Part shown: positions 1 through 64,000 of the stretch, piece after piece
How positions within the stretch are numbered: position 1 is the first letter of the stretch
How the letters are laid out: every line of letters starts with the position of its first letter
Origin: Gordius albopunctatus
Lineage: Eukaryota
NCBI GenBank assembly: GCA_964276515.1
Contig: OZ193909.1
Coordinates: forward strand, 21,452,001-21,516,000
Direction of reading: 5' to 3'
Length of the DNA stretch: 64,000 nt
Position numbers and translations under genes: made by a program
Notes under the pieces: model-generated
Database searches by the model: none
What the model was told of the DNA's origin: nothing
Seen by the model: the letters and a program-made list of their open reading frames with translations, nothing else

Positions 1-164
1 ATTCAAAACAAGGTGATAATATTTCAATATACATAATAACTATCGCTAATATTTTTGAGGCTAAAAATATGCCTAAAGCTACTCGATGCAAAATCATATT
101 GGGATACATGGGTCAAAAGAATATTGAAACTTTAATAAATTTCCTATACCCTTAAGATATATCC

Positions 165-3100
165 TTGCTTAAATATGAGGACTTGATAAAATTAATTAAA
201 AAGGTATATAAACAAAAATGTACAATTTTCCATTCTAGATTACAATTTATGAGATGTCTTAAAAGAAATGATGAAACTCTGATTGAGTATGTAACAAGAT
301 TAAAATCATCTGCAAAAAATTGTGACTTCAGAACTAATTTAGATGAACGGCTCCGTGAGCAACTCTTAAATGGGTATCGAAATCTATCATTGGAAATTGG
401 TGTCAGTACAAGATGTCCTGAAGCTTTAAAGAAAGAGGGTGAGGTGGTAACATTTAATGATATATACAATCTAGCTGAATCATTGGAGACAGCTAATAAA
501 GAAGTAAACACATCACAAGATTTAAACAAAATTCAAAATTATAAAATAAAATCCAATGTACTCAAATCAAAAGAATAGGCAATCAATAAAACAATTTGCT
601 ACAAAGAAAGATGAACATCAACAATCATTCATAAGAAATTGCTATAGATGTGGTAAGTCACATGCAATGCAGCAATGTCCAGCATTTTTAAAAGAATGTT
701 CCATATGTCATCATAGAGGAAACTTTGCAAAAATGTGCAAAACCTCAAACAAAGTAAACCAGATTATTAATACAAATGGGAAAATTTATGACTTAAATAA
801 TGTAACTCACCTAAAACCATACATCCATATAAGGATAAATCAGAAAATTTTCAAAATGTTATATGATACTGGCTCATCAGTATCCGTAATCAACAAGAAT
901 ATCTACAACATTTTAAATACACATAAATTAACACCATGCCCCAAGATAAAAGCTTTTGGAAATAATCCAGTTCCTACATGAGGAGAAACACAAGTCTGTG
1001 TAAATTGAAACAATAAAACTTCAAAATTAACAGATATTGTAACAACTGTAGAAGAAGAACCCATATTTGGTTTAAATTGGATTCCAGCTTTTAACCTAAA
1101 ACTCCCTCATCAAGTTAAGATTAATGCTATAGAAGAAAAACCTCAAAACATAGAAGAGGAATTGGTTGAAAAGTATACCAATGTGTTCAGTGATGGCACT
1201 GGCTGTATTAAAGATTATGAGGTAAATTCTTCTGTAGAGTTCCTTTTCCACTAAGGAAGAAAGTTGAAGAGGAAATTAAAAGATTATTGGACGAAGATAT
1301 AATTTAACATGTTGATCCTGCAGCAACACCAATAACATGGGCAACTCCAATAGTAAATGTATTAAAATAAAATAATTCCATTAGAATCTGCGGCGATTTT
1401 CGAGTTACTATCAATCCCTTCCTAACTTTAAACAACCATCTACTTCCCATATTTGACGATTTAATTCTGAAGATCGCAGGAGGGCAGAAATATACAGTAA
1501 TTGACTTACGTGATGCCTATATTCAGATGAAGGTCGAAGAAAAGTCGCGACATTATCTCACTATCGTAACACATTTAGGTTGTTATCGATATAAACGTCT
1601 TCCATTTGGACCTTCGATAGCACCAAATTTATTCCAACGTTATATGGAGGAATTATTAGATGGGATTTTTCATACCGGCGTACTTCTAGAAGATATCATA
1701 GTTACAGGGGTAAATGAAAATGACCACCTGCAAAATCTGAACGAAGTGCTAAAGAGGGTACAGGACGCTGGTCTAAAAGCAAAGAAGGAAAAGGTTAAAT
1801 TTTTTCAAAATTCAGTTAAATACTTGGGACATGTGATCGATGCAGCAGGGATCCACCCGACTCAAGAGCGAGTGGAAGCCATTGTTAATTTAAAAGAACC
1901 ACAAAACAAAAAAGAACTACGTTCCTTTTTAGGCAAGTTAATTTATCAGGAAAGGTTCATCCCAATGCTACACAAAAAATGCGCACCCTTGCATGCATCG
2001 ACGGGCTCATAAATAGATTGGAAATGGACGACTAAAGAGCAGAAGATTTTTAACGATGTTAAACTGATGCTTTAAACGTCCAATACTTTGGTACCGTTTT
2101 CAACCTCATTGCCGTTATACCTAGCGGTAGATGCTTCTGAAACTGGTGTAGGTGCTGTACTATCACACTTATATGCAGATGGGTCCGAAAGAGCTATTCA
2201 ATACGCATCCAGGACGTTAAGCGAGTCCGAAAAACGATACTCTACAATTGATCTGGAAGCGCGAGCCATTGTGTTCGGTGTTCAAAAATTTGATCAATAC
2301 TTACGTGGTCAAAAATTTGTATTGATGATGAATCACAAACCTCTAGAAAGATTATTCGGAAATCATCGGGATTTACCGAAAGTGATCAATAATAGATGAC
2401 GGATCAGATCAATCACGTAGGACTACTCATGTTAGATGAATTAAAGTTAGATTATGAAATGCTAAAAACATCAATTAAACAAGATCCTTTTTGTCGTGAA
2501 TTAATTTTAGCGATCAACCGAGAATGGCGGTTGGATTTAAATAAATGCCGTTTTGACATGAAAACGCACTACAATCGAAGGGAGGAATGTCAATTGAAGA
2601 TGGATTATTATTACGTGGCACTCGGTTAATAATACCGAGGATCTTACGAGATTTGGTTTTAAACATATTACACCAAGGACACCCTGGTACAGAAATGCTT
2701 AATTTAGCCCGATATTATGTTTGGTGGCCCGGAATAGACAAGAGTATTGATTTGTTTGTAAAGGAATGTGACGGTTGTCAAGGAGGCCGACAAGCCGAAC
2801 AAGTAGGCCCTTATATTCTTGGTCCGTACCTGACCGTCCTTGGGATCAAGTCCACATAGATATTGCCGTACCTGTCGAAGGAAATTATTGGTTGGTTTTA
2901 ATTGATGCATTATTGAAATGGTTGGAGGTAGCCACACTATCGTCGATTAAAAGACCACAAATCGTGAGGCAATTACGAAATTGGTTTTGCAGGTTCGGTA
3001 TTTCCTTGCAAATAGTATCAGATAGTGGACCACAACTTGTCTGTGAAGAATTCTGAAAATTTTGTGACAACAACAACATTAAGCACGTAACATCAACTCC

Positions 3101-3657
3101 ATACCACCCCAAAACAAATGGATTAGCTGAGAGAATGATTCGAGCGCTAAAATCAAGATACTGGGCAGCAAGAAAATCAGGGGGAGAGGAAAAATTATGC
3201 CTTCAACAAATAATTATGACATAGAGGACAGGAATACAACTCAGGCAACCACGGTTAAAGCTCTGGTGGAATTGTTGTTGGGAAGAAGAGTAAGGACAGC
3301 GTTGGACCTTATTCGACTAGATTCGAAAGAAAAGTGGAAGGAGAGATTAGCTAAACAAAAGAGCTACCATGACCGAAAAGCATCTTATAGGGAATTTAAT
3401 GTTGGAGATCCAGTATGGATTCGGAATAAATTAAAGCGGGCTGGTACAATAATGTTCGCACTGATAAAGTTATTAAAAGGAAACACGCGTATCAGTTAAA
3501 ATTTAGGATGCAATCCCAGTTTGTCGAAACAAGCGATACTAGTCGGGAAACGAATGGTGAAAAAGTTGCAGGTCCGATTACGTTAAGACGATCGACTAGA
3601 ACGTCAAAACCACCTGTACGGTTCTAAGATGAATTTCACATTTAAAATAGGGAGAAA
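165..3657 (+). mobile_element. Degenerate Ty3/Gypsy LTR retrotransposon internal region (gag-PR-RT-RH-IN); 3' LTR probably begins at 3658 (TGT)
   Basis: Fragmented ORFs: gag with CYRCGKSHAMQQC knuckle; protease LYDTGSSVSV; RT RLPFG..LLEDII; RNase H DASETGVGAVL; integrase HQGHPG..WWPGI..C..C, QIVSDSG and TPYHPKTNGLAER; C-terminal RRSTRTSKPPVRF*. Purine tract AAAATAGGGAGAAA at 3644-3657 is followed by TGT. Many stops and frameshifts. Confidence 0.93.
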
Positions 3658-3966
3658 TGTAATATATAGCGTAATTTTTAATATCAGTTTTATATATATC
3701 ATGTGGATTAAAATATATAATTAGTTTTTGATTTAAAACATATGTGAAATACTATAGTTTTTACATTTATAATTATTATGTATTGTTTAAATGATATTTA
3801 TTTTAAAATGCTGTTTTTGATATCTACCCAATTCAATATTTAAAATTACTAATTTCTATATGATAACCACTTTACCATGCATTTGCATACATCAAAATGA
3901 TGGAAAAAAGGGTACACATTTTGTGCGTTGATGAGCAGTCTATCTAGTTTATGGCTTTATGTGTAC

Positions 3967-6900
3967 CTCCTTCAGTGGTAATAATAATGGTGACTTCATC
4001 TACCACAACACTATCGCCGTTGGCTATTTTATAAGGTGATTCTTTAATAAGAATTTTCACATGAGAGGCTATGTCATCTACCGGATCTTCAAAGAAGAGC
4101 TTAAACACAATCAGGAAATAACCTTCGCTATATGTAACAACATTTAGTTATCATAAAATATCCTGACAAGTTCTACTTTTGAAAATTTAAAAGTTTTTGT
4201 TCAAGTGTGTAGGAGGCTAAATATAAAATATAATGAGTACTTGTCGTAGTCCATATTCAAACGAACATAGCTCTCGTCAAAATTTAGGGAAAATTTGTGA
4301 TCCAACTAAAATAAATAACATACATAAGAAAAACTATTTTAAAAATCCGAATTTTTTTTTAAATATAAATTGGTAATATGAATTCAAATGTCACTTTAAC
4401 ACATTTAATAAATTTTTAAGGGTGTAATTTAAGTTATACAGCAAAATAAAAAGTTACCAGCGCGCTTATGTGATTTCTTAGGAAAAATGTTTCTGAATGT
4501 GATTCATTTTGAGTCCTATTGATATTAAATCTGACGTTCAGCAAACAATTGAATTTATTTGGTGCTTTTTAAGATAAATATTGTAAACATATAATTAGGT
4601 CAAAAATAAAAATATAAGCAGTTTTAGGCATAAGTTTTTAGTTCAAAATGCTTAACAATTACTATTAAGAATAAGTAAAATATAATAATTTATACTTTTA
4701 AACCGCTTGTGAAAGATGACCTAATATTTATATTAGTTGCTGCACACTTCTAACTTAATTTAGTCTTTTAAGATAAGATGGAATTAACATAAATAATATA
4801 TCGTTGTACAATGCGTTAAATTTAATATATGGAAGCTATAAATACGTTATTTAAGTTGGCAACTTTCGACACTAATAAGAGAACTTGTCTTATAATCACT
4901 ATATGTCGTTTGCATATATGAACTCAGGTCATCAATTAGTCATTTCTTAGAAAGTTAAAAGGTTTTAATCCAATCGGCTTTAAAAAAGGCCGGCACTCCT
5001 TCCATGCTTGAACCATCCAATCCTTCTTTAGAAGGTAGAATGTGTCCCGACGGAGCTTCTATGATCCCCTGGGAGGATGGTAAGTTCCTAGCATGGGACT
5101 TTACCTGCATCAATATTTTTGCGCCAACTAATAATAATTATAACCCACTTTCTGGTGCCGAAGATCGCAAAACACTCAAATACCGAGCCATTGCTCATTC
5201 TAAGATTTTTATTCCAATAGTAGCTTCCTTTTCGGCCACTTTTGGCAAGAAAGCATTAGCTTTTTTTAAATCGATAGGAAACAGATCCCTCAAAGCTAAA
5301 TACCAGCTTTATTTTACGCCAAAAAATCGGCATTCTGATAGCTAAATATAATTACAAAACTTTTTCTGACACATGGCCCCCCGTGTTGGCTATTGACGAT
5401 TGTGATGAATAATTTTTTTTTTATTTATAATATTATTTTAAGCCCGTTTATTGTATATTTCATGTACCAATTTTAGCGAATAAAAGCATTTTAATCAAAA
5501 AAAATAGTCAAAGTTCTTATTCTTACACAATATCTCGAACGTGACATACTTGGTGTACATGTGTAAGAACCTGCAGACTTTTCTTCATTTAAGCACTTAC
5601 AGCTTGATCCTACACAATCCGTATCACGTGCTAAAGCTTTGCATTGTTTTGTGCTCCCACAGGCTTCTCCTATCTTTTTACCTAACATTCATTTTATTAA
5701 TAAAGTTTTCTTATATTATGAACTTAATCAAAACTAGATGCATTAAAGCAATGTAACTATAATATAATATATATTTTTTTCCAAAAAAGATAAACATAAA
5801 ATAATTAAATTATTAGTAAACGTATCTGCTATTTTATACCCCTCAAGGCTAGGTGTCTTATTTATTGACCCTAAAATGGCGTAATTTGATTCAGGTCATA
5901 ATTATTAAATCTCAACTCATTATTAGCAACTAGAAAGAGAGGTCGCGTAAATTTTATTAAGATTGATTACTACAAGGTAATAACAGTTGAAAATAAAAAA
6001 ACGGTCTAAAGTGTAGATTTATTGGAAAGGTATTAAACATGTATTTATTATCTAAATTAAAAATCACTAAAATTTAGTTCTAGCATAAAATTATGTTTGT
6101 TCCATGTTTTACAGCAAGTATGGATGTCATCACATCTTAGCCTTATTTCAACTTATGATTATTTGACTTAAAATATCATTCGCACGTATAGCTGAATACA
6201 GTATTAAAATCGAATATGGCCTGAATTTATAGAATAAACATAAATATTTGGGCAAATTGTACTAACCCAGCTTGCACTTCTTATCTTCTTCGTACATACC
6301 CATCTCACAGGTGCATTTGGCGTAGAGGCAAGTGTAGCCGAAGCCCAAATGACTACATCTCACTTTGGTGTCGCAATAGCCTCCTGCCTGCAGCGCTACA
6401 ATTCATAAAACTATATTTGACATTTTCGCGTTCAGTATTAAAAAAATCATTATTAAGTTATGCTGATTGTTGAAAGACTTTTTAAAAAATTTAATTACAT
6501 TAGAGTACCGGCGATCGTATAATAGAATAATATTTTCAAACGCCTTTGATTATTTAACGTAACAACAATTTCAAGGATGTTGACTAACTTTAAAAAGTTG
6601 CAAATTGTGCCAAGAGTAAAGTGAGCAAAGGTTATAGATGAAAATCCCTAAAATGTTAATTATTTTATAGGCATGTTGCTTGGTCATGTTCGTCTCTTCC
6701 CTAATGTAATATTCGTTTGCTAGTAGCTTACTAGGATGTTACTTATATTATATTACCATTTAATCTAAAATAACATTGTTTAAATAATTATAAGACTATT
6801 ACTTATATCTTTAAATAAATTGCACATTATACATACGTATAAAGCAGACTTCTCGTTTTGAACCAAAGGTACTCTTAATGCACACGCATTTGGAGTTTAT

Positions 6901-9900
6901 GGTAGATTCGCATTCAGGTACCATTATCTCTAAAAAAATAAATCTAAGTCATTTAATTGTCAATAAACTAAAGTAAATCTTTATTAAATGGTATACAAAA
7001 AATTACGACTAAGAAATATAAAAATGCGCTATAAATAAACGGATGGCATTGATCCGTGTATGGATATCGTGTTGGATTTAACGATTTCCATTGTCATCTT
7101 TTGCCTGCACTTTTTAAATATTACTACATCCATTACCGAACTAAAAACATAAAACCGGCTAGAGTAATCTTACTCGCAATTCTTTTTATAAGCTTATCAC
7201 TTAATATTGTGTTTAAGTAATGATAGATTTGTTAAAATTACAATATTTGAGTAAATCTTTGACCAATTAATGAACATTTTATTGCTAACATAGCGAAATG
7301 GGACCCAACTACTAGTTATTTAGGGTTTGGTGTATTATAATCGAGATAAGCTTATTGTAACCTGGATTTTAACTAAAACAATACATATGGAAAAAGATAA
7401 ATGTGATTGAATCGTTTATTATAGCATTATGGGTCTTAATTACTTTACTTGAAATAAATGTTAAATATCACATAGAAATAAGTCGTCTTCGGATATAAAA
7501 TTAAACAATTTAAACTGGTTTTTAATTACCCATAGCTTATAGCTCAATTGTATAAATCATGTGAAGGTTTACTTTTAACACAGCGGTTATCGTAGTAAGA
7601 ACTATCAGAATTGCACACGCAGAGCTTTTTTTCAGCTAATTCGCGACACACACTCATCTCAACCATTGCTGAACATTCTTTATCATCTGTGCATTTATCG
7701 CCTAATTTTGTGTCTTAAATGTTACATATTCACTGTGATTAAAAACAATCAAATTTTGAATGAATGGGTTTTACAATAAGAATTTTGTTTAAAACACCTA
7801 TTTTATCTCAATATCAATTCGGAGTTTAAGTTGGCCACAATGATGTGCTATGTGATCCGGCCACTAAAATGGTGCCAAAAGCAAATTAAGTCTATATAAA
7901 GCTTGGTCAGTATATTCATTCCTAAAAAAATACCCCTGATTCGTTACCTACCTTTAAAGAGGGAGCCTATATTACAGCTAAACCAAAAGTGACATCCATA
8001 TTTGCACACCTCCACTAATGGATTAAGAGAGACTTTGGGGAAACAACTTATTATAGCTTTAACTTTAACATATTTCATTTCATCAGAACGTAATTTAACT
8101 AAATTGTAGTAAAGAATGTTTTATAATACGTTTGAAACATTCGTAATCGACTCTTTTCCCGGGTTCTTTCAAATATTCGGGATCGCATTTACACATACCA
8201 TAGTGATCGATGCCGCGTTCTATTACGCACACTAAACCAGGCATACAATTACCGGCTTGGCATGGCTGCTCACCCAATTTACCTAAAATCTAACTGGCTT
8301 AAAAAACCTTTATAAAATATGAGTTTGTTGGAAAGCATTTTTATCAAGTGTCTCCGTATAAACTCAATGACTAATAAATGCTTATTTCTATCTATAAAAT
8401 ATTATTCTAATGATAGAATCATTCATCATTCTGATACAGATATTCTTGTGCTTCATAATGACGAATAGTTAACACCGTGCTTCAAAATTGGGATTGTTAT
8501 TAATAATTTTTTCAATCTATTTAAAAATTTAATGCTTAGTCTTTAAATTGAGGGTTAAAATTACCAGGAACACAGGTACGATGATTTTTTTTAGCGCAAA
8601 GCGTTAATCCTGGAGCATAATCTGTGATGCATTTGCAAATATTATCGATACAACGCATGTTGCCTCGAATGGAACATGGCCGCGTAGCGCTACAACGCTC
8701 TCCGTAGTATATATCTGAAGATGAAATAATGAAATATTATTTATAAATTTTAAGCGAAAACCGTATAAAGAGCTCAAATAGTCTTCAAATTTTCCAAGTA
8801 TATTGGGTAAATAATAACTTTGAGATCATTTTATATAATAGTTTTGTCACATTGTCTCAACAGAGCAATGCATAAAATATCTTATGTTTATAAAACAATA
8901 AGATGTTTTGATTATAATCACTATTTAATTCATACTTACCTTTGAAAATCTTGATAACGTTCCATTTAAGTAACAATAAAATTATGCATTCGTGTAAAAC
9001 ATCGATCACCTTTTATAAAGCATATGTAATTGCTTTCGATATAACAATCAGCCTTTAAAACGGTTATGGATTTGCCTGTAAAGCTTAGATATAGGCATTC
9101 ACCTACACCTTCAACCTCTAATCGACTATCATTGCTAAATAGAAATAGACACATGTTAGTATTAATGTAAAGTATTTAAATCACATTTTGGATAAAGTTA
9201 TGCATTAATGTAAAGCATTTTAACTGGATGCTATAATCTCTAAAATACGTATCAAGACTTTTCATACCAGCTAGCAATACCATAAATTAATTTACCTTTT
9301 AAAAAGTATGAATTGAAAAATATACTTTCAAATGCCAAGAAACATCCTATTGCATTTGAATTTGATGCTTTTTATATGCAATTTTAACTAAATACCAAAT
9401 CAAATCATATACTAAATGATTAGCAATGGAACCTAAGACCATTAATACTCACCTAGGATCAAACCTAGCTTCTCGACCATCCTCGTGATAATATAAATTG
9501 TTTTTGCTACGAATCCCAAACCTCCATGAATCTTGTTTATCACCCTCAAACGTTCGACCAAGAATCACCTTTAAATAATGAAATCGTCAGTTAAGCCAAC
9601 GCCACTGAACATTAAGTTATTCCATACATTCAGTATTTGTTTTTTTAATTTGGCGTCAATGGGGAGGGGGGGCAAGTTTATGCAGAAAACCCTACCAATG
9701 CCTACGCCACTGGGCATTAGAGACCTGCAAAATCGATTTTTTAAGGCCCGGCCCGAGCCCAAAATTTAAAATGGGTAAAAAATCAGGCCCGGCCCGGGAA
9801 TTTTTATAATTGCAGGAATTTAATCAAACTCAATTTTGGTAAACTTTTTAATTAAAAAACAAAACGCACATCATATAATTATAAATCGATAATGGAACTA

Positions 9901-12900
9901 TTTTGATGCAAAAAAACACAGGCATCGAAAATTTCCGCGTTTAAATTTATTCTCCAGTCTTCATAAATGCGGCCCGCTGACTAAAAACACCTCTCACTCG
10001 AGGCCGATGAAGCAGGTGTCAGAAAATCGTAAAACAAAGGAGCTAGGCGCTAGAAATTGACTGCTGTGGTCTTTCCACTACGCCTCTGGATTTCGAATCA
10101 GATTGAATATCTTTAATATTCCATTCGGATTCGATATTTTTATTGTCGAATATTAAAATAATGATTCGAATTCCATTCAAAAAAATTTTTAAGATTCGTT
10201 CGATTATTTTTCAAGTTTTTTAATTTCTAAATATTGCTATAAATGAATTTATTCATTAAAATGCAAAGATTGAATATCAAAATATTAAAGGCGAAAATGA
10301 TAAAATATCGATATTTTAATAAGTCTTTGTTTGTTATATAAGACAAATTTAGGCGATGATTCCAGGTTGCAACTTCGATGATTTATTATTGGCCCAAACT
10401 ATTAACTTATTTTTATTCTTCAGTATCAAAATTATTTAAATTAATATAGTCTCTAATTAAAAGTTAGCTTAGATGGCATAAATTAGAGTTTATCTATTAT
10501 TTAGTTTCGGTACCCGTAAAACGGGTTATTGTTGAATCTTCAAGTACAAAAACGAAAGACTGCACAAACTAATAGAGATTTTGTATATATAGGAAGTGAT
10601 TAGAATTTGAATAAGATCGTGCTTGGTGCAGTCTATAACAGTCATTATCTTGTTTTATTATAAATCTAGAATGTTCACATTATAAATAAAATCTCGACAT
10701 ATATATAAAGTTAGTGCATATCAAAAAATATTATTTATAGTTTAATTATTTGGGTTAAAGCTTAATGGATAAGTACAAAAAATAATAATAAACATTAAAT
10801 AATAGTTGACCTAAAATGTTAGCAAAAATATTAGAAATTTTTTTTTGTAGTTGAACCCCATATTATATGTAAAGTGATATTTTTATATTTTGTGTATGTT
10901 TATGAAATTTGAATTCAGTGATCGGAGAAAATAACTAATTTGCGGAAAGATGAAAACAGCTTAATTATTTTCGTCTTGTATATTTAAAATACATATCAAG
11001 TATAAATAATTTTTCGAATCCCTTTTTAAAGATTCAATTCGGGTTTTCTAATCTAGCCAGGTAAATATTCGAGTCGTAATTCAGACCTAAGGATTTGTCG
11101 AATCCGAATCTAATCTCGAATCGAATATTTCCCAGAGGTGTACTTTCCACCATTCCAATATTTATATTTTTCCTTGTTGATCTTTAACTCTATGCAGGTG
11201 TCAATTTCCTTTACTTTATAAAATTATTTCTGAATATTTTCAGCTATTAGGAGTAGATTTTTTTTGCTCCATACTCAATTGTTTGTATATTAGAAAAAGC
11301 GCAAAATAAATGAATCAATAACTTGTAATTAATTTTTTGTAATTATTGTTTTAAACAGAACAAAGAACTACTTAGTCTACTACTTCTAAATTCATTGCTT
11401 CTAAATTATTCCGGGCCACCTATATTTTATGAATTAGGCCTGGCCCGGAATTTTAAAGTTTCAAGCCCGGGCCCTGGGCCGTCCGTGCAGGTCTCTACTG
11501 GGCATAGAGCACATTATATTGATATAGTTGATTAAACTTTTTTTAAGAAATGTAAGATTAATAGTAACTATATCGTCGATTGTTTTGGGGCTCCATAGGG
11601 AATATCCTCTCGTATTACATCCCTTTGAAGCCACATCACCATCTACCCTGGCGTCCGTCGTAGCAATGATACAGACCTCTCTATTAGGATGAACTCTGAT
11701 TCCATTGTCGGGACAGGGCAAGCTACAATAAGCTAGGTAATAGAAGATGAGGGCATAAAATGGACGAAACTGTGAGATGGGTTAATGTGTGAATTGCTAA
11801 TTAATTTACTGCCTTCGCTAGCATCAAGCATCGGAATCCAACAAACCTTGCCATAGCTTGCATCGCACATTTCCGAAGTAAAACCTACTTTAGTGAAGGT
11901 CAAACAACGTGTGTTTTCGTTAAATTTGGGCTCCCGGTGTGACTCCCAATTACTTTAAAATAGTTATTAAATTATGTTTAATTAAATGATTTTCTTAGTA
12001 ATACACCTTTCAGGATGTTCATAAACACCCAGTGGCGTATCCAAGGGGGAGGGGGCACAGTTGATTTTAAACGTCTCCCCATAAACAAAAAAATTAAAAC
12101 AAGTTTGCCGAATTATACAGAAAAACTCATTGATATTTATAAAACTCTCGTTAAATTAATTTGAGATTCTATATCATAAATCTACCAATCTTAAGAATTT
12201 GTATACAAAAATTTTTCCTCGATGGGTGTTGAAAAATGAAGAAAATATTTGATCCCCAATGACTTCTCTGAAAACTATTTTAACTTGAGGAAGAAGCTAA
12301 CACAATCCTAATTTTAGTTTTTAGAGATAATTTAAAACCTAATTTTTCTGAGCGTTAAACATGCTTATTATAATTTAGTAGATTCCCTGATTTCAGAAAT
12401 TGAGAGTGTCATTACAACTAGAAAAGAGAATAATAATATAACAGAATATTTTTGGGGAGGGTCTGGGCTGTGCTGTGCTTTGGCTAAAAATTTGCGGGCT
12501 ATGCTCAGAATATATTTAATGTTACCGGGCCGGGACCGGGTTTTTTATTCTACAATCCGGTCAATTACGCCTAAAAGGCCCGTGCATATCGTTAGTTAAA
12601 ACGATGCCCCTGTTTGGCAAATACAGAAAAATTGAAAGAAGCTATTTGCGCTCTTTATTAAGTACATAAAAATCCAACGTTGATACTAAATGCATGTATA
12701 ATTTTGATTAAATTTTGTTTAATCGAACTATTTTTGACATTAAATTAAAACACCCCCCCCCCCCCCCACCTCCTCCTCCCCTCCATTTGGGCATCCTGCC
12801 TACTATACCACTTTAAACCGCATTTGCTCAACAGGAATATCGCTCAAAGGATCTACAACAAATCAAAATGTAGTTTAAATTTGAAAGTATGCTTATTACT

Positions 12901-15900
12901 AACTAGTTTTATATTTATTCATGTTATAGACGCTTTTAATTAAAAATTGATTTAGTTTTATACATTATATCAGCTGTGTAATTCCTGAAATCGCAACGGG
13001 GAATCAAGCAAGTAGCCAGGGTTAACTTGGTGTAATACGTTTTAAAGGTTCCCTTTTCAGCTAGATCCGTGATGCCAATCCATGCCCTGTTTTTACCAAG
13101 TTTATCTTGAATCCAAAATTATTTATATTAAATCCAATATATTTCACAACAGAGATATTTGCTACTAAGTAAAAATGATCATTTATAAAATTTAAGCTAA
13201 TTTTAATAAATTTCACCAAATTTTTTGAATTTAAAGAGGGCAGCCGCCTTCCCCTTGACTAAGCCCATGAGAATTTATCATTATTATTTTACAGTCATCC
13301 CAACCGAGCCAGAAATACCTTGTAGTGGTGGTTGAGCTTGTGTACTCTCGTGATCCAAGAAGCTATACCGTTGGTAGCCAAACACAATTTTTATGTTTGT
13401 TACTGGTGGGGTCACCTTATTAGAAAGGTTGTTGGTTAAGTGTCAGACTAAAATTTCTGGGCTTTTTGAGGGAGTACTTTGTGAAATTGAAGCGATAGAT
13501 TAAGCCTATCAATACGAGTGGTCGAAAGAAAAGTTTAATTCACCAAAATGGCTGCATCATAAAGAATAGTAGGTAGTCAAGCGCCAAAATCTAACATAGT
13601 TCCGTCAGGCTTGGAAGGCCGGGATATCAATAATCCTTCATTCCATATAAACCAAAATGTATACTACAACAAAGACGCAGAATAAAAACCATAGGGCGTC
13701 CCCCTTAAGCGAGGCGCGCATTCTTCGCCTGGAATGTGTGGGAAATAAACGAAGGCTATCGCTCTCTCAACAAACGGAAGCGGTTAAAGACATTAGTTTG
13801 CGTAGGATAAAGTTTGGCTTTAGGTCATGGAATATTGGTATCATGATTAGCAAGAGCAGAGAATTGGCAGACGTTCTAAGGAGGAGAAAAATAGATATCG
13901 CGTGTATACAAGAGACCAAATGGAAGGGTCAAAAAGAAAAATACATAGGGGATGGATACAAATTATATTTTTACGGTACAGAAATTCACAGGAATGGCGT
14001 CGGTATAGTGCTATCGGAAAAATTTCAGCAAATTGTCGCCGACGTTAAGAGAATCAATGACAGAATTATGGCGATACAGCTTTGTCATAAATCTACTACG
14101 ATAAACGTTATATCAGTATACGTCCCTCAAAGTGGATGCTCTCAGACTGAAAAAGAATGTTTTTGGAAGGAGCTTGAAGATGTTCTATCCGAATTTGGTA
14201 AAGAAGGACTAATAATTATCGGAGCGGACCTCAATGGACACGTAGGCAAATCAAGGGGAGGATTTGAAAGAAATTACGGTGTTCGGGGTTACGGCCTAAG
14301 AAATTAATGAGGTACGGAAATTCTAGAAATTGCTCAAGCTTTTGACCTAGCAATAGGAAATACCTTCTTCAAAAAGAGACAGGAACATCTTATAACGTAC
14401 AAAAGCGGCAGCCGTACCACTCAGATAGATTTCTTTCTAGTCAACAGAGCGCACTTAACGTATGTTCAAAATGTTAAGGTAATACCGAGTGAAATATTGG
14501 CCTGCCTACACAAGCTGTTGGTGATGGACTTTATATTAAAGGGCCTTAAAGGGCAAAAAGTTAAAAGAGCAGCCGCTACTATACAATGGAGGAAACTAAA
14601 GGATAATATTCAACATTTTCAGGAACAAGTAATTAAACTTGCTGAATTTAAGGAAAATACTTCATGTGACCATCAATGGTATGGTATAGCTGCCACAATG
14701 CGAAAAGCGGGACGACAAATACTAGGTAAAACAAGCCCACTAAAAGAATTCTCAAGGAAACGTGGTGGTGGAAAGAAAAAGTGCAAAAATATATCAAGGA
14801 AAAGAAGAGATTGTACAAAGTTGGGTATAAAAGTAAGGATAGTAATGATAAGCAAGCCTACCAAGTAGCTAAAAGATTGGTTAAAAAATTCGTAGCAAAA
14901 GCTAAAAACAAGGTGTACGACGATATAAATGTAAAAATAAACTCAAAGGAAGGAGAAATATTGATCTACAAAATCGCAAAGTCGAGGGCCCGAAATTCTA
15001 AAGATTACCTAGAATGCCGTCTAATTAAGGGTCAAAAGGGAGAAATACTAACACACGACAGCCATATACTGCAAAGATGGTACGACTATTATAGCGATTT
15101 ATCAATTGAAAAGGGGCCTGTAGTCGAAGACACTAACCAGGAAAATACAATAGGAGAATTCAACACAGCGAACTGGATCACGGAAACGGAAGTGAAAGTT
15201 GCTATGAGAAAACTAAAGCCAGGAAAAGCTCTTGAATCCGACAATATCCCGATAGGAGGCTTCAAAGTGTTAGGCAATACTGGAGCACAATTCCTCCCCA
15301 ACCTTTTCAACAATATCTTGAAAACGGGTGTAAAGCCTAACGAGTGGAGGGATAGCTACATGTTCCCGATATACAAGATGAAAGTGGACATTCAGGATTT
15401 CAAAAATTACAGAGGGATAAAGCTTATGAGCCACACTTTCAAGGTGTGGGAGAAAGTGATCGAAAAAAGGCTTCGGAGTTTGGTTCAAATTTGAGATAAC
15501 CAATTCGGATTCATGCCGGAGAGATCTAAAGCAGACGGTCTAAACAGTGTTAGAAGATTAATGGAACGGTTTTAAGAAAGGGAAGAGGGTTTGCACATGT
15601 GTTTCATTGATCTAGAAAAAGCGTTCGAAAAAGTTCCTCGTACTTTAGTTTGTAAATATCTTAAAGAAAACAGTGTGCCAGAAGTATACCTCAGAGCAAT
15701 AAAAGATATGTACAAGAGAAATTGAACGTACGTTAGAACAACGGTGGGGACTACAAAGGGCTTTGCCATTAAAACTGGAGTCCATCAAGGTCCACCTCTT
15801 AGTCTCTTCCTATTCATAATGATAATGGATAATATTACGAAGGATTTGGGCGAGATCGGATGAAAATCAGCAACTATGTGCGTCACTTACCTTAGGCGAT

Positions 15901-16892
15901 TGGCAACTTACGAGCGTGGATTCCTTCAAATATTTAGGATCAACACTTCAATCGGATGGTGGAATGGATAAAGAAATTCAAGCAAGGATAAATTCCACAT
16001 GGCTTAAGCTGAGGGACTTGACAGGCGTTCTGTGTGACAAAAACATCCCGAGAAGACTAAAAGGCGCACTATATAAATCGATCATACAGCCGACAGTCTT
16101 GTATAGCTCGGAATCATGGGCTATACGTATAGAGAATAGCAGCGTCTTGCGGCCATGGAAATGAGAATGCTAAGATGGGTGCTACGAGTAAGCTAAAAGG
16201 AGCATAGGCGAAATGAAGAAATAAGAAGAATTCTGGGTACTACATCTATTATGACAAAGTTCCTAACAAATAGACTAAGATGGTAGGGCCATGTCGAAAG
16301 AAGAGACGATAGCTACGTTGGAAAGAAAATCGAGATGATAAATTTCGCTGGAAAACGAAGAAGAGGAAGACCCAAGCTACCCTGAATTCATAAAATACGG
16401 CATGATACGAATGCTGAAAGGACTGACCACCTAGAAAGAAGAAGAATTTTACAGTCATGATTATCTCATAGCAAACTAGGCTTTATATAGAAGACCGATT
16501 ATAGCAAGTTTGAACTCATAAAAGTGTATATAAAACATTTTGCGAAGTTGAAAGGAATAAAAAACGAAAAAAGTTAAGAACTAAAATGATTTAAAAAACA
16601 TTCCGATATTCCTATTAACTTTTATTTACTATATTAATTTCAAAATTTTAAATTTACAATAACAATTCGATAATTTTCCTTGAGGTAAACATATCGTCCA
16701 CTATAAAATAATATTAATAACTATGTACCAACTCTTCCGGTTGGTCAGGTTCAAATATTTTACCGCCCGACTCCTCGCAAGAGGCCACAGTGCCACTGAA
16801 TGTCAATTTACTATCAACGTCAATCAAAATGCATCTACTAGTCAAAGGGAAAAATTCATAACTTGGGGGACAAGGATTAGGGCAAGGAGTTT
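3967..16892 (-). CDS. Copy 1 of a multi-exon gene: 2x C-type lectin-like domains, EB-like Cys-rich module array, SEA-like domain (5' and 3' ends not found)
   Basis: Phase-compatible exons in transcript order: 16729-16892 (TPCPNPCPPSY..CEESGGKIFEP), 12964-13118 (RAWIGITDLAEKGTF; acceptor reads AA), 11810-11952 (NWESHREP..C..C..C), 11569-11732, 9453-9568, 9010-9134. EB-like phase 1-1 exons: 8565-8714, 8130-8282, 7573-7713, 6837-6929, 6267-6395, 5550-5681. SEA-like exons: 4458-4564, 4241-4305, 3967-4127 (EGYFLIVFKLFF). All lengths fit the reading frame; all sites are GT/AG except the one acceptor noted. Confidence 0.8.
4971..5488 (+). mobile_element. 5'-truncated CRE-clade non-LTR retrotransposon fragment (restriction-like endonuclease end)
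   Basis: LEPSNPSLEGRMCPDG..WDFT..AEDRKTLKY matches the RLE at 38158-38994. AATAAA near the end. TTTTAATC is duplicated at 4963-4970 and 5489-5496. Absent at the homologous intron of copy 3 (~63550). Confidence 0.85.
6983..7110 (-). mobile_element. Short 3' fragment of a second CRE-like family
   Basis: Near-identical to 31105-31240 and reverse-complementary to 22338-22400 (RQKITMEIVKS C-terminus). Confidence 0.65.
9718..11497 (-). mobile_element. Internally deleted hAT DNA transposon
   Basis: 12-bp TIR TAGAGACCTGCA/TGCAGGTCTCTA; 8-bp TSD CTGGGCAT (9710-9717, 11498-11505); GGCCC subterminal repeats; minus-strand hATC remnant WWKD..TPASSASSERCF*SAGRI..VFLHQN at ~9900-10078. Confidence 0.9.
10079..11142. 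mobile_element. Non-autonomous hAT-type element nested in the hATC domain of the previous element
   Basis: TIR TACGCCTCTGG vs TACACCTCTGG; 8-bp TSD CTTTCCAC (10071-10078, 11143-11150); CGAAT subterminal repeats. Confidence 0.88.
13299..16445 (+). mobile_element. RTE-clade LINE, near full length, defective
   Basis: APE motifs (SWNIG, IACIQETKW, GADLNGHVG) and RT (NYRGIKLMSH, FIDLEKAF, FKYLGS); (GAA)n tail; 13-bp TSD ATTTTACAGTCAT (13286-13298, 16446-16458). YADD region deleted near 15855. Empty site in copy 2 at ~47095. Confidence 0.95.
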
Positions 16893-17882
16893 CTACCATG
16901 CATGTGAAATAATTTGTATATCTACATTTGAATAAGAAGAATGAAATAATAATTTAGGCGGGGGATGGGGAGTCAAAATAAATTTTTTTTAATTTAAGCC
17001 TTAATTTTAATAAATCCCCCTCCTGCCTCCCCCTGACTACGCCTATGTAGGAGTGAATAAAATGTACCTAATAACGAACATAAGTTACTAGGAATTTATA
17101 AATTAGCCTTATACGCTTTATTTAATCCGAATCAAGTTAAAAAATAGGATGCGATGTAATTTATATTGTAATTTAAACCGTTAAAATGTGAACCAAGCTT
17201 AAATTGCTATGTCGCGGGAGTGAGTTTTTATGGTTAGGAAATTAAAATTATTATTATGTAATAATATATTAGAAATTACTTGAATATTTTTTATTAAATA
17301 ACGTGTTAAAAAACCTCAAATTTCTAAAACATGAAATAATAAAGTATAATTATTTATAATTGATCCTTAAAGATCTATTTATTATGCGATTTAGACAAGG
17401 GTTGGTTGCAACAAATTTTTTTAAAAACAATTTTATACAAATTAATTAACTATTAGACATTACCCATTATATCCAAGATAGCGCCTTTGAATATAATTAG
17501 AAGCCAAAAATATTGGAAACCGATATAGATAAAATTCATGAAGCTTATGTAAATGTTCTAACAAATAATTGCTATTCTAGAAATATTTACGATATTTTTT
17601 ATTCGTAAAAACTTTTACAAACATGAACTTGCTACAAATAAATGGGCTCTTATAACTAACACTTAATGTGAATTAAAATTATTTCAACTAAATTTAAGGA
17701 GATTTCTACAAAAAATTCGAATAAATGTAAATGGAATGTACTTAAATTATGCCTTAATCGGTTTTATAATAGATATAATCCAGTGGCTTAGGTCGCATTT
17801 TGCCCTAGGGAGTAGGCCAATTTGTGATTTCAAACAAGTAGACAGGGGTCAATGGCGATTTATAAAAATCATCCACATAGAC

Positions 17883-19780
17883 ATTCTTCTTTCTATGACT
17901 GTGTGTCACGTAGGCTGGTGGTTAGTCCTTTCAGCATTGGTTTCCATTTGTTTCTATGTTTACATAGATCTTTCTTTATCTTGTGGACTTTCATATCGTG
18001 CCGTATTTTATGAATCTAGGTAAGATTGAGTATTCCTCTCCTTCGTTTTCCTACAAACTTTATCATCTCGATTTTCTTTCCAACGTAGCTATCGTCCCTT
18101 CTTTTGACATGGCTCTACCATCTTAGTCTATTTATTAGTAGCTTTGTCGCAATTGATGTAGTACCCGAAATTCTTCTTATTTCTTCATTTCGCCTATGCT
18201 CCTTTTAGCTTACTCGTAGCACCCATCTTAGCATTCTCATTTCCATGGCCGCAAGACGCTGCTATTCTCTATACGTATAGCCCATGATTCCGAGCTATAC
18301 AAGACTGTCGGCTGTATGATGGATTTATATAGTGCGCCTTTTAGTCTTCTCGGGATGTTTTTGTCACACAGAACGCCTGTCAAGTCCCTCAGCTTAAGCC
18401 ATGTGGAATTTATCCTTGCTTGAATTTCTTTATCCATTCCACCATCCGATTGAAGTGTTGATCCTAAATATTTGAAGGAATCCACGCTCGTAAGTTGCCA
18501 ATCGCCTAAGGTAAGTGACGAACATAGTTGCTGATTTTCATCCGATCTCGCCCAAATCCTTCGTAATATTATCCATTATCATTATGAATAGGAAGAGACT
18601 AAGAGGCGGACCTTGATGGACTCCAGTTTTAATGGCAAAGCCCTTTGTAGTCCCCACCGTTGTTTTAACGTACGTTCAATTTCTCTTGTACATATCTTTA
18701 ATTGCTCTGAGGTATACTTCTGGCACATTGTTTTCTTTAAGATATTTACAAACTAAAGTACGAGGAACTTTTTCGAACGCTTTTTCTAGATCAATGAAAC
18801 ACATGTACAAACCCTCTTCCCTTTCTTAAAACCGTTCCATTAATCTTCTAACACTGTTTCGACCGTCTGCTTTAGATCTCTCCGGCATGAATCCGAATTG
18901 GTTATCTCGAATTTGAACCAAACTCCGAAGCCGTTTTACGATAACTTTCTCCCACACCTTGAAAGTGTGGCTCATAAGCTTTATCCCTCTGTAATTTTTG
19001 AAATCCTGAATGTCCACTTTCATCTTGTATATCGGGATCATGTAGCTATCCCTCCACTCGTTAGGCTTTACACCCGTTTTCAAGAGATTGTTGAAAAGGT
19101 TGGCGAGGAATTGTGCTCCAGTATTGCCTAACGCTTTGAAGCCTCCTATCGGGATATTGTCTGGCCCAAGAGCTTTTCCTGACTTTAGTTTACCCATAGC
19201 AACTTTGACTTCCGTTTCCGTGATCCAGTTCGCTGTGTTTAATTCTCCTATTGTATTTTCCTGGTTAATGTCTATGACTACAGGCCCCTTTTCAATTGAT
19301 AAATCGCTATAATAAGCGTACCATCTTTGAGGTATATGGCTGTCGTGTGTTAGTATTTCTCCCTTTTTACCCTTAATTAGCCGGCATTCTAGGTAAACTT
19401 TAGAATTTAGGGCCCTTGACTTTGCGATTTTGTAAATCAATCCTTCTATTTCCTTTGAGTTTAGTTTTACATTTATATCGTCGTACACCTTGATTTTTGC
19501 TTCTGCTACGAATTTTTTAGCCGATCTTTTATCTACTTGGTAAGCTTGCTTATCATTACTATCCTTGCTTTTATACCAAACTTTGTACAATCTCTTCTTT
19601 TCCTTGATACATTTTTGAACTTCTTCATTCCACCACCACGTCTCCTTGAGAATTCTTTTAGTGGGCTTGCTTTCACCTAATATTTGTCGTCCCGCTTTTC
19701 ACATTGTGGCAGCTTTACCGTTCCATTGATCCTCACATGAAGTATTTTCCTAAAATTCAGCATGTTTAATTACTTGTTCC
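17883..19780 (-). mobile_element. 5'-truncated RTE LINE, inverted near-copy of 14630-16445
   Basis: ORF 18237-18485 is identical in protein to 15916-16164; shares the same internal deletion and stop codon; TTC tail at ~17884. Confidence 0.93.
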
Positions 19781-21829
19781 TGGCCTCAAGTGACAATTAA
19801 ATTATCATTAATTGGCTTTAGCGTATATTGTCGTTCTGTATACACGATTATTCTCAAAGGTTCGACAAGACCAGGTAGAGAAAATAGACGTGTACGCAAA
19901 TAGACTCAATGTCGCAGCTAACAGCTGCAACTTCGGAAACGCTGACAAATTCATTATAAGATTACGCGATAAAAGCTTACAGGCAAGGCTGTTGGCAGAT
20001 AACGACATTAAATGGGACCGCTTACAAGAGCTGGTGTTAGCGGCCGAGACGATAAATGGGGGCTAAGCACCTTGCAAGACGTGTCGGAAGAGGCGTGGAG
20101 CGTAGTGGCGAGACGAGAAGCGTGGCCTCGGCCGGTTAGTATATCCAGGTTAAATCACGCTTTAGATGTGTTAACCGTAAATATATATATTAATAATGAG
20201 TTGTTCCAATTTATCTTCATCGGCGCTACCGTATCGATAATACAGGCGCCAAGGTGGACAAAGGATATCCCACCCAAAAAAGAGCCCGTGCCGACGGTGT
20301 ACACATACGGCCAGGAAGAGATAAAGATTGTAGCCTAGGTGCAAGCAGAAGTCCGAATGGGTAACACGAGGAAACATCTGCCATTATTGTTAGCAGACGT
20401 GGCTGGACCACCGTTGTTACAAATTGATTGGATTCAGGAATTCGAGCCCAAAATTTAACGAAGAATAAGTTAAAACTCGAGAGCAGCGGCTGAACGATTC
20501 GAGGTCAATTACGTGAAAAGGCCGAAGGATACAAAGTCCGTAATCCAGCACGTTATGAAGCAATGGAAGGGTCAGCGGAATAAATTCCCAAAAGCAGCTA
20601 AGAGAATAATGATGGAAGTACCGTTAAAACCGGACATTGAGCCCGCATTTATCCCCGCAAGAAAGGTGCCAATGGTTTGGGAGAAGGAAGTGGAAGAAGA
20701 ACTGAATAAATGGGTCAGAGACGATGTAAAATAGTTAGTTGATTTTTCAAGATTGACCAGTCCAGTGGTACCCGTAAAGAAAAACGATGGAAGTCTAAGG
20801 TTATACAATGATTACAGGTTCCCCATAAATAAATACGTACTAGGTTTAATGTATCCGTTACCAAGAATCGATGATTTGTTAAATAAACTAGATAAGGCGT
20901 GTTGTTTCTCTAAGTTGGACCTGAGAAAAGCTTATTACAGCTTGATTTATGTCCAGAGACAAGCCAATGATTGACGATCTCCACGCACAACGGCTTATTT
21001 AAAGCCAACCGTATGCCTTTTGGCTTAAATTGTGCTGCGGCAATCTTTCAAAAACAATGGATCAGATATTAGCAGGCATGGAGGGAGTAGCAGTATCTAT
21101 CGACGATATACTAATTGCAGGTGAAACTGAAGAAGCAAACAACGAGCGGCTACTCACGGTACTAGAAATGTTACCAAAGTGGGAGTTTTTGCCAAAAATC
21201 ACCAAGTGTTTTGTGGGTAGGGTTTCGATGTCGTCTCGGTTTCGAAAGCAAAATATCGTCTCGTCTCGGGAGAGATTATTAAAATCTCGTCTCGGCCTAG
21301 AAAAATCTTTATCTCGTCTCGTCTCGACTTTTAAATATAATTATACCATATATTTTTTCTGGCTCTTATAAATTATTATATAAGATATATATTGGTCATA
21401 ATGGAACCACTTTTTTTATCTCAAACCCCAAAACACAAGATAGATTAGTAACTTAAGGTAGGAAGCATTAATATAGGTGTTATGTACTAACTCGAAGGTA
21501 TAAAGTTGCTAATTATTAACTTTTATTTACTGGCTAAGGTTCAATAAAAGGATAAAGTTTAATAATATCATAATATTTTAACTTAATGAATTTATTGAGA
21601 TCTAGATCTTATATAATAATTTTAAAATAATGACAAAAATGCGAGAGAAAACTTTTAAAATATTATCATTAGATATAAAAAGTAATTTTCTGAACATTGC
21701 AATTATAATAAAATGGGCATTGTTGGTGGAAGAATATAAAAGTTTTGAGATCTTACGTTTTAATTAAAGTTGTTAAATATAAAATTTAAACAATTCTATT
21801 ATAGTGTGACATCTCATTATACATAACAA

Positions 21830-22455
21830 TTAACCGAACACAACAACGACTGCCTTTTCGAAAGAAACTATCGGCTAATCAAAGATCTTACACCACGTAT
21901 GGCAACGGGAAAAAACTACGCTCAAGCTTTGATAAATTTATATTTTGGACGCAAAGTCACAACCCCCCCCCCCCCAATTATAATCGCCCAGTACCTTAGG
22001 AAGTCTGGCTACCCAAACACATTGGAGCCCGTCGGCTTTAGCACCACCGACGGAAAAGACCAGAAGGCGTCACACTTATCCTATGGTCCCGTGGAGTGAA
22101 TCTCACTTGGGACTTCACCACGTTTGACATATTTGCTCCATCCAACTCCTCCCCCGACCTAATAGTCAATGCAGAGAATAGGAAGACAAGCAAATATTCA
22201 TCCCCCGTGGACACAATATTTATTCCCTTAGTGGCAACCACAATTAAAAATTTAGGCGCCGAAGCTCTTGCTCTCCTGAATTAAATTGGAAAAGCGATCT
22301 CCAACATCTCATTAGATATGAAAGAGTACTTTTGTATCAGGCAAAAGATCACAATGGAAATCGTTAAATCGATCAATGCCATCCGTTTATTTATAACCCG
22401 TTTTTATATTTTTTATGGTCATGAATGTAATTTTTTGTACAACATTTAATAAACA
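21830..22455 (+). mobile_element. CRE-like 3' fragment (RLE domain)
   Basis: LEPVGFSTTDGK..LTWDFTTFDIFAPS..AENRKTSKY; AATAAA at ~22449. Confidence 0.8.
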
Positions 22456-23278
22456 TTATTATACTACTTAATCCATTTATTATTAATTTTAGCATAAAAT
22501 AATTACCTATATTTTAATTTATTGATAAATTACAGCATTTTGCAAAAAGTTTAGTGAATTTGAATGCATCTCCTAAGTCTACATTTTGACATAAAATGTT
22601 ATGAATGTGATGGGTTGAAAATTTTTGTGGTATGCCATGAGTTTAAGCATAGCAAGCTCCTGACAGATTCATGAGTTAATATATTACGATGTTTTTGAAT
22701 AGTCAGATACGCTTCAGAATCAATCTTCAGCAGGCACCGAGGTCGCCGGAGTGCTCAGAAAATCTCTAGCCATTGATGCTAAATCGGGATAATTATATTT
22801 TTAATCAACTAATTATATAATATATTTAATTATCTAGTCATTTTTAAAAAAACATCTTTGATATATAATAGCTGTTGAATGTAAATTTTCTAAAGTATCT
22901 AGGTTGTATGGGGAAAAGTTTTTGGGCAATTTAATTCCTTATTTACTTGAGTGGGGTAAAGGTCATAGTAATCCTTATGATGGTAACGTTTATGATGTCG
23001 TTGAAGACCGGAAGTATTGCTGTCTTACTGCTTTAAAGCACAATCTAAAATTCCCCATTTTATTTGATTCATCCTTGGATACTGTGAAATGTTTGAGCAG
23101 ATTACTCTTTTTTGAGTTGGATGATGAACTTGTTGCGCTTAAACTCATTATAGGTCTAAAATTCTTATATTTTATAATGATGCTATACAAATAAGTAATA
23201 AATACATAATTAGTTCATATACCCTAAGGGCCACTAATACTATGTTGCCTATTGAATTAGATTATAATACAAATTTTA

Positions 23279-23391
23279 AATTTGCGCGGTGCGGAACTAA
23301 TTTAGTATTAAAAGTTTCAAAATCATCATAAATAGCATTTAATATCCTAAATGTAAATCTCATAAAATAAAGGTTCTTAACTAACTTAATT
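23279..23391 (+). repeat. Left copy of 113-bp direct repeat (putative long TSD)
   Basis: Matches 27790-27902 with one mismatch seen (GCGCGGT/GCGTGGT). Confidence 0.95.
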
Positions 23392-26300
23392 TACTATAAT
23401 TAATTAATATATCCGCCATATTTTATATTATTCGCCTATTTTCTTTATCAATTATTGCTTAAAACGTTTTGGTGTATCATAATTAATATTGCGATATAAG
23501 TTGAAGTTTAATTAGAAAAACAAAAACAGACAGATAATTAGGATATTTAAAATAACTGAGATAATATTTCTTGACTTTTAAGAAGCCCTTGTTCACAAAC
23601 ACTTTATAATGTTTCCATATCACAAAAGGTAAGCAATGTATACCTTAAAAGTTTTAATATGACCTTTATTAAATCCTTTGAGCCTTTAACCAATTATGAA
23701 CATTTATTTATTTCAAACAAAAGTTTTCTTAAAATGCTGAAAAGAGAAAGTAATTTATTAAATCCTCTGTAAGACTCTTCACCTCATAACCTAAATTATC
23801 ACTATGACATTAATCAAAGCTCTCTGTCCCTCCTGCAATAGGAAAATATCCATAAACAAAAATAATTGTTTTTTATTACATGGCCCCACAACATTTAGAT
23901 GGCCTTCATCTGGTAAGAGTGTACCCACAATTATTCCTAAACCCCTCTTAACTCTTAATATTGAAGAAATAAATGAATCTTTACTCCTTATAACACCACC
24001 TGTTTTACCTCAACCCTCTAATTATTATATTAGTGACATAGAACCTAATTATACATGGCGCAATGCCTTCCTAGCTCAACCCTCTACTAATACTATAAAC
24101 AGAATCCCACGTGTAGCTAGCCCCGCAATGCAACAATTATTTATAAACCTTATCAAATTAATTTCTGATAATCCAGATAACCCTAAAGGTTGGGATACAC
24201 TATTTAATTTAGCTTCAAAGATTTTGTTTATTCTTCCAAACAAACATACCAATTTATCCAAGCATATAAAAGACGCAATTCTAAATTTCAACAACGGAAT
24301 ATCCCCTCCAACGTCAAATAAACAGACATCAAGGATAGACATATCCTTATCACAAAGAGCAAATCAAATCTCAAAAAAATCAACTCTTACAATTTAAGAG
24401 GTGCTTTGAATGTATTTTATAATAACCACACCATGGTACCTCCCAATCAAGATTCATTTAGCCGAATTAATATCTTGCACCCTTACTCAAATCATACACT
24501 TAAATACCCAAACAATATTTCTTCATTGTCATTCTCTCCCCCAGAGATTAGTGAAGCTATCAACTCATTCCCCCTAGATTCCTCTGCTGGGTCAGATGGC
24601 ATTAAACCTAACTTCTTGCAAGATGTAACTAATTTAAAGAACAATTTTTCAAACTCATTGCTTGAATCAATAACCTATCTTTGTAACTTAATTGTAAATG
24701 CCAATGTTCCTCAAGAGATCAGACCAGTCCTCTTTGGGGCACGTCTTTTAGCTTTAAAAAAATCAAACAATTCCTTAAAACCCATCGCCATTGGGAGCGT
24801 ATTTCGCCGTTTGATCTCTAAAATAATTTGCAAACGAATCAAACCCTCTTTGACCAATTCCCTTTTACCTCATCAATTAGGCTTTGTTGTGAAGGGAGGG
24901 TGTGAAGCTGCAAGCCACGCAAGTCGTATCACCACAATACAAAACCTTCATCCTGACCACTGTCTAGTAAAACTGCATTTCTCAGATGCCTTCAATCAGC
25001 TTAATAGAAACGTTTTTATGGAACATTTTTTGGAAGAATTTCCCCAATATGCAAATTATATCTTACAAAGCTACGGCTTACCATCCCTTTTAAATTTTGG
25101 CTCTTTTATAATTAAATCTGCTGAGGGCCTTCAACAAGGTGATCCCCTTGGGCCACCATTATTTTGTTGCGGGATAAAGAAACTTATTAACCTAATTAAG
25201 GAACAATGCGATCTATCATTACATGTATGGTACCTAGATGATGCGACTCTGGCGGGCATCTATGATCAGGTCGCCAAAGCCATCACCATCATTAAAGACT
25301 ATTGTTTACCTTTAAACCTAACGCTCAACGAGGCCAAATGCGAAATTTTACAACCACCTGCTTGCGACCAATACTCGATTTTAAAACCTTATTCCAACGT
25401 GGCTAAGAAAAATTTTTCCATGTTCGGTTCACCCATAGGCGGATCTCCAATTGTGAATACCTTCTTTCAGAAGCGTACCGAACATTCAGCGACGTACAGT
25501 AGTGGAAATCACCTTACACAGGTCGACTACATATTAGTGAAGCGCATAAATTTGTGGCAAGTTAATGATTGCAAGGTTATACCGGGGGAAGAAATCGCCA
25601 AACAACATCGGCCAGTTGTCCTCGATATAGCAAGAAAGATTTTTCCCGTAAGGAGAAAAGTCTACACACCAAGGACAAAGTACGAAAAGCTTAAGGATGA
25701 TCATGCAAATGAAATGTTTCACACTCGAGCAACTCCGCTCTTGAAGGTTGCAGGCTTGGAAGGCGACATTAACAAAAGGTGGGGCACCGTTGCAAATGTT
25801 CTAAAGGAAACGGCCTTACAAATATTGGGACGAACTAAGGGCGGCAGAGCTCACAAGCGTGAACTATGGTGGTGAAATGACTCGGTCAAAGAGGTTATAG
25901 AAGAAAAGAAGGCGTTGTACCTACGATGGTACAAAACGAAAAAAGGAGAAGACTACGAGGCATATCGTGAAGCGAAACGCAAAGCTAAGATAGCGGTCGC
26001 GATAGCGAAGAACAACGCTTACACCGAGATGGCAAACAAGCTCGATACCAAGGGCGGCGACATAGTCATGTATAAACTCGCAAAGATCAGGGAGAAAAAA
26101 AGTCGAGATTTCGGGACACTTAAAGTCATTAAAAGCGAAGAGGGACGAACGTTGTGCAAACCGAAGGAAGTCATCAAAAGATGGAAAGATTATTTCCAAA
26201 ATATGATGAACAAAACAAATGATAGAAGACCGCTAGAGAGGGTGGAACCGAACTCGAACTTGGTTTTACCATTTCAGGCTTATGAAATAGGAGCACAACT

Positions 26301-27789
26301 AACGAAGATGCGGAAAGGGAAAGCGCTAGGTCCCGATGATCTACCGATCGAAGCTTGGCTTGGGTGCAAAGGAGAAGGAATCGACATAATGACAGGCCTA
26401 TTTAACGCTATGCTGTATGAGAGTCGTATCCCTGACCAATGGAGGGAAAGTACGATCATACCCATATACAAAGGTAAAGGAGACGCGCAGGAATGTGGCA
26501 ACTTTAGAGGTATCAAGTTGACCTGCCACTCACTAAAACTACTAGAAAGGGTGCTAGTGAAAAGGCTCAATGACGAAGTTTGTCTCTCGCCCAATCAGTT
26601 TGGATTTGTGGCCGGTAAATCAACGATGGACCCAATCTTTGCGTTGAAGCAGACGATTGAAAAATATGGCGACATAAGAAAGAAATTACACATGGTCTTC
26701 ATCGATTTAGAAAAGGCCTACGATACGGTTCCGAGAGACTTAATATGGTGGTCCCTTAGAGCCAGAAATATACCCGAAGGATATGTTCGACTTATCAAGG
26801 AAATGTATAATGGAGCGGTTGCATCTGTTAGGACTACCGTAGGAGTAACGAAACCCTTCCAAATAATGATCGGAATACATCAAGGATCAGCGTTAAGCCC
26901 ATTCTTGTTTAATCTAATTATGGATACAATAACAAAGGACTTGCACAAGCCAGCCCCTTGGACTATGCTATATGCCAACGATATTGTCCTATGCGATGAA
27001 ACAAGAGAAGGGGTTTTTTATCAGGTGAAAAAATGGTCAGAACGTTTCTCGGAATTCGGGTTAAAGGTCAGCGAGAAGAAAACGGTTTACATGCAAACGA
27101 TGGGCGGTAGTCCGCAAATGCACAAAATTGACGGTCCAAGGTACACGGAGGTTGATAAGTTCACATATCTTGGCTCGCTATTACATCAAGAGGGAGGATG
27201 TACCGCCGAAGTCCATTCTCGGATCAAGAAAGCATGGCTCAAGTGGCGGAGCATCTCCGGTGTCATGTGTGACAAAAAGATACCAATTTGGTTGAAAAGC
27301 AAGGCGTACAAAACCATCGTGCGACCGGTCTTGCTTTACGGGAGCGAAACATGGGCTGTAACCAGCGCGGAGGAGAAACTCTTGCAAGTCACGGAAATGA
27401 GAATGGTGCGATGGAGCTTAGGCTACACCAAGCTGGATCGCATGACGAACGAATCCTTGATGACAAAGATGGGTATACAAGCGACGAAGGACTTCTTAAG
27501 AGAAAATCGACTGCGGTGGTACGGCCATGTATTAAGAAGAGACGAAGACGATGTCACACGCCGAACGCTGGAGATGGACGTGCTTGGAAGAAGAGGAAGG
27601 GGCAGACCACGTGCCACCTGGAAACGACTGGTCGAAAAGGATATGGACGTCAAACAGATGGAAATTGGCATGGCATTCACACGACTCAGATGGAAGAGGC
27701 TGCTGAAAACGTACCCCACGTCTGTGGGATTTTCAACACGATAAAGAAGAAGAAATAGACTTCACCTAATAAAGATTTAAAAAAAATTT
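23392..27789 (+). mobile_element. Chimeric non-LTR element: CRE 5' half fused to RTE 3' part
   Basis: CRE zinc finger CPSC..HGP..PSSG (23804-24397) and RT QQGDPLGP/WYLDD, then after GSPIGG (~25450) RTE APE C-terminus (NTFFQKR..QVDYILV) and RTE RT; (GAA)n tail, then AATAAA and an A-run. Confidence 0.92.
24406..27744 (+). pseudogene. Fused CRE-RT / RTE-APE-end / RTE-RT reading frame interrupted by one TGA (25873-25875)
   Basis: ORFs 24406-25875 and 25915-27744 are in the same frame. The stop replaces the third W of ELWWW (compare the 35317-37560 protein). The second RT has YAND in place of YADD. Confidence 0.85.
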
Positions 27790-27902
27790 AATTTGCGTGG
27801 TGCGGAACTAATTTAGTATTAAAAGTTTCAAAATCATCATAAATAGCATTTAATATCCTAAATGTAAATCTCATAAAATAAAGGTTCTTAACTAACTTAA
27901 TT
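27790..27902 (+). repeat. Right copy of 113-bp direct repeat
   Basis: Matches 23279-23391. Confidence 0.95.
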
Positions 27903-28299
27903 AAGTCTCAGAAGTTAAAAATCAAAATTCAAGCTGAGATCTCGCTGATAAAATCTCGTCTCCTATCGTCTTGGTTTTTGGAGACGAGACGAGACCGAGA
28001 TTTTTCTCGGTTTTTCCGCATCACTACTTGTGGGCTAAGGAAGTAACATTTTTAGGATACTTATATAAATTAGTAACAAAGGGATTCAAATCAATAGTAA
28101 TAAAGCTAAACTAATAAAGCAATGAAAAATTTTGACAAATAAAGTATATGCGATAAAAAAAATCGAGGTTTAGTTATTTAAATCGTTACGAGAAGTTAAG
28201 GCAAATATTTAGAAAGGTGGTAACGGTTAAGAGGATTATAAGAATTCAAATTAGTTGCTAAAGATGGCCAAAGTTAATCATCTGACGCAATGACTGGCT

Positions 28300-30900
28300 T
28301 TTGACAGTTTAGCTGAATGCAGATTTTTTTTATATGCATTTGCAATTTTAGATTTAAATCTCTTATTACATACTGTACACCTTAATTTTAGCTTTTGGTA
28401 CGCACCTTAGGACCGATACTATAGCTATTTGGGAAGCATGCACATAATAAAAATTATTAGTTATATTCTAACTTCAATCCTTTTATCTCTTTTCATTACA
28501 TTACCACAAAGTTTTGAGAAATCTTCTATTATATAGTTTTTACCAATACGGATTGCCCTCTTGTCCTCAATGTAAAGGTCAGAAAATTTACTGACCATCC
28601 TACGAAGTACTTTTATAAAATACCAAAATTGTTAGGCCTTTTAAGCTTCCTCTATTCTATTTTAACCTCTATCTTTGTACCTGATGCCCTACCCCTTGTT
28701 ATATAATTAATTACCAAAAGACTGTCCAGGTCAATCTCAATTTCAGTATTAATATACAATTTGAACATTATTAAGATTAATTCTGTTTACAAATGTTAAA
28801 TTAAAATGTGTGGCAGTGCTACCCCGTTTGTACCTTATTACAAGTTCCCCTTATACTTGAAGAAGTTTGGCTAATAGCTAGGTCAAAGGCTTGAGATATT
28901 TGCAGATGTTTCGTTCTATAAAATTAGCTGACACTTAGCCGCGACCACCGGAATGTCTCTCATAATCTTCTCTTGTCCGCTGCAATACCTAAGAGCCTAC
29001 CTTTAGCAAATTTGACTCGCCTATATATTGGCCTAAATCCAATTCGGATTTATGCCGGATAGGTCTATAGAAGATGCCTTGAACAGTGTTAGAATATTAA
29101 TGGAACGGTTTAAAGAAAGGGAGTAGGATATGCATATGTGTTGCATCAATCTAGAAAAGCATTTGAAAAAGTTCCTAGGACTTTAGTTTGGAGATGTCTT
29201 AAAGATAACAATGTGCCAGAATTATACGTCAGAGCCATAGAAAATATGTACACGGGAATTAGAATGTACGTTAAAACAATGGTGGGGACTACAAAGGCCT
29301 TTACCATTAACAAGTCAATCAAGGATTAACTCCTAGTCCCTTCCTATTTATAATGATAATAGATGTTATTACCAAGGATTTGGGCGAGGACGCTCCATGC
29401 GCAATGATCTTTGCAGACTATTATATCCTCTGTGCCAAAATTCAAGAATTCATTAATACTGTAAATAGATGTGTAGGAGTTTAAGCCTACTTTATTTTTA
29501 TAAAACCAAAGATCTCTCCATATCGTTAAGCATTAGCTTATATAACATTGTAAAGAGGTTAATATAAATAACTCGTAAGATAGTTGGGGGCTATTCAAAT
29601 TATAATGATTGTGAATAGAATAAGGAGGAGTATAAATAATGTGCATTCATTCATATATAGTAAGAAGGAATGTTAAAAACGTGATATCATAATTATAAAG
29701 GTACAACTATTCTAATTAGGTAATACCATAGATGGGTAATTGCAAATAAAGGAATTGGGAACAAGGAAAATAGAAAGAAAAAAATACATGAAGACAAAGT
29801 TTAAATCAGATGAAAATCATCAAGGCGATTGGTAATTTACAAGCATACTTCAATCGGATAGTGGAATAAATAAAGAAATTCGAGCAGAAATAAATTCCGG
29901 GTGGCTCAAATGGAAAGATTTAACGAGCGTTTTGTGTGACAAAAAGGCGCACCGTATAGGTCCATCATACAGCCAACAGTCTTATATAGCTCGGGATCAT
30001 GGGCTATACGTAATAGAGAAGGCAGCGCCTTGCGTCCATGAAGATAAGAATGCTAAGATAGATGCTAGCAGTAAGCAAAAAAGGAGATAAACGAAATTAA
30101 GAGAAGAAATTTGGGTACAACATCTATGAAGACAAGGCTCCTAACAGACTAAGATGGTATGGACATGTCGAGAGAAGATAGGATAGCTAAGTCGGAAAGA
30201 AAATTGAGAAGATAAATTTCGCATAAGAAGAAGACCCAAGCTCACGTGAAGTCATAAAATAAAACACGTTATGAAAATGCACAAGATAAATAAATACTTA
30301 TTTAAATATAGAGACAAATAAATGTTGAAACCAGCCTAGGTGATAAACAGTAAAAGGGAGAAGGGCTATAAGGTCCATTCGAAAACATTTTTGCACCCCG
30401 GATTTTGTGGACATATGCTGAACACAACGTTTTAATTGGAAATTCAATCTCGAAATTTTTTCATTGATCTTTTTCATTTCGATGACCCATTTTTAAATTC
30501 CTCTGTTAGCGTTTAAACCACTCATATGTTTTTGTTCTCACTAAGGAGGTTGTACCGGTCATATATGCTTTTGGCCTTGTTGCCTATTTACTTGGTATTA
30601 ATTACAAGCGATATCAATTTTACGTTTCCTAAAACGGTAACTAATACCCTGCTCTTGCTAGTACTCAATCTAATCTCTTTAGCCACTTGAATTTTGGGTA
30701 ATAACGGCAGCTCATTCCCGAATAACGCTTCAGTTCCTTGAGGAGAATGCCCTTTGTTGTTTATTTTTTTTATTACGCATTTTGGAGAGTTTTATATCCC
30801 GGCTTTCCAAAACTAGATTCAACCATGACGCTTGTCTATCCTCTTTTTTTTATAACGAATCTGAATGTCTGATCTTGTATTCAACTATTTTACCAAACTG
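28300..30900. mobile_element. Old, degenerate RTE remnants in both orientations
   Basis: 29035-30350 (+) aligns by eye to the 3' half of the RTE at 15500-16440; ~30370-30900 (-) encodes RKRKIDIAC-type APE remnants; ~28330-28760 (-) resembles the RTE middle region. Confidence 0.7.
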
Positions 30901-31099
30901 ATCCCCCTAGGAATACCTAGAAATTTTACTACCAAAACCTTTATCACAAAAGTTAATAACATTATTTTTATCCCTTTAAAGCTCCGGGGCTGTTTTATAA
31001 ATTATTAGTATCAAAACATTTTAATCCTCTCACCCTCTGAGTTATCTTGTGATTCTGAGATATAGTCAGAATAGATATATAATTAAAATTAAACAAATA

Positions 31100-31330
31100 T
31101 GTATTTATTTAAATGGTATAAAAAATTACATACACGACTAAAAAATATTAAAAACGCGCTAAAACTAAACGGATGGCACAGATCCGTGTATGGAAATCGT
31201 GTTGGATTTAACGCTTTCCATTGTGATCTTTTGCCTGATAAAAAAGTATTCTTTCAAATCTAAGGAGACGCTGGTGATCGCTTTTCCAATTTTTTTTAGT
31301 TGGGCAATACCTTAAATATACAACGTATGA
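31100..31330 (-). mobile_element. CRE-like 3' end fragment
   Basis: Homologous to 22270-22400 (inverted) and 6983-7110. Confidence 0.65.
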
Positions 31331-31821
31331 GGTCTAATTCAATCTATTATTTGTCTTTATTTAATACATCACATATTCTCTATAGGATTAAAGAATTTCC
31401 ATAATAGTTTTTTGCCAAGTTTTAATCAAAATCAAAAATCGCATTTTATTCATTTTTTAATAATTATTTCTACAAGCCAGTCAAGGAATTAATTTGAATT
31501 TTTAAGAAGGCACTAGTATAAGGATATTTAACTATAGCTAAATTTGTTGTAAATTTTTACATATTTAATAATTATTTGTAAGATGTATATAATATAAAAA
31601 TTATAATTTTGATATACTCAAATAATATGCATAGACTGCTAACCCAAATTTTTTATATTTAATCTTAACCTAGCATAAGATTCTGTAAGGTCAATTTCAA
31701 TTACAAGATGCGCAGCATTTAACATATTTTACAGATACATTATTTTTAATAACCTCCATCGTAAGGTTCCTTTTAAAATAATTTTTCATATGAGGAGGCC
31801 TTTTTATAAGTAAAACGGCGA

Positions 31822-32210
31822 TTACTCATGTTTTATATAACCGGTTGCAAAATCTTTTTCATAACTTTCGGCTTTATCGTAATCGTAATTATCATCGTAA
31901 CCACTATCAAGACCTGTACCATCTTCACCTATGGATACTGGATAAAAGATTGAATCGGGATATGAATAATAGGGATCATTTTCAATATTTGGTGATATGG
32001 TTTCCATGTATTGATAGCTATATTGGTAGTCGAAATCAAAATCGAAATCATAGTATTCCCGGTAATAGTAATTGGTGTACATTTTAGTCATCTTTCTTAA
32101 GCTATATTTACACAATACTTCGTCCTGCAGTACTTTTTCCAACAACTTTAGCACTAACCACAACTCTTCCTCGTCAGGAACGTATGGATCCTTACTTTTC
32201 TTCCAACGAT
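31822..32210 (-). CDS. Possible terminal exon encoding a Tyr/Asp-rich acidic segment of unknown function
   Basis: Open frame of ~125 codons, RWKKSKDPYVPDEEELW...YYYREYYDFDFDFDY...GYDDNYDYD...HE*, in very AT-rich DNA; no recognised homology. Confidence 0.4.
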
Positions 32211-32214
32211 TTAA

Positions 32215-35200
32215 TTTATATTATACAATAAAGTAATTATTACTTTATCCTACATAACATCAATTCTCGAAAAGTCCACACTCATTAAAAACCCGTATAA
32301 GTTTCCACAGAAGCATCCTGATTAATCTTATAACCAGCTTTAAAAGATTAATAAATATTCTATTATTCATGCCTTTATAACAATTACAACCCAATAGAAG
32401 TGTCGGCTAAATCGAAAAATGCTTATTATGATTATCATAACATAAACTAAATGATGCATACTTAAAAAAATTCTGCATATTTCCAATTCAATGGATAGAA
32501 GAGATATTGTGTTACACTTAGAATTTTATTATCTTAATGGCATTCTTTAACATCTCATCATCACAGCATTTTGATTTATTTAACAGACAAGCAAATTGAA
32601 GCCCTCAAACATTCATCACTAAACCAATTATGAACATTCATTAACAAAAAATCCTTCATCATTATATTAAACCAACAAAAAAATACAAAGAGAAAGTGAT
32701 TGATCAAATCCTCAGTATTGATTTTACTTCCAAACAACAATCATATATCATGTGGAAGCATTAATCAACTTAACTATTATCAGAAGAAACTCCATGTTTA
32801 CAAAAACTTTATAATGTTTCCATATCACAAAATGTAAGCAATGTATACCTTACAAGTTTTAATATGACCTTTGATGAATCCTTTAAGCCTTTTCTCTCTC
32901 CAATATCATACAATTAATAACACTTTTCCCAGATACTCTTTTGTATTATTAAACTTACAAAATTCTTATAAATCAAACAGCTTTAAAATAATCCCAACTT
33001 TAATTTTAATTGTCCAACCTCATCAAGGTTTTTTTTATTCCACATATGTTAATCTCTAAACCCCTATGCCCAACTTGTAAGCGACGAATATGCCTTGATA
33101 AACATAATTGTTTCTGGATTCATGGCCCAGTGTCTTCAAGATGCCCTTCTTCGGGCAAATTACCTCCACCCTGCTTACCAATTCCACCCCTGGCTTCTAA
33201 CTTTGAAGAGGCTCCCCTATTGCCAATTTCTAGCCCCGTCATCCCCCCATCCTTACAATGCTCCCCATCAATTAATCAACCGCCTGACTCATCTTGGAGC
33301 AATTCTTTTTTAACAAAACCATTTCCTAATACTATCTCCAGAATCCCAAGAGGAGCCAGACCTTCCATCCAACAATCTCTGCTAAATATATTCACTTCCA
33401 TTATCAAAAACCCTTATAACTTAACCAATTGGGACAAACTTTTTAAATTCCCATATTATATCCTTTATGTTAGGGAACCTAATGAACATAATTTATCAAG
33501 CCTCATCAAGGAATCCCTTCTGTGTTTTAATACTGATGTTCCCATTACATGCACAAGTAAAACAAAACCCTTTCACTGGAACCCACAATTAACCAAACAG
33601 CCAAGCACATTTCAAATAAAATCCATAATTTCAACCCAAAAAGTGCCCTTAGAGCTTTTTATGATAACAACTCAATTGCCCCTTATTGCCCTGATTCTTA
33701 TAGGGAGCTTAATCAAAAACACCCAGCAGCATCATCAGCCAGTAAATACCCCACATCTCCATCATCAATAGTGCTCGAGTCTTCAGACATCCGTGAAGCC
33801 CTTAACTCCTTTCCTTTGGACTCCGCAGCCGGACTCGACGGATGGTGCCCAGTATATCTACAAGATTTACTCAACCTGAATAATTTAAATACTGAACCTC
33901 TTTTAAATTCTATTACTTCCTTTTGTAATATCATTGTTAACGGAAAATTTCCTCATGAAATCATCCCTATTTTATTCGGTGCAAAACTTATCGCCATCAA
34001 AAAACCGGATAATTCAGTTAGACCCATCGCCATTGGAAGTCTTTTTCGCCGTATAATATCAAAAACCCTCTGCAAACTCATAAAATCCTCCTTATCCGCC
34101 AAGCTCCGCCCTCATCAACTCGGCTTCGGAATTAAAGGCGGATGTGAGGCAGCCAGCCATGCTGGCCGGATCACACTCCAAAATATTCCCACCGAGTCCT
34201 GCTTCGTCAAATTAGATTTTGCCAATGCTTTTAACTGCATTCGAAGAGAAACCCTTATTAACACTTTTTTAGCTGAATTCCCACAATTCGTAAATTACAT
34301 TTTATTAAGCTATGGTTCTACAACCAAGCATCGATTCGGCGAATACGTCATTGACTCGTCCGAAGGCATCCAACAAGGAGACCCATTAGGCCCTCCTTTG
34401 TTTTGTTTAGACATTCATAATTTAGTCGAGGCTATATCATCTCAGTGTATTCTGGATTTAAATGTTTGGTATCTCGACGACGCCACCCTTTGTGGCCGCC
34501 CGGAGGAGATCAGTAAAGCTATACAAATTATCAACAATTTTAAACCCACTCTGAATCTTACATTCTTCTTCTTCTTTATCAGTTATTTGGTCCCACATTG
34601 GTGGGGTTTGTTTTGATGAGTCTCTTCCATCTTGACCGGGTTAGTGCCATGTCTTGACGAATCTCTTTAGTTTCCATAACTTTATCGACTTGCCTTTTCC
34701 ACGTGACACGGGGTCGTCCTCTTCCTCTCTTCCCCGGTATTTTGATGTCTAGCACTTTTCGATTTACGTCATCCGGGTCCCTTCTTAATATATGCCCATA
34801 CCACCTTAGCCGATTTTCGTTAATCATGTCCGCCATAGGTTGAATACCCATTTTTGTCATGAGAAAGTCATTCGTCATATGGTCGAGCTTAGTATACCCC
34901 AAGCTCCACCGTATCATTCTCATCTCCGTGGCTTGTAATAGCTTTCCTTCCGTGGTGTTTAATGCCCATGTTTCACTTCCATAGAGTAACACCGGTCTTA
35001 CGATGGATTTGTAAGCTTTGCTCTTCAACCATATTGGCATTTTCTTGTCGCACATTACACCGGATATACTTCGCCATTTAAGCCATCCTTTTTGAATCCG
35101 GGCATTGATTTCAGTTGCGCAACCTCCCTCTTGATGTAGCATAGAGCCGAGGTAATTAAACCTGTCTACTTTTGGGTACTTTAGGTGGTCATTCAGCGAT

Positions 35201-38200
35201 GGGGTGCTTGTACCGTTCATTTCCATGTATACCGTTTTTCGATCGTTGACCTTTCAACCATATCCAGCTAAGCGCTTTGACCACTTTTCTGCTTCTTCGA
35301 ATACCTTCTCCCTTGTTTACTCGCATAGTACTATATCATCGGCATATAGCATACACCATGGCGATGGCTTTTGAAAGTCCCTCGTTATCGTGTCTATAAT
35401 TATATTAAATAAAAAGGGACTTAAAGCAGAGCCTTGATGTAATCCAATATTAACCCGAAAAGGTTTAGAGTCTCGAACTGTCGTCCTAACGCAAAAGTTT
35501 GAGGCTTCATAGATATTTTTCATAAGCCGTATATATGCGTCAGGGATATTTTGTTTCCTCAGGCACCACCATATTAAATCGCGGGAGACCGTGTCATAAG
35601 CTTTCTCCAAGTCGATAAAAACCATATGTAGGTCTTTCCTCTTTTCACCATACTTATCCATCATTTGTCTTAGGGCGAAGATTGGGTCGATTGTGGATTT
35701 GCAGGCCACGAATCCGAATTGATTAGCCGATAATTCCACCTCGTTTTTCAGCCTTGTTACTAAGATCCTTTCCAAAAGCTTCAATGAGTGGCAAGTTAGC
35801 TTGATACTTCTGTAATTGCCGCAGTCCTGAGGGTCTCCTTTCCCTTTGAATAAGGGTATAATCGTGCTTGCTCTCCATTGATTAGGGATTCGCTCTTCTA
35901 CCAATATCTTGTTAAGGAGGTTCGTCATGGTGGTGACTCCTTCTTCACGACATCCGAGCAATGATTCCATAGGTATTCCATCTGGGCCATTTGCTTTTCC
36001 TTTTTGCATCTTGTTAATTTGCGTCCTAACTTCATCCTTCTGAAAGAGTTCGACCATACTTATATTTGGCTCAATTTCGGGAAGGGAATCCTTGTCATTT
36101 GCAATATTCATAAGTTTCTTAAAATATCCTTTCCACCTTTCCATCACTTCCTTCGGCTTGAATAAGGTTTGTCCCTTCTCGCTTTTGACTATTTTAAGAA
36201 CTCCGACATCTCGACTTTTCTTCTCCCTTATCTTGGCCAATTTGTACATAAGCCTATCGCCCCCTTTATGATCCAGTTTGTTTGCCATCTCGGTGTACGC
36301 AGCATTCTTCGCTTTTGCAACGGCCTTTTTTGCGGCCCTCTTTGCGTCCCTGTACTCTTGATAATCCTCCGACTTTTTTGATTTATGCCACCGTCTATAT
36401 AGATTTTTCTTTATTTCGATGAAATCTTTAACCGATTGATCCCACCACCATAGTTCCCTATTCATAGCTTTTCCTCCTTTGGTCTGTCCTAGAACACGAA
36501 TCGCTGTTTCCTTAATGTCCTTAGATAGCGTTTCCCAATCTTCGTCTACGTCCCTTTGCAACTTCCTTGCACCCAAGAGTGAGGAGGCTTTTTGATGGTA
36601 TTCTTCGTTCGTCGACGTATTCTTTAGCCTTTCGTATCGAATTCGAGGTTCATATACCTTTCTTCTTTCGGGAAATACTCTTCTGTCAAGATCCATAACA
36701 AGGGGACGATGTTTCCTGGCGATTTCTTCTCCCGGTATTACTTTGCAATCTTTGATACTCCATAAGTTATTTCGCCGTATAAGCAAATAATCGATTTGAC
36801 TAAAATGCTTCCCACTTCTATAGGTCACAATATGATCTTCGCGCTTTTGAAAATAGATGTTAACAATCGCCATGTCATATGCTTGGGATACTTGGAGAAG
36901 TTTTTCCCCTTCTTTGTTCTTCAGACCATACTCATAGCCTCCATGATTGCGTTCATACCCGAGGCGATCTTTCCCTACGTGAGCGTTGAATTCGGCCCCA
37001 ATAATTAGTTTTTCTTCCTGTCGGATTCCTTGTATTTCCTTTTCCAATGATTCGAAGAATATGTCTTTCTCTGATTCCGAACACCCAATTTGGGGAGCAT
37101 ACGCGCACATAACGGTTAGGAGGCCCCCTTGATCCGCAATCTTCACCCACATTAGCCTGTCAGAACAACGTTTGACTTCCACCACCTTGTACTTGAACGA
37201 TTCGCTTAGAACGATACCGACCCCGTTTCTACGATTTGGTGACCCACTGTAGAAAAGCTTGTATCCTTCTCCTAATTCCCGAGCTTTCGATCCGTTCCAC
37301 CTCGTCTCTTGTAGGCAGGCGATGTGTACCTTTCTTCTTTTTAACATCTGTGCGAGCTCGATGCTCTTCCTCGTCAACGTTCCCACATTCCAGCACGTAA
37401 TTCGCATTCTTTCCACAACTAGTTTCCTTAACCGCCTTCGTTGTGAGTTGGGCAGTAACCCTAGTGTATTTTTCACATTGCACGGGCGGGGTATGCAGTG
37501 CGCGTCGTTTGTGGAGGACGCCCTAGCCTTTTCTTGTAAAATCTCGTTTGAAACTATCATAAATTTTGGAGTTGATTTTTATAACCGGTTTCCGACCTGA
37601 CGCCAACCCTCCACTTTTTGCACACGGACTTGGGACCTTCGTAGGTAGTGTTACTCTGAATCTTACATTACACTCGAAAAAATGTGAAATCTTTCAGGCC
37701 CCCAACACTATTGACTTTCCAATTTTTAAACCTTTTTTAGTTTTAGAGAAGGAAAACATATCCCTTTTGGGATCACCCATTGGCGGTGAAAAATCTCTCT
37801 TAAATTTTCTTCATAAGAACCTTGAAATTTTAAAATCGAAAACGGAACTTTTAAAATGCTTGCCAGCGCATCACTCATTTTACATAATCAAAAACTAGCT
37901 CATCTGGCGCATTTTTACACCTAGACGTTTTAAAGTCGTACGAAGGCTTTTTAAAAACGTTATTACAAAAAATTTTAAATTTTAAATTTAATACTAACAA
38001 TTGGATTCAAGCATCCCTCCCAACCAAATCTGGAGGATTAGGAATTCGCCCTCCCGGCAGCATATCGCTAGCCGCTTTTATTTCCTCTTTTAAGTCGGTC
38101 CAAGACTTAATTTTTAATCTCATAAAACATGATTCCGACTCCCTGCTAACTCAAGCCTTGGAGCTTTGGAATTTGAATGTCACACCCGAGACCATCCAAC

Positions 38201-39085
38201 CTCAAAGTACGAGACAAAAGGATTGGGATTCTGGACTAGTATCGCGCTCCGTTGATTACCTCTTATCGAGCAGCGATGATAGCCAGCATTACAACCTTAT
38301 GTCCCTCGCTTTTGACCGTTCCGGTCACGAGTGGCTTGAAGCCTATCCCAGCAAACTTTTGGGAATGCTGCTTGAAGACTTTGAGCTATCATATTCCATA
38401 GCTTTAAGGTTGGGGATTAGTTACAGCAGAGAATTCAACTGTCAAAACTGCCTTACCGTTGTAGAGGAATATGCTAGGCACCCTCTACACTGCCTAGCAA
38501 ACAAATATAAATACGTTAGGCACACTAAAGCTAATCTATTTATTCAAGCTGCCCTTAAAAAGGCCAAAATCCCCTCAATCCTTGAGCCGTCCGATCCCTC
38601 CCTTGAAGGTAGGATGCGCCCTGACGGCTCTTCTCTAGTCCCCTGGCAAAATGGCCTATCCCTCAAATGGGATTTTACTTGTATTGACCTTTTTGCACCT
38701 TCCCATTTTAATTACGACCCTATCGCTATAGAAGAAGGGCATAAAACTACAAAGTATTCTGCCCTTTTGGCATCCAATATTTTTATCCCTGTCGTTGCCA
38801 CGTGCTCCGGTTCCTTTGGCAAACAGGCAATGGGGTTTTTTAAAGAAATCGGAAAACGCACTCCGAAATCTAAAATTTCTGCGTCCTTTTTACTCAGACA
38901 ACAACTAGGGATTCTTGTTGCACGATACAACTTTAAATCCTTTGCCGACTCATGGCCCATTTTAGAAGAGAATGATATAAATCTTTGTATTTAACCAATA
39001 TGTCTTTATTTTTCTATTTCGCTTATTAATGTAACTTTGTTTCTTGAAAATAAACTTTTTAACAAAAAAAGAAGAAAAAAATTCC
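32215..39085 (+). mobile_element. Near full-length CRE-clade retrotransposon (ZnF-RT-RLE), frameshifted and interrupted by an RTE
   Basis: CPTC..HGP..CPSSG; RPIAIG, KLDFANAFN, IQQGDPLGP, WYLDD; GSPIGG; GGLGI; CQNC..HPLHC..RH; RPDG..WDFT..EGHKTTKY; AATAAA and an A-rich tail at 39049-39081. 5' boundary approximate. Confidence 0.93.
34563..37652 (-). mobile_element. Full-length RTE LINE, few lesions
   Basis: ORF 35317-37560 (APE + RT, LYADDIV) and 34579-35226; (GAA)n tail; 15-bp TSD ACTCTGAATCTTACA (34548-34562, 37653-37667). The CRE frame TLNLT/LHSKKC is restored on removal. Confidence 0.96.
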
Positions 39086-40269
39086 AATTTATATATCCAT
39101 TGCACTTCTTATCTTCTTCGTACATACCCGCCTCACAGGTGCACTTGGCGTAGAGGCAAGTGTAGCCGAAGCCCAAATGACTACATCTCACTTTGGTGTC
39201 GCAATAGCCTCCTGACTCCAGCGCTATATTTTATAAAAAATAAATTTGAAATTTTTCGGTTCAGTATCAAAAAAGTGATTTTTAAGTAATGCTCATTGTT
39301 GGATAATTTTTTAATAGATTTAATTACATTAGAGTATCGGCAATTGAAACATATAATAATAATATTTTTAAATGCGTTTTATTAATTAACGTAACGACAA
39401 TTTGAAGGATGTTGACTATCTCTAAAAAGTTGTAAATTGTGACAAGTGTAAAGTGACCCAAGGTTATAGATGAAAATCACTAATAAGTCAATTATTTTAT
39501 AGACATGTTATTTGGTCATCCTAATATAATGTTTGTTAGTTGGTAATACTTTAATGTTACTTTCTTACCATCTTATAATTTTAAGAGTATTACTTATATT
39601 TTTATAATAAATTGCAAATTAATTTGGATATACATACGTATAAAGCAGACTTCACGTTTTGGAGCAAAGGTACTGTTGATGCACACGCATTTGGAGTTTA
39701 TGGTCGATTCGCATTCAGGTACCCCCATCTCTATAAAAATTAAATTCAGTCATTTAAATGCCAATTATTTGAAAAAATTTTATATGTTATTACATGCAAC
39801 ATGAAACCGGAAAGATTCATCTTACACGCCGCATTCGCGATGTTTTCACAAACATGTCACTAAATATTCTGTCTAAATAATGATAGATTTGTTAAAACTA
39901 CTATTCAACTTTAGTAAACCCTTGAACTGGATCATGAACATTTATTGCTCTCATAGCGAAATAGAACCCAACTACTAGTTATTTAAAATCAAGGTAAAAG
40001 GCATATTGTAAACTTGATTTTAACTGGAACAATACACAAATGAATAAATGTAATTGAATCTTTAATTATAGCATCATGTGTCTGTAGTAACCACTACTAT
40101 TTAAATGACTCGTGAATTGCTAGCGGCATATTACATTAAACTCACTTCGAGAAGTTAATTGACTTAATTGTATTATTTCATATAGCTAACGATATACTAT
40201 ACTATAATAGATTTTTTTAAATGTATGTATTGTTTATTTGAATGTAAGAACGTTATAAAAAACGAAGTG

Positions 40270-40612
40270 TTAAAATTCGAAAAATATAAGAGCGGGAATA
40301 AAACAAAATAAAAAAATTATAATTAAAAAGCGTCGCATGTATCATCTAATAAAATGGCCAGCTGTCGGCCAGGGATTTAAAATTGTACTTTGCTATTAAA
40401 ATACCAATTTTTTGTTTAAGTAAAAAATTTGTGGAATATTTATTTAGAGGGCGTGCAGCGACGGCTGATATCTTTAAGAAGCTTGATGGCGGCAGGACCA
40501 AAAGTCCCAGAACATGAGGCAACGATAGGGGTAAAGATATTAGAGGGCAGGAGGGCCTGGTATTTTACCGTTTTGCGGTGTTCGGCGAGAGTCAGAGCGT
40601 TGTAGTTCTGGT
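40270..40612 (-). mobile_element. CRE 3' fragment
   Basis: LAEHRKTVKYQALLPSNIFTPIVASCSGTFG..KIGILIAKYNFKSLADSWP matches the C-terminus of 38158-38994. Confidence 0.85.
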
Positions 40613-40619
40613 TATATAT

Positions 40620-41305
40620 ATATATGTAGGGAAACAAATTACACTTACATTGGAAAGATTTGGTTGTAATACGTACAAGGTGAAAATAGAAAGAATAGAA
40701 ACATAGAATCCACTTTCATTTGGTCTTATAAATTTTTGCGCATGCCTTTTGGCTTACGTAATGCTGCTCAAACATTTCAACACCTCATTGACCAAGCTCT
40801 CGGTGGTCTTAATTTCACCTTCGCATAGACTACTTACGTCACGCTTTACACGATTAAGTGAGTTTGATATAAAAATTAATTTAGACAAATGCGAGTGGGG
40901 ATGTTCTTTTTATAGATTTCTTAGGACATCACGTTTCCCCACAAGGTTTAACGCCAATACCAGAGAAAATCTCGGCAATCAAAAATTTCGCCACCGCGAC
41001 CACACTCCTACTGACCTACTCATTGACTCAAAAGGACCCTTGTACATGACACAGAGCGCACAAGGCGAATTCCACAAGATTAAGATGATACTCGATGAAA
41101 TATCGACCCTTTATAATTTAGTGGATGTTGCCAACATCTCTATTACAACCGACGCGTCAACTCTGCCATCGGAGCCGTTTTACATCAAATCGTTAAAGGG
41201 GTAATCAGTCCTTTATCCTTTTTCTCCCTCAAATTGAGCAAAACATAAACTCAATACAGCACATTCGGGAGAGAACTGCTAGAAATTTATGAGTCAATTA
41301 AATAG
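40620..41305 (+). mobile_element. Degenerate Gypsy RT/RNase H fragment
   Basis: MPFGLRNAAQTFQ, INLDKCEW, FLGH, ITTDAS and YSTFGRELL motifs across frames. Confidence 0.8.
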
Positions 41306-44300
41306 TAGTGGTTATTTCAAATATCTTTATTACTTTACTTAAAATAAATGTTAGATACCAATTAGAAACAAGACGTCTTTGGATTTAAAATTAAACAATC
41401 TAACCTGATTTTACATAGTACCCAGAGCGTATAGCTCAATTGTATAAATCGCGTGAAGGTTTACTTTTAAGACAGCGGTTGTGGTAATAAGAACTATCAG
41501 ACTTGCACACGCAGAGCTTTTTATCAACTAATTCGCGACACTCACTCATCTCTAGCATTTCTGAACATTCCTTATCGTCTATACATTCATCGCCTAATTT
41601 CTTGTCTTAAATGTTACATCATAACTGTGATTAAAAAATTAAAAAAACAAACAAATTTTGCTTCCGAGGAAGAAGCGTAAACAATGAATGGTTTTTACAA
41701 AACCAATTAACTAAGAATTATGTTTAAAAGACACCTTCTTTTATCTCAATATCAGTTAGGATTTTAAGTTGATCACATTAACGTGCTATATGACCGGGCG
41801 ACTAAAATGGTGGTAACAGCAAATTAAGTCTATATAAAGCATGGTAAATATATTACTTTTTATAAATTACCACGTCATTAGTTAACTACCTTTAAAGAGA
41901 GAGCCTATATTACTTCTAGCTAAACCAAAGGTCACATCATATTTGGATATATTCCATAAAGGATTAAGAGAAACTTTAGGAAAACAACTTATAATAGCTT
42001 TAGGGTTAATATATTTCATTCCATCAGAAGGTAATTTAACTGAATTGTAGTAAAGAATGTTTTATAATACGTTTGAAACATTTGTAATCAACGTCTCTTC
42101 CGGGTTCTTTAGTATATTCGGGATCGCATGTACAATTGCCATAATGATCGATGTCATGTTCTTTTAAGCACACTAACCCATACATGCAATTTCCGGCTTG
42201 ACATCGCTGTTCACCGAATTTACCTCAGATTATACTGGATTAAGAACCTGTTTAGAATAGGTGATTGTTGGAAACCATTTTTATGTATTCTATACATAAC
42301 TCAATCACTAATGCCTTATTCCTATAAAAATCAACTGATAGATCATTCATCATTATGATACAGATATTCTTGTGCTTTATAATAATTAATAGTTAATCCC
42401 TGCTAAAGTTGGAATTGTTATTAATAAATCTCTTTAATCTATTTTAAAATTAAATTTCTAGTCTGTAAATTGAGGGTTGAAAATACCAGGAACACAAGCG
42501 CGATGATTTTTTTTAGCGCAAAGCGTTAATCCTGTAGCATAATCTGTGTTGCATTTGCAAATATTATCGCTACAACGCATTTTGCCTCGCATGGCACATC
42601 GCCGAGTAGCGCTACAACGCTCTCCGTAATATAAATCTGAGGATGAAATAATAAAATAGTATTTAAGAATTTTAAATGAAAACCTTATAAAAAGCTAGAA
42701 TATTAATTAAATATTCCAAGCATATTGGGTAAAGATAACTTTGAGATTATTTTCTATAATAGCTTTGTCACATTATCTCAGCTTAGCAATGCATAAAATA
42801 TATTATGTTTATAAAACAAGAAATAAGATATTCTGAATATAATCATATTTTAATTGAACCTTATCTTTTAATAATCTAATAACATTCCATCTATGTGACA
42901 ACAAAGTTATGTATTAGTGAAAAACAAATGCAACCTTTTGTAAAGCATAAGTAATTGCTATCGGTTAAACAATCAGCTTTTAAGACGGTCATGGATTTGC
43001 CTTTAACACGTAGAAATAGGCATTCACCCACACCCTCTACTTCTAATCGACTGTCTTCGCTAAATAGTATTAAAATCATATTAGTACTAAACTAAAGTAG
43101 TTTAACCACATTTTAAAAGCATTGTAACTTGATTTAATCTCCAAAATAAGTATCAAGTCTTTTTATACCAGCTTATTAGAGTCACAATAAATTTATTATC
43201 TTTATGAAAGTCCAAATATACTTTTAAATGCTAAGAAACTTATATTTGAGTTTAAATTTGATGCTTTTTATATAAAATTTCAATCATATACTAAACCAGA
43301 TCATGCGCCAAATGATTACCAATAGTACGTCATTAATACACACCTAGGATCAAACCTAGCTTGTCTGCCATCCTCGTGATAATATAAATTGTTTTTGCTA
43401 CGAATTCCAAACCTCCATAAGATATCTTGTTTTTCAACCTCAAAGGTTAGACTAAGATATGTTTGTTAATAATTAATATGAAAACTATACTTATCATTAG
43501 GCATTCTAGAATTTAATAGATTCTGTAGAAACTTATTAAGCCTAAAAACATTTATATATAATAGTTTTTTGGATTTTGCACATTGACGAGGTGACAAATT
43601 ACACACAAAAATTTATGTCATCAATTCACCGCAAGCGGGCCAAACTATATTTCTGCAAACGGGCCCTTGAGGCTTATTCTCTCAGATGAGCTTCTTAACA
43701 TCTGACCCGGCGTTTAATTTTATTAAAAGAATTTGTTGCCCTTTATTAGACCATTTAATTTAAATATAAATGATGGAACACATAACCTTAGGGATCCATT
43801 AATATTAGAGTTATAAACTATATGAAAATATTATTTGGATAACTAATATTAATTAAGCATTATCGTAAAAGTTAAATTATGAAATTTGTTAAATATACAA
43901 AACGTAACTTTTTTACAATGAAATACAAAATAAAATTACTTTTGAATATTTTTCCTACCCTGAACCCGGGCTTATTTATACATAGGTCCGGGCCAAATCT
44001 TGATTACCAGCCCCTCCATGCACGGCCAGTAATTTTTTAAGGAAAATCCTATCAATGGTTGGCCAACGGGGCGAGTTTAGACCCTGCGCGGGCCTGACCT
44101 GGTGGTCCCTAATTCGAAACCGTTGCAGTTGAAATTTTACTCTAAGAGTTTTACATTAGGTAAATAATACATTTCATATAGTTTCTTTAATCATTTCAAA
44201 TTTTAATCGTCCATGACAACAATATTTGCATTAATAAATTAACTTATCCCATAATCAATCTGACATACCATGTAGAGTAGAATTTATTGGTTAATTTGAT

Positions 44301-45792
44301 TATTAACTCTCTCAAATGTTACCTCACTAAGTTTCTAAAAAATAGATTTTAAGGTAAGTTTATATGGAGCATGCATGATCAAAGCATGCTAGGCACCTTG
44401 TAAAATTTACATTTAATTTAAGTACTAATTATTATTTGTAGTTGAATATTATGCTTGTCGCAATTTATAAGCAAGAAATTTTTAGTAAGTTTAAATAAGC
44501 ATATAAAACATAAAAATTAAATCATTAATTTTTTTAAATTAATAAAGGTTTACTTTCAAATGATTGTGTATGACATATGCCAAATTATACTAAATTAATG
44601 AACAGGAATGGAGAGCCATTGATTTTAAAATTTATGTGGGGTCGTGTGTAGTTGGGGTAACATATTTTAATATTCGTTTAAGAATAGCTACCTTCGGGAA
44701 CTAACCGAGGGTCGTGTACTGCGATAAAAATTAAATTGTTGACTTATTTGTATTTTTCCACTTTAATTCTCTTCGTAAGGGATATAAAGTTGGGGGAGCT
44801 GTTAGATTTAGCAAATAAATCTACCGAATCAAGTCCCACAAGCGTTTAAGCCGCGAGGCCATGGTATGATTGTTACGGCGTCGAGTCTTTTACTTTTAGC
44901 ATAGCTAGTGCTGTGGATTCCAGTGAGTCAGGAAAGCCAGATTTTTTAAAAAATTGCTCCATAATTTAATTTAGAATGACGGGAATGCCGTCCCTTGCTG
45001 TATTAATAATCTAAAGATGATGACCGTCTGCTGAACATGTTGGCAACAGAGGTCACAGAGATAAACACAATATCGCAACCACGGCGTAGGCCTACGACGA
45101 TGCTAAGTTTCTCACCAGGCAGGTGTTACCCTAGGCTATGACATGGTAGTGCCTCAAGCCATTCCTATCTCCCAGAGGACTGTAGATATTTTTTAAACAT
45201 AGGTTGTTCGAAGTTAAATGAACTAACGTGCTATTAGTGATAAGCCCAATATGAGTTAAATGGTTATACTCGGGTGTTTAAAGGAATCTAGTTCGAGGTC
45301 ATCCCAAGCTTAAAGGGCGCTGTCGAGGTGTGGGTTTGGCATGCGAGTAAGTTGCTTAATTAGCTGAGTCGTTGATAACCGGGTTGAAATGAAACCTGCA
45401 AATGAAATTAAATGGGGGAAGGGGGTGATATCTATACCCTATTCTCGAAGGAGGTGGCTTAAAACCATTGGAGAGGGTTCAAGTTTTAGTTTAGGCAACA
45501 TTCGATCAGCACTTGAATTACACACCTCTACAAATTTTGACTTTGTGATCACATCCCGCAACCCGACCAATAATTGTGATAGAGAATTTTGCGCTGAAAA
45601 ATAATTTGTTTTTAGTTTTTTCTACAATTACTAGCTTTTTAGATATACGAGGTTAAAGGTGCCAAAAATGCCCGTTTCAAGCTTTTGAGGCTATATTGCC
45701 ACGGTATTTTTAATATTTAGTAAAAAATAGTAATATGTTCATGTAGATTAAAGTTTCATCTATAGGTCCATTATTTTATTTTTTACACCTCT

Positions 45793-46132
45793 TTATTTAA
45801 ATTTATTGGCGTTTTTGTGAACCCCTTCCCCTTATCAAAATTCGTCCCACTATGTCTGGAAAAAGGAGTACATACTACACACGCGCTGTTTACTAACACA
45901 TCTCTCTCTCCCTTTCTCCATCTCCTCCACTCCCGCCCCCATATCTATCCAAGCGCGCATGAAGGGGGCAGGAGTGGAAGAGAAAGAGAGGAGAGTAGGT
46001 GAAGGGAGAGAGATATGTGTTAGTAAACATCGCGTACGCAGTATGAACTCTAATGTACTCAGTTTACCAGACATTGTGAGAGGAATTTTGATAAGGAGAG
46101 AGGGTTTACGCAAACGCGTATAAATTTAAATA
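45793..46132. repeat. Fold-back (long imperfect palindrome), MITE-like
   Basis: Arms such as CCTTATCAAAATTC/GAATTTTGATAAGG and TGTTTACTAACACAT/ATGTGTTAGTAAACA are mirrored about ~45950. Confidence 0.8.
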
Positions 46133-47180
46133 TAATGGTGATATATTTTAATTTGGCGTGTTATAAATTATCTTTAACATTTATAATTATGGTTAAGATA
46201 ATGATGAATTAATGAACTAAGATGGAAATAAATTTAACTTTGTTTGTTAATTTAATATACATAAAATAATTATCACCTTTTTATAATATATTTAATTGAT
46301 TTTGTAACGGACTCTTAAGGGGCCTTAAGTATATCTAGGCCCTGCCCGAGGCCGTTAAGTTATATTACGGACCGTCCAAGTCGGGCCCGTTGTTTTATTT
46401 TTAAGCATAAGCCGGCCCAAGCCCGATCCGAAGCCCGGGCCGTGTAGATTTATAATCCTGCCTACGCCACTTTAAAAACATTAGCAAAGCGCTTAAAATT
46501 ATATGCACACTTTATAATTACCTCCTTTAATAATGATATATTAAATCGTTTATATGATAATTTAATCTAAAATTAACCATATGTACACCATGGTCTTAAT
46601 CTAAATTACATTCTAAAATTAAGGGTAAAATATAGTGATTTGAAGGCGTTTTTTTGTAATGTATAATGGATTTGTTTTATACATGATATCAGCTTTCAAA
46701 GTGACGTACGGGCACTCCCAAGCTGTACGACAAGCAACTAGGGTTATGTTCGTGTAATATGTTTTAAAGGTTCCCCTTTTAACTAGATCCGTGATGCCAA
46801 TCCATGCTCTACTGTCATTACCAAGTTTTTCTTTGATCCAAAACTATTCATATTAATTCCAATATATTTGACAACAAAGATATTTGCATTTTAGTCTTTC
46901 CATGGGCGTAGCCAACATCGGAATTAGAGGGGGGAGCAATGGTTTAGGGAGGAGCGAGATGATCTTTTCTAAAATTTTAGCCATAATTTTAATAAATTTC
47001 ACCAAATTTTAGGATTTTGAAAGGGGTAGCCTCCCCTCCCTACCCCCCCCCCCTCTTATCTACGCCCACGAGTATTTCTCATTATTATTATTTTACAGTT
47101 AAGATTGTCTCTAAGCAAATCAGGCTTTGTGTACGAAGAACGATTGTAGCAAGATTGAACTCATAAAAGTGTATACCAAG

Positions 47181-48300
47181 TGTAAATAAGAAAGATAAAA
47201 TAAAATATAAGACTATTATTGCATTATGGTTACGTTAATTATATCTATTCTTCGTTACTCAAAAATTAGGGGTTTAAGTCTTACCTTATAGTTTAGGATT
47301 ATAATCATCCTTAGAACCCCAATTTATTATTTCATTTAATTCGAATTATTTATTTCGTTTAACTCTCACAAGAAGATTATATGTGCAGTCCCAATATTTC
47401 CGCGAGCGATGAGAAAATAATTGATTTTAATTCTAACAAAGATATATATATGCGGATTGATAACTATCATGTGATGTATTACTACGCGTTTACAAATAAA
47501 TACTAGCTAAATAATGATGGGAATACTCGTATTAGAATCTCACTATAATATATCGCGTAGTGATCAATAGGGGGAGAGGGACTACGCGTATACCTTAAGG
47601 ATGCGTATACTTTAATAAATAAGAGAGAGATGATGAGGGGGGTTTTGTGTGTGTGAGTTCACAGAATCAATGTCCCGTACTAGGCGTAATTAATCGATGA
47701 GATCCATCATGTAGTACACAACTAAAACACCATCCCCTTCACCATCACCTCCTTCGACCCGATTGTTGACTTCTGAACACGGTCGTCGGATTTGAGTTGT
47801 TGACCGCTGTCCATTGTTCGGACGTACGAATCGCACTGTATAGTTGAACGTCTCCAGGATCGTTTTCCTGATTGGGTGTTCCAATTGGTCTTATCGATTT
47901 GATTTCATCGTTGACCATATTTGAATCGGACCATACCCTTCAAGCTTTCTAAGGGGAAGGAAATTTTTGTCAATGTATCCGGGCTTTGTTGTTGGGTTCG
48001 GGATAGGATACTTCACCCAATTGTTTTCGTTAAAAATAACCCAAAGTAGCTTTTTTTATTTTCCCCATAAGAGCGAGACAGAAACTTTGTCACTCTAAGT
48101 CGTTCAGGCTGCTTCTCCATAAGAGCAGCTAGCCTCTCGACACAAAGCGTACGATATTTCCGTTAAATATAGGTAACGTCGCTTTACCACATATCAGCTA
48201 GCGTCGCCGACATAGGCACCAGCAACATCACTAAGTGTAAAAATCTGTCACAGGCGTATCTCGCATAAAATGCAACTCCGCCTACCAAATCGCCCTTGCG
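47181..48300 (-). mobile_element. 3' LTR (47181-47729) plus degraded integrase tail of an LTR retrotransposon
   Basis: Minus strand: purine tract GGTGAAGGGGATGG, then TGTTTT...TTTACA; homology to gene copy 1 stops at ~47175. Confidence 0.6.
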
Positions 48301-48943
48301 CATGATGATTGATTTATTCGTTGGAGTTTATTTCCTCGCATGTACAAAGGGAAGTTAATATCATTGTTGTCAGATCCAAGATTACCGTTATGTGGTTCAT
48401 TGCTCCCAGGTGATTATTTGTCCAGCTAAATTTAGATTTTAAACAGCAGGTCCTTGTTCCACATGAACTAAACCTAAAATTATTATCTAACTATAATCAT
48501 TTAAAAGTCTTACCAACAGCAGGTTCTTGTTCTACATGATTAACTTTTTTGATACAAGATTTAAATATTGTGCCTTTTCTGAATTTATATGAAATGCTTA
48601 CGTTTTATAACCACAAGGAAAATTCTGGAAAAATATATTTACGCGTAAAAATACTTAATGATTGTTGAATATAAGTTCTCATAGTTAATTAAGTAACACT
48701 CATTTCATAATATTTATTATATAATGCGATATTAGAAAATAAATTATATTTCATTCAAAATCCGCGGGAAGGGGGGTTTGAACCTCAAAACTACCCCCTT
48801 GGGTACGCCACTGGACTGCATGATGCACCTGTTGCGAAATTTGAAGATGTTTGTGAAATATTTACTGCTTTATTATAAATCATGTTTGTATGCTCATATT
48901 ATATTAATACTCAGGATAAAACTATGAAATAAAATATTTACAA

Positions 48944-49230
48944 GCCCTAAGGGCCATTCATATTTTATTGAACAAGCCAAAATTCCTAAAATTTAAATTT
49001 TAAGCTGATATGGATTAAATCCTTATTCAACTTGGGTTGTAAAAAATCCAGATTAGGATAATCCCAATTATATTAATTTTCATTTAACATCCTAATTTTT
49101 AATCATACAAATTAGAAATATAAACTAAATTTTTAATAGATGGTTATGATGTCTAAATTTTAAGCCGAGACTTTGAATTTAAAATCGTCTCGAGGCCGAA
49201 ATTCTCGTCTCTTTACTCTTTTTCCGAATC
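48944..49230. mobile_element. Diverged terminal fragment related to the hAT at 21218-28026, lacking the CRE/RTE insert
   Basis: CCCTAAGGGCCA (cf. 23222), CATTTAAyATCCTAA (cf. 23336) and GCyGAGA..TCTCGTCTC (cf. 27933-27961) occur in the same order. Confidence 0.55.
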
Positions 49231-49894
49231 ATGAGTTGTAGGTCTCTAACTCTTGCTCATGGTGCAAGTCGAAGGTAAACGAAAGAGGGAAGATTTAAGA
49301 TTTGGAGGTAGGGTTCAAGCTAATTTTGAAAAAGAAATTACGCAAAGGAATAGCTGACTATTATACTTGACATATGGCTGAGGATAATTTTTTTAAATTT
49401 CCGTTGACCCTTGCCCACTTGTTTAAAATTAAAAGTCGGCCCACCCCGCAAAGGAAAAATGCTAGCTAAGCTAATGGCATTTTTTTAGAACAGTAGTATA
49501 TTATTAAATTATTTTATTTGGATAAATTAAGTTGAAATAATTTTAATTCACATTAATTGTTAGTTATAACAGCCCATTTATTTATAGCAAATTCATATCA
49601 GTAAAATTTTTCACGAATAAAAATATCATTAATATTTCTAGAATAGCAATTACTTGTTAGAACATTCACATAAGCTACATGAATTTGATCTATCTCGGTT
49701 TCAAATATTTTTGGCTTCTAATCATATTCAAAAAAACTACCTCAGATAAAATGGGTAATGTTTAATATTTAATTAATTTGTGTAAGTAATAAAGGTTTTA
49801 ACAAACATTTGATTTTACCAACCCTTGTCTAAATCGCATAATTTATAGAACTTTAAAGATAAATTATAAATAAATTTACTTGATTCCTCCGAAG

Positions 49895-52800
49895 ACAAAA
49901 AATTGGGCGATGAATGTACAGCTGATAAGGAATGTTCGGCAATGGTTGAGATGAGTGAGTGTCGCGAATTAGCGGAAAAAAAGCTCTGCGTGTGCAAGTC
50001 TGATAGTTATTACTACGACAACCGCTGTCTTAAAAGTAAACCTTGATGTGATTTTTACAATTGAGCTATACGCTATGGGTACTATGAAAAATCAGGTTAA
50101 ATTGTTTAATGTAATATCCGCAGACGACTTATCTCTATCTGGTATCTAACATTTATTTCGTAAGTAATTTAGACCGATGATGCTATAATTAAAGTTTCAA
50201 TCACATTTAATTTATTTTCCATATATATATTGTTCCAGTTGAAATCTAGGTTTAAAACAAGCCTTTCACCTCGATTATAATCATAAACTAATAGACTCCT
50301 CATTCGCTTTTAAAAAGTGTACCCTATTTTGGCAGCCATTTTAATAAGTAAAACATGAATTTTGGCCAATTTATATGGTTTGATAAATTTTTAAAATCGC
50401 TATAATGATTAAAATGGGTTGTTTTATGTTATAAGATTAATGTTTATTGTCCAATGGAATCCATAGCTATACAAACTCTACTTCACTTATCAAAATGGCG
50501 GTTGTTTTTGGCAACAGTTTTTATGCGTGCATATATTATAAGAGATGAGCAGTCTATTAGTCTATGATTATAATATACCAAAACTTAAATGACTAGAAAT
50601 TTGATCGCCATGAATTGGTCAAAGATTTACTAAAATTAATTGTAATTTTAATAAATCTATCATTGTTTAGACATAATATTAAATGATAAGCTTGTAAAAA
50701 CATCGCGAATGCGGTGTGTAAGATCCCTCTAGCTAATTTTATGTATTTAGTTGGGTGATGGATGTAGTAATATTTAAAAAAAATTCAACTTTGGACTATT
50801 ATTTTTTCAATAATTAGCAATTTAGACTGAAATTCATTTTTTAGTGATAATAATGGGACCTGAATGTGAATCGACAGGTCAATGTATATTACCCTTTACA
50901 AAATGTAGACACTCTTCTTGCGCATGTCGACTCGGTTATTATAGTACCGTGGAGAATACATGCGAAATTGGTAAGATTCAACTTTATTTACTTAACCATT
51001 AATTAAGTAATCTGTAGTTTGTCATGTAGGTGTATGTTTTTATTGTTACAAAAAATTTATTACTATTTTATTAATGAACAAATGTGTTAAGAACTCTTAG
51101 TGCAAGGTCTTAGGAATTTAAAGATTTGAACCTATCAACAATCTGTTGATGGACGCACTTCTTTGAAATAAATTTTTTGCCAATTTTATAAAAAGGATGA
51201 TAGCACTTTTGATTTACAGTCAATCTCCTTCATGCATGGCTTTAGGCAAAAAATATGGGGAACGATGCATGTATGATCACGAGTGTCAAGTGCTAACACC
51301 TCGCGCCGTTTGTGGCGAAAAATATATTAATGTTTACCATCGATCGGAGGTGGTTGCAAAAGAATTTCCAAATTCCGAGATATGGCCACTTAACCATGTT
51401 TATTACGATGGAGATGCTCCAGTGATAAGGTATGACTCATTTGCGATATCTACCTCAAAATTAGAGTTATAATACTTGCCTGTTTTGTTCTTTTTGTTCT
51501 CTATGTTTACCTACTTTGGGTTTTAACTCAAGAATTTGAGGCATCATAAATATTTCTTATAAACTGTATGTATGCACCAGGCATATTTCATTTTCTCAGA
51601 CACCAACATATTAAATCGCGAATGACCGTGTCATAAGCTTTCTCCAAGTCGTAAAGACCACAAGGTCTTTACTCTTTTAACCATATTTATACAACATTTT
51701 TCTTAAGGATTGTTGATTTGCTGGCCACAAATCCGAATTGGTTAGCCGATATTTCCACCTCGTTTTTCAGCCTTGTTACTAAGATCTTTTCCATGAGCTT
51801 CAAGGAGTGGCCTGCCTGTATTTAAATAAGGATATAATTTTGCTTGCTCTCCATTAATTAGGAATCGCTCTTCTACCAATATCTTGTTAAAGAACTTCGT
51901 CATGGTGGTGACTCCTTCCTGATGGCATCCACGCAATGCTTCCATAGATGTTCCACAGGGCCATTAACCTTTCCCTTTTGAACCTTGTTCAGATGTGTCC
52001 CAACTTCATCCTCCTGATAGAGATCGACCATACTTATGTTTGGCTCAATATCGGGAAGGGAAACTTTTATCATTTGCAATATTCATAAGATTCTTAAATA
52101 TCCTTTCCAGTTTTTCATCACGGTTTGATCCTTCTCGTTTATGACTATTTTAAGCGACTTTTCTTCTCTCTTATCTTGGTCAATTTGTAGAAAAGTTTAT
52201 CACCCCCTTTATTCTCTATTTGGTTTGCTCTCTCGGTGTACGCAGCATTCTTCGCTATTGCAGCGGCTTTTTTGTGGCTCTCTTTGCTTCCTTATACTCT
52301 TGAAAATCTTTCGATAAAATCCCTAACATATTGATCCCACCACCATAGTTCACCATTCATAGCTTTGCCTGATTTGATCTGTCATAGAACTTGAATAGCT
52401 ATTTACTTTATGTCCTTAGTTAGCGTCTCCCAATTTATGATGGTATTATTCGTTCGCCGACGTATACTTTAGCCTTTCCTATACAATTCGAGGTTCATGT
52501 ACCTTTCTTCTTTCGGGAAATACTCTTCTGTCAAGATCCATAACAAGGGGACGATGTTTCCTGGCGATTTCTTCTCCCGGTATTACTTTTCAATCTTTGA
52601 TACTCCATAAGTCCTTTCGCCGTATAAGCAAATAATCGATTTGACTAAAATGCTTCCCACTTCTATAGGTCACAATATGATCTTCGCGCTTTTGAAAATA
52701 GGTGTTAACGATCGCACTGTCATATGCTTGGGATACTTGGATAAGTTTTTCCCCTTCTTTGTTTCTTCAGGCCATACCCATAGCCTCAATGATTCATACC

Positions 52801-55800
52801 CGAGGCGATTCCCTACGTGAGCGTTGAAATCCGTCCCAATAATTAGCCTTTCTTTCTGTCCTAGTTCTTGTATTTACCTTTCTAATGAATCGGAACGGAG
52901 AATATGTCTTTCCCTGATTCCATGCACGCAATTGGGGAGCATATGCGCACAAAACCGTTAAGCGGCCCCCTTGATCTGCTATTTTCACCCACTTAACCTG
53001 TCTGAACAACGCTTGACTTCCACCACCTTTTCCTTGAATGAGTCGCTTAGAACAAAACCGACCCCGTTTCTACGATTTGGGCACCAAGTTTAGTATTGTT
53101 TGTATACTTCTCCTAACTCCCGAGCTTTGGTTCCGTTCCACCTCCTCTCTTGTAAGCAGGAGATGTGTACCTTTCTTCTTTAGAATGTGATGCCTTTTTC
53201 CGTCAACGTTTGTTGCGGCCGTCTTCACTTTAAATACTAGTATAATATTGTATTAAGCCAGGGAATAATTTAAAGCAGCAACATTTTTTATTTAATCAAA
53301 AAATTGAATGTGTAATGGATTTGGAACACGAATAAAAACAGAATTAATTTGTTTTATAACCACAAGTAATTATTAGTAAACGAAGAAAAATCGCAGAAGA
53401 TAAAATCGTACGCAGAAGATAAATATACGCAGAAGATAAATTCATACGCAGAAGATAAATATCGTTATTCAAAATAGTAAAATAAAGGATATTAATAAGT
53501 GACCATGTAAAATTCAAATATGGAATTTGAATATAGGGGTACCATACATTCCTACATTCCAGCATCTTATTCGCATTTTTTCCACAATAAATTTCCTTAA
53601 CCACTTTCGTGAGTTGGGCAGTAACCTTAGTGTATTTTTCACATTGCACGGGCGGGGTATGCTGTGCACTTCGTTTAGGACGCCCTAGCTTTCTGTTGAA
53701 AAATTTCGCTATCATTATTTTGAAGTGATTTTTATAGCCGGTTTTAACCTGTCGCCTACCTTCCACTCTTTGCACAGACTTGGGACCGTCGCAATGCTGG
53801 AAAAACTTAATATTGATTAAATCATTGTTTATAAAGTATACATCAAAAATTTTATAAACATGAAAAAACACACCATTTTTTACATTTAATTACAAAATAA
53901 ACATTAATTTAGTAGTTTGCCGAACGTAACCTTCCGAGCCTACTTATAGTTAGGCCTGGTCCGAGCCCGTTTGGTTAACTTAAAGCCCGCCCAATTCCGC
54001 CCCCTAATTTGTTTAACAACCATGTCCCGCATTCTATAGACCATTCGCGGACTGTAATTTTATCTTTTTACCTTTGCATATTCTAACTATGTTTGCTTTA
54101 ATAAAGCTTGCTATGTCTTGATTATTTAAATATGCGAATACTGTATGAACATTTAATTATAAAGCTCACTTAAAGGAAACCTTGAAACATGGCGAACACC
54201 ATATGCTCCTGATCCCTTAGTAAATATATCCAAAAACGACTACACCAAATCCAATTTAACCTGTACTTGTGCTAGCCAATACGAGTATAGAGCGGAAAGT
54301 TGTGTATATGGTAATTAATAATTTACTATTCAAAATAAATATGCAATACTTGAAGCAACCAATCCTTAATAAATAATCATATCTACCAAACTTAATAAAA
54401 TTATATGATTATGCCCCTCACCTAATTTATAACTGGCTACGTTCTTAATTTAGGATAAAATTGATATCATACATTCTCTACAAAAAATACTAAAGATTTT
54501 AAATAAATGAAATAATAAAAATTTCCAATAGCTGTTTGTCACTCTAAGGTGGTCAGCTTCTTTAGATATTTGGATGAGGGGTGATGCTCGACTATCCAGG
54601 CCTGACAGACGGGATGACGGTGTGATTTTTTATCTTTTGAAATAAGCTCCAGAGGCGGGATTGAACCTGCGAGCTCCTGCTTCAAAGACTAAACCTTTAA
54701 CAATAGCCTAGCAAAATTAATTATTTCATGGCTATCGCTAAATTTTTAAAATTATTTTTTTACTATGCATCCAAAGTTTCTTTATTATATTAGAAAATTA
54801 TCGTTTTTATAAAAAGTTAAATTATTTTTAGACCCCAATGCTACACATGCAACGAGTATTTTTACTTATACAGCACACTTTTGGATGCAATAGTTTTTGA
54901 TATCTCTTTCAGTATATTGCCTCTCTCCCCCTTAATTAATTTAACGAGTGAAATCCATTTTAAAAGACGAATAGTGCTCAAAAAATCTTGTAAAATACAA
55001 AAAACTATAACCTAATAAGAAGAGACCGGAAGTGCAGATTTCAAAAATGTGCTTAAGTAACGCTTTACAGCTAGAGTCACGAGCCTGCTATGTTAGGCGT
55101 TGAGGATGTAAATATGGTCAAAATATCATGTTAAGATACACACAATTATGTTGTAGCCATGACTATATTTACTGACAGCTCTAATAGACACAAATCTTTT
55201 ATCAACGATACAGCTTAAGTATTTAACAGAGGTTTGTTATTTCTGGAAAATGCCCACCATATAATCTGGTGTAAGTCTAGGCTCTTCATAAGATGTAGGT
55301 ATGTTCTCTTTTTGCTATAAAATTGGTAAATTAATAGGAAAGTTAATATTAATAGTCCTCATCGATACATGGTTGCTAATTGCGGATGATACTTGATGCT
55401 CTCAAGTTATAACACATTTATGTTTTATTTTAGCCCTATAATAAAAATATTCTTAGTTTAATTTTGCATTAGACTTTTTTATACGCCAACCTGTACAATA
55501 TCTATATCTTACAATAGCCTTAATGGGTTAATTAATTTCCCTAGCTTCGCTACACCCATTGAAACACAAATGTGGGTCTCTTTCCGCTCAAAAGTGCTTT
55601 TACCGCAGCGATTGCAACTGGGAGTATAAAGCTTGTTTTTGCTATAAAGACTATGCCCTAGATTTCCAAAATCAAGACTGCAAACCTTGTAAGTAATTTA
55701 ATTAAAATCCTTGAAAAAACTTTGAGTATAATGACTGTTATAGCGCTCAATGACCTGGCTGAAATACATCAGTTGTTGTCTTCAAAAGGAGGAAAAGTTC

Positions 55801-58800
55801 ACACGTAATTTAACATATGGCATGATCAGTCTATCTAGTCTATGCTTATAATATAAGATTGTTTAATTAGCATGATGTATTTTTTGTGGTCACGATGCGC
55901 CAAAGGTAATAAAAGTACAAATATTTCTTTTTTTGATCTTTTAATTCAAATTGTTTTATCAAAGGTAATATAAGTTTGCTTCAAATTTGAATTTGTTGAA
56001 GCTGTTTATCCATAAAAGTGACATTTTAGTCATTTTGCTCATAATTTTATAACAATTTTTTAATGGCAGGTCTTAACAGTCATTACACCTAAATTTTATG
56101 ATTAATGCATATGAATTCTGAAACTTTATTTAATTTGGCGTCATAAATTGATGTCGAAATGCTATATTTATTTAAAATATTGCATGATTTTAGTTGCTTA
56201 TTTAAAAGCACATGATATTTTGAAATATTTAATGTGATACACATATTTACTCGGTCTTTTTTAACTTGGTCACATGGACTGAATTTATTACGAAACCATA
56301 AACAAACTTTTTAATAATCTTAGAGGGTCGGCTGAAAAGTCCACGTAAATTTATCCGTGTTAAAAGAAATATTTAAAATGAATTCAAAAAAAGTGTTTAT
56401 TATTGTGTAAAACATCTATAAATAAAAAGTCAATTCTGCCCAACTGGTCATCATTGAAGAAACTTTCTCGTGAAGGGGGGTCCGCTGGATTGTGCTCCGT
56501 GCTGACCCACTCCAGATTCTGTTTGATACGCAGCATGTGGTCCAAGCCCATAGTATTGCAGATCTTAGTGAAAGCAAGTTCCAGGTGAGGAGCATGCGCA
56601 GATCCCTTTTTTACAATATAGAAGGCGGTCCTGGAGTCCGTAAGTATCTTTGGGGTGATGTGTGGAGTGTTGACCAGTGCCCAGATGTAAGCAAGGGGGA
56701 TGGCTATCAGCTCCAGGAGGTTAATTGTCGTAATGAGGCTGTGGTAGCCAAAGATGGCTAACGCGTCCCCTTTGTCAATCGAGAGGATGGAACCTCTATA
56801 GAAAAGGCCAATGTGGGACGTGGAAGCGTCGCCGGCTGTGAAGCCATTTGGAGAGTGTTTCATGGAGAAAGGGGTTGAGAGGTGGTTCTGTATTATGAGG
56901 ATCTTCCTTGTGAGCCATGTTTTGTCAAAGTCGATGGGGTCATTGGCAAGGAAGATATTGTAGGCTGGGGATAAATATTTTGACCATCCTGTCAACATGT
57001 ATACGAGTGGGTCAAGATAGCCAGACATGTTTGTGTGACCAAAGGATTAGGTCTTGTACCTGTGTCCATGAAGTGGTTGATGATCTGTATAGCTGCGTCT
57101 ATCTTGGAGACAAACTTAGCGTTTACTTTCAATGTGTGGTTTTCCAGATTAACATGGATACCCAAGTAATCCAGAATCTTCTTGGGTTCTAGGGACGACT
57201 TGTTCCGGTTGATGGTCAGGTTCTAACATTTCGCCATGTATAGGAACCTACGCGTGTCTGCTTTGACCAAAGTCTCCGAACGTCCGTAGATTAGAATGTC
57301 GTCTAAATAGACGTTGTATTTTGATTTTGTGACTGATTTCTTACAAAGATCCAACATAATCTGTTGTAGGACGTAGGGCGAGAAACTAGCCCCCATCGGG
57401 AGCACTTTGTAAGAATATTTTTGCCTTCTGTATCGGAATCCGAAGAATTTCGATGATTCCGCGGCCAATGGAATAGAGAAAAAGGCTGATTTCATATCGA
57501 TTTTAGTCATGAAGAGGGAATCCGATAACGAAGAAGCGATGAGGGGGATTGATTTAATAGTAAAGGGATATTTGATAAAATTCTTGGAGACTTGCGATAA
57601 ATCCGCTATGAGCCTGGGGGATCCGTCACTCTTTGGAATAAAATACATTGGAGATGGGATGCCCAGCGGATTTCTTCTAACTAGGTTGCTGAGGATGACC
57701 TCGTCCACCAAGGGTTTGTGTTCTCTGGGGATCGCTTTAACATAGCGTGGCAAATGATAACGCCCATTATTGGCCACGATCGCGGTCCTGGAGAGGCGAG
57801 GTTTAAACCCTCTTTTGGCTACGTTGTAGGTAAACTTGGATTGCATGTAGTGAGGTTTCAGGAGCGAAGTGCGAATAGATAGAGGATGTGTGAAATTTGC
57901 GAAGGATGATAAGGGGTGGGAGGGGAATGATGGGATATTAGACGGTTCGCTAATGATAGGTGGTTTTGGATGTGCCCCGGCACACTTGTACGTTCCGGTA
58001 TCGGGGCGTTGGGAGGATGAATCGGTTCCTCCAACTCCGGGCCATCGTCGGGGTTAACACCACTGCCGAGGGTCGCCGATACCATCCTTACGTGACTACG
58101 TTCGCTCCGTCCTAGACGGAGCCGGCCCTTTTTGGTAAGTGCCCTTCTTCCTCGGAGCATTGTATTTAGGAGGCGGACGAAAAAGCTGCACCAGTTCGGT
58201 GTACTGACCCATGCCCATTTTTTCCGCCCAGTCCTTTGATTTACCCGTCACGGCTTGCCAGCCATAATACGATGCCATAGCGATCGTAGGAACCCGATCG
58301 GACAGTTTGTCGATCGTCTTGTCGTAATCGTTGATGGAATCTCCTAAGCTGAGTAGAAACTCAGCTTCGTGTTTTTGGTGGGCCGGCATGGAATAGTTAG
58401 TTTCGATTGCTTCCTTAAGCCCTTTAAGGCGTAGCTTTAAAATCTCCCCATTCGAGCTAGGGACGTTTGCTACCTTTGCCCTTTCTGTCGCTAGTAGAGC
58501 CTCCAGTTCAGCACGGGTCATCGTGACCGATTCTGAAGGTAGGGCAGGAGCCCAATGTGGCCGATCTTCCACATTGACCGTTTCTCCACTGCCACTCAAC
58601 AGCCTGCTTTCGATTTTTGCGTCCATTTCGGCTAGCCTGCTCAAGATAAGCTTGATAGCTGGGTCTGAGACTGTGGCGTTACCTCCAGGGTTGGCGACTA
58701 TCGAGTCCTTATTAGGGGAAGCCATGTTGGTTGAGCTGTTGAGTTGTGTAGTAGATTTCGAGAAGAAATTACTTAATGGAATATCGTCTACACTTTTGGA

Positions 58801-61800
58801 AGGGACTTTTCTGGGCATAAAGAATTTCGGGAAAAGGGGGGTAAAAAATTTTATATCAGCGAGCGACAGAGGTTCCGACTGAGTGAGATAAACGATAAAG
58901 TGTGTAGAAAATAGGTTGTGAATTATAGTAAATTTCTTAGGAAGATCTACGGTATGAAGAATTCTCCAAATTTCAAAATCGAAGGACATCCGTAACTTAA
59001 AATGATGTAGTTGGTGTATTGAAATAGCCTGATAAAATCATTAATGAAAGCTGTGCGGCGTATGCTATTGAAAGCATTGTTAAAATCTAGTTTGAAGGAG
59101 GTGTTCCACGGCTAAGCTTGCGGCATGGGTAGCCATCTCGCATCCTCCTTTGACCCCAAAGCCTAGTTGATACGGAATTAAAGTAGGGGTCAATATGGGT
59201 TTGATCGCCGAACGAATTAATTTAGAAATAATTCTTTGAAAGACACCGCCGATAGCGATAGGCCTGGCTGAATTGTCGGCCTACCTTATAGCTAAAAGCT
59301 TAGCTCCAAAGACTATGGGCGTTATTTCTTTAGGTATACACCCATTGACTAAGAGGTTACAAAATTTGGTGAGTAAGTCTAGTAAAATGGAGGAGTTATT
59401 ATTATAAATTCTTATAAGATCTTTTAAAAAATGGTTATATGCCGTCGAGACTAACTGCAGAATCCATAAAAGAATATGATGGTATCTCAAATGTCTGATG
59501 ACTTAAAAGCAATATCTGAAGGTTGCGAGGGCGATAGGTAAGTAGATAGACCCTGGAGATGCTTGAGATCAATTTCTTCATATAATTTTTGTGAAGGACT
59601 CAAAAATGAATTGTCTTCTTTAAGGTATCTCATAGCACTTTTTATGTTGAATGAATAATTTTTTAGAGATTATATTCCCTTTTTGTTTGGGGGTTAATAT
59701 TTGGGATTCCTTTCTATCCATGTTATATGCTGGAGGGCTGTTTTGACTGTCAAAATTTAAAACTGATTGTTTAATATTATAAGTAATATTTGCTTCCTTG
59801 TCTTGAGGAATAGATAAAATATAAAAAGAGAATTTAAATAATTTCTTCCAATAGGACAGGTTTAGAGGGAGAGAAATAATATTGTTAAGTAAGTTTATTA
59901 AATACTGTTGCATGCACGCCCGGGCCCCCCTGGTCGGTGGGAATGCTTGAGATAAAAATAACTTGGTCACATGGAATTTGCGAAACGAGCTAACTCAGAA
60001 CTTAATAATATTAATTGTTTCCATAATAAAACTTTTTAATAATCTTAGAGGGTCGGCTGAAAAATGAACGTAAATTTATTATAAGAATCAAGTGCTTGGC
60101 CTAATCGGGTAACTGTAGTAAATTCTAATTTTCTGGCGGGCTCCCGAGCCTATTTATACAATGTATTATTTTGTTTTCGCATATTAATTTGTGACTTTTT
60201 TATTTGGTTGTATAATGTTTATTAAACCTAGACACGAATTTTGAAAAAAAAATATTTTAAGATACATTTTACCACCTTCCTGATTCAAATCCTAGTTATG
60301 TCTATAAAAAGGAATTAAATATTCTTTTAGACTTTTAATTGCTTGAATATATTTAGTTATTTTACATGAAATGCCATTAGTTAATGTCTAGTTTTTAATA
60401 GTTATTAAATTTCAGATCATATAAATTCGCCAATAACAGGAAAATATATTATTTCGAGCCAGGCAGTTAGAGCATCTCAAATAATTTGTCGGGCATGACT
60501 AAGTCATTTACAACTTTGATGGGTGCCGGTGGGCAATAATTAAACCAAGTCTTATCTCTTATTCACTTCATCGCCCTGGCATCCTTATATTTATCTATTA
60601 TATGCAAAGCTAACAAATTATCGTTAATTTGTTGTAACTTATATATGCGTTTGATATACACGTCTTACTCATTTGCTATTATTGTATCGCTTCGAAACCT
60701 GAAGTCAATAAAGATTTCCCCTGGCATAACAAAAACTTATGAATATAAATTTTCATTTGTTTCGTTACTATAAGGCTCTACAATTATAATTAATTAAGTA
60801 ATGATGTTATATCATATTTATATCAGAGACCAGATTTGCCCGGCCCACTGCCTGAACCTCCCCGCCCGGCCCATGGGCTTGGCCGGGCCGGGAAACTGTC
60901 GTAATTTTAACTTTCGGGCGGCCCCGGGCGGGCACTATAACAAGATTTAAGCCATTCGGGGTCAATTTTGTTTTTAAAATAATGTATTATATTGTTATTG
61001 TGTATATTTTGACACTTTTTAATTTGTTTTCATAATGTTTGTTAATCCTAGTTCTCATTAAAAAAATCATAAATTATGATAAAATTTTTAAAATGATATT
61101 AGTGCTAAAAATCTTAAAACACACCATTTCGGGTCTGGGAGTTTGGGCAGCTCTGAATAATTCGGGCATTGCCGGGCGGACACATAGAAGGGTTTGGGCG
61201 GGCAAATTAATTATAAAATCGGGCCAGACCGGGTTCGGGCAGAAAAATTCTAACAAATCTGACCTCTGATTTATATACACTAAACCTGTAATAACAACAA
61301 AATGCAACGTATTGATGCATTAAATAATGGAATCTATTAATAATATAGTAAAAAACTACAACGAAACTTGTGAATATGACTTTGATTGCGATAGCCCTCA
61401 AGTATGTTATGGAGGAGTCTGCTCGTGTGGAGATCGATACTACTATATGCAAGGCGAATGCCGTTTAAGTAATAAACACTTTTTTTATAGTTTTCTTGTA
61501 GCAACGTATTAAATCTTATTGATGCTCAACAATATATTGTAAAGCAATTAACTTAACTAAGATAATTAATTGTGCTAAAAATTTTATTAAATGAATGATA
61601 CAATATTTTATGTCAAAACTAAAAGGGTATAGTCTAACCAACCAACAAATGAAAAAGGATCAATTTTAGTGGCAGGATGCAATAATAATTTGATTCCATT
61701 TAATTATATGAGACTTTCATTCAATTCTTCACATTATAAATTTTAAAGTTTATTTTAAATAAATATCTATTAAACAAAATTGCATATCAATTAGACCTTA

Positions 61801-63503
61801 ATCTCTGAGAAACACTTTTCTCAGGTTTTAAGCGTTTGATACTAACAATTTTCTTCTGCTCAACCAATAGGTTAACAAACCATAATAAATTCTCTCATCT
61901 CATAAACGCGCTCTTTATTAGGGGAATCATTTGAAGAGCCTTGTGATTACGATGAACAATGTCAGTACATTGCATTTAAAAGTAAATGCATAAACTCCAA
62001 ATGCGTGTGCATCAACAGTACCTTTGATCCGAAACGTGAAGACTGCTTTATACGTATGTATATTTATTTTATAAATGTAATTAATAGTCTTAAAATCATA
62101 AAGACAATGATGATTTAATATTAGATGGTATAATATTAGGAGGTACATTAATGTAAATTGCCAACTAACAAGCATTATATTAAGGAAGAGACGGACATGA
62201 CCAAACAATATTTATATGAAATAAATAGCATATTACTGGTTTTCATATATAACTTTTACTTTCAGTTGACTTTACCTTTGGCACAATTTATAACTTCTAA
62301 AAGTTAGGAACCGACAGATCATCTTTATTATTCAAATTGTCGCCACCTTAATTGATTAATGCATTTGAAAATCTATAGTACGATTGCTTGTACTGTAATG
62401 TATTAAAAAATTTTTCCACGATAAGCATAATTTACTTTTTAATTGTCTACCGAAAGATGCAAATACGGTTTTATAAAACGTAGGGCTGCAAGCAGGAGAC
62501 TTTTGCGACACTAAAGTAAGATGTAGTAATTTGGGCTTCGGCTACACTTGCCTCTACGCCAAGTGTAGCTGTGAGGCGGGTATGTACGAAGAAGCTAAGA
62601 AGTGCCAGCTGGGTTAGTACAATCTAATCAAATATTTATGTTTATTTTATAAATTCAGGCCAATTGATCAAAAATGATCTATATTCGATTTTGATACTGT
62701 ATTAAGCTTGATGTGCGAATAATATTTTAGGTCAAATGATCATAATTTTAAAAATGCCAAGATGCGATGACAACCATATCTCTAATACTTTAAAATGTAT
62801 TCAAATATTTGCTGTAATACATGAAACAAAGATAAATTTATTTGATTTCGTTTAGATTAAAAGGTGTATTAGATCAGGTTGCAAATAGTGACTACATAAG
62901 TTTGGACTGACATATATTAATTTCGGACTTGATTCGCAAGCCAATGATTTGCATTCTAGCATTAAATTTTAATGTTACACATTATTAAGTTAGATAATAC
63001 AAATTTGAAACCTTTTTAATAAATCTACACTTTAGACCGTTTTTTAATTTCACGGTTATTTCTTTATGGGAATCAATCTAAATAAAATTAAAGTGACCTC
63101 TATTTCTAGTTGCTAATAATGAGTTGAGATTCAGTAATTATAAATTATGATCAATTTAAGCCATTTCGAGAGTAATAAATAAGTCGCTAATACCTTGATG
63201 GCTATGAAATAGCACACGTTTACAAATAATATGAATATTTTAAATTTATTGTTTTTAAAAAACTAGAACTTTAGTAGTTCTTTTGCCTTAATGCACGTAA
63301 TTCAGTCCCTCATTGTAAAATTGTTGATTAAGTTCATATTATAGAAATTCTATTAATAAAATGAATGTAAGGTAAAAAGATAGGAGAAGCTTGTGGGAGC
63401 ACAAAAGAATGCAAAGCTTTAGCACGTGATACAGATTGTGTGGGATCAAGCTGTAAGTGCTTAAATAAAGAAAAGTCTGCAGGTTCTTACACATGTACAC
63501 CAG
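49895..63503 (+). CDS. Copy 3 of the gene (inverted paralog): 8 EB-like Cys-rich modules, continuing past the window end
   Basis: Open, phase-compatible GT/AG exons: 49895-50035, 50845-50970, 51246-51429 + 54165-54310 (one split module), 55545-55688, 61349-61468, 61922-62053, 62484-62612, 63372-63503. Pattern G/NxxC-x5-C-x(4-8)-C-x(4-7)-CxC-x(9-11)-C. Confidence 0.82.
50282..50566. mobile_element. MITE with 8-bp TSD
   Basis: TIR CATArACTAATAGACT; TSD ATTATAAT (50274-50281, 50567-50574); empty site in copy 1 (~7335); related ends at ~3935-3953 and ~55828-55844. Confidence 0.85.
51595..53795 (-). mobile_element. Degenerate 5' portion of an RTE of the 34563-37652 family
   Basis: Collinear with 35560-37640; 52490-52700 is almost identical to 36645-36860. 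Confidence 0.9.
53211..53548. mobile_element. Solo-LTR-like insert (TG...CA) with an internal CGCAGAAGATAAA tandem repeat
   Basis: Interrupts the RTE at CAACGTT/CC; repeat units at 53392-53460; no clean TSD. Confidence 0.5.
54530..54712 (-). repeat. tRNA-derived SINE-like element or tRNA pseudogene (Gln-like head)
   Basis: Minus strand GCAGGTTCAATCCCGC T-arm/B-box and CTTTGAA anticodon-like loop; stems are degenerate. Confidence 0.45.
56262..56354 (+). repeat. Left copy of long imperfect direct repeat (putative TSD)
   Basis: TAACTTGGTCACATGGA..AAACTTTTTAATAATCTTAGAGGGTCGGCTGAAAA..CGTAAATTTAT, repeated at 59959-60079. Confidence 0.9.
56384..58160 (-). pseudogene. Polymerase (RT + RNase H) of a hepadnavirus/nackednavirus-like (HEART-like) or DIRS-related retroelement; one stop and about two frameshifts
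   Basis: RT: PMYFIPK, RLIADLSQVSK, KIDMKSAFFSIPL, LPMGASFSPYVLQ, YLDD, then *NLTINRNKSSLEP..DYLG. RNase H: AGDAS, INLLEL, LTDS, WVSTEHNPADPPSR. Confidence 0.85.
58096..58818 (-). CDS. ORF1 (gag/core-position protein) of the same element, intact, ~210-240 aa
   Basis: Open frame with candidate ATGs at 58818 or 58725; helical/coiled-coil character and a basic C-tail (PRKKG..SRTERT); its end overlaps the ORF starting at 58160. Confidence 0.7.
   Translation of the reverse strand: MPRKVPSKSVDDIPLSNFFSKSTTQLNSSTNMASPNKDSIVANPGGNATVSDPAIKLILSRLAEMDAKIESRLLSGSGETVNVEDRPHWAPALPSESVTMTRAELEALLATERAKVANVPSSNGEILKLRLKGLKEAIETNYSMPAHQKHEAEFLLSLGDSINDYDKTIDKLSDRVPTIAMASYYGWQAVTGKSKDWAEKMGMGQYTELVQLFRPPPKYNAPRKKGTYQKGPAPSRTERT
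58951..59958 (-). mobile_element. Degenerate CRE fragment (5'-truncated, ends inside RT) fused to the hepadna-like element
   Basis: FLSQAFP..RGAR, IPKEITPIVFGAKLLAIR, RPIAIG, QLGFGVKGGCE, KLDFNNAFN, ILSYGCPSILKFGEFFI match the CRE proteins at 24406 and 33771. Confidence 0.88.
59959..60079 (+). repeat. Right copy of long imperfect direct repeat
   Basis: Matches 56262-56354 with a ~30-nt indel. Confidence 0.9.
60824..61268. mobile_element. hAT-type MITE
   Basis: TIR CAGAGACCAGATTTG vs CAGAGGTCAGATTTG; 8-bp TSD ATTTATAT (60816-60823, 61269-61276); CGGGC subterminal repeats. Confidence 0.9.
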
Positions 63504-64000
63504 GTATGTCAGGTTTGAGTTCAAGAGTAAGAACTTTAACTATTTTTAGATCTTTATGATCTTTTAACTATCTAAAAAACTAATCAAGGAGCTGAGTTCA
63601 TATAGCTTTGCCTAATCCAATTTGCAAACAGCATATAAATAATAGTGATTTTTAAGACAAGTTCTCTTAATAATATCAAAATTTTCCAACTTAAATCCAC
63701 TCGACCTAGACGTATTTATACCTTGCATATTTCACATTATTTAACGCATTATAAGAAACTTTAAAATATTAATTGTTAGTTCCATCTTTTCTCAAAAGGC
63801 TAACTTAGGTTAGAAGTGTGCAGCAGCTAATAGAAATATTAGGCCGTCTTTCTTAAGCGGCTTAAAGTAAAGATTTTTATATTTTTATCACGCTATATAT
63901 TAAGTGTTAATCATTATGAACTAAAAACTTTTATGTCCAAAACCGCTCATAGTTTTATTTCTGATCTAGTTAAATGTATACAATATTTATCGTATAAAGC

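Follow-up and report, generated by a model that had tools for sequence, protein, structure and literature searches.

A compact ORF1 and RT-RNase H retroelement copy lacking integrase and recombinase in Gordius albopunctatus

The 64,000-nucleotide stretch of Gordius albopunctatus DNA analyzed here (the window) contains a short reverse-transcribing element, and the question is where it belongs: to the hepadnaviruses, to the tyrosine recombinase (YR) retrotransposons in a damaged form, or to a lineage that naturally moves without an integrase. The element is a decayed member of a repeated, compact family composed of ORF1 and RT-RNase H, and genes for an integrase, a recombinase, or a terminal protein are absent from this copy.

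A broken two-gene element in a rearranged locus

The element at 56355-58950 has a GC content of 0.463 compared with 0.31 and 0.32 in its flanks, in agreement with the ~2.6-kb GC-richer minus-strand unit delineated in the first-pass annotation. Its two genes, an ORF1 of 240 aa and an RT-RNase H gene that is no longer intact, both lie on the minus strand. ORF1 (58096-58818) is uninterrupted and might encode a gag or capsid protein. Its 3' end is overlapped by an acidic, proline-rich frame (57858-58247, ATG at 58160), the likely N-terminus of pol, which displays no similarity to terminal proteins; low-complexity N-termini of this kind are also present in compact relatives. The RT (56992-58053) is of the YLDD type and 43% identical to the Gordionus protein P0050. 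Its frame from 58053 to 57226 matches RVT_1 (E 7e-17) and ends at an in-frame stop (57225-57223). The connection and RNase H (56384-57046; DAS...E...D...NPADPPSR), 35% identical to P0050 (E 2e-25) and also matched by tblastn, are read in a different frame from the RT, with the shift located near 57.1 kb; this frame stops 27 codons past the NPADPPSR motif. The catalytic D-E-D-D is invariant in an alignment of 20 sequences.

The stop and the frameshift contradict the continuous ~590-codon RT-RNase H frame described previously, and the N-terminal part of pol probably carries one further frameshift. The quoted motifs RLIADLSQVSK, PMGASFSPYVL, and NPADPPSR are all present. The proposed overlap of ORF1 with pol holds for the frame 58247-57858 but not for the RT frame, which shares the phase of ORF1 (58818-58096) with two stops in between. 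At the 3' end (56355-56430, minus strand), the last RNase H motif is followed within ~40 nt by a sharp fall in GC, into an AT-rich tail that contains neither poly(A) nor a YR frame. The AATAAA, formerly placed at 56398-56403, is located at 56401-56396 within the final RNase H codons. This hexamer has a frequency of 1.8 per kb per strand in the window and is not followed by poly(A); we rejected it as evidence. At the other end, 58819-58950 (minus strand) presumably forms the 5' untranslated region; other copies cover 58841-58889, and LINE homology stops at 58953.

Contigs from two sequencing runs contain diverged copies. In run X1, depth over the element reaches 1,047-7,652 versus ~180 in the flanks (a depth of contigs rather than a count of copies), and long contigs of other copies are 14-19% diverged. 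The element belongs to a multicopy genomic family that is probably linear. At this locus, sequence comparison reveals a direct duplication of ~110-130 nt (59959-60087 and 56262-56368; 59-nt core 92% identical) that encloses the element together with a 1-kb LINE fragment upstream of it. The duplication is locus-specific and at single-copy depth at two inner positions, within the partner of the downstream copy, and was rejected as an LTR. The earlier statement that LTRs and ITRs are missing stands for the element itself, within which we found no terminal repeats, be they ITR/ICR or split direct repeats, but it overlooked this flanking duplication. The LINE fragment (58951-59958, minus strand) is context outside the element proper. 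It is an internal piece, truncated on either side, of a CRE-like non-LTR retrotransposon that has decayed; the element abuts it at ~58950, and CRE-like copies at 24191-25113 and 33430-34352 match it (tblastx/tblastn). A second CRE-headed composite in the window is flanked by a 133-nt duplication.

Relatives, placement, and the missing recombinase

A profile built from 14 YR proteins detected no tyrosine recombinase in the six-frame translation of the window (best E 6.2; control E 3e-79). Moreover, nine retroelement proteins, some with integrase, protease, or methylase domains, matched only the RT-RNase H region when searched against 50001-64000, and no methylase follows the RNase H of the element. 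Both searches bear out the first impression that YR, integrase, and protease are absent. In eight loci that do carry a YR, its frame begins at -205 to +16 nt relative to the last RNase H motif. We infer from this one copy and from protein records that the family may naturally lack a YR.

Among 1.84 billion representatives, the three closest are Gordionus proteins (197-218 bits), while the next single-RT match reaches ~102 bits. These proteins (Gordionus sp. XP_065317776.1, XP_065315139.1, CAK9296138.1), annotated as uncharacterised, share 43-52% identity in the RT and 35% in the RNase H and form one clade with the element (100/100). Their tails after the RNase H comprise 11-90 aa, the two that reach the RNase H ending 11 and 90 aa past it. 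Pfam identifies no YR or methylase in them or in three further Gordionus proteins, and no ORF1 homologue was found for these relatives among 658 candidates. The lineage is likely common to the host and to the horsehair worm Gordionus; our search of the literature found no published account of such an element in Nematomorpha.

Profile comparisons rank the compact RT-RNase H-only proteins, represented here by protein records, first for the RT (190 bits, versus 166 for DIRS1, 59 for VIPER/Ngaro-like, and 35 for hepadnaviral profiles) and for the RNase H (55, versus 35, 23, and 13, respectively). A search for homologues among longer proteins returned merely weak gypsy, retroviral, and DIRS matches. 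Viral contigs contained no relative of P0050 or P0087, and the PnNV motif search among them was empty, which is why PnNV and nackednaviruses do not appear in our trees; published HEART, nackednavirus, and PnNV sequences were not part of them.

In the RNase H tree, the element groups with hepadnaviruses, VIPER/Ngaro-like YR elements, and compact proteins (99.7/100, against DIRS1 and gypsy), as sister to compact proteins plus hepadnaviruses (88/90). In the RT tree, it falls within a 21-row clade that includes hepadnaviruses (94/66, unstarred). A position outside DIRS1 and within the RNase H group that holds the hepadnaviruses is, on these alignments, supported but not settled. An element of HEART-like character between DIRS and hepadnaviruses, as proposed at first, is thus loosely in line with the trees.

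We lean, by a modest degree of belief, toward a naturally integrase-less retroelement of HEART grade that represents a new lineage common to horsehair worms. HEART retroelements reportedly trace to Gong and Han in 2018. In the literature, they are invertebrate genomic RT elements near Blubervirales whose RT is free of hepadnaviral insertions (PMC12691608, PMC11551314, PMC12440569), and one of these reports calls their mobilisation unresolved (PMC12440569). Tick HEART RTs contain PFG and YIDN/HLDN and by eye are nearer to P0087/P0204 than to the element.

The main alternative, though a less likely one, is a VIPER/Ngaro-like YR retrotransposon that lost its YR and terminal repeats in this copy or subfamily; a YR provided either in cis or in trans would have integrated its circular or linear cDNA. 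VIPER/TATE and Ngaro elements likewise carry a gag-like ORF followed by RT-RNase H, a layout that equals Ngaro ORF1-ORF2 (PMC8547959). They also share the RNase H group of the element, and VIPER RNase H has been placed with hepadnaviruses (PMC6681497). The combined RT and RNase H tree joins the element lineage as sister to VIPER/Ngaro-like loci (89/82), the AU test on RNase H does not reject this placement (p 0.31), and the locus is rearranged with a LINE cut at both ends. Further, a putative gag motif of some marine-invertebrate DIRS-like ORF1s, R...I.LA...GW..V, resembles ORF1 aa 173-190. Yet this motif is absent from the YR proteins compared and from 142 loci, with one chance phage match. 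In contrast to VIPER/TATE and Ngaro, the copy has neither a YR nor split direct repeats: no YR remnant is present, the AT-rich tail comes directly after the RNase H, and the single-copy depth of the flanking repeat argues against a split repeat of the family. The RT score against the VIPER/Ngaro-like profile is low as well.

Much less probable is a 3'-truncated DIRS1/PAT element. Most of the distant matches are DIRS1-like, with a Dam domain in 17 of the 79 scanned, the DIRS1 profile scores near the best for the RT, and no placement, DIRS1 included (p 0.10), is rejected when RT and RNase H are combined in an AU test based on fast constrained searches. However, all three ML trees keep the element out of DIRS1, the RNase H AU test rejects DIRS1 (p 0.020), and the one-residue-shorter N.AD..SR end occurs in none of 15 DIRS1-like proteins. 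A nesting of the RT within DIRS1, one part of what the first-pass annotation named as the sign of a truncated DIRS, was not seen in the trees. On sequence grounds, the element is probably not a DIRS1 element.

Comparison with hepadnaviruses and the first ORF

The element resembles Blubervirales in a first ORF long enough for a capsid protein, an RT-RNase H that follows and overlaps it, an NPAD.PSR end, and partial look-alikes of core motifs, in addition to the missing integrase. The three-motif argument for a hepadnaviral type does not discriminate, as PMG and NPAD.PSR also occur in YR retrotransposons. PMG is present in 4 of 15 DIRS1-like RTs, and among 50 metagenome loci chosen by the NPAD.PSR pattern, 12 have a downstream tyrosine recombinase and five are Bel/Pao-like. 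Both motifs were consequently rejected as hepadnavirus-specific. The RNase H of the element contains DAS and INLLEL, as in YR elements, and lacks DAT, which all eight hepadnaviruses carry, as do 14 of the 15 compact proteins.

The markers YMDD, VxKN, PNL, SLD, and DAT are all carried by eight of eight hepadnaviruses, whereas the window and two Gordionus rows display none. The terminal protein domain sought before the RT was not found in three frames of 58300-57601 (best E 20; profile from nine hepadnaviruses, excluding the PnNV terminal protein, with a positive control from the training set), nor was Pfam DNA_pol_viral_N. Four repeats of at least 10 nt compare with 3.2 in shuffles, and none lies at the element ends as DR1/DR2 would. 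The epsilon search yielded one weak hairpin (58800-58731, -9.7 kcal/mol, z -3.5, one of 42 windows) with no Rfam match. Judged by the markers, the terminal protein, and DR1/DR2, the element, a multicopy and probably linear genomic family, is not a hepadnavirus or nackednavirus, and the initial proposal of a proto-hepadnavirus or nackednavirus finds no support. It is most improbable that the copy derives from a proto-nackednavirus, or from another true member of Blubervirales, that was endogenised and had replicated by protein priming in a capsid. Its size, motif order, ORF1-pol overlap, missing integrase, and an AU test that keeps it as sister to hepadnaviruses (p 0.17) would fit this origin. 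Against it, YLDD replaces YMDD, little room is left for a terminal protein, several compact proteins are closer to hepadnaviruses in the RT tree (95/92), and V(N)KN, SLD, and YMDD are present in published PnNV RTs.

ORF1 comprises a disordered N-terminal part, a helical middle, a proline-rich turn, and a basic tail. Look-alikes of three hepadnaviral core motifs occur in order at aa ~10-19, ~181-190, and ~212-222, followed by the basic tail; ORF1 may possibly encode a hepatitis-B-type capsid. Comparisons with the hepadnaviral core by HMM and hhalign were both negative, and ORF1 has no Pfam family, no PDB sequence match, no homologue among the 658 candidates, and no usable Atlas match. AlphaFold2 single-sequence models were of low confidence (pLDDT 46 and 60). 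With them, Foldseek gave no match at E 0.001 or better, the best VIA hits (Z 6.8 and 4.9) were generic helical bundles, and no hepadnaviral core was among the 50 VIA matches listed per model. We regard true homology with the hepadnavirus core as unlikely.

Proposed propagation and implications

For the favored integrase-less retroelement, one ~2.5-kb RNA would end in the AT-rich tail, and the ORF1 product may form a particle that packages it. Pol, translated from the overlapping frame, would synthesize cDNA without a protein primer. Entry into chromosomes might then be passive, with either the cDNA or the RNA being taken up during double-strand-break repair or by LINE machinery that the element borrows. 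At this locus, the element was probably inserted within a composite that is headed by a LINE and has a long target duplication, comparable to the second composite in the window.

A published model (PMC12691608) derives Blubervirales from an escaped HEART retroelement. The element described here offers an intact first ORF beside RT-RNase H, a multicopy family, and relatives in a chromosome-level genome. Thus, the intact ORF1, the family, and the Gordionus relatives render two questions testable: whether a recombinase was ever carried and whether ORF1 adopts the core fold. If full copies carry a YR, the element would merely be a divergent YR retrotransposon. If the core homology of ORF1 were true, it would be a capsid-encoding retroelement of animal genomes without terminal protein or integrase, representing a stage at which the hepadnaviral capsid was already present before protein priming and providing a link between this capsid and YR-type retroelement gag.

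Architecture and copies of the element

The element (56355–58950, minus strand) has 46% GC compared with ~31% in its flanks, in agreement with the GC-richer unit delineated by the first-pass annotation. ORF1 (58818–58096, minus strand) encodes 240 aa without interruption. Two stops separate it from the RT frame, which lies in the same phase, runs from 58053 to 57226 on the minus strand, meets a stop at 57225–57223 and continues to 56992 (RVT_1 match, E 7e-17). The RNase H frame, entered via a frameshift near 57.1 kb, ends at 56384 (minus strand), and its catalytic residues are invariant in an alignment of 20 proteins. An acidic, proline-rich frame (58247–57858, minus strand) overlaps ORF1 and is probably the pol N-terminus ahead of another frameshift. 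The proposed overlap of ORF1 with an RT–RNase H frame would hold by way of this stretch; the RT frame itself shares the ORF1 phase and is broken by the stop at 57225–57223 and the frameshift. No YR matched anywhere in the 64-kb window, and no integrase, protease, or methylase matched near the element.

Just inside the ORF1 start, where epsilon sits in hepadnaviruses, a weak stem-bulge-stem hairpin is located (58800–58731, minus strand; z −3.5, −9.7 kcal/mol; one of 42 windows scanned).

Evidence for other copies comes from contigs of two runs of one study containing the stretch. These include 450–600-nt pieces, 14–19% diverged, distributed over ORF1, RT, and linker, and relative to them the stop at 57225–57223 is private to the window copy. 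In one of the runs, X1, contig depth over the element is 1,047–7,652 versus ~180 in the flanks, a depth that does not equal copy number.

Relatives and phylogenetic position

The PMG and NPAD.PSR motifs, previously read as hepadna-type signs, do not serve as such. PMG is present in 4 of 15 DIRS1-like RTs, and the pattern of the last RNase H motif matched 19 hepadnaviruses in viral contigs as well as at least 119 metagenome loci. Full flanks were available for 80 loci, 50 of them with at least 900 nt downstream; among these 50, a YR follows the motif in 12 (8 above the Pfam cut-off) and five are Bel/Pao-like. A 1,185-nt metagenome contig (L060) carries a hepadnavirus-like RNase H end with a 31-aa tail and an overlapping frame at −132. 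In contrast to hepadnaviruses, the element has none of five markers that occur together in 8/8 of them, no terminal direct repeats, and no TP match in a profile search. It is not a member of the Blubervirales.

A phmmer search of 1.84 billion representatives listed three close matches (43–52%), all Gordionus proteins, to which a profile search added two more. A Pfam scan covering 79 of the 150 matches listed found the Dam domain in 17, the phage-integrase domain in two, and the hepadnaviral RNase H family in six. The latter six and nine similar proteins constitute a compact set, in which RT is followed by an RNase H finishing shortly past N.AD..SR, mostly behind a disordered N-terminus. Thirteen diverse metagenomic proteins (P0062, P0064, P0070, P0073, P0085, P0087, P0088, P0101, P0107, P0124, P0137, P0196, P0204) comprise RT and RNase H only, most with a DAT motif and many on 1.4–4-kb contigs, which may be small complete replicons.

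RT and RNase H trees, the check proposed initially, were built from fetched reference sequences with group labels assigned in this analysis; among the VIPER/Ngaro-like and fungal rows, L045, L046, L052, and L066 are the only ones with a confirmed YR. The poorly aligned P0209 was removed, and the 42-row set also omits Bel/Pao and near-duplicates. In the RT tree, computed under a mixture model from 62 rows and 203 columns, window and Gordionus sequences group at 100/100 outside DIRS1, within an unstarred 21-row clade holding hepadnaviruses and 10 compact proteins. The sister position to hepadnaviruses in this tree is taken by P0087 and P0204 (95/92). In the RNase H tree (42 rows, 136 columns), DIRS1 and gypsy are set apart at 99.7/100 from a group that unites the window lineage with the compact proteins, the hepadnaviruses, and the VIPER/Ngaro-like and fungal rows. 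The AU test on RNase H rejects a DIRS1 placement (p 0.020). The element is probably not DIRS1. In the combined tree, the lineage joins VIPER/Ngaro-like rows (89/82), and descent from a VIPER/Ngaro-like element that lost its YR is the main, less probable alternative; the AU test on the combined data, with fast constrained searches, rejected no placement.

ORF1 and the hepadnaviral core

Pfam, PDB sequences, 658 candidate proteins, and structure searches with low-confidence predicted models yielded no homologue or fold match for ORF1. We compared it with a published core alignment (PMC12691608 supplement 3). Residues 11–19 (DDIPLSNFF) lie at the place of the DFFP motif of the cores, as described in PMC10033635. 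Further, A..YGW..V resembles the helix-4b motif of proto-nackednaviruses, RPPPKY.NAP resembles the core hand region, and a basic tail is present. Patterns composed with the alignment in view gave 0 and 1 matches in 393,054 decoy residues. With unbiased matrices from vertebrate viruses, the ordered triple was reached in 17 of 500 shuffles and 49 of 800 real decoys, which is weak support, and the middle motif scored at background. The same middle stretch also fits a putative DIRS-type gag motif, for which 142 loci gave no match. HMM and hhalign comparisons of ORF1 with the core were negative, and ORF1 differs from the core in having neither conserved tryptophan and in spacing its last two motifs 12 aa further apart. 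Given the weak matrix support, the negative profile comparisons, the absent tryptophans, and the longer spacing, homology to the hepadnaviral core is a lead of low probability.

Genomic setting and classification

The sequence upstream of the element is an internal fragment, 1 kb long, of a decayed CRE-like LINE. The fragment breaks off at ~58950, short of the RT active site, and a direct duplication of ~110–130 nt brackets LINE piece and element as one unit. This duplication is not a family LTR, because two positions within the upstream repeat have single-copy depth (170–179 in X1). A parallel composite in the window comprises a CRE 5′ part and an RTE 3′ part between the two copies of a 133-nt duplication (95.5%; 23259–23391/27773–27902). 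An AAG tail, AATAAA, and A8 close its RTE part, and its layout (23259–27902) is that of the element's composite. Both composites would have arisen by LINE-type insertion or break repair.

Elsewhere in the window, a near-complete CRE-like (RLE) LINE (32784–39070) contains a nested RTE-type insertion (~34565–37654) between 17-nt duplications, and 156–3499 preserves gag, protease, and RT frames, all decayed, of a gypsy-type LTR retrotransposon. A short repeat at 60425–61292 reaches depths of up to ~250,000 in X1; an older diverged copy (60089–60231) adjoins the upstream duplication, and the repeat is probably a MITE.

We envisage that the element gives rise to one RNA, that the ORF1 product would form a particle, that cDNA synthesis would proceed without protein priming, and that insertion would be passive, via repair or LINE machinery. 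No description of the window lineage came up in the literature searched. Its likeness to HEART is judged from accounts of those elements in papers citing Gong and Han 2018 (PMC12691608, PMC11551314, PMC12440569). The element represents a real and probably hitherto undescribed lineage of compact retroelements, likely of HEART grade.
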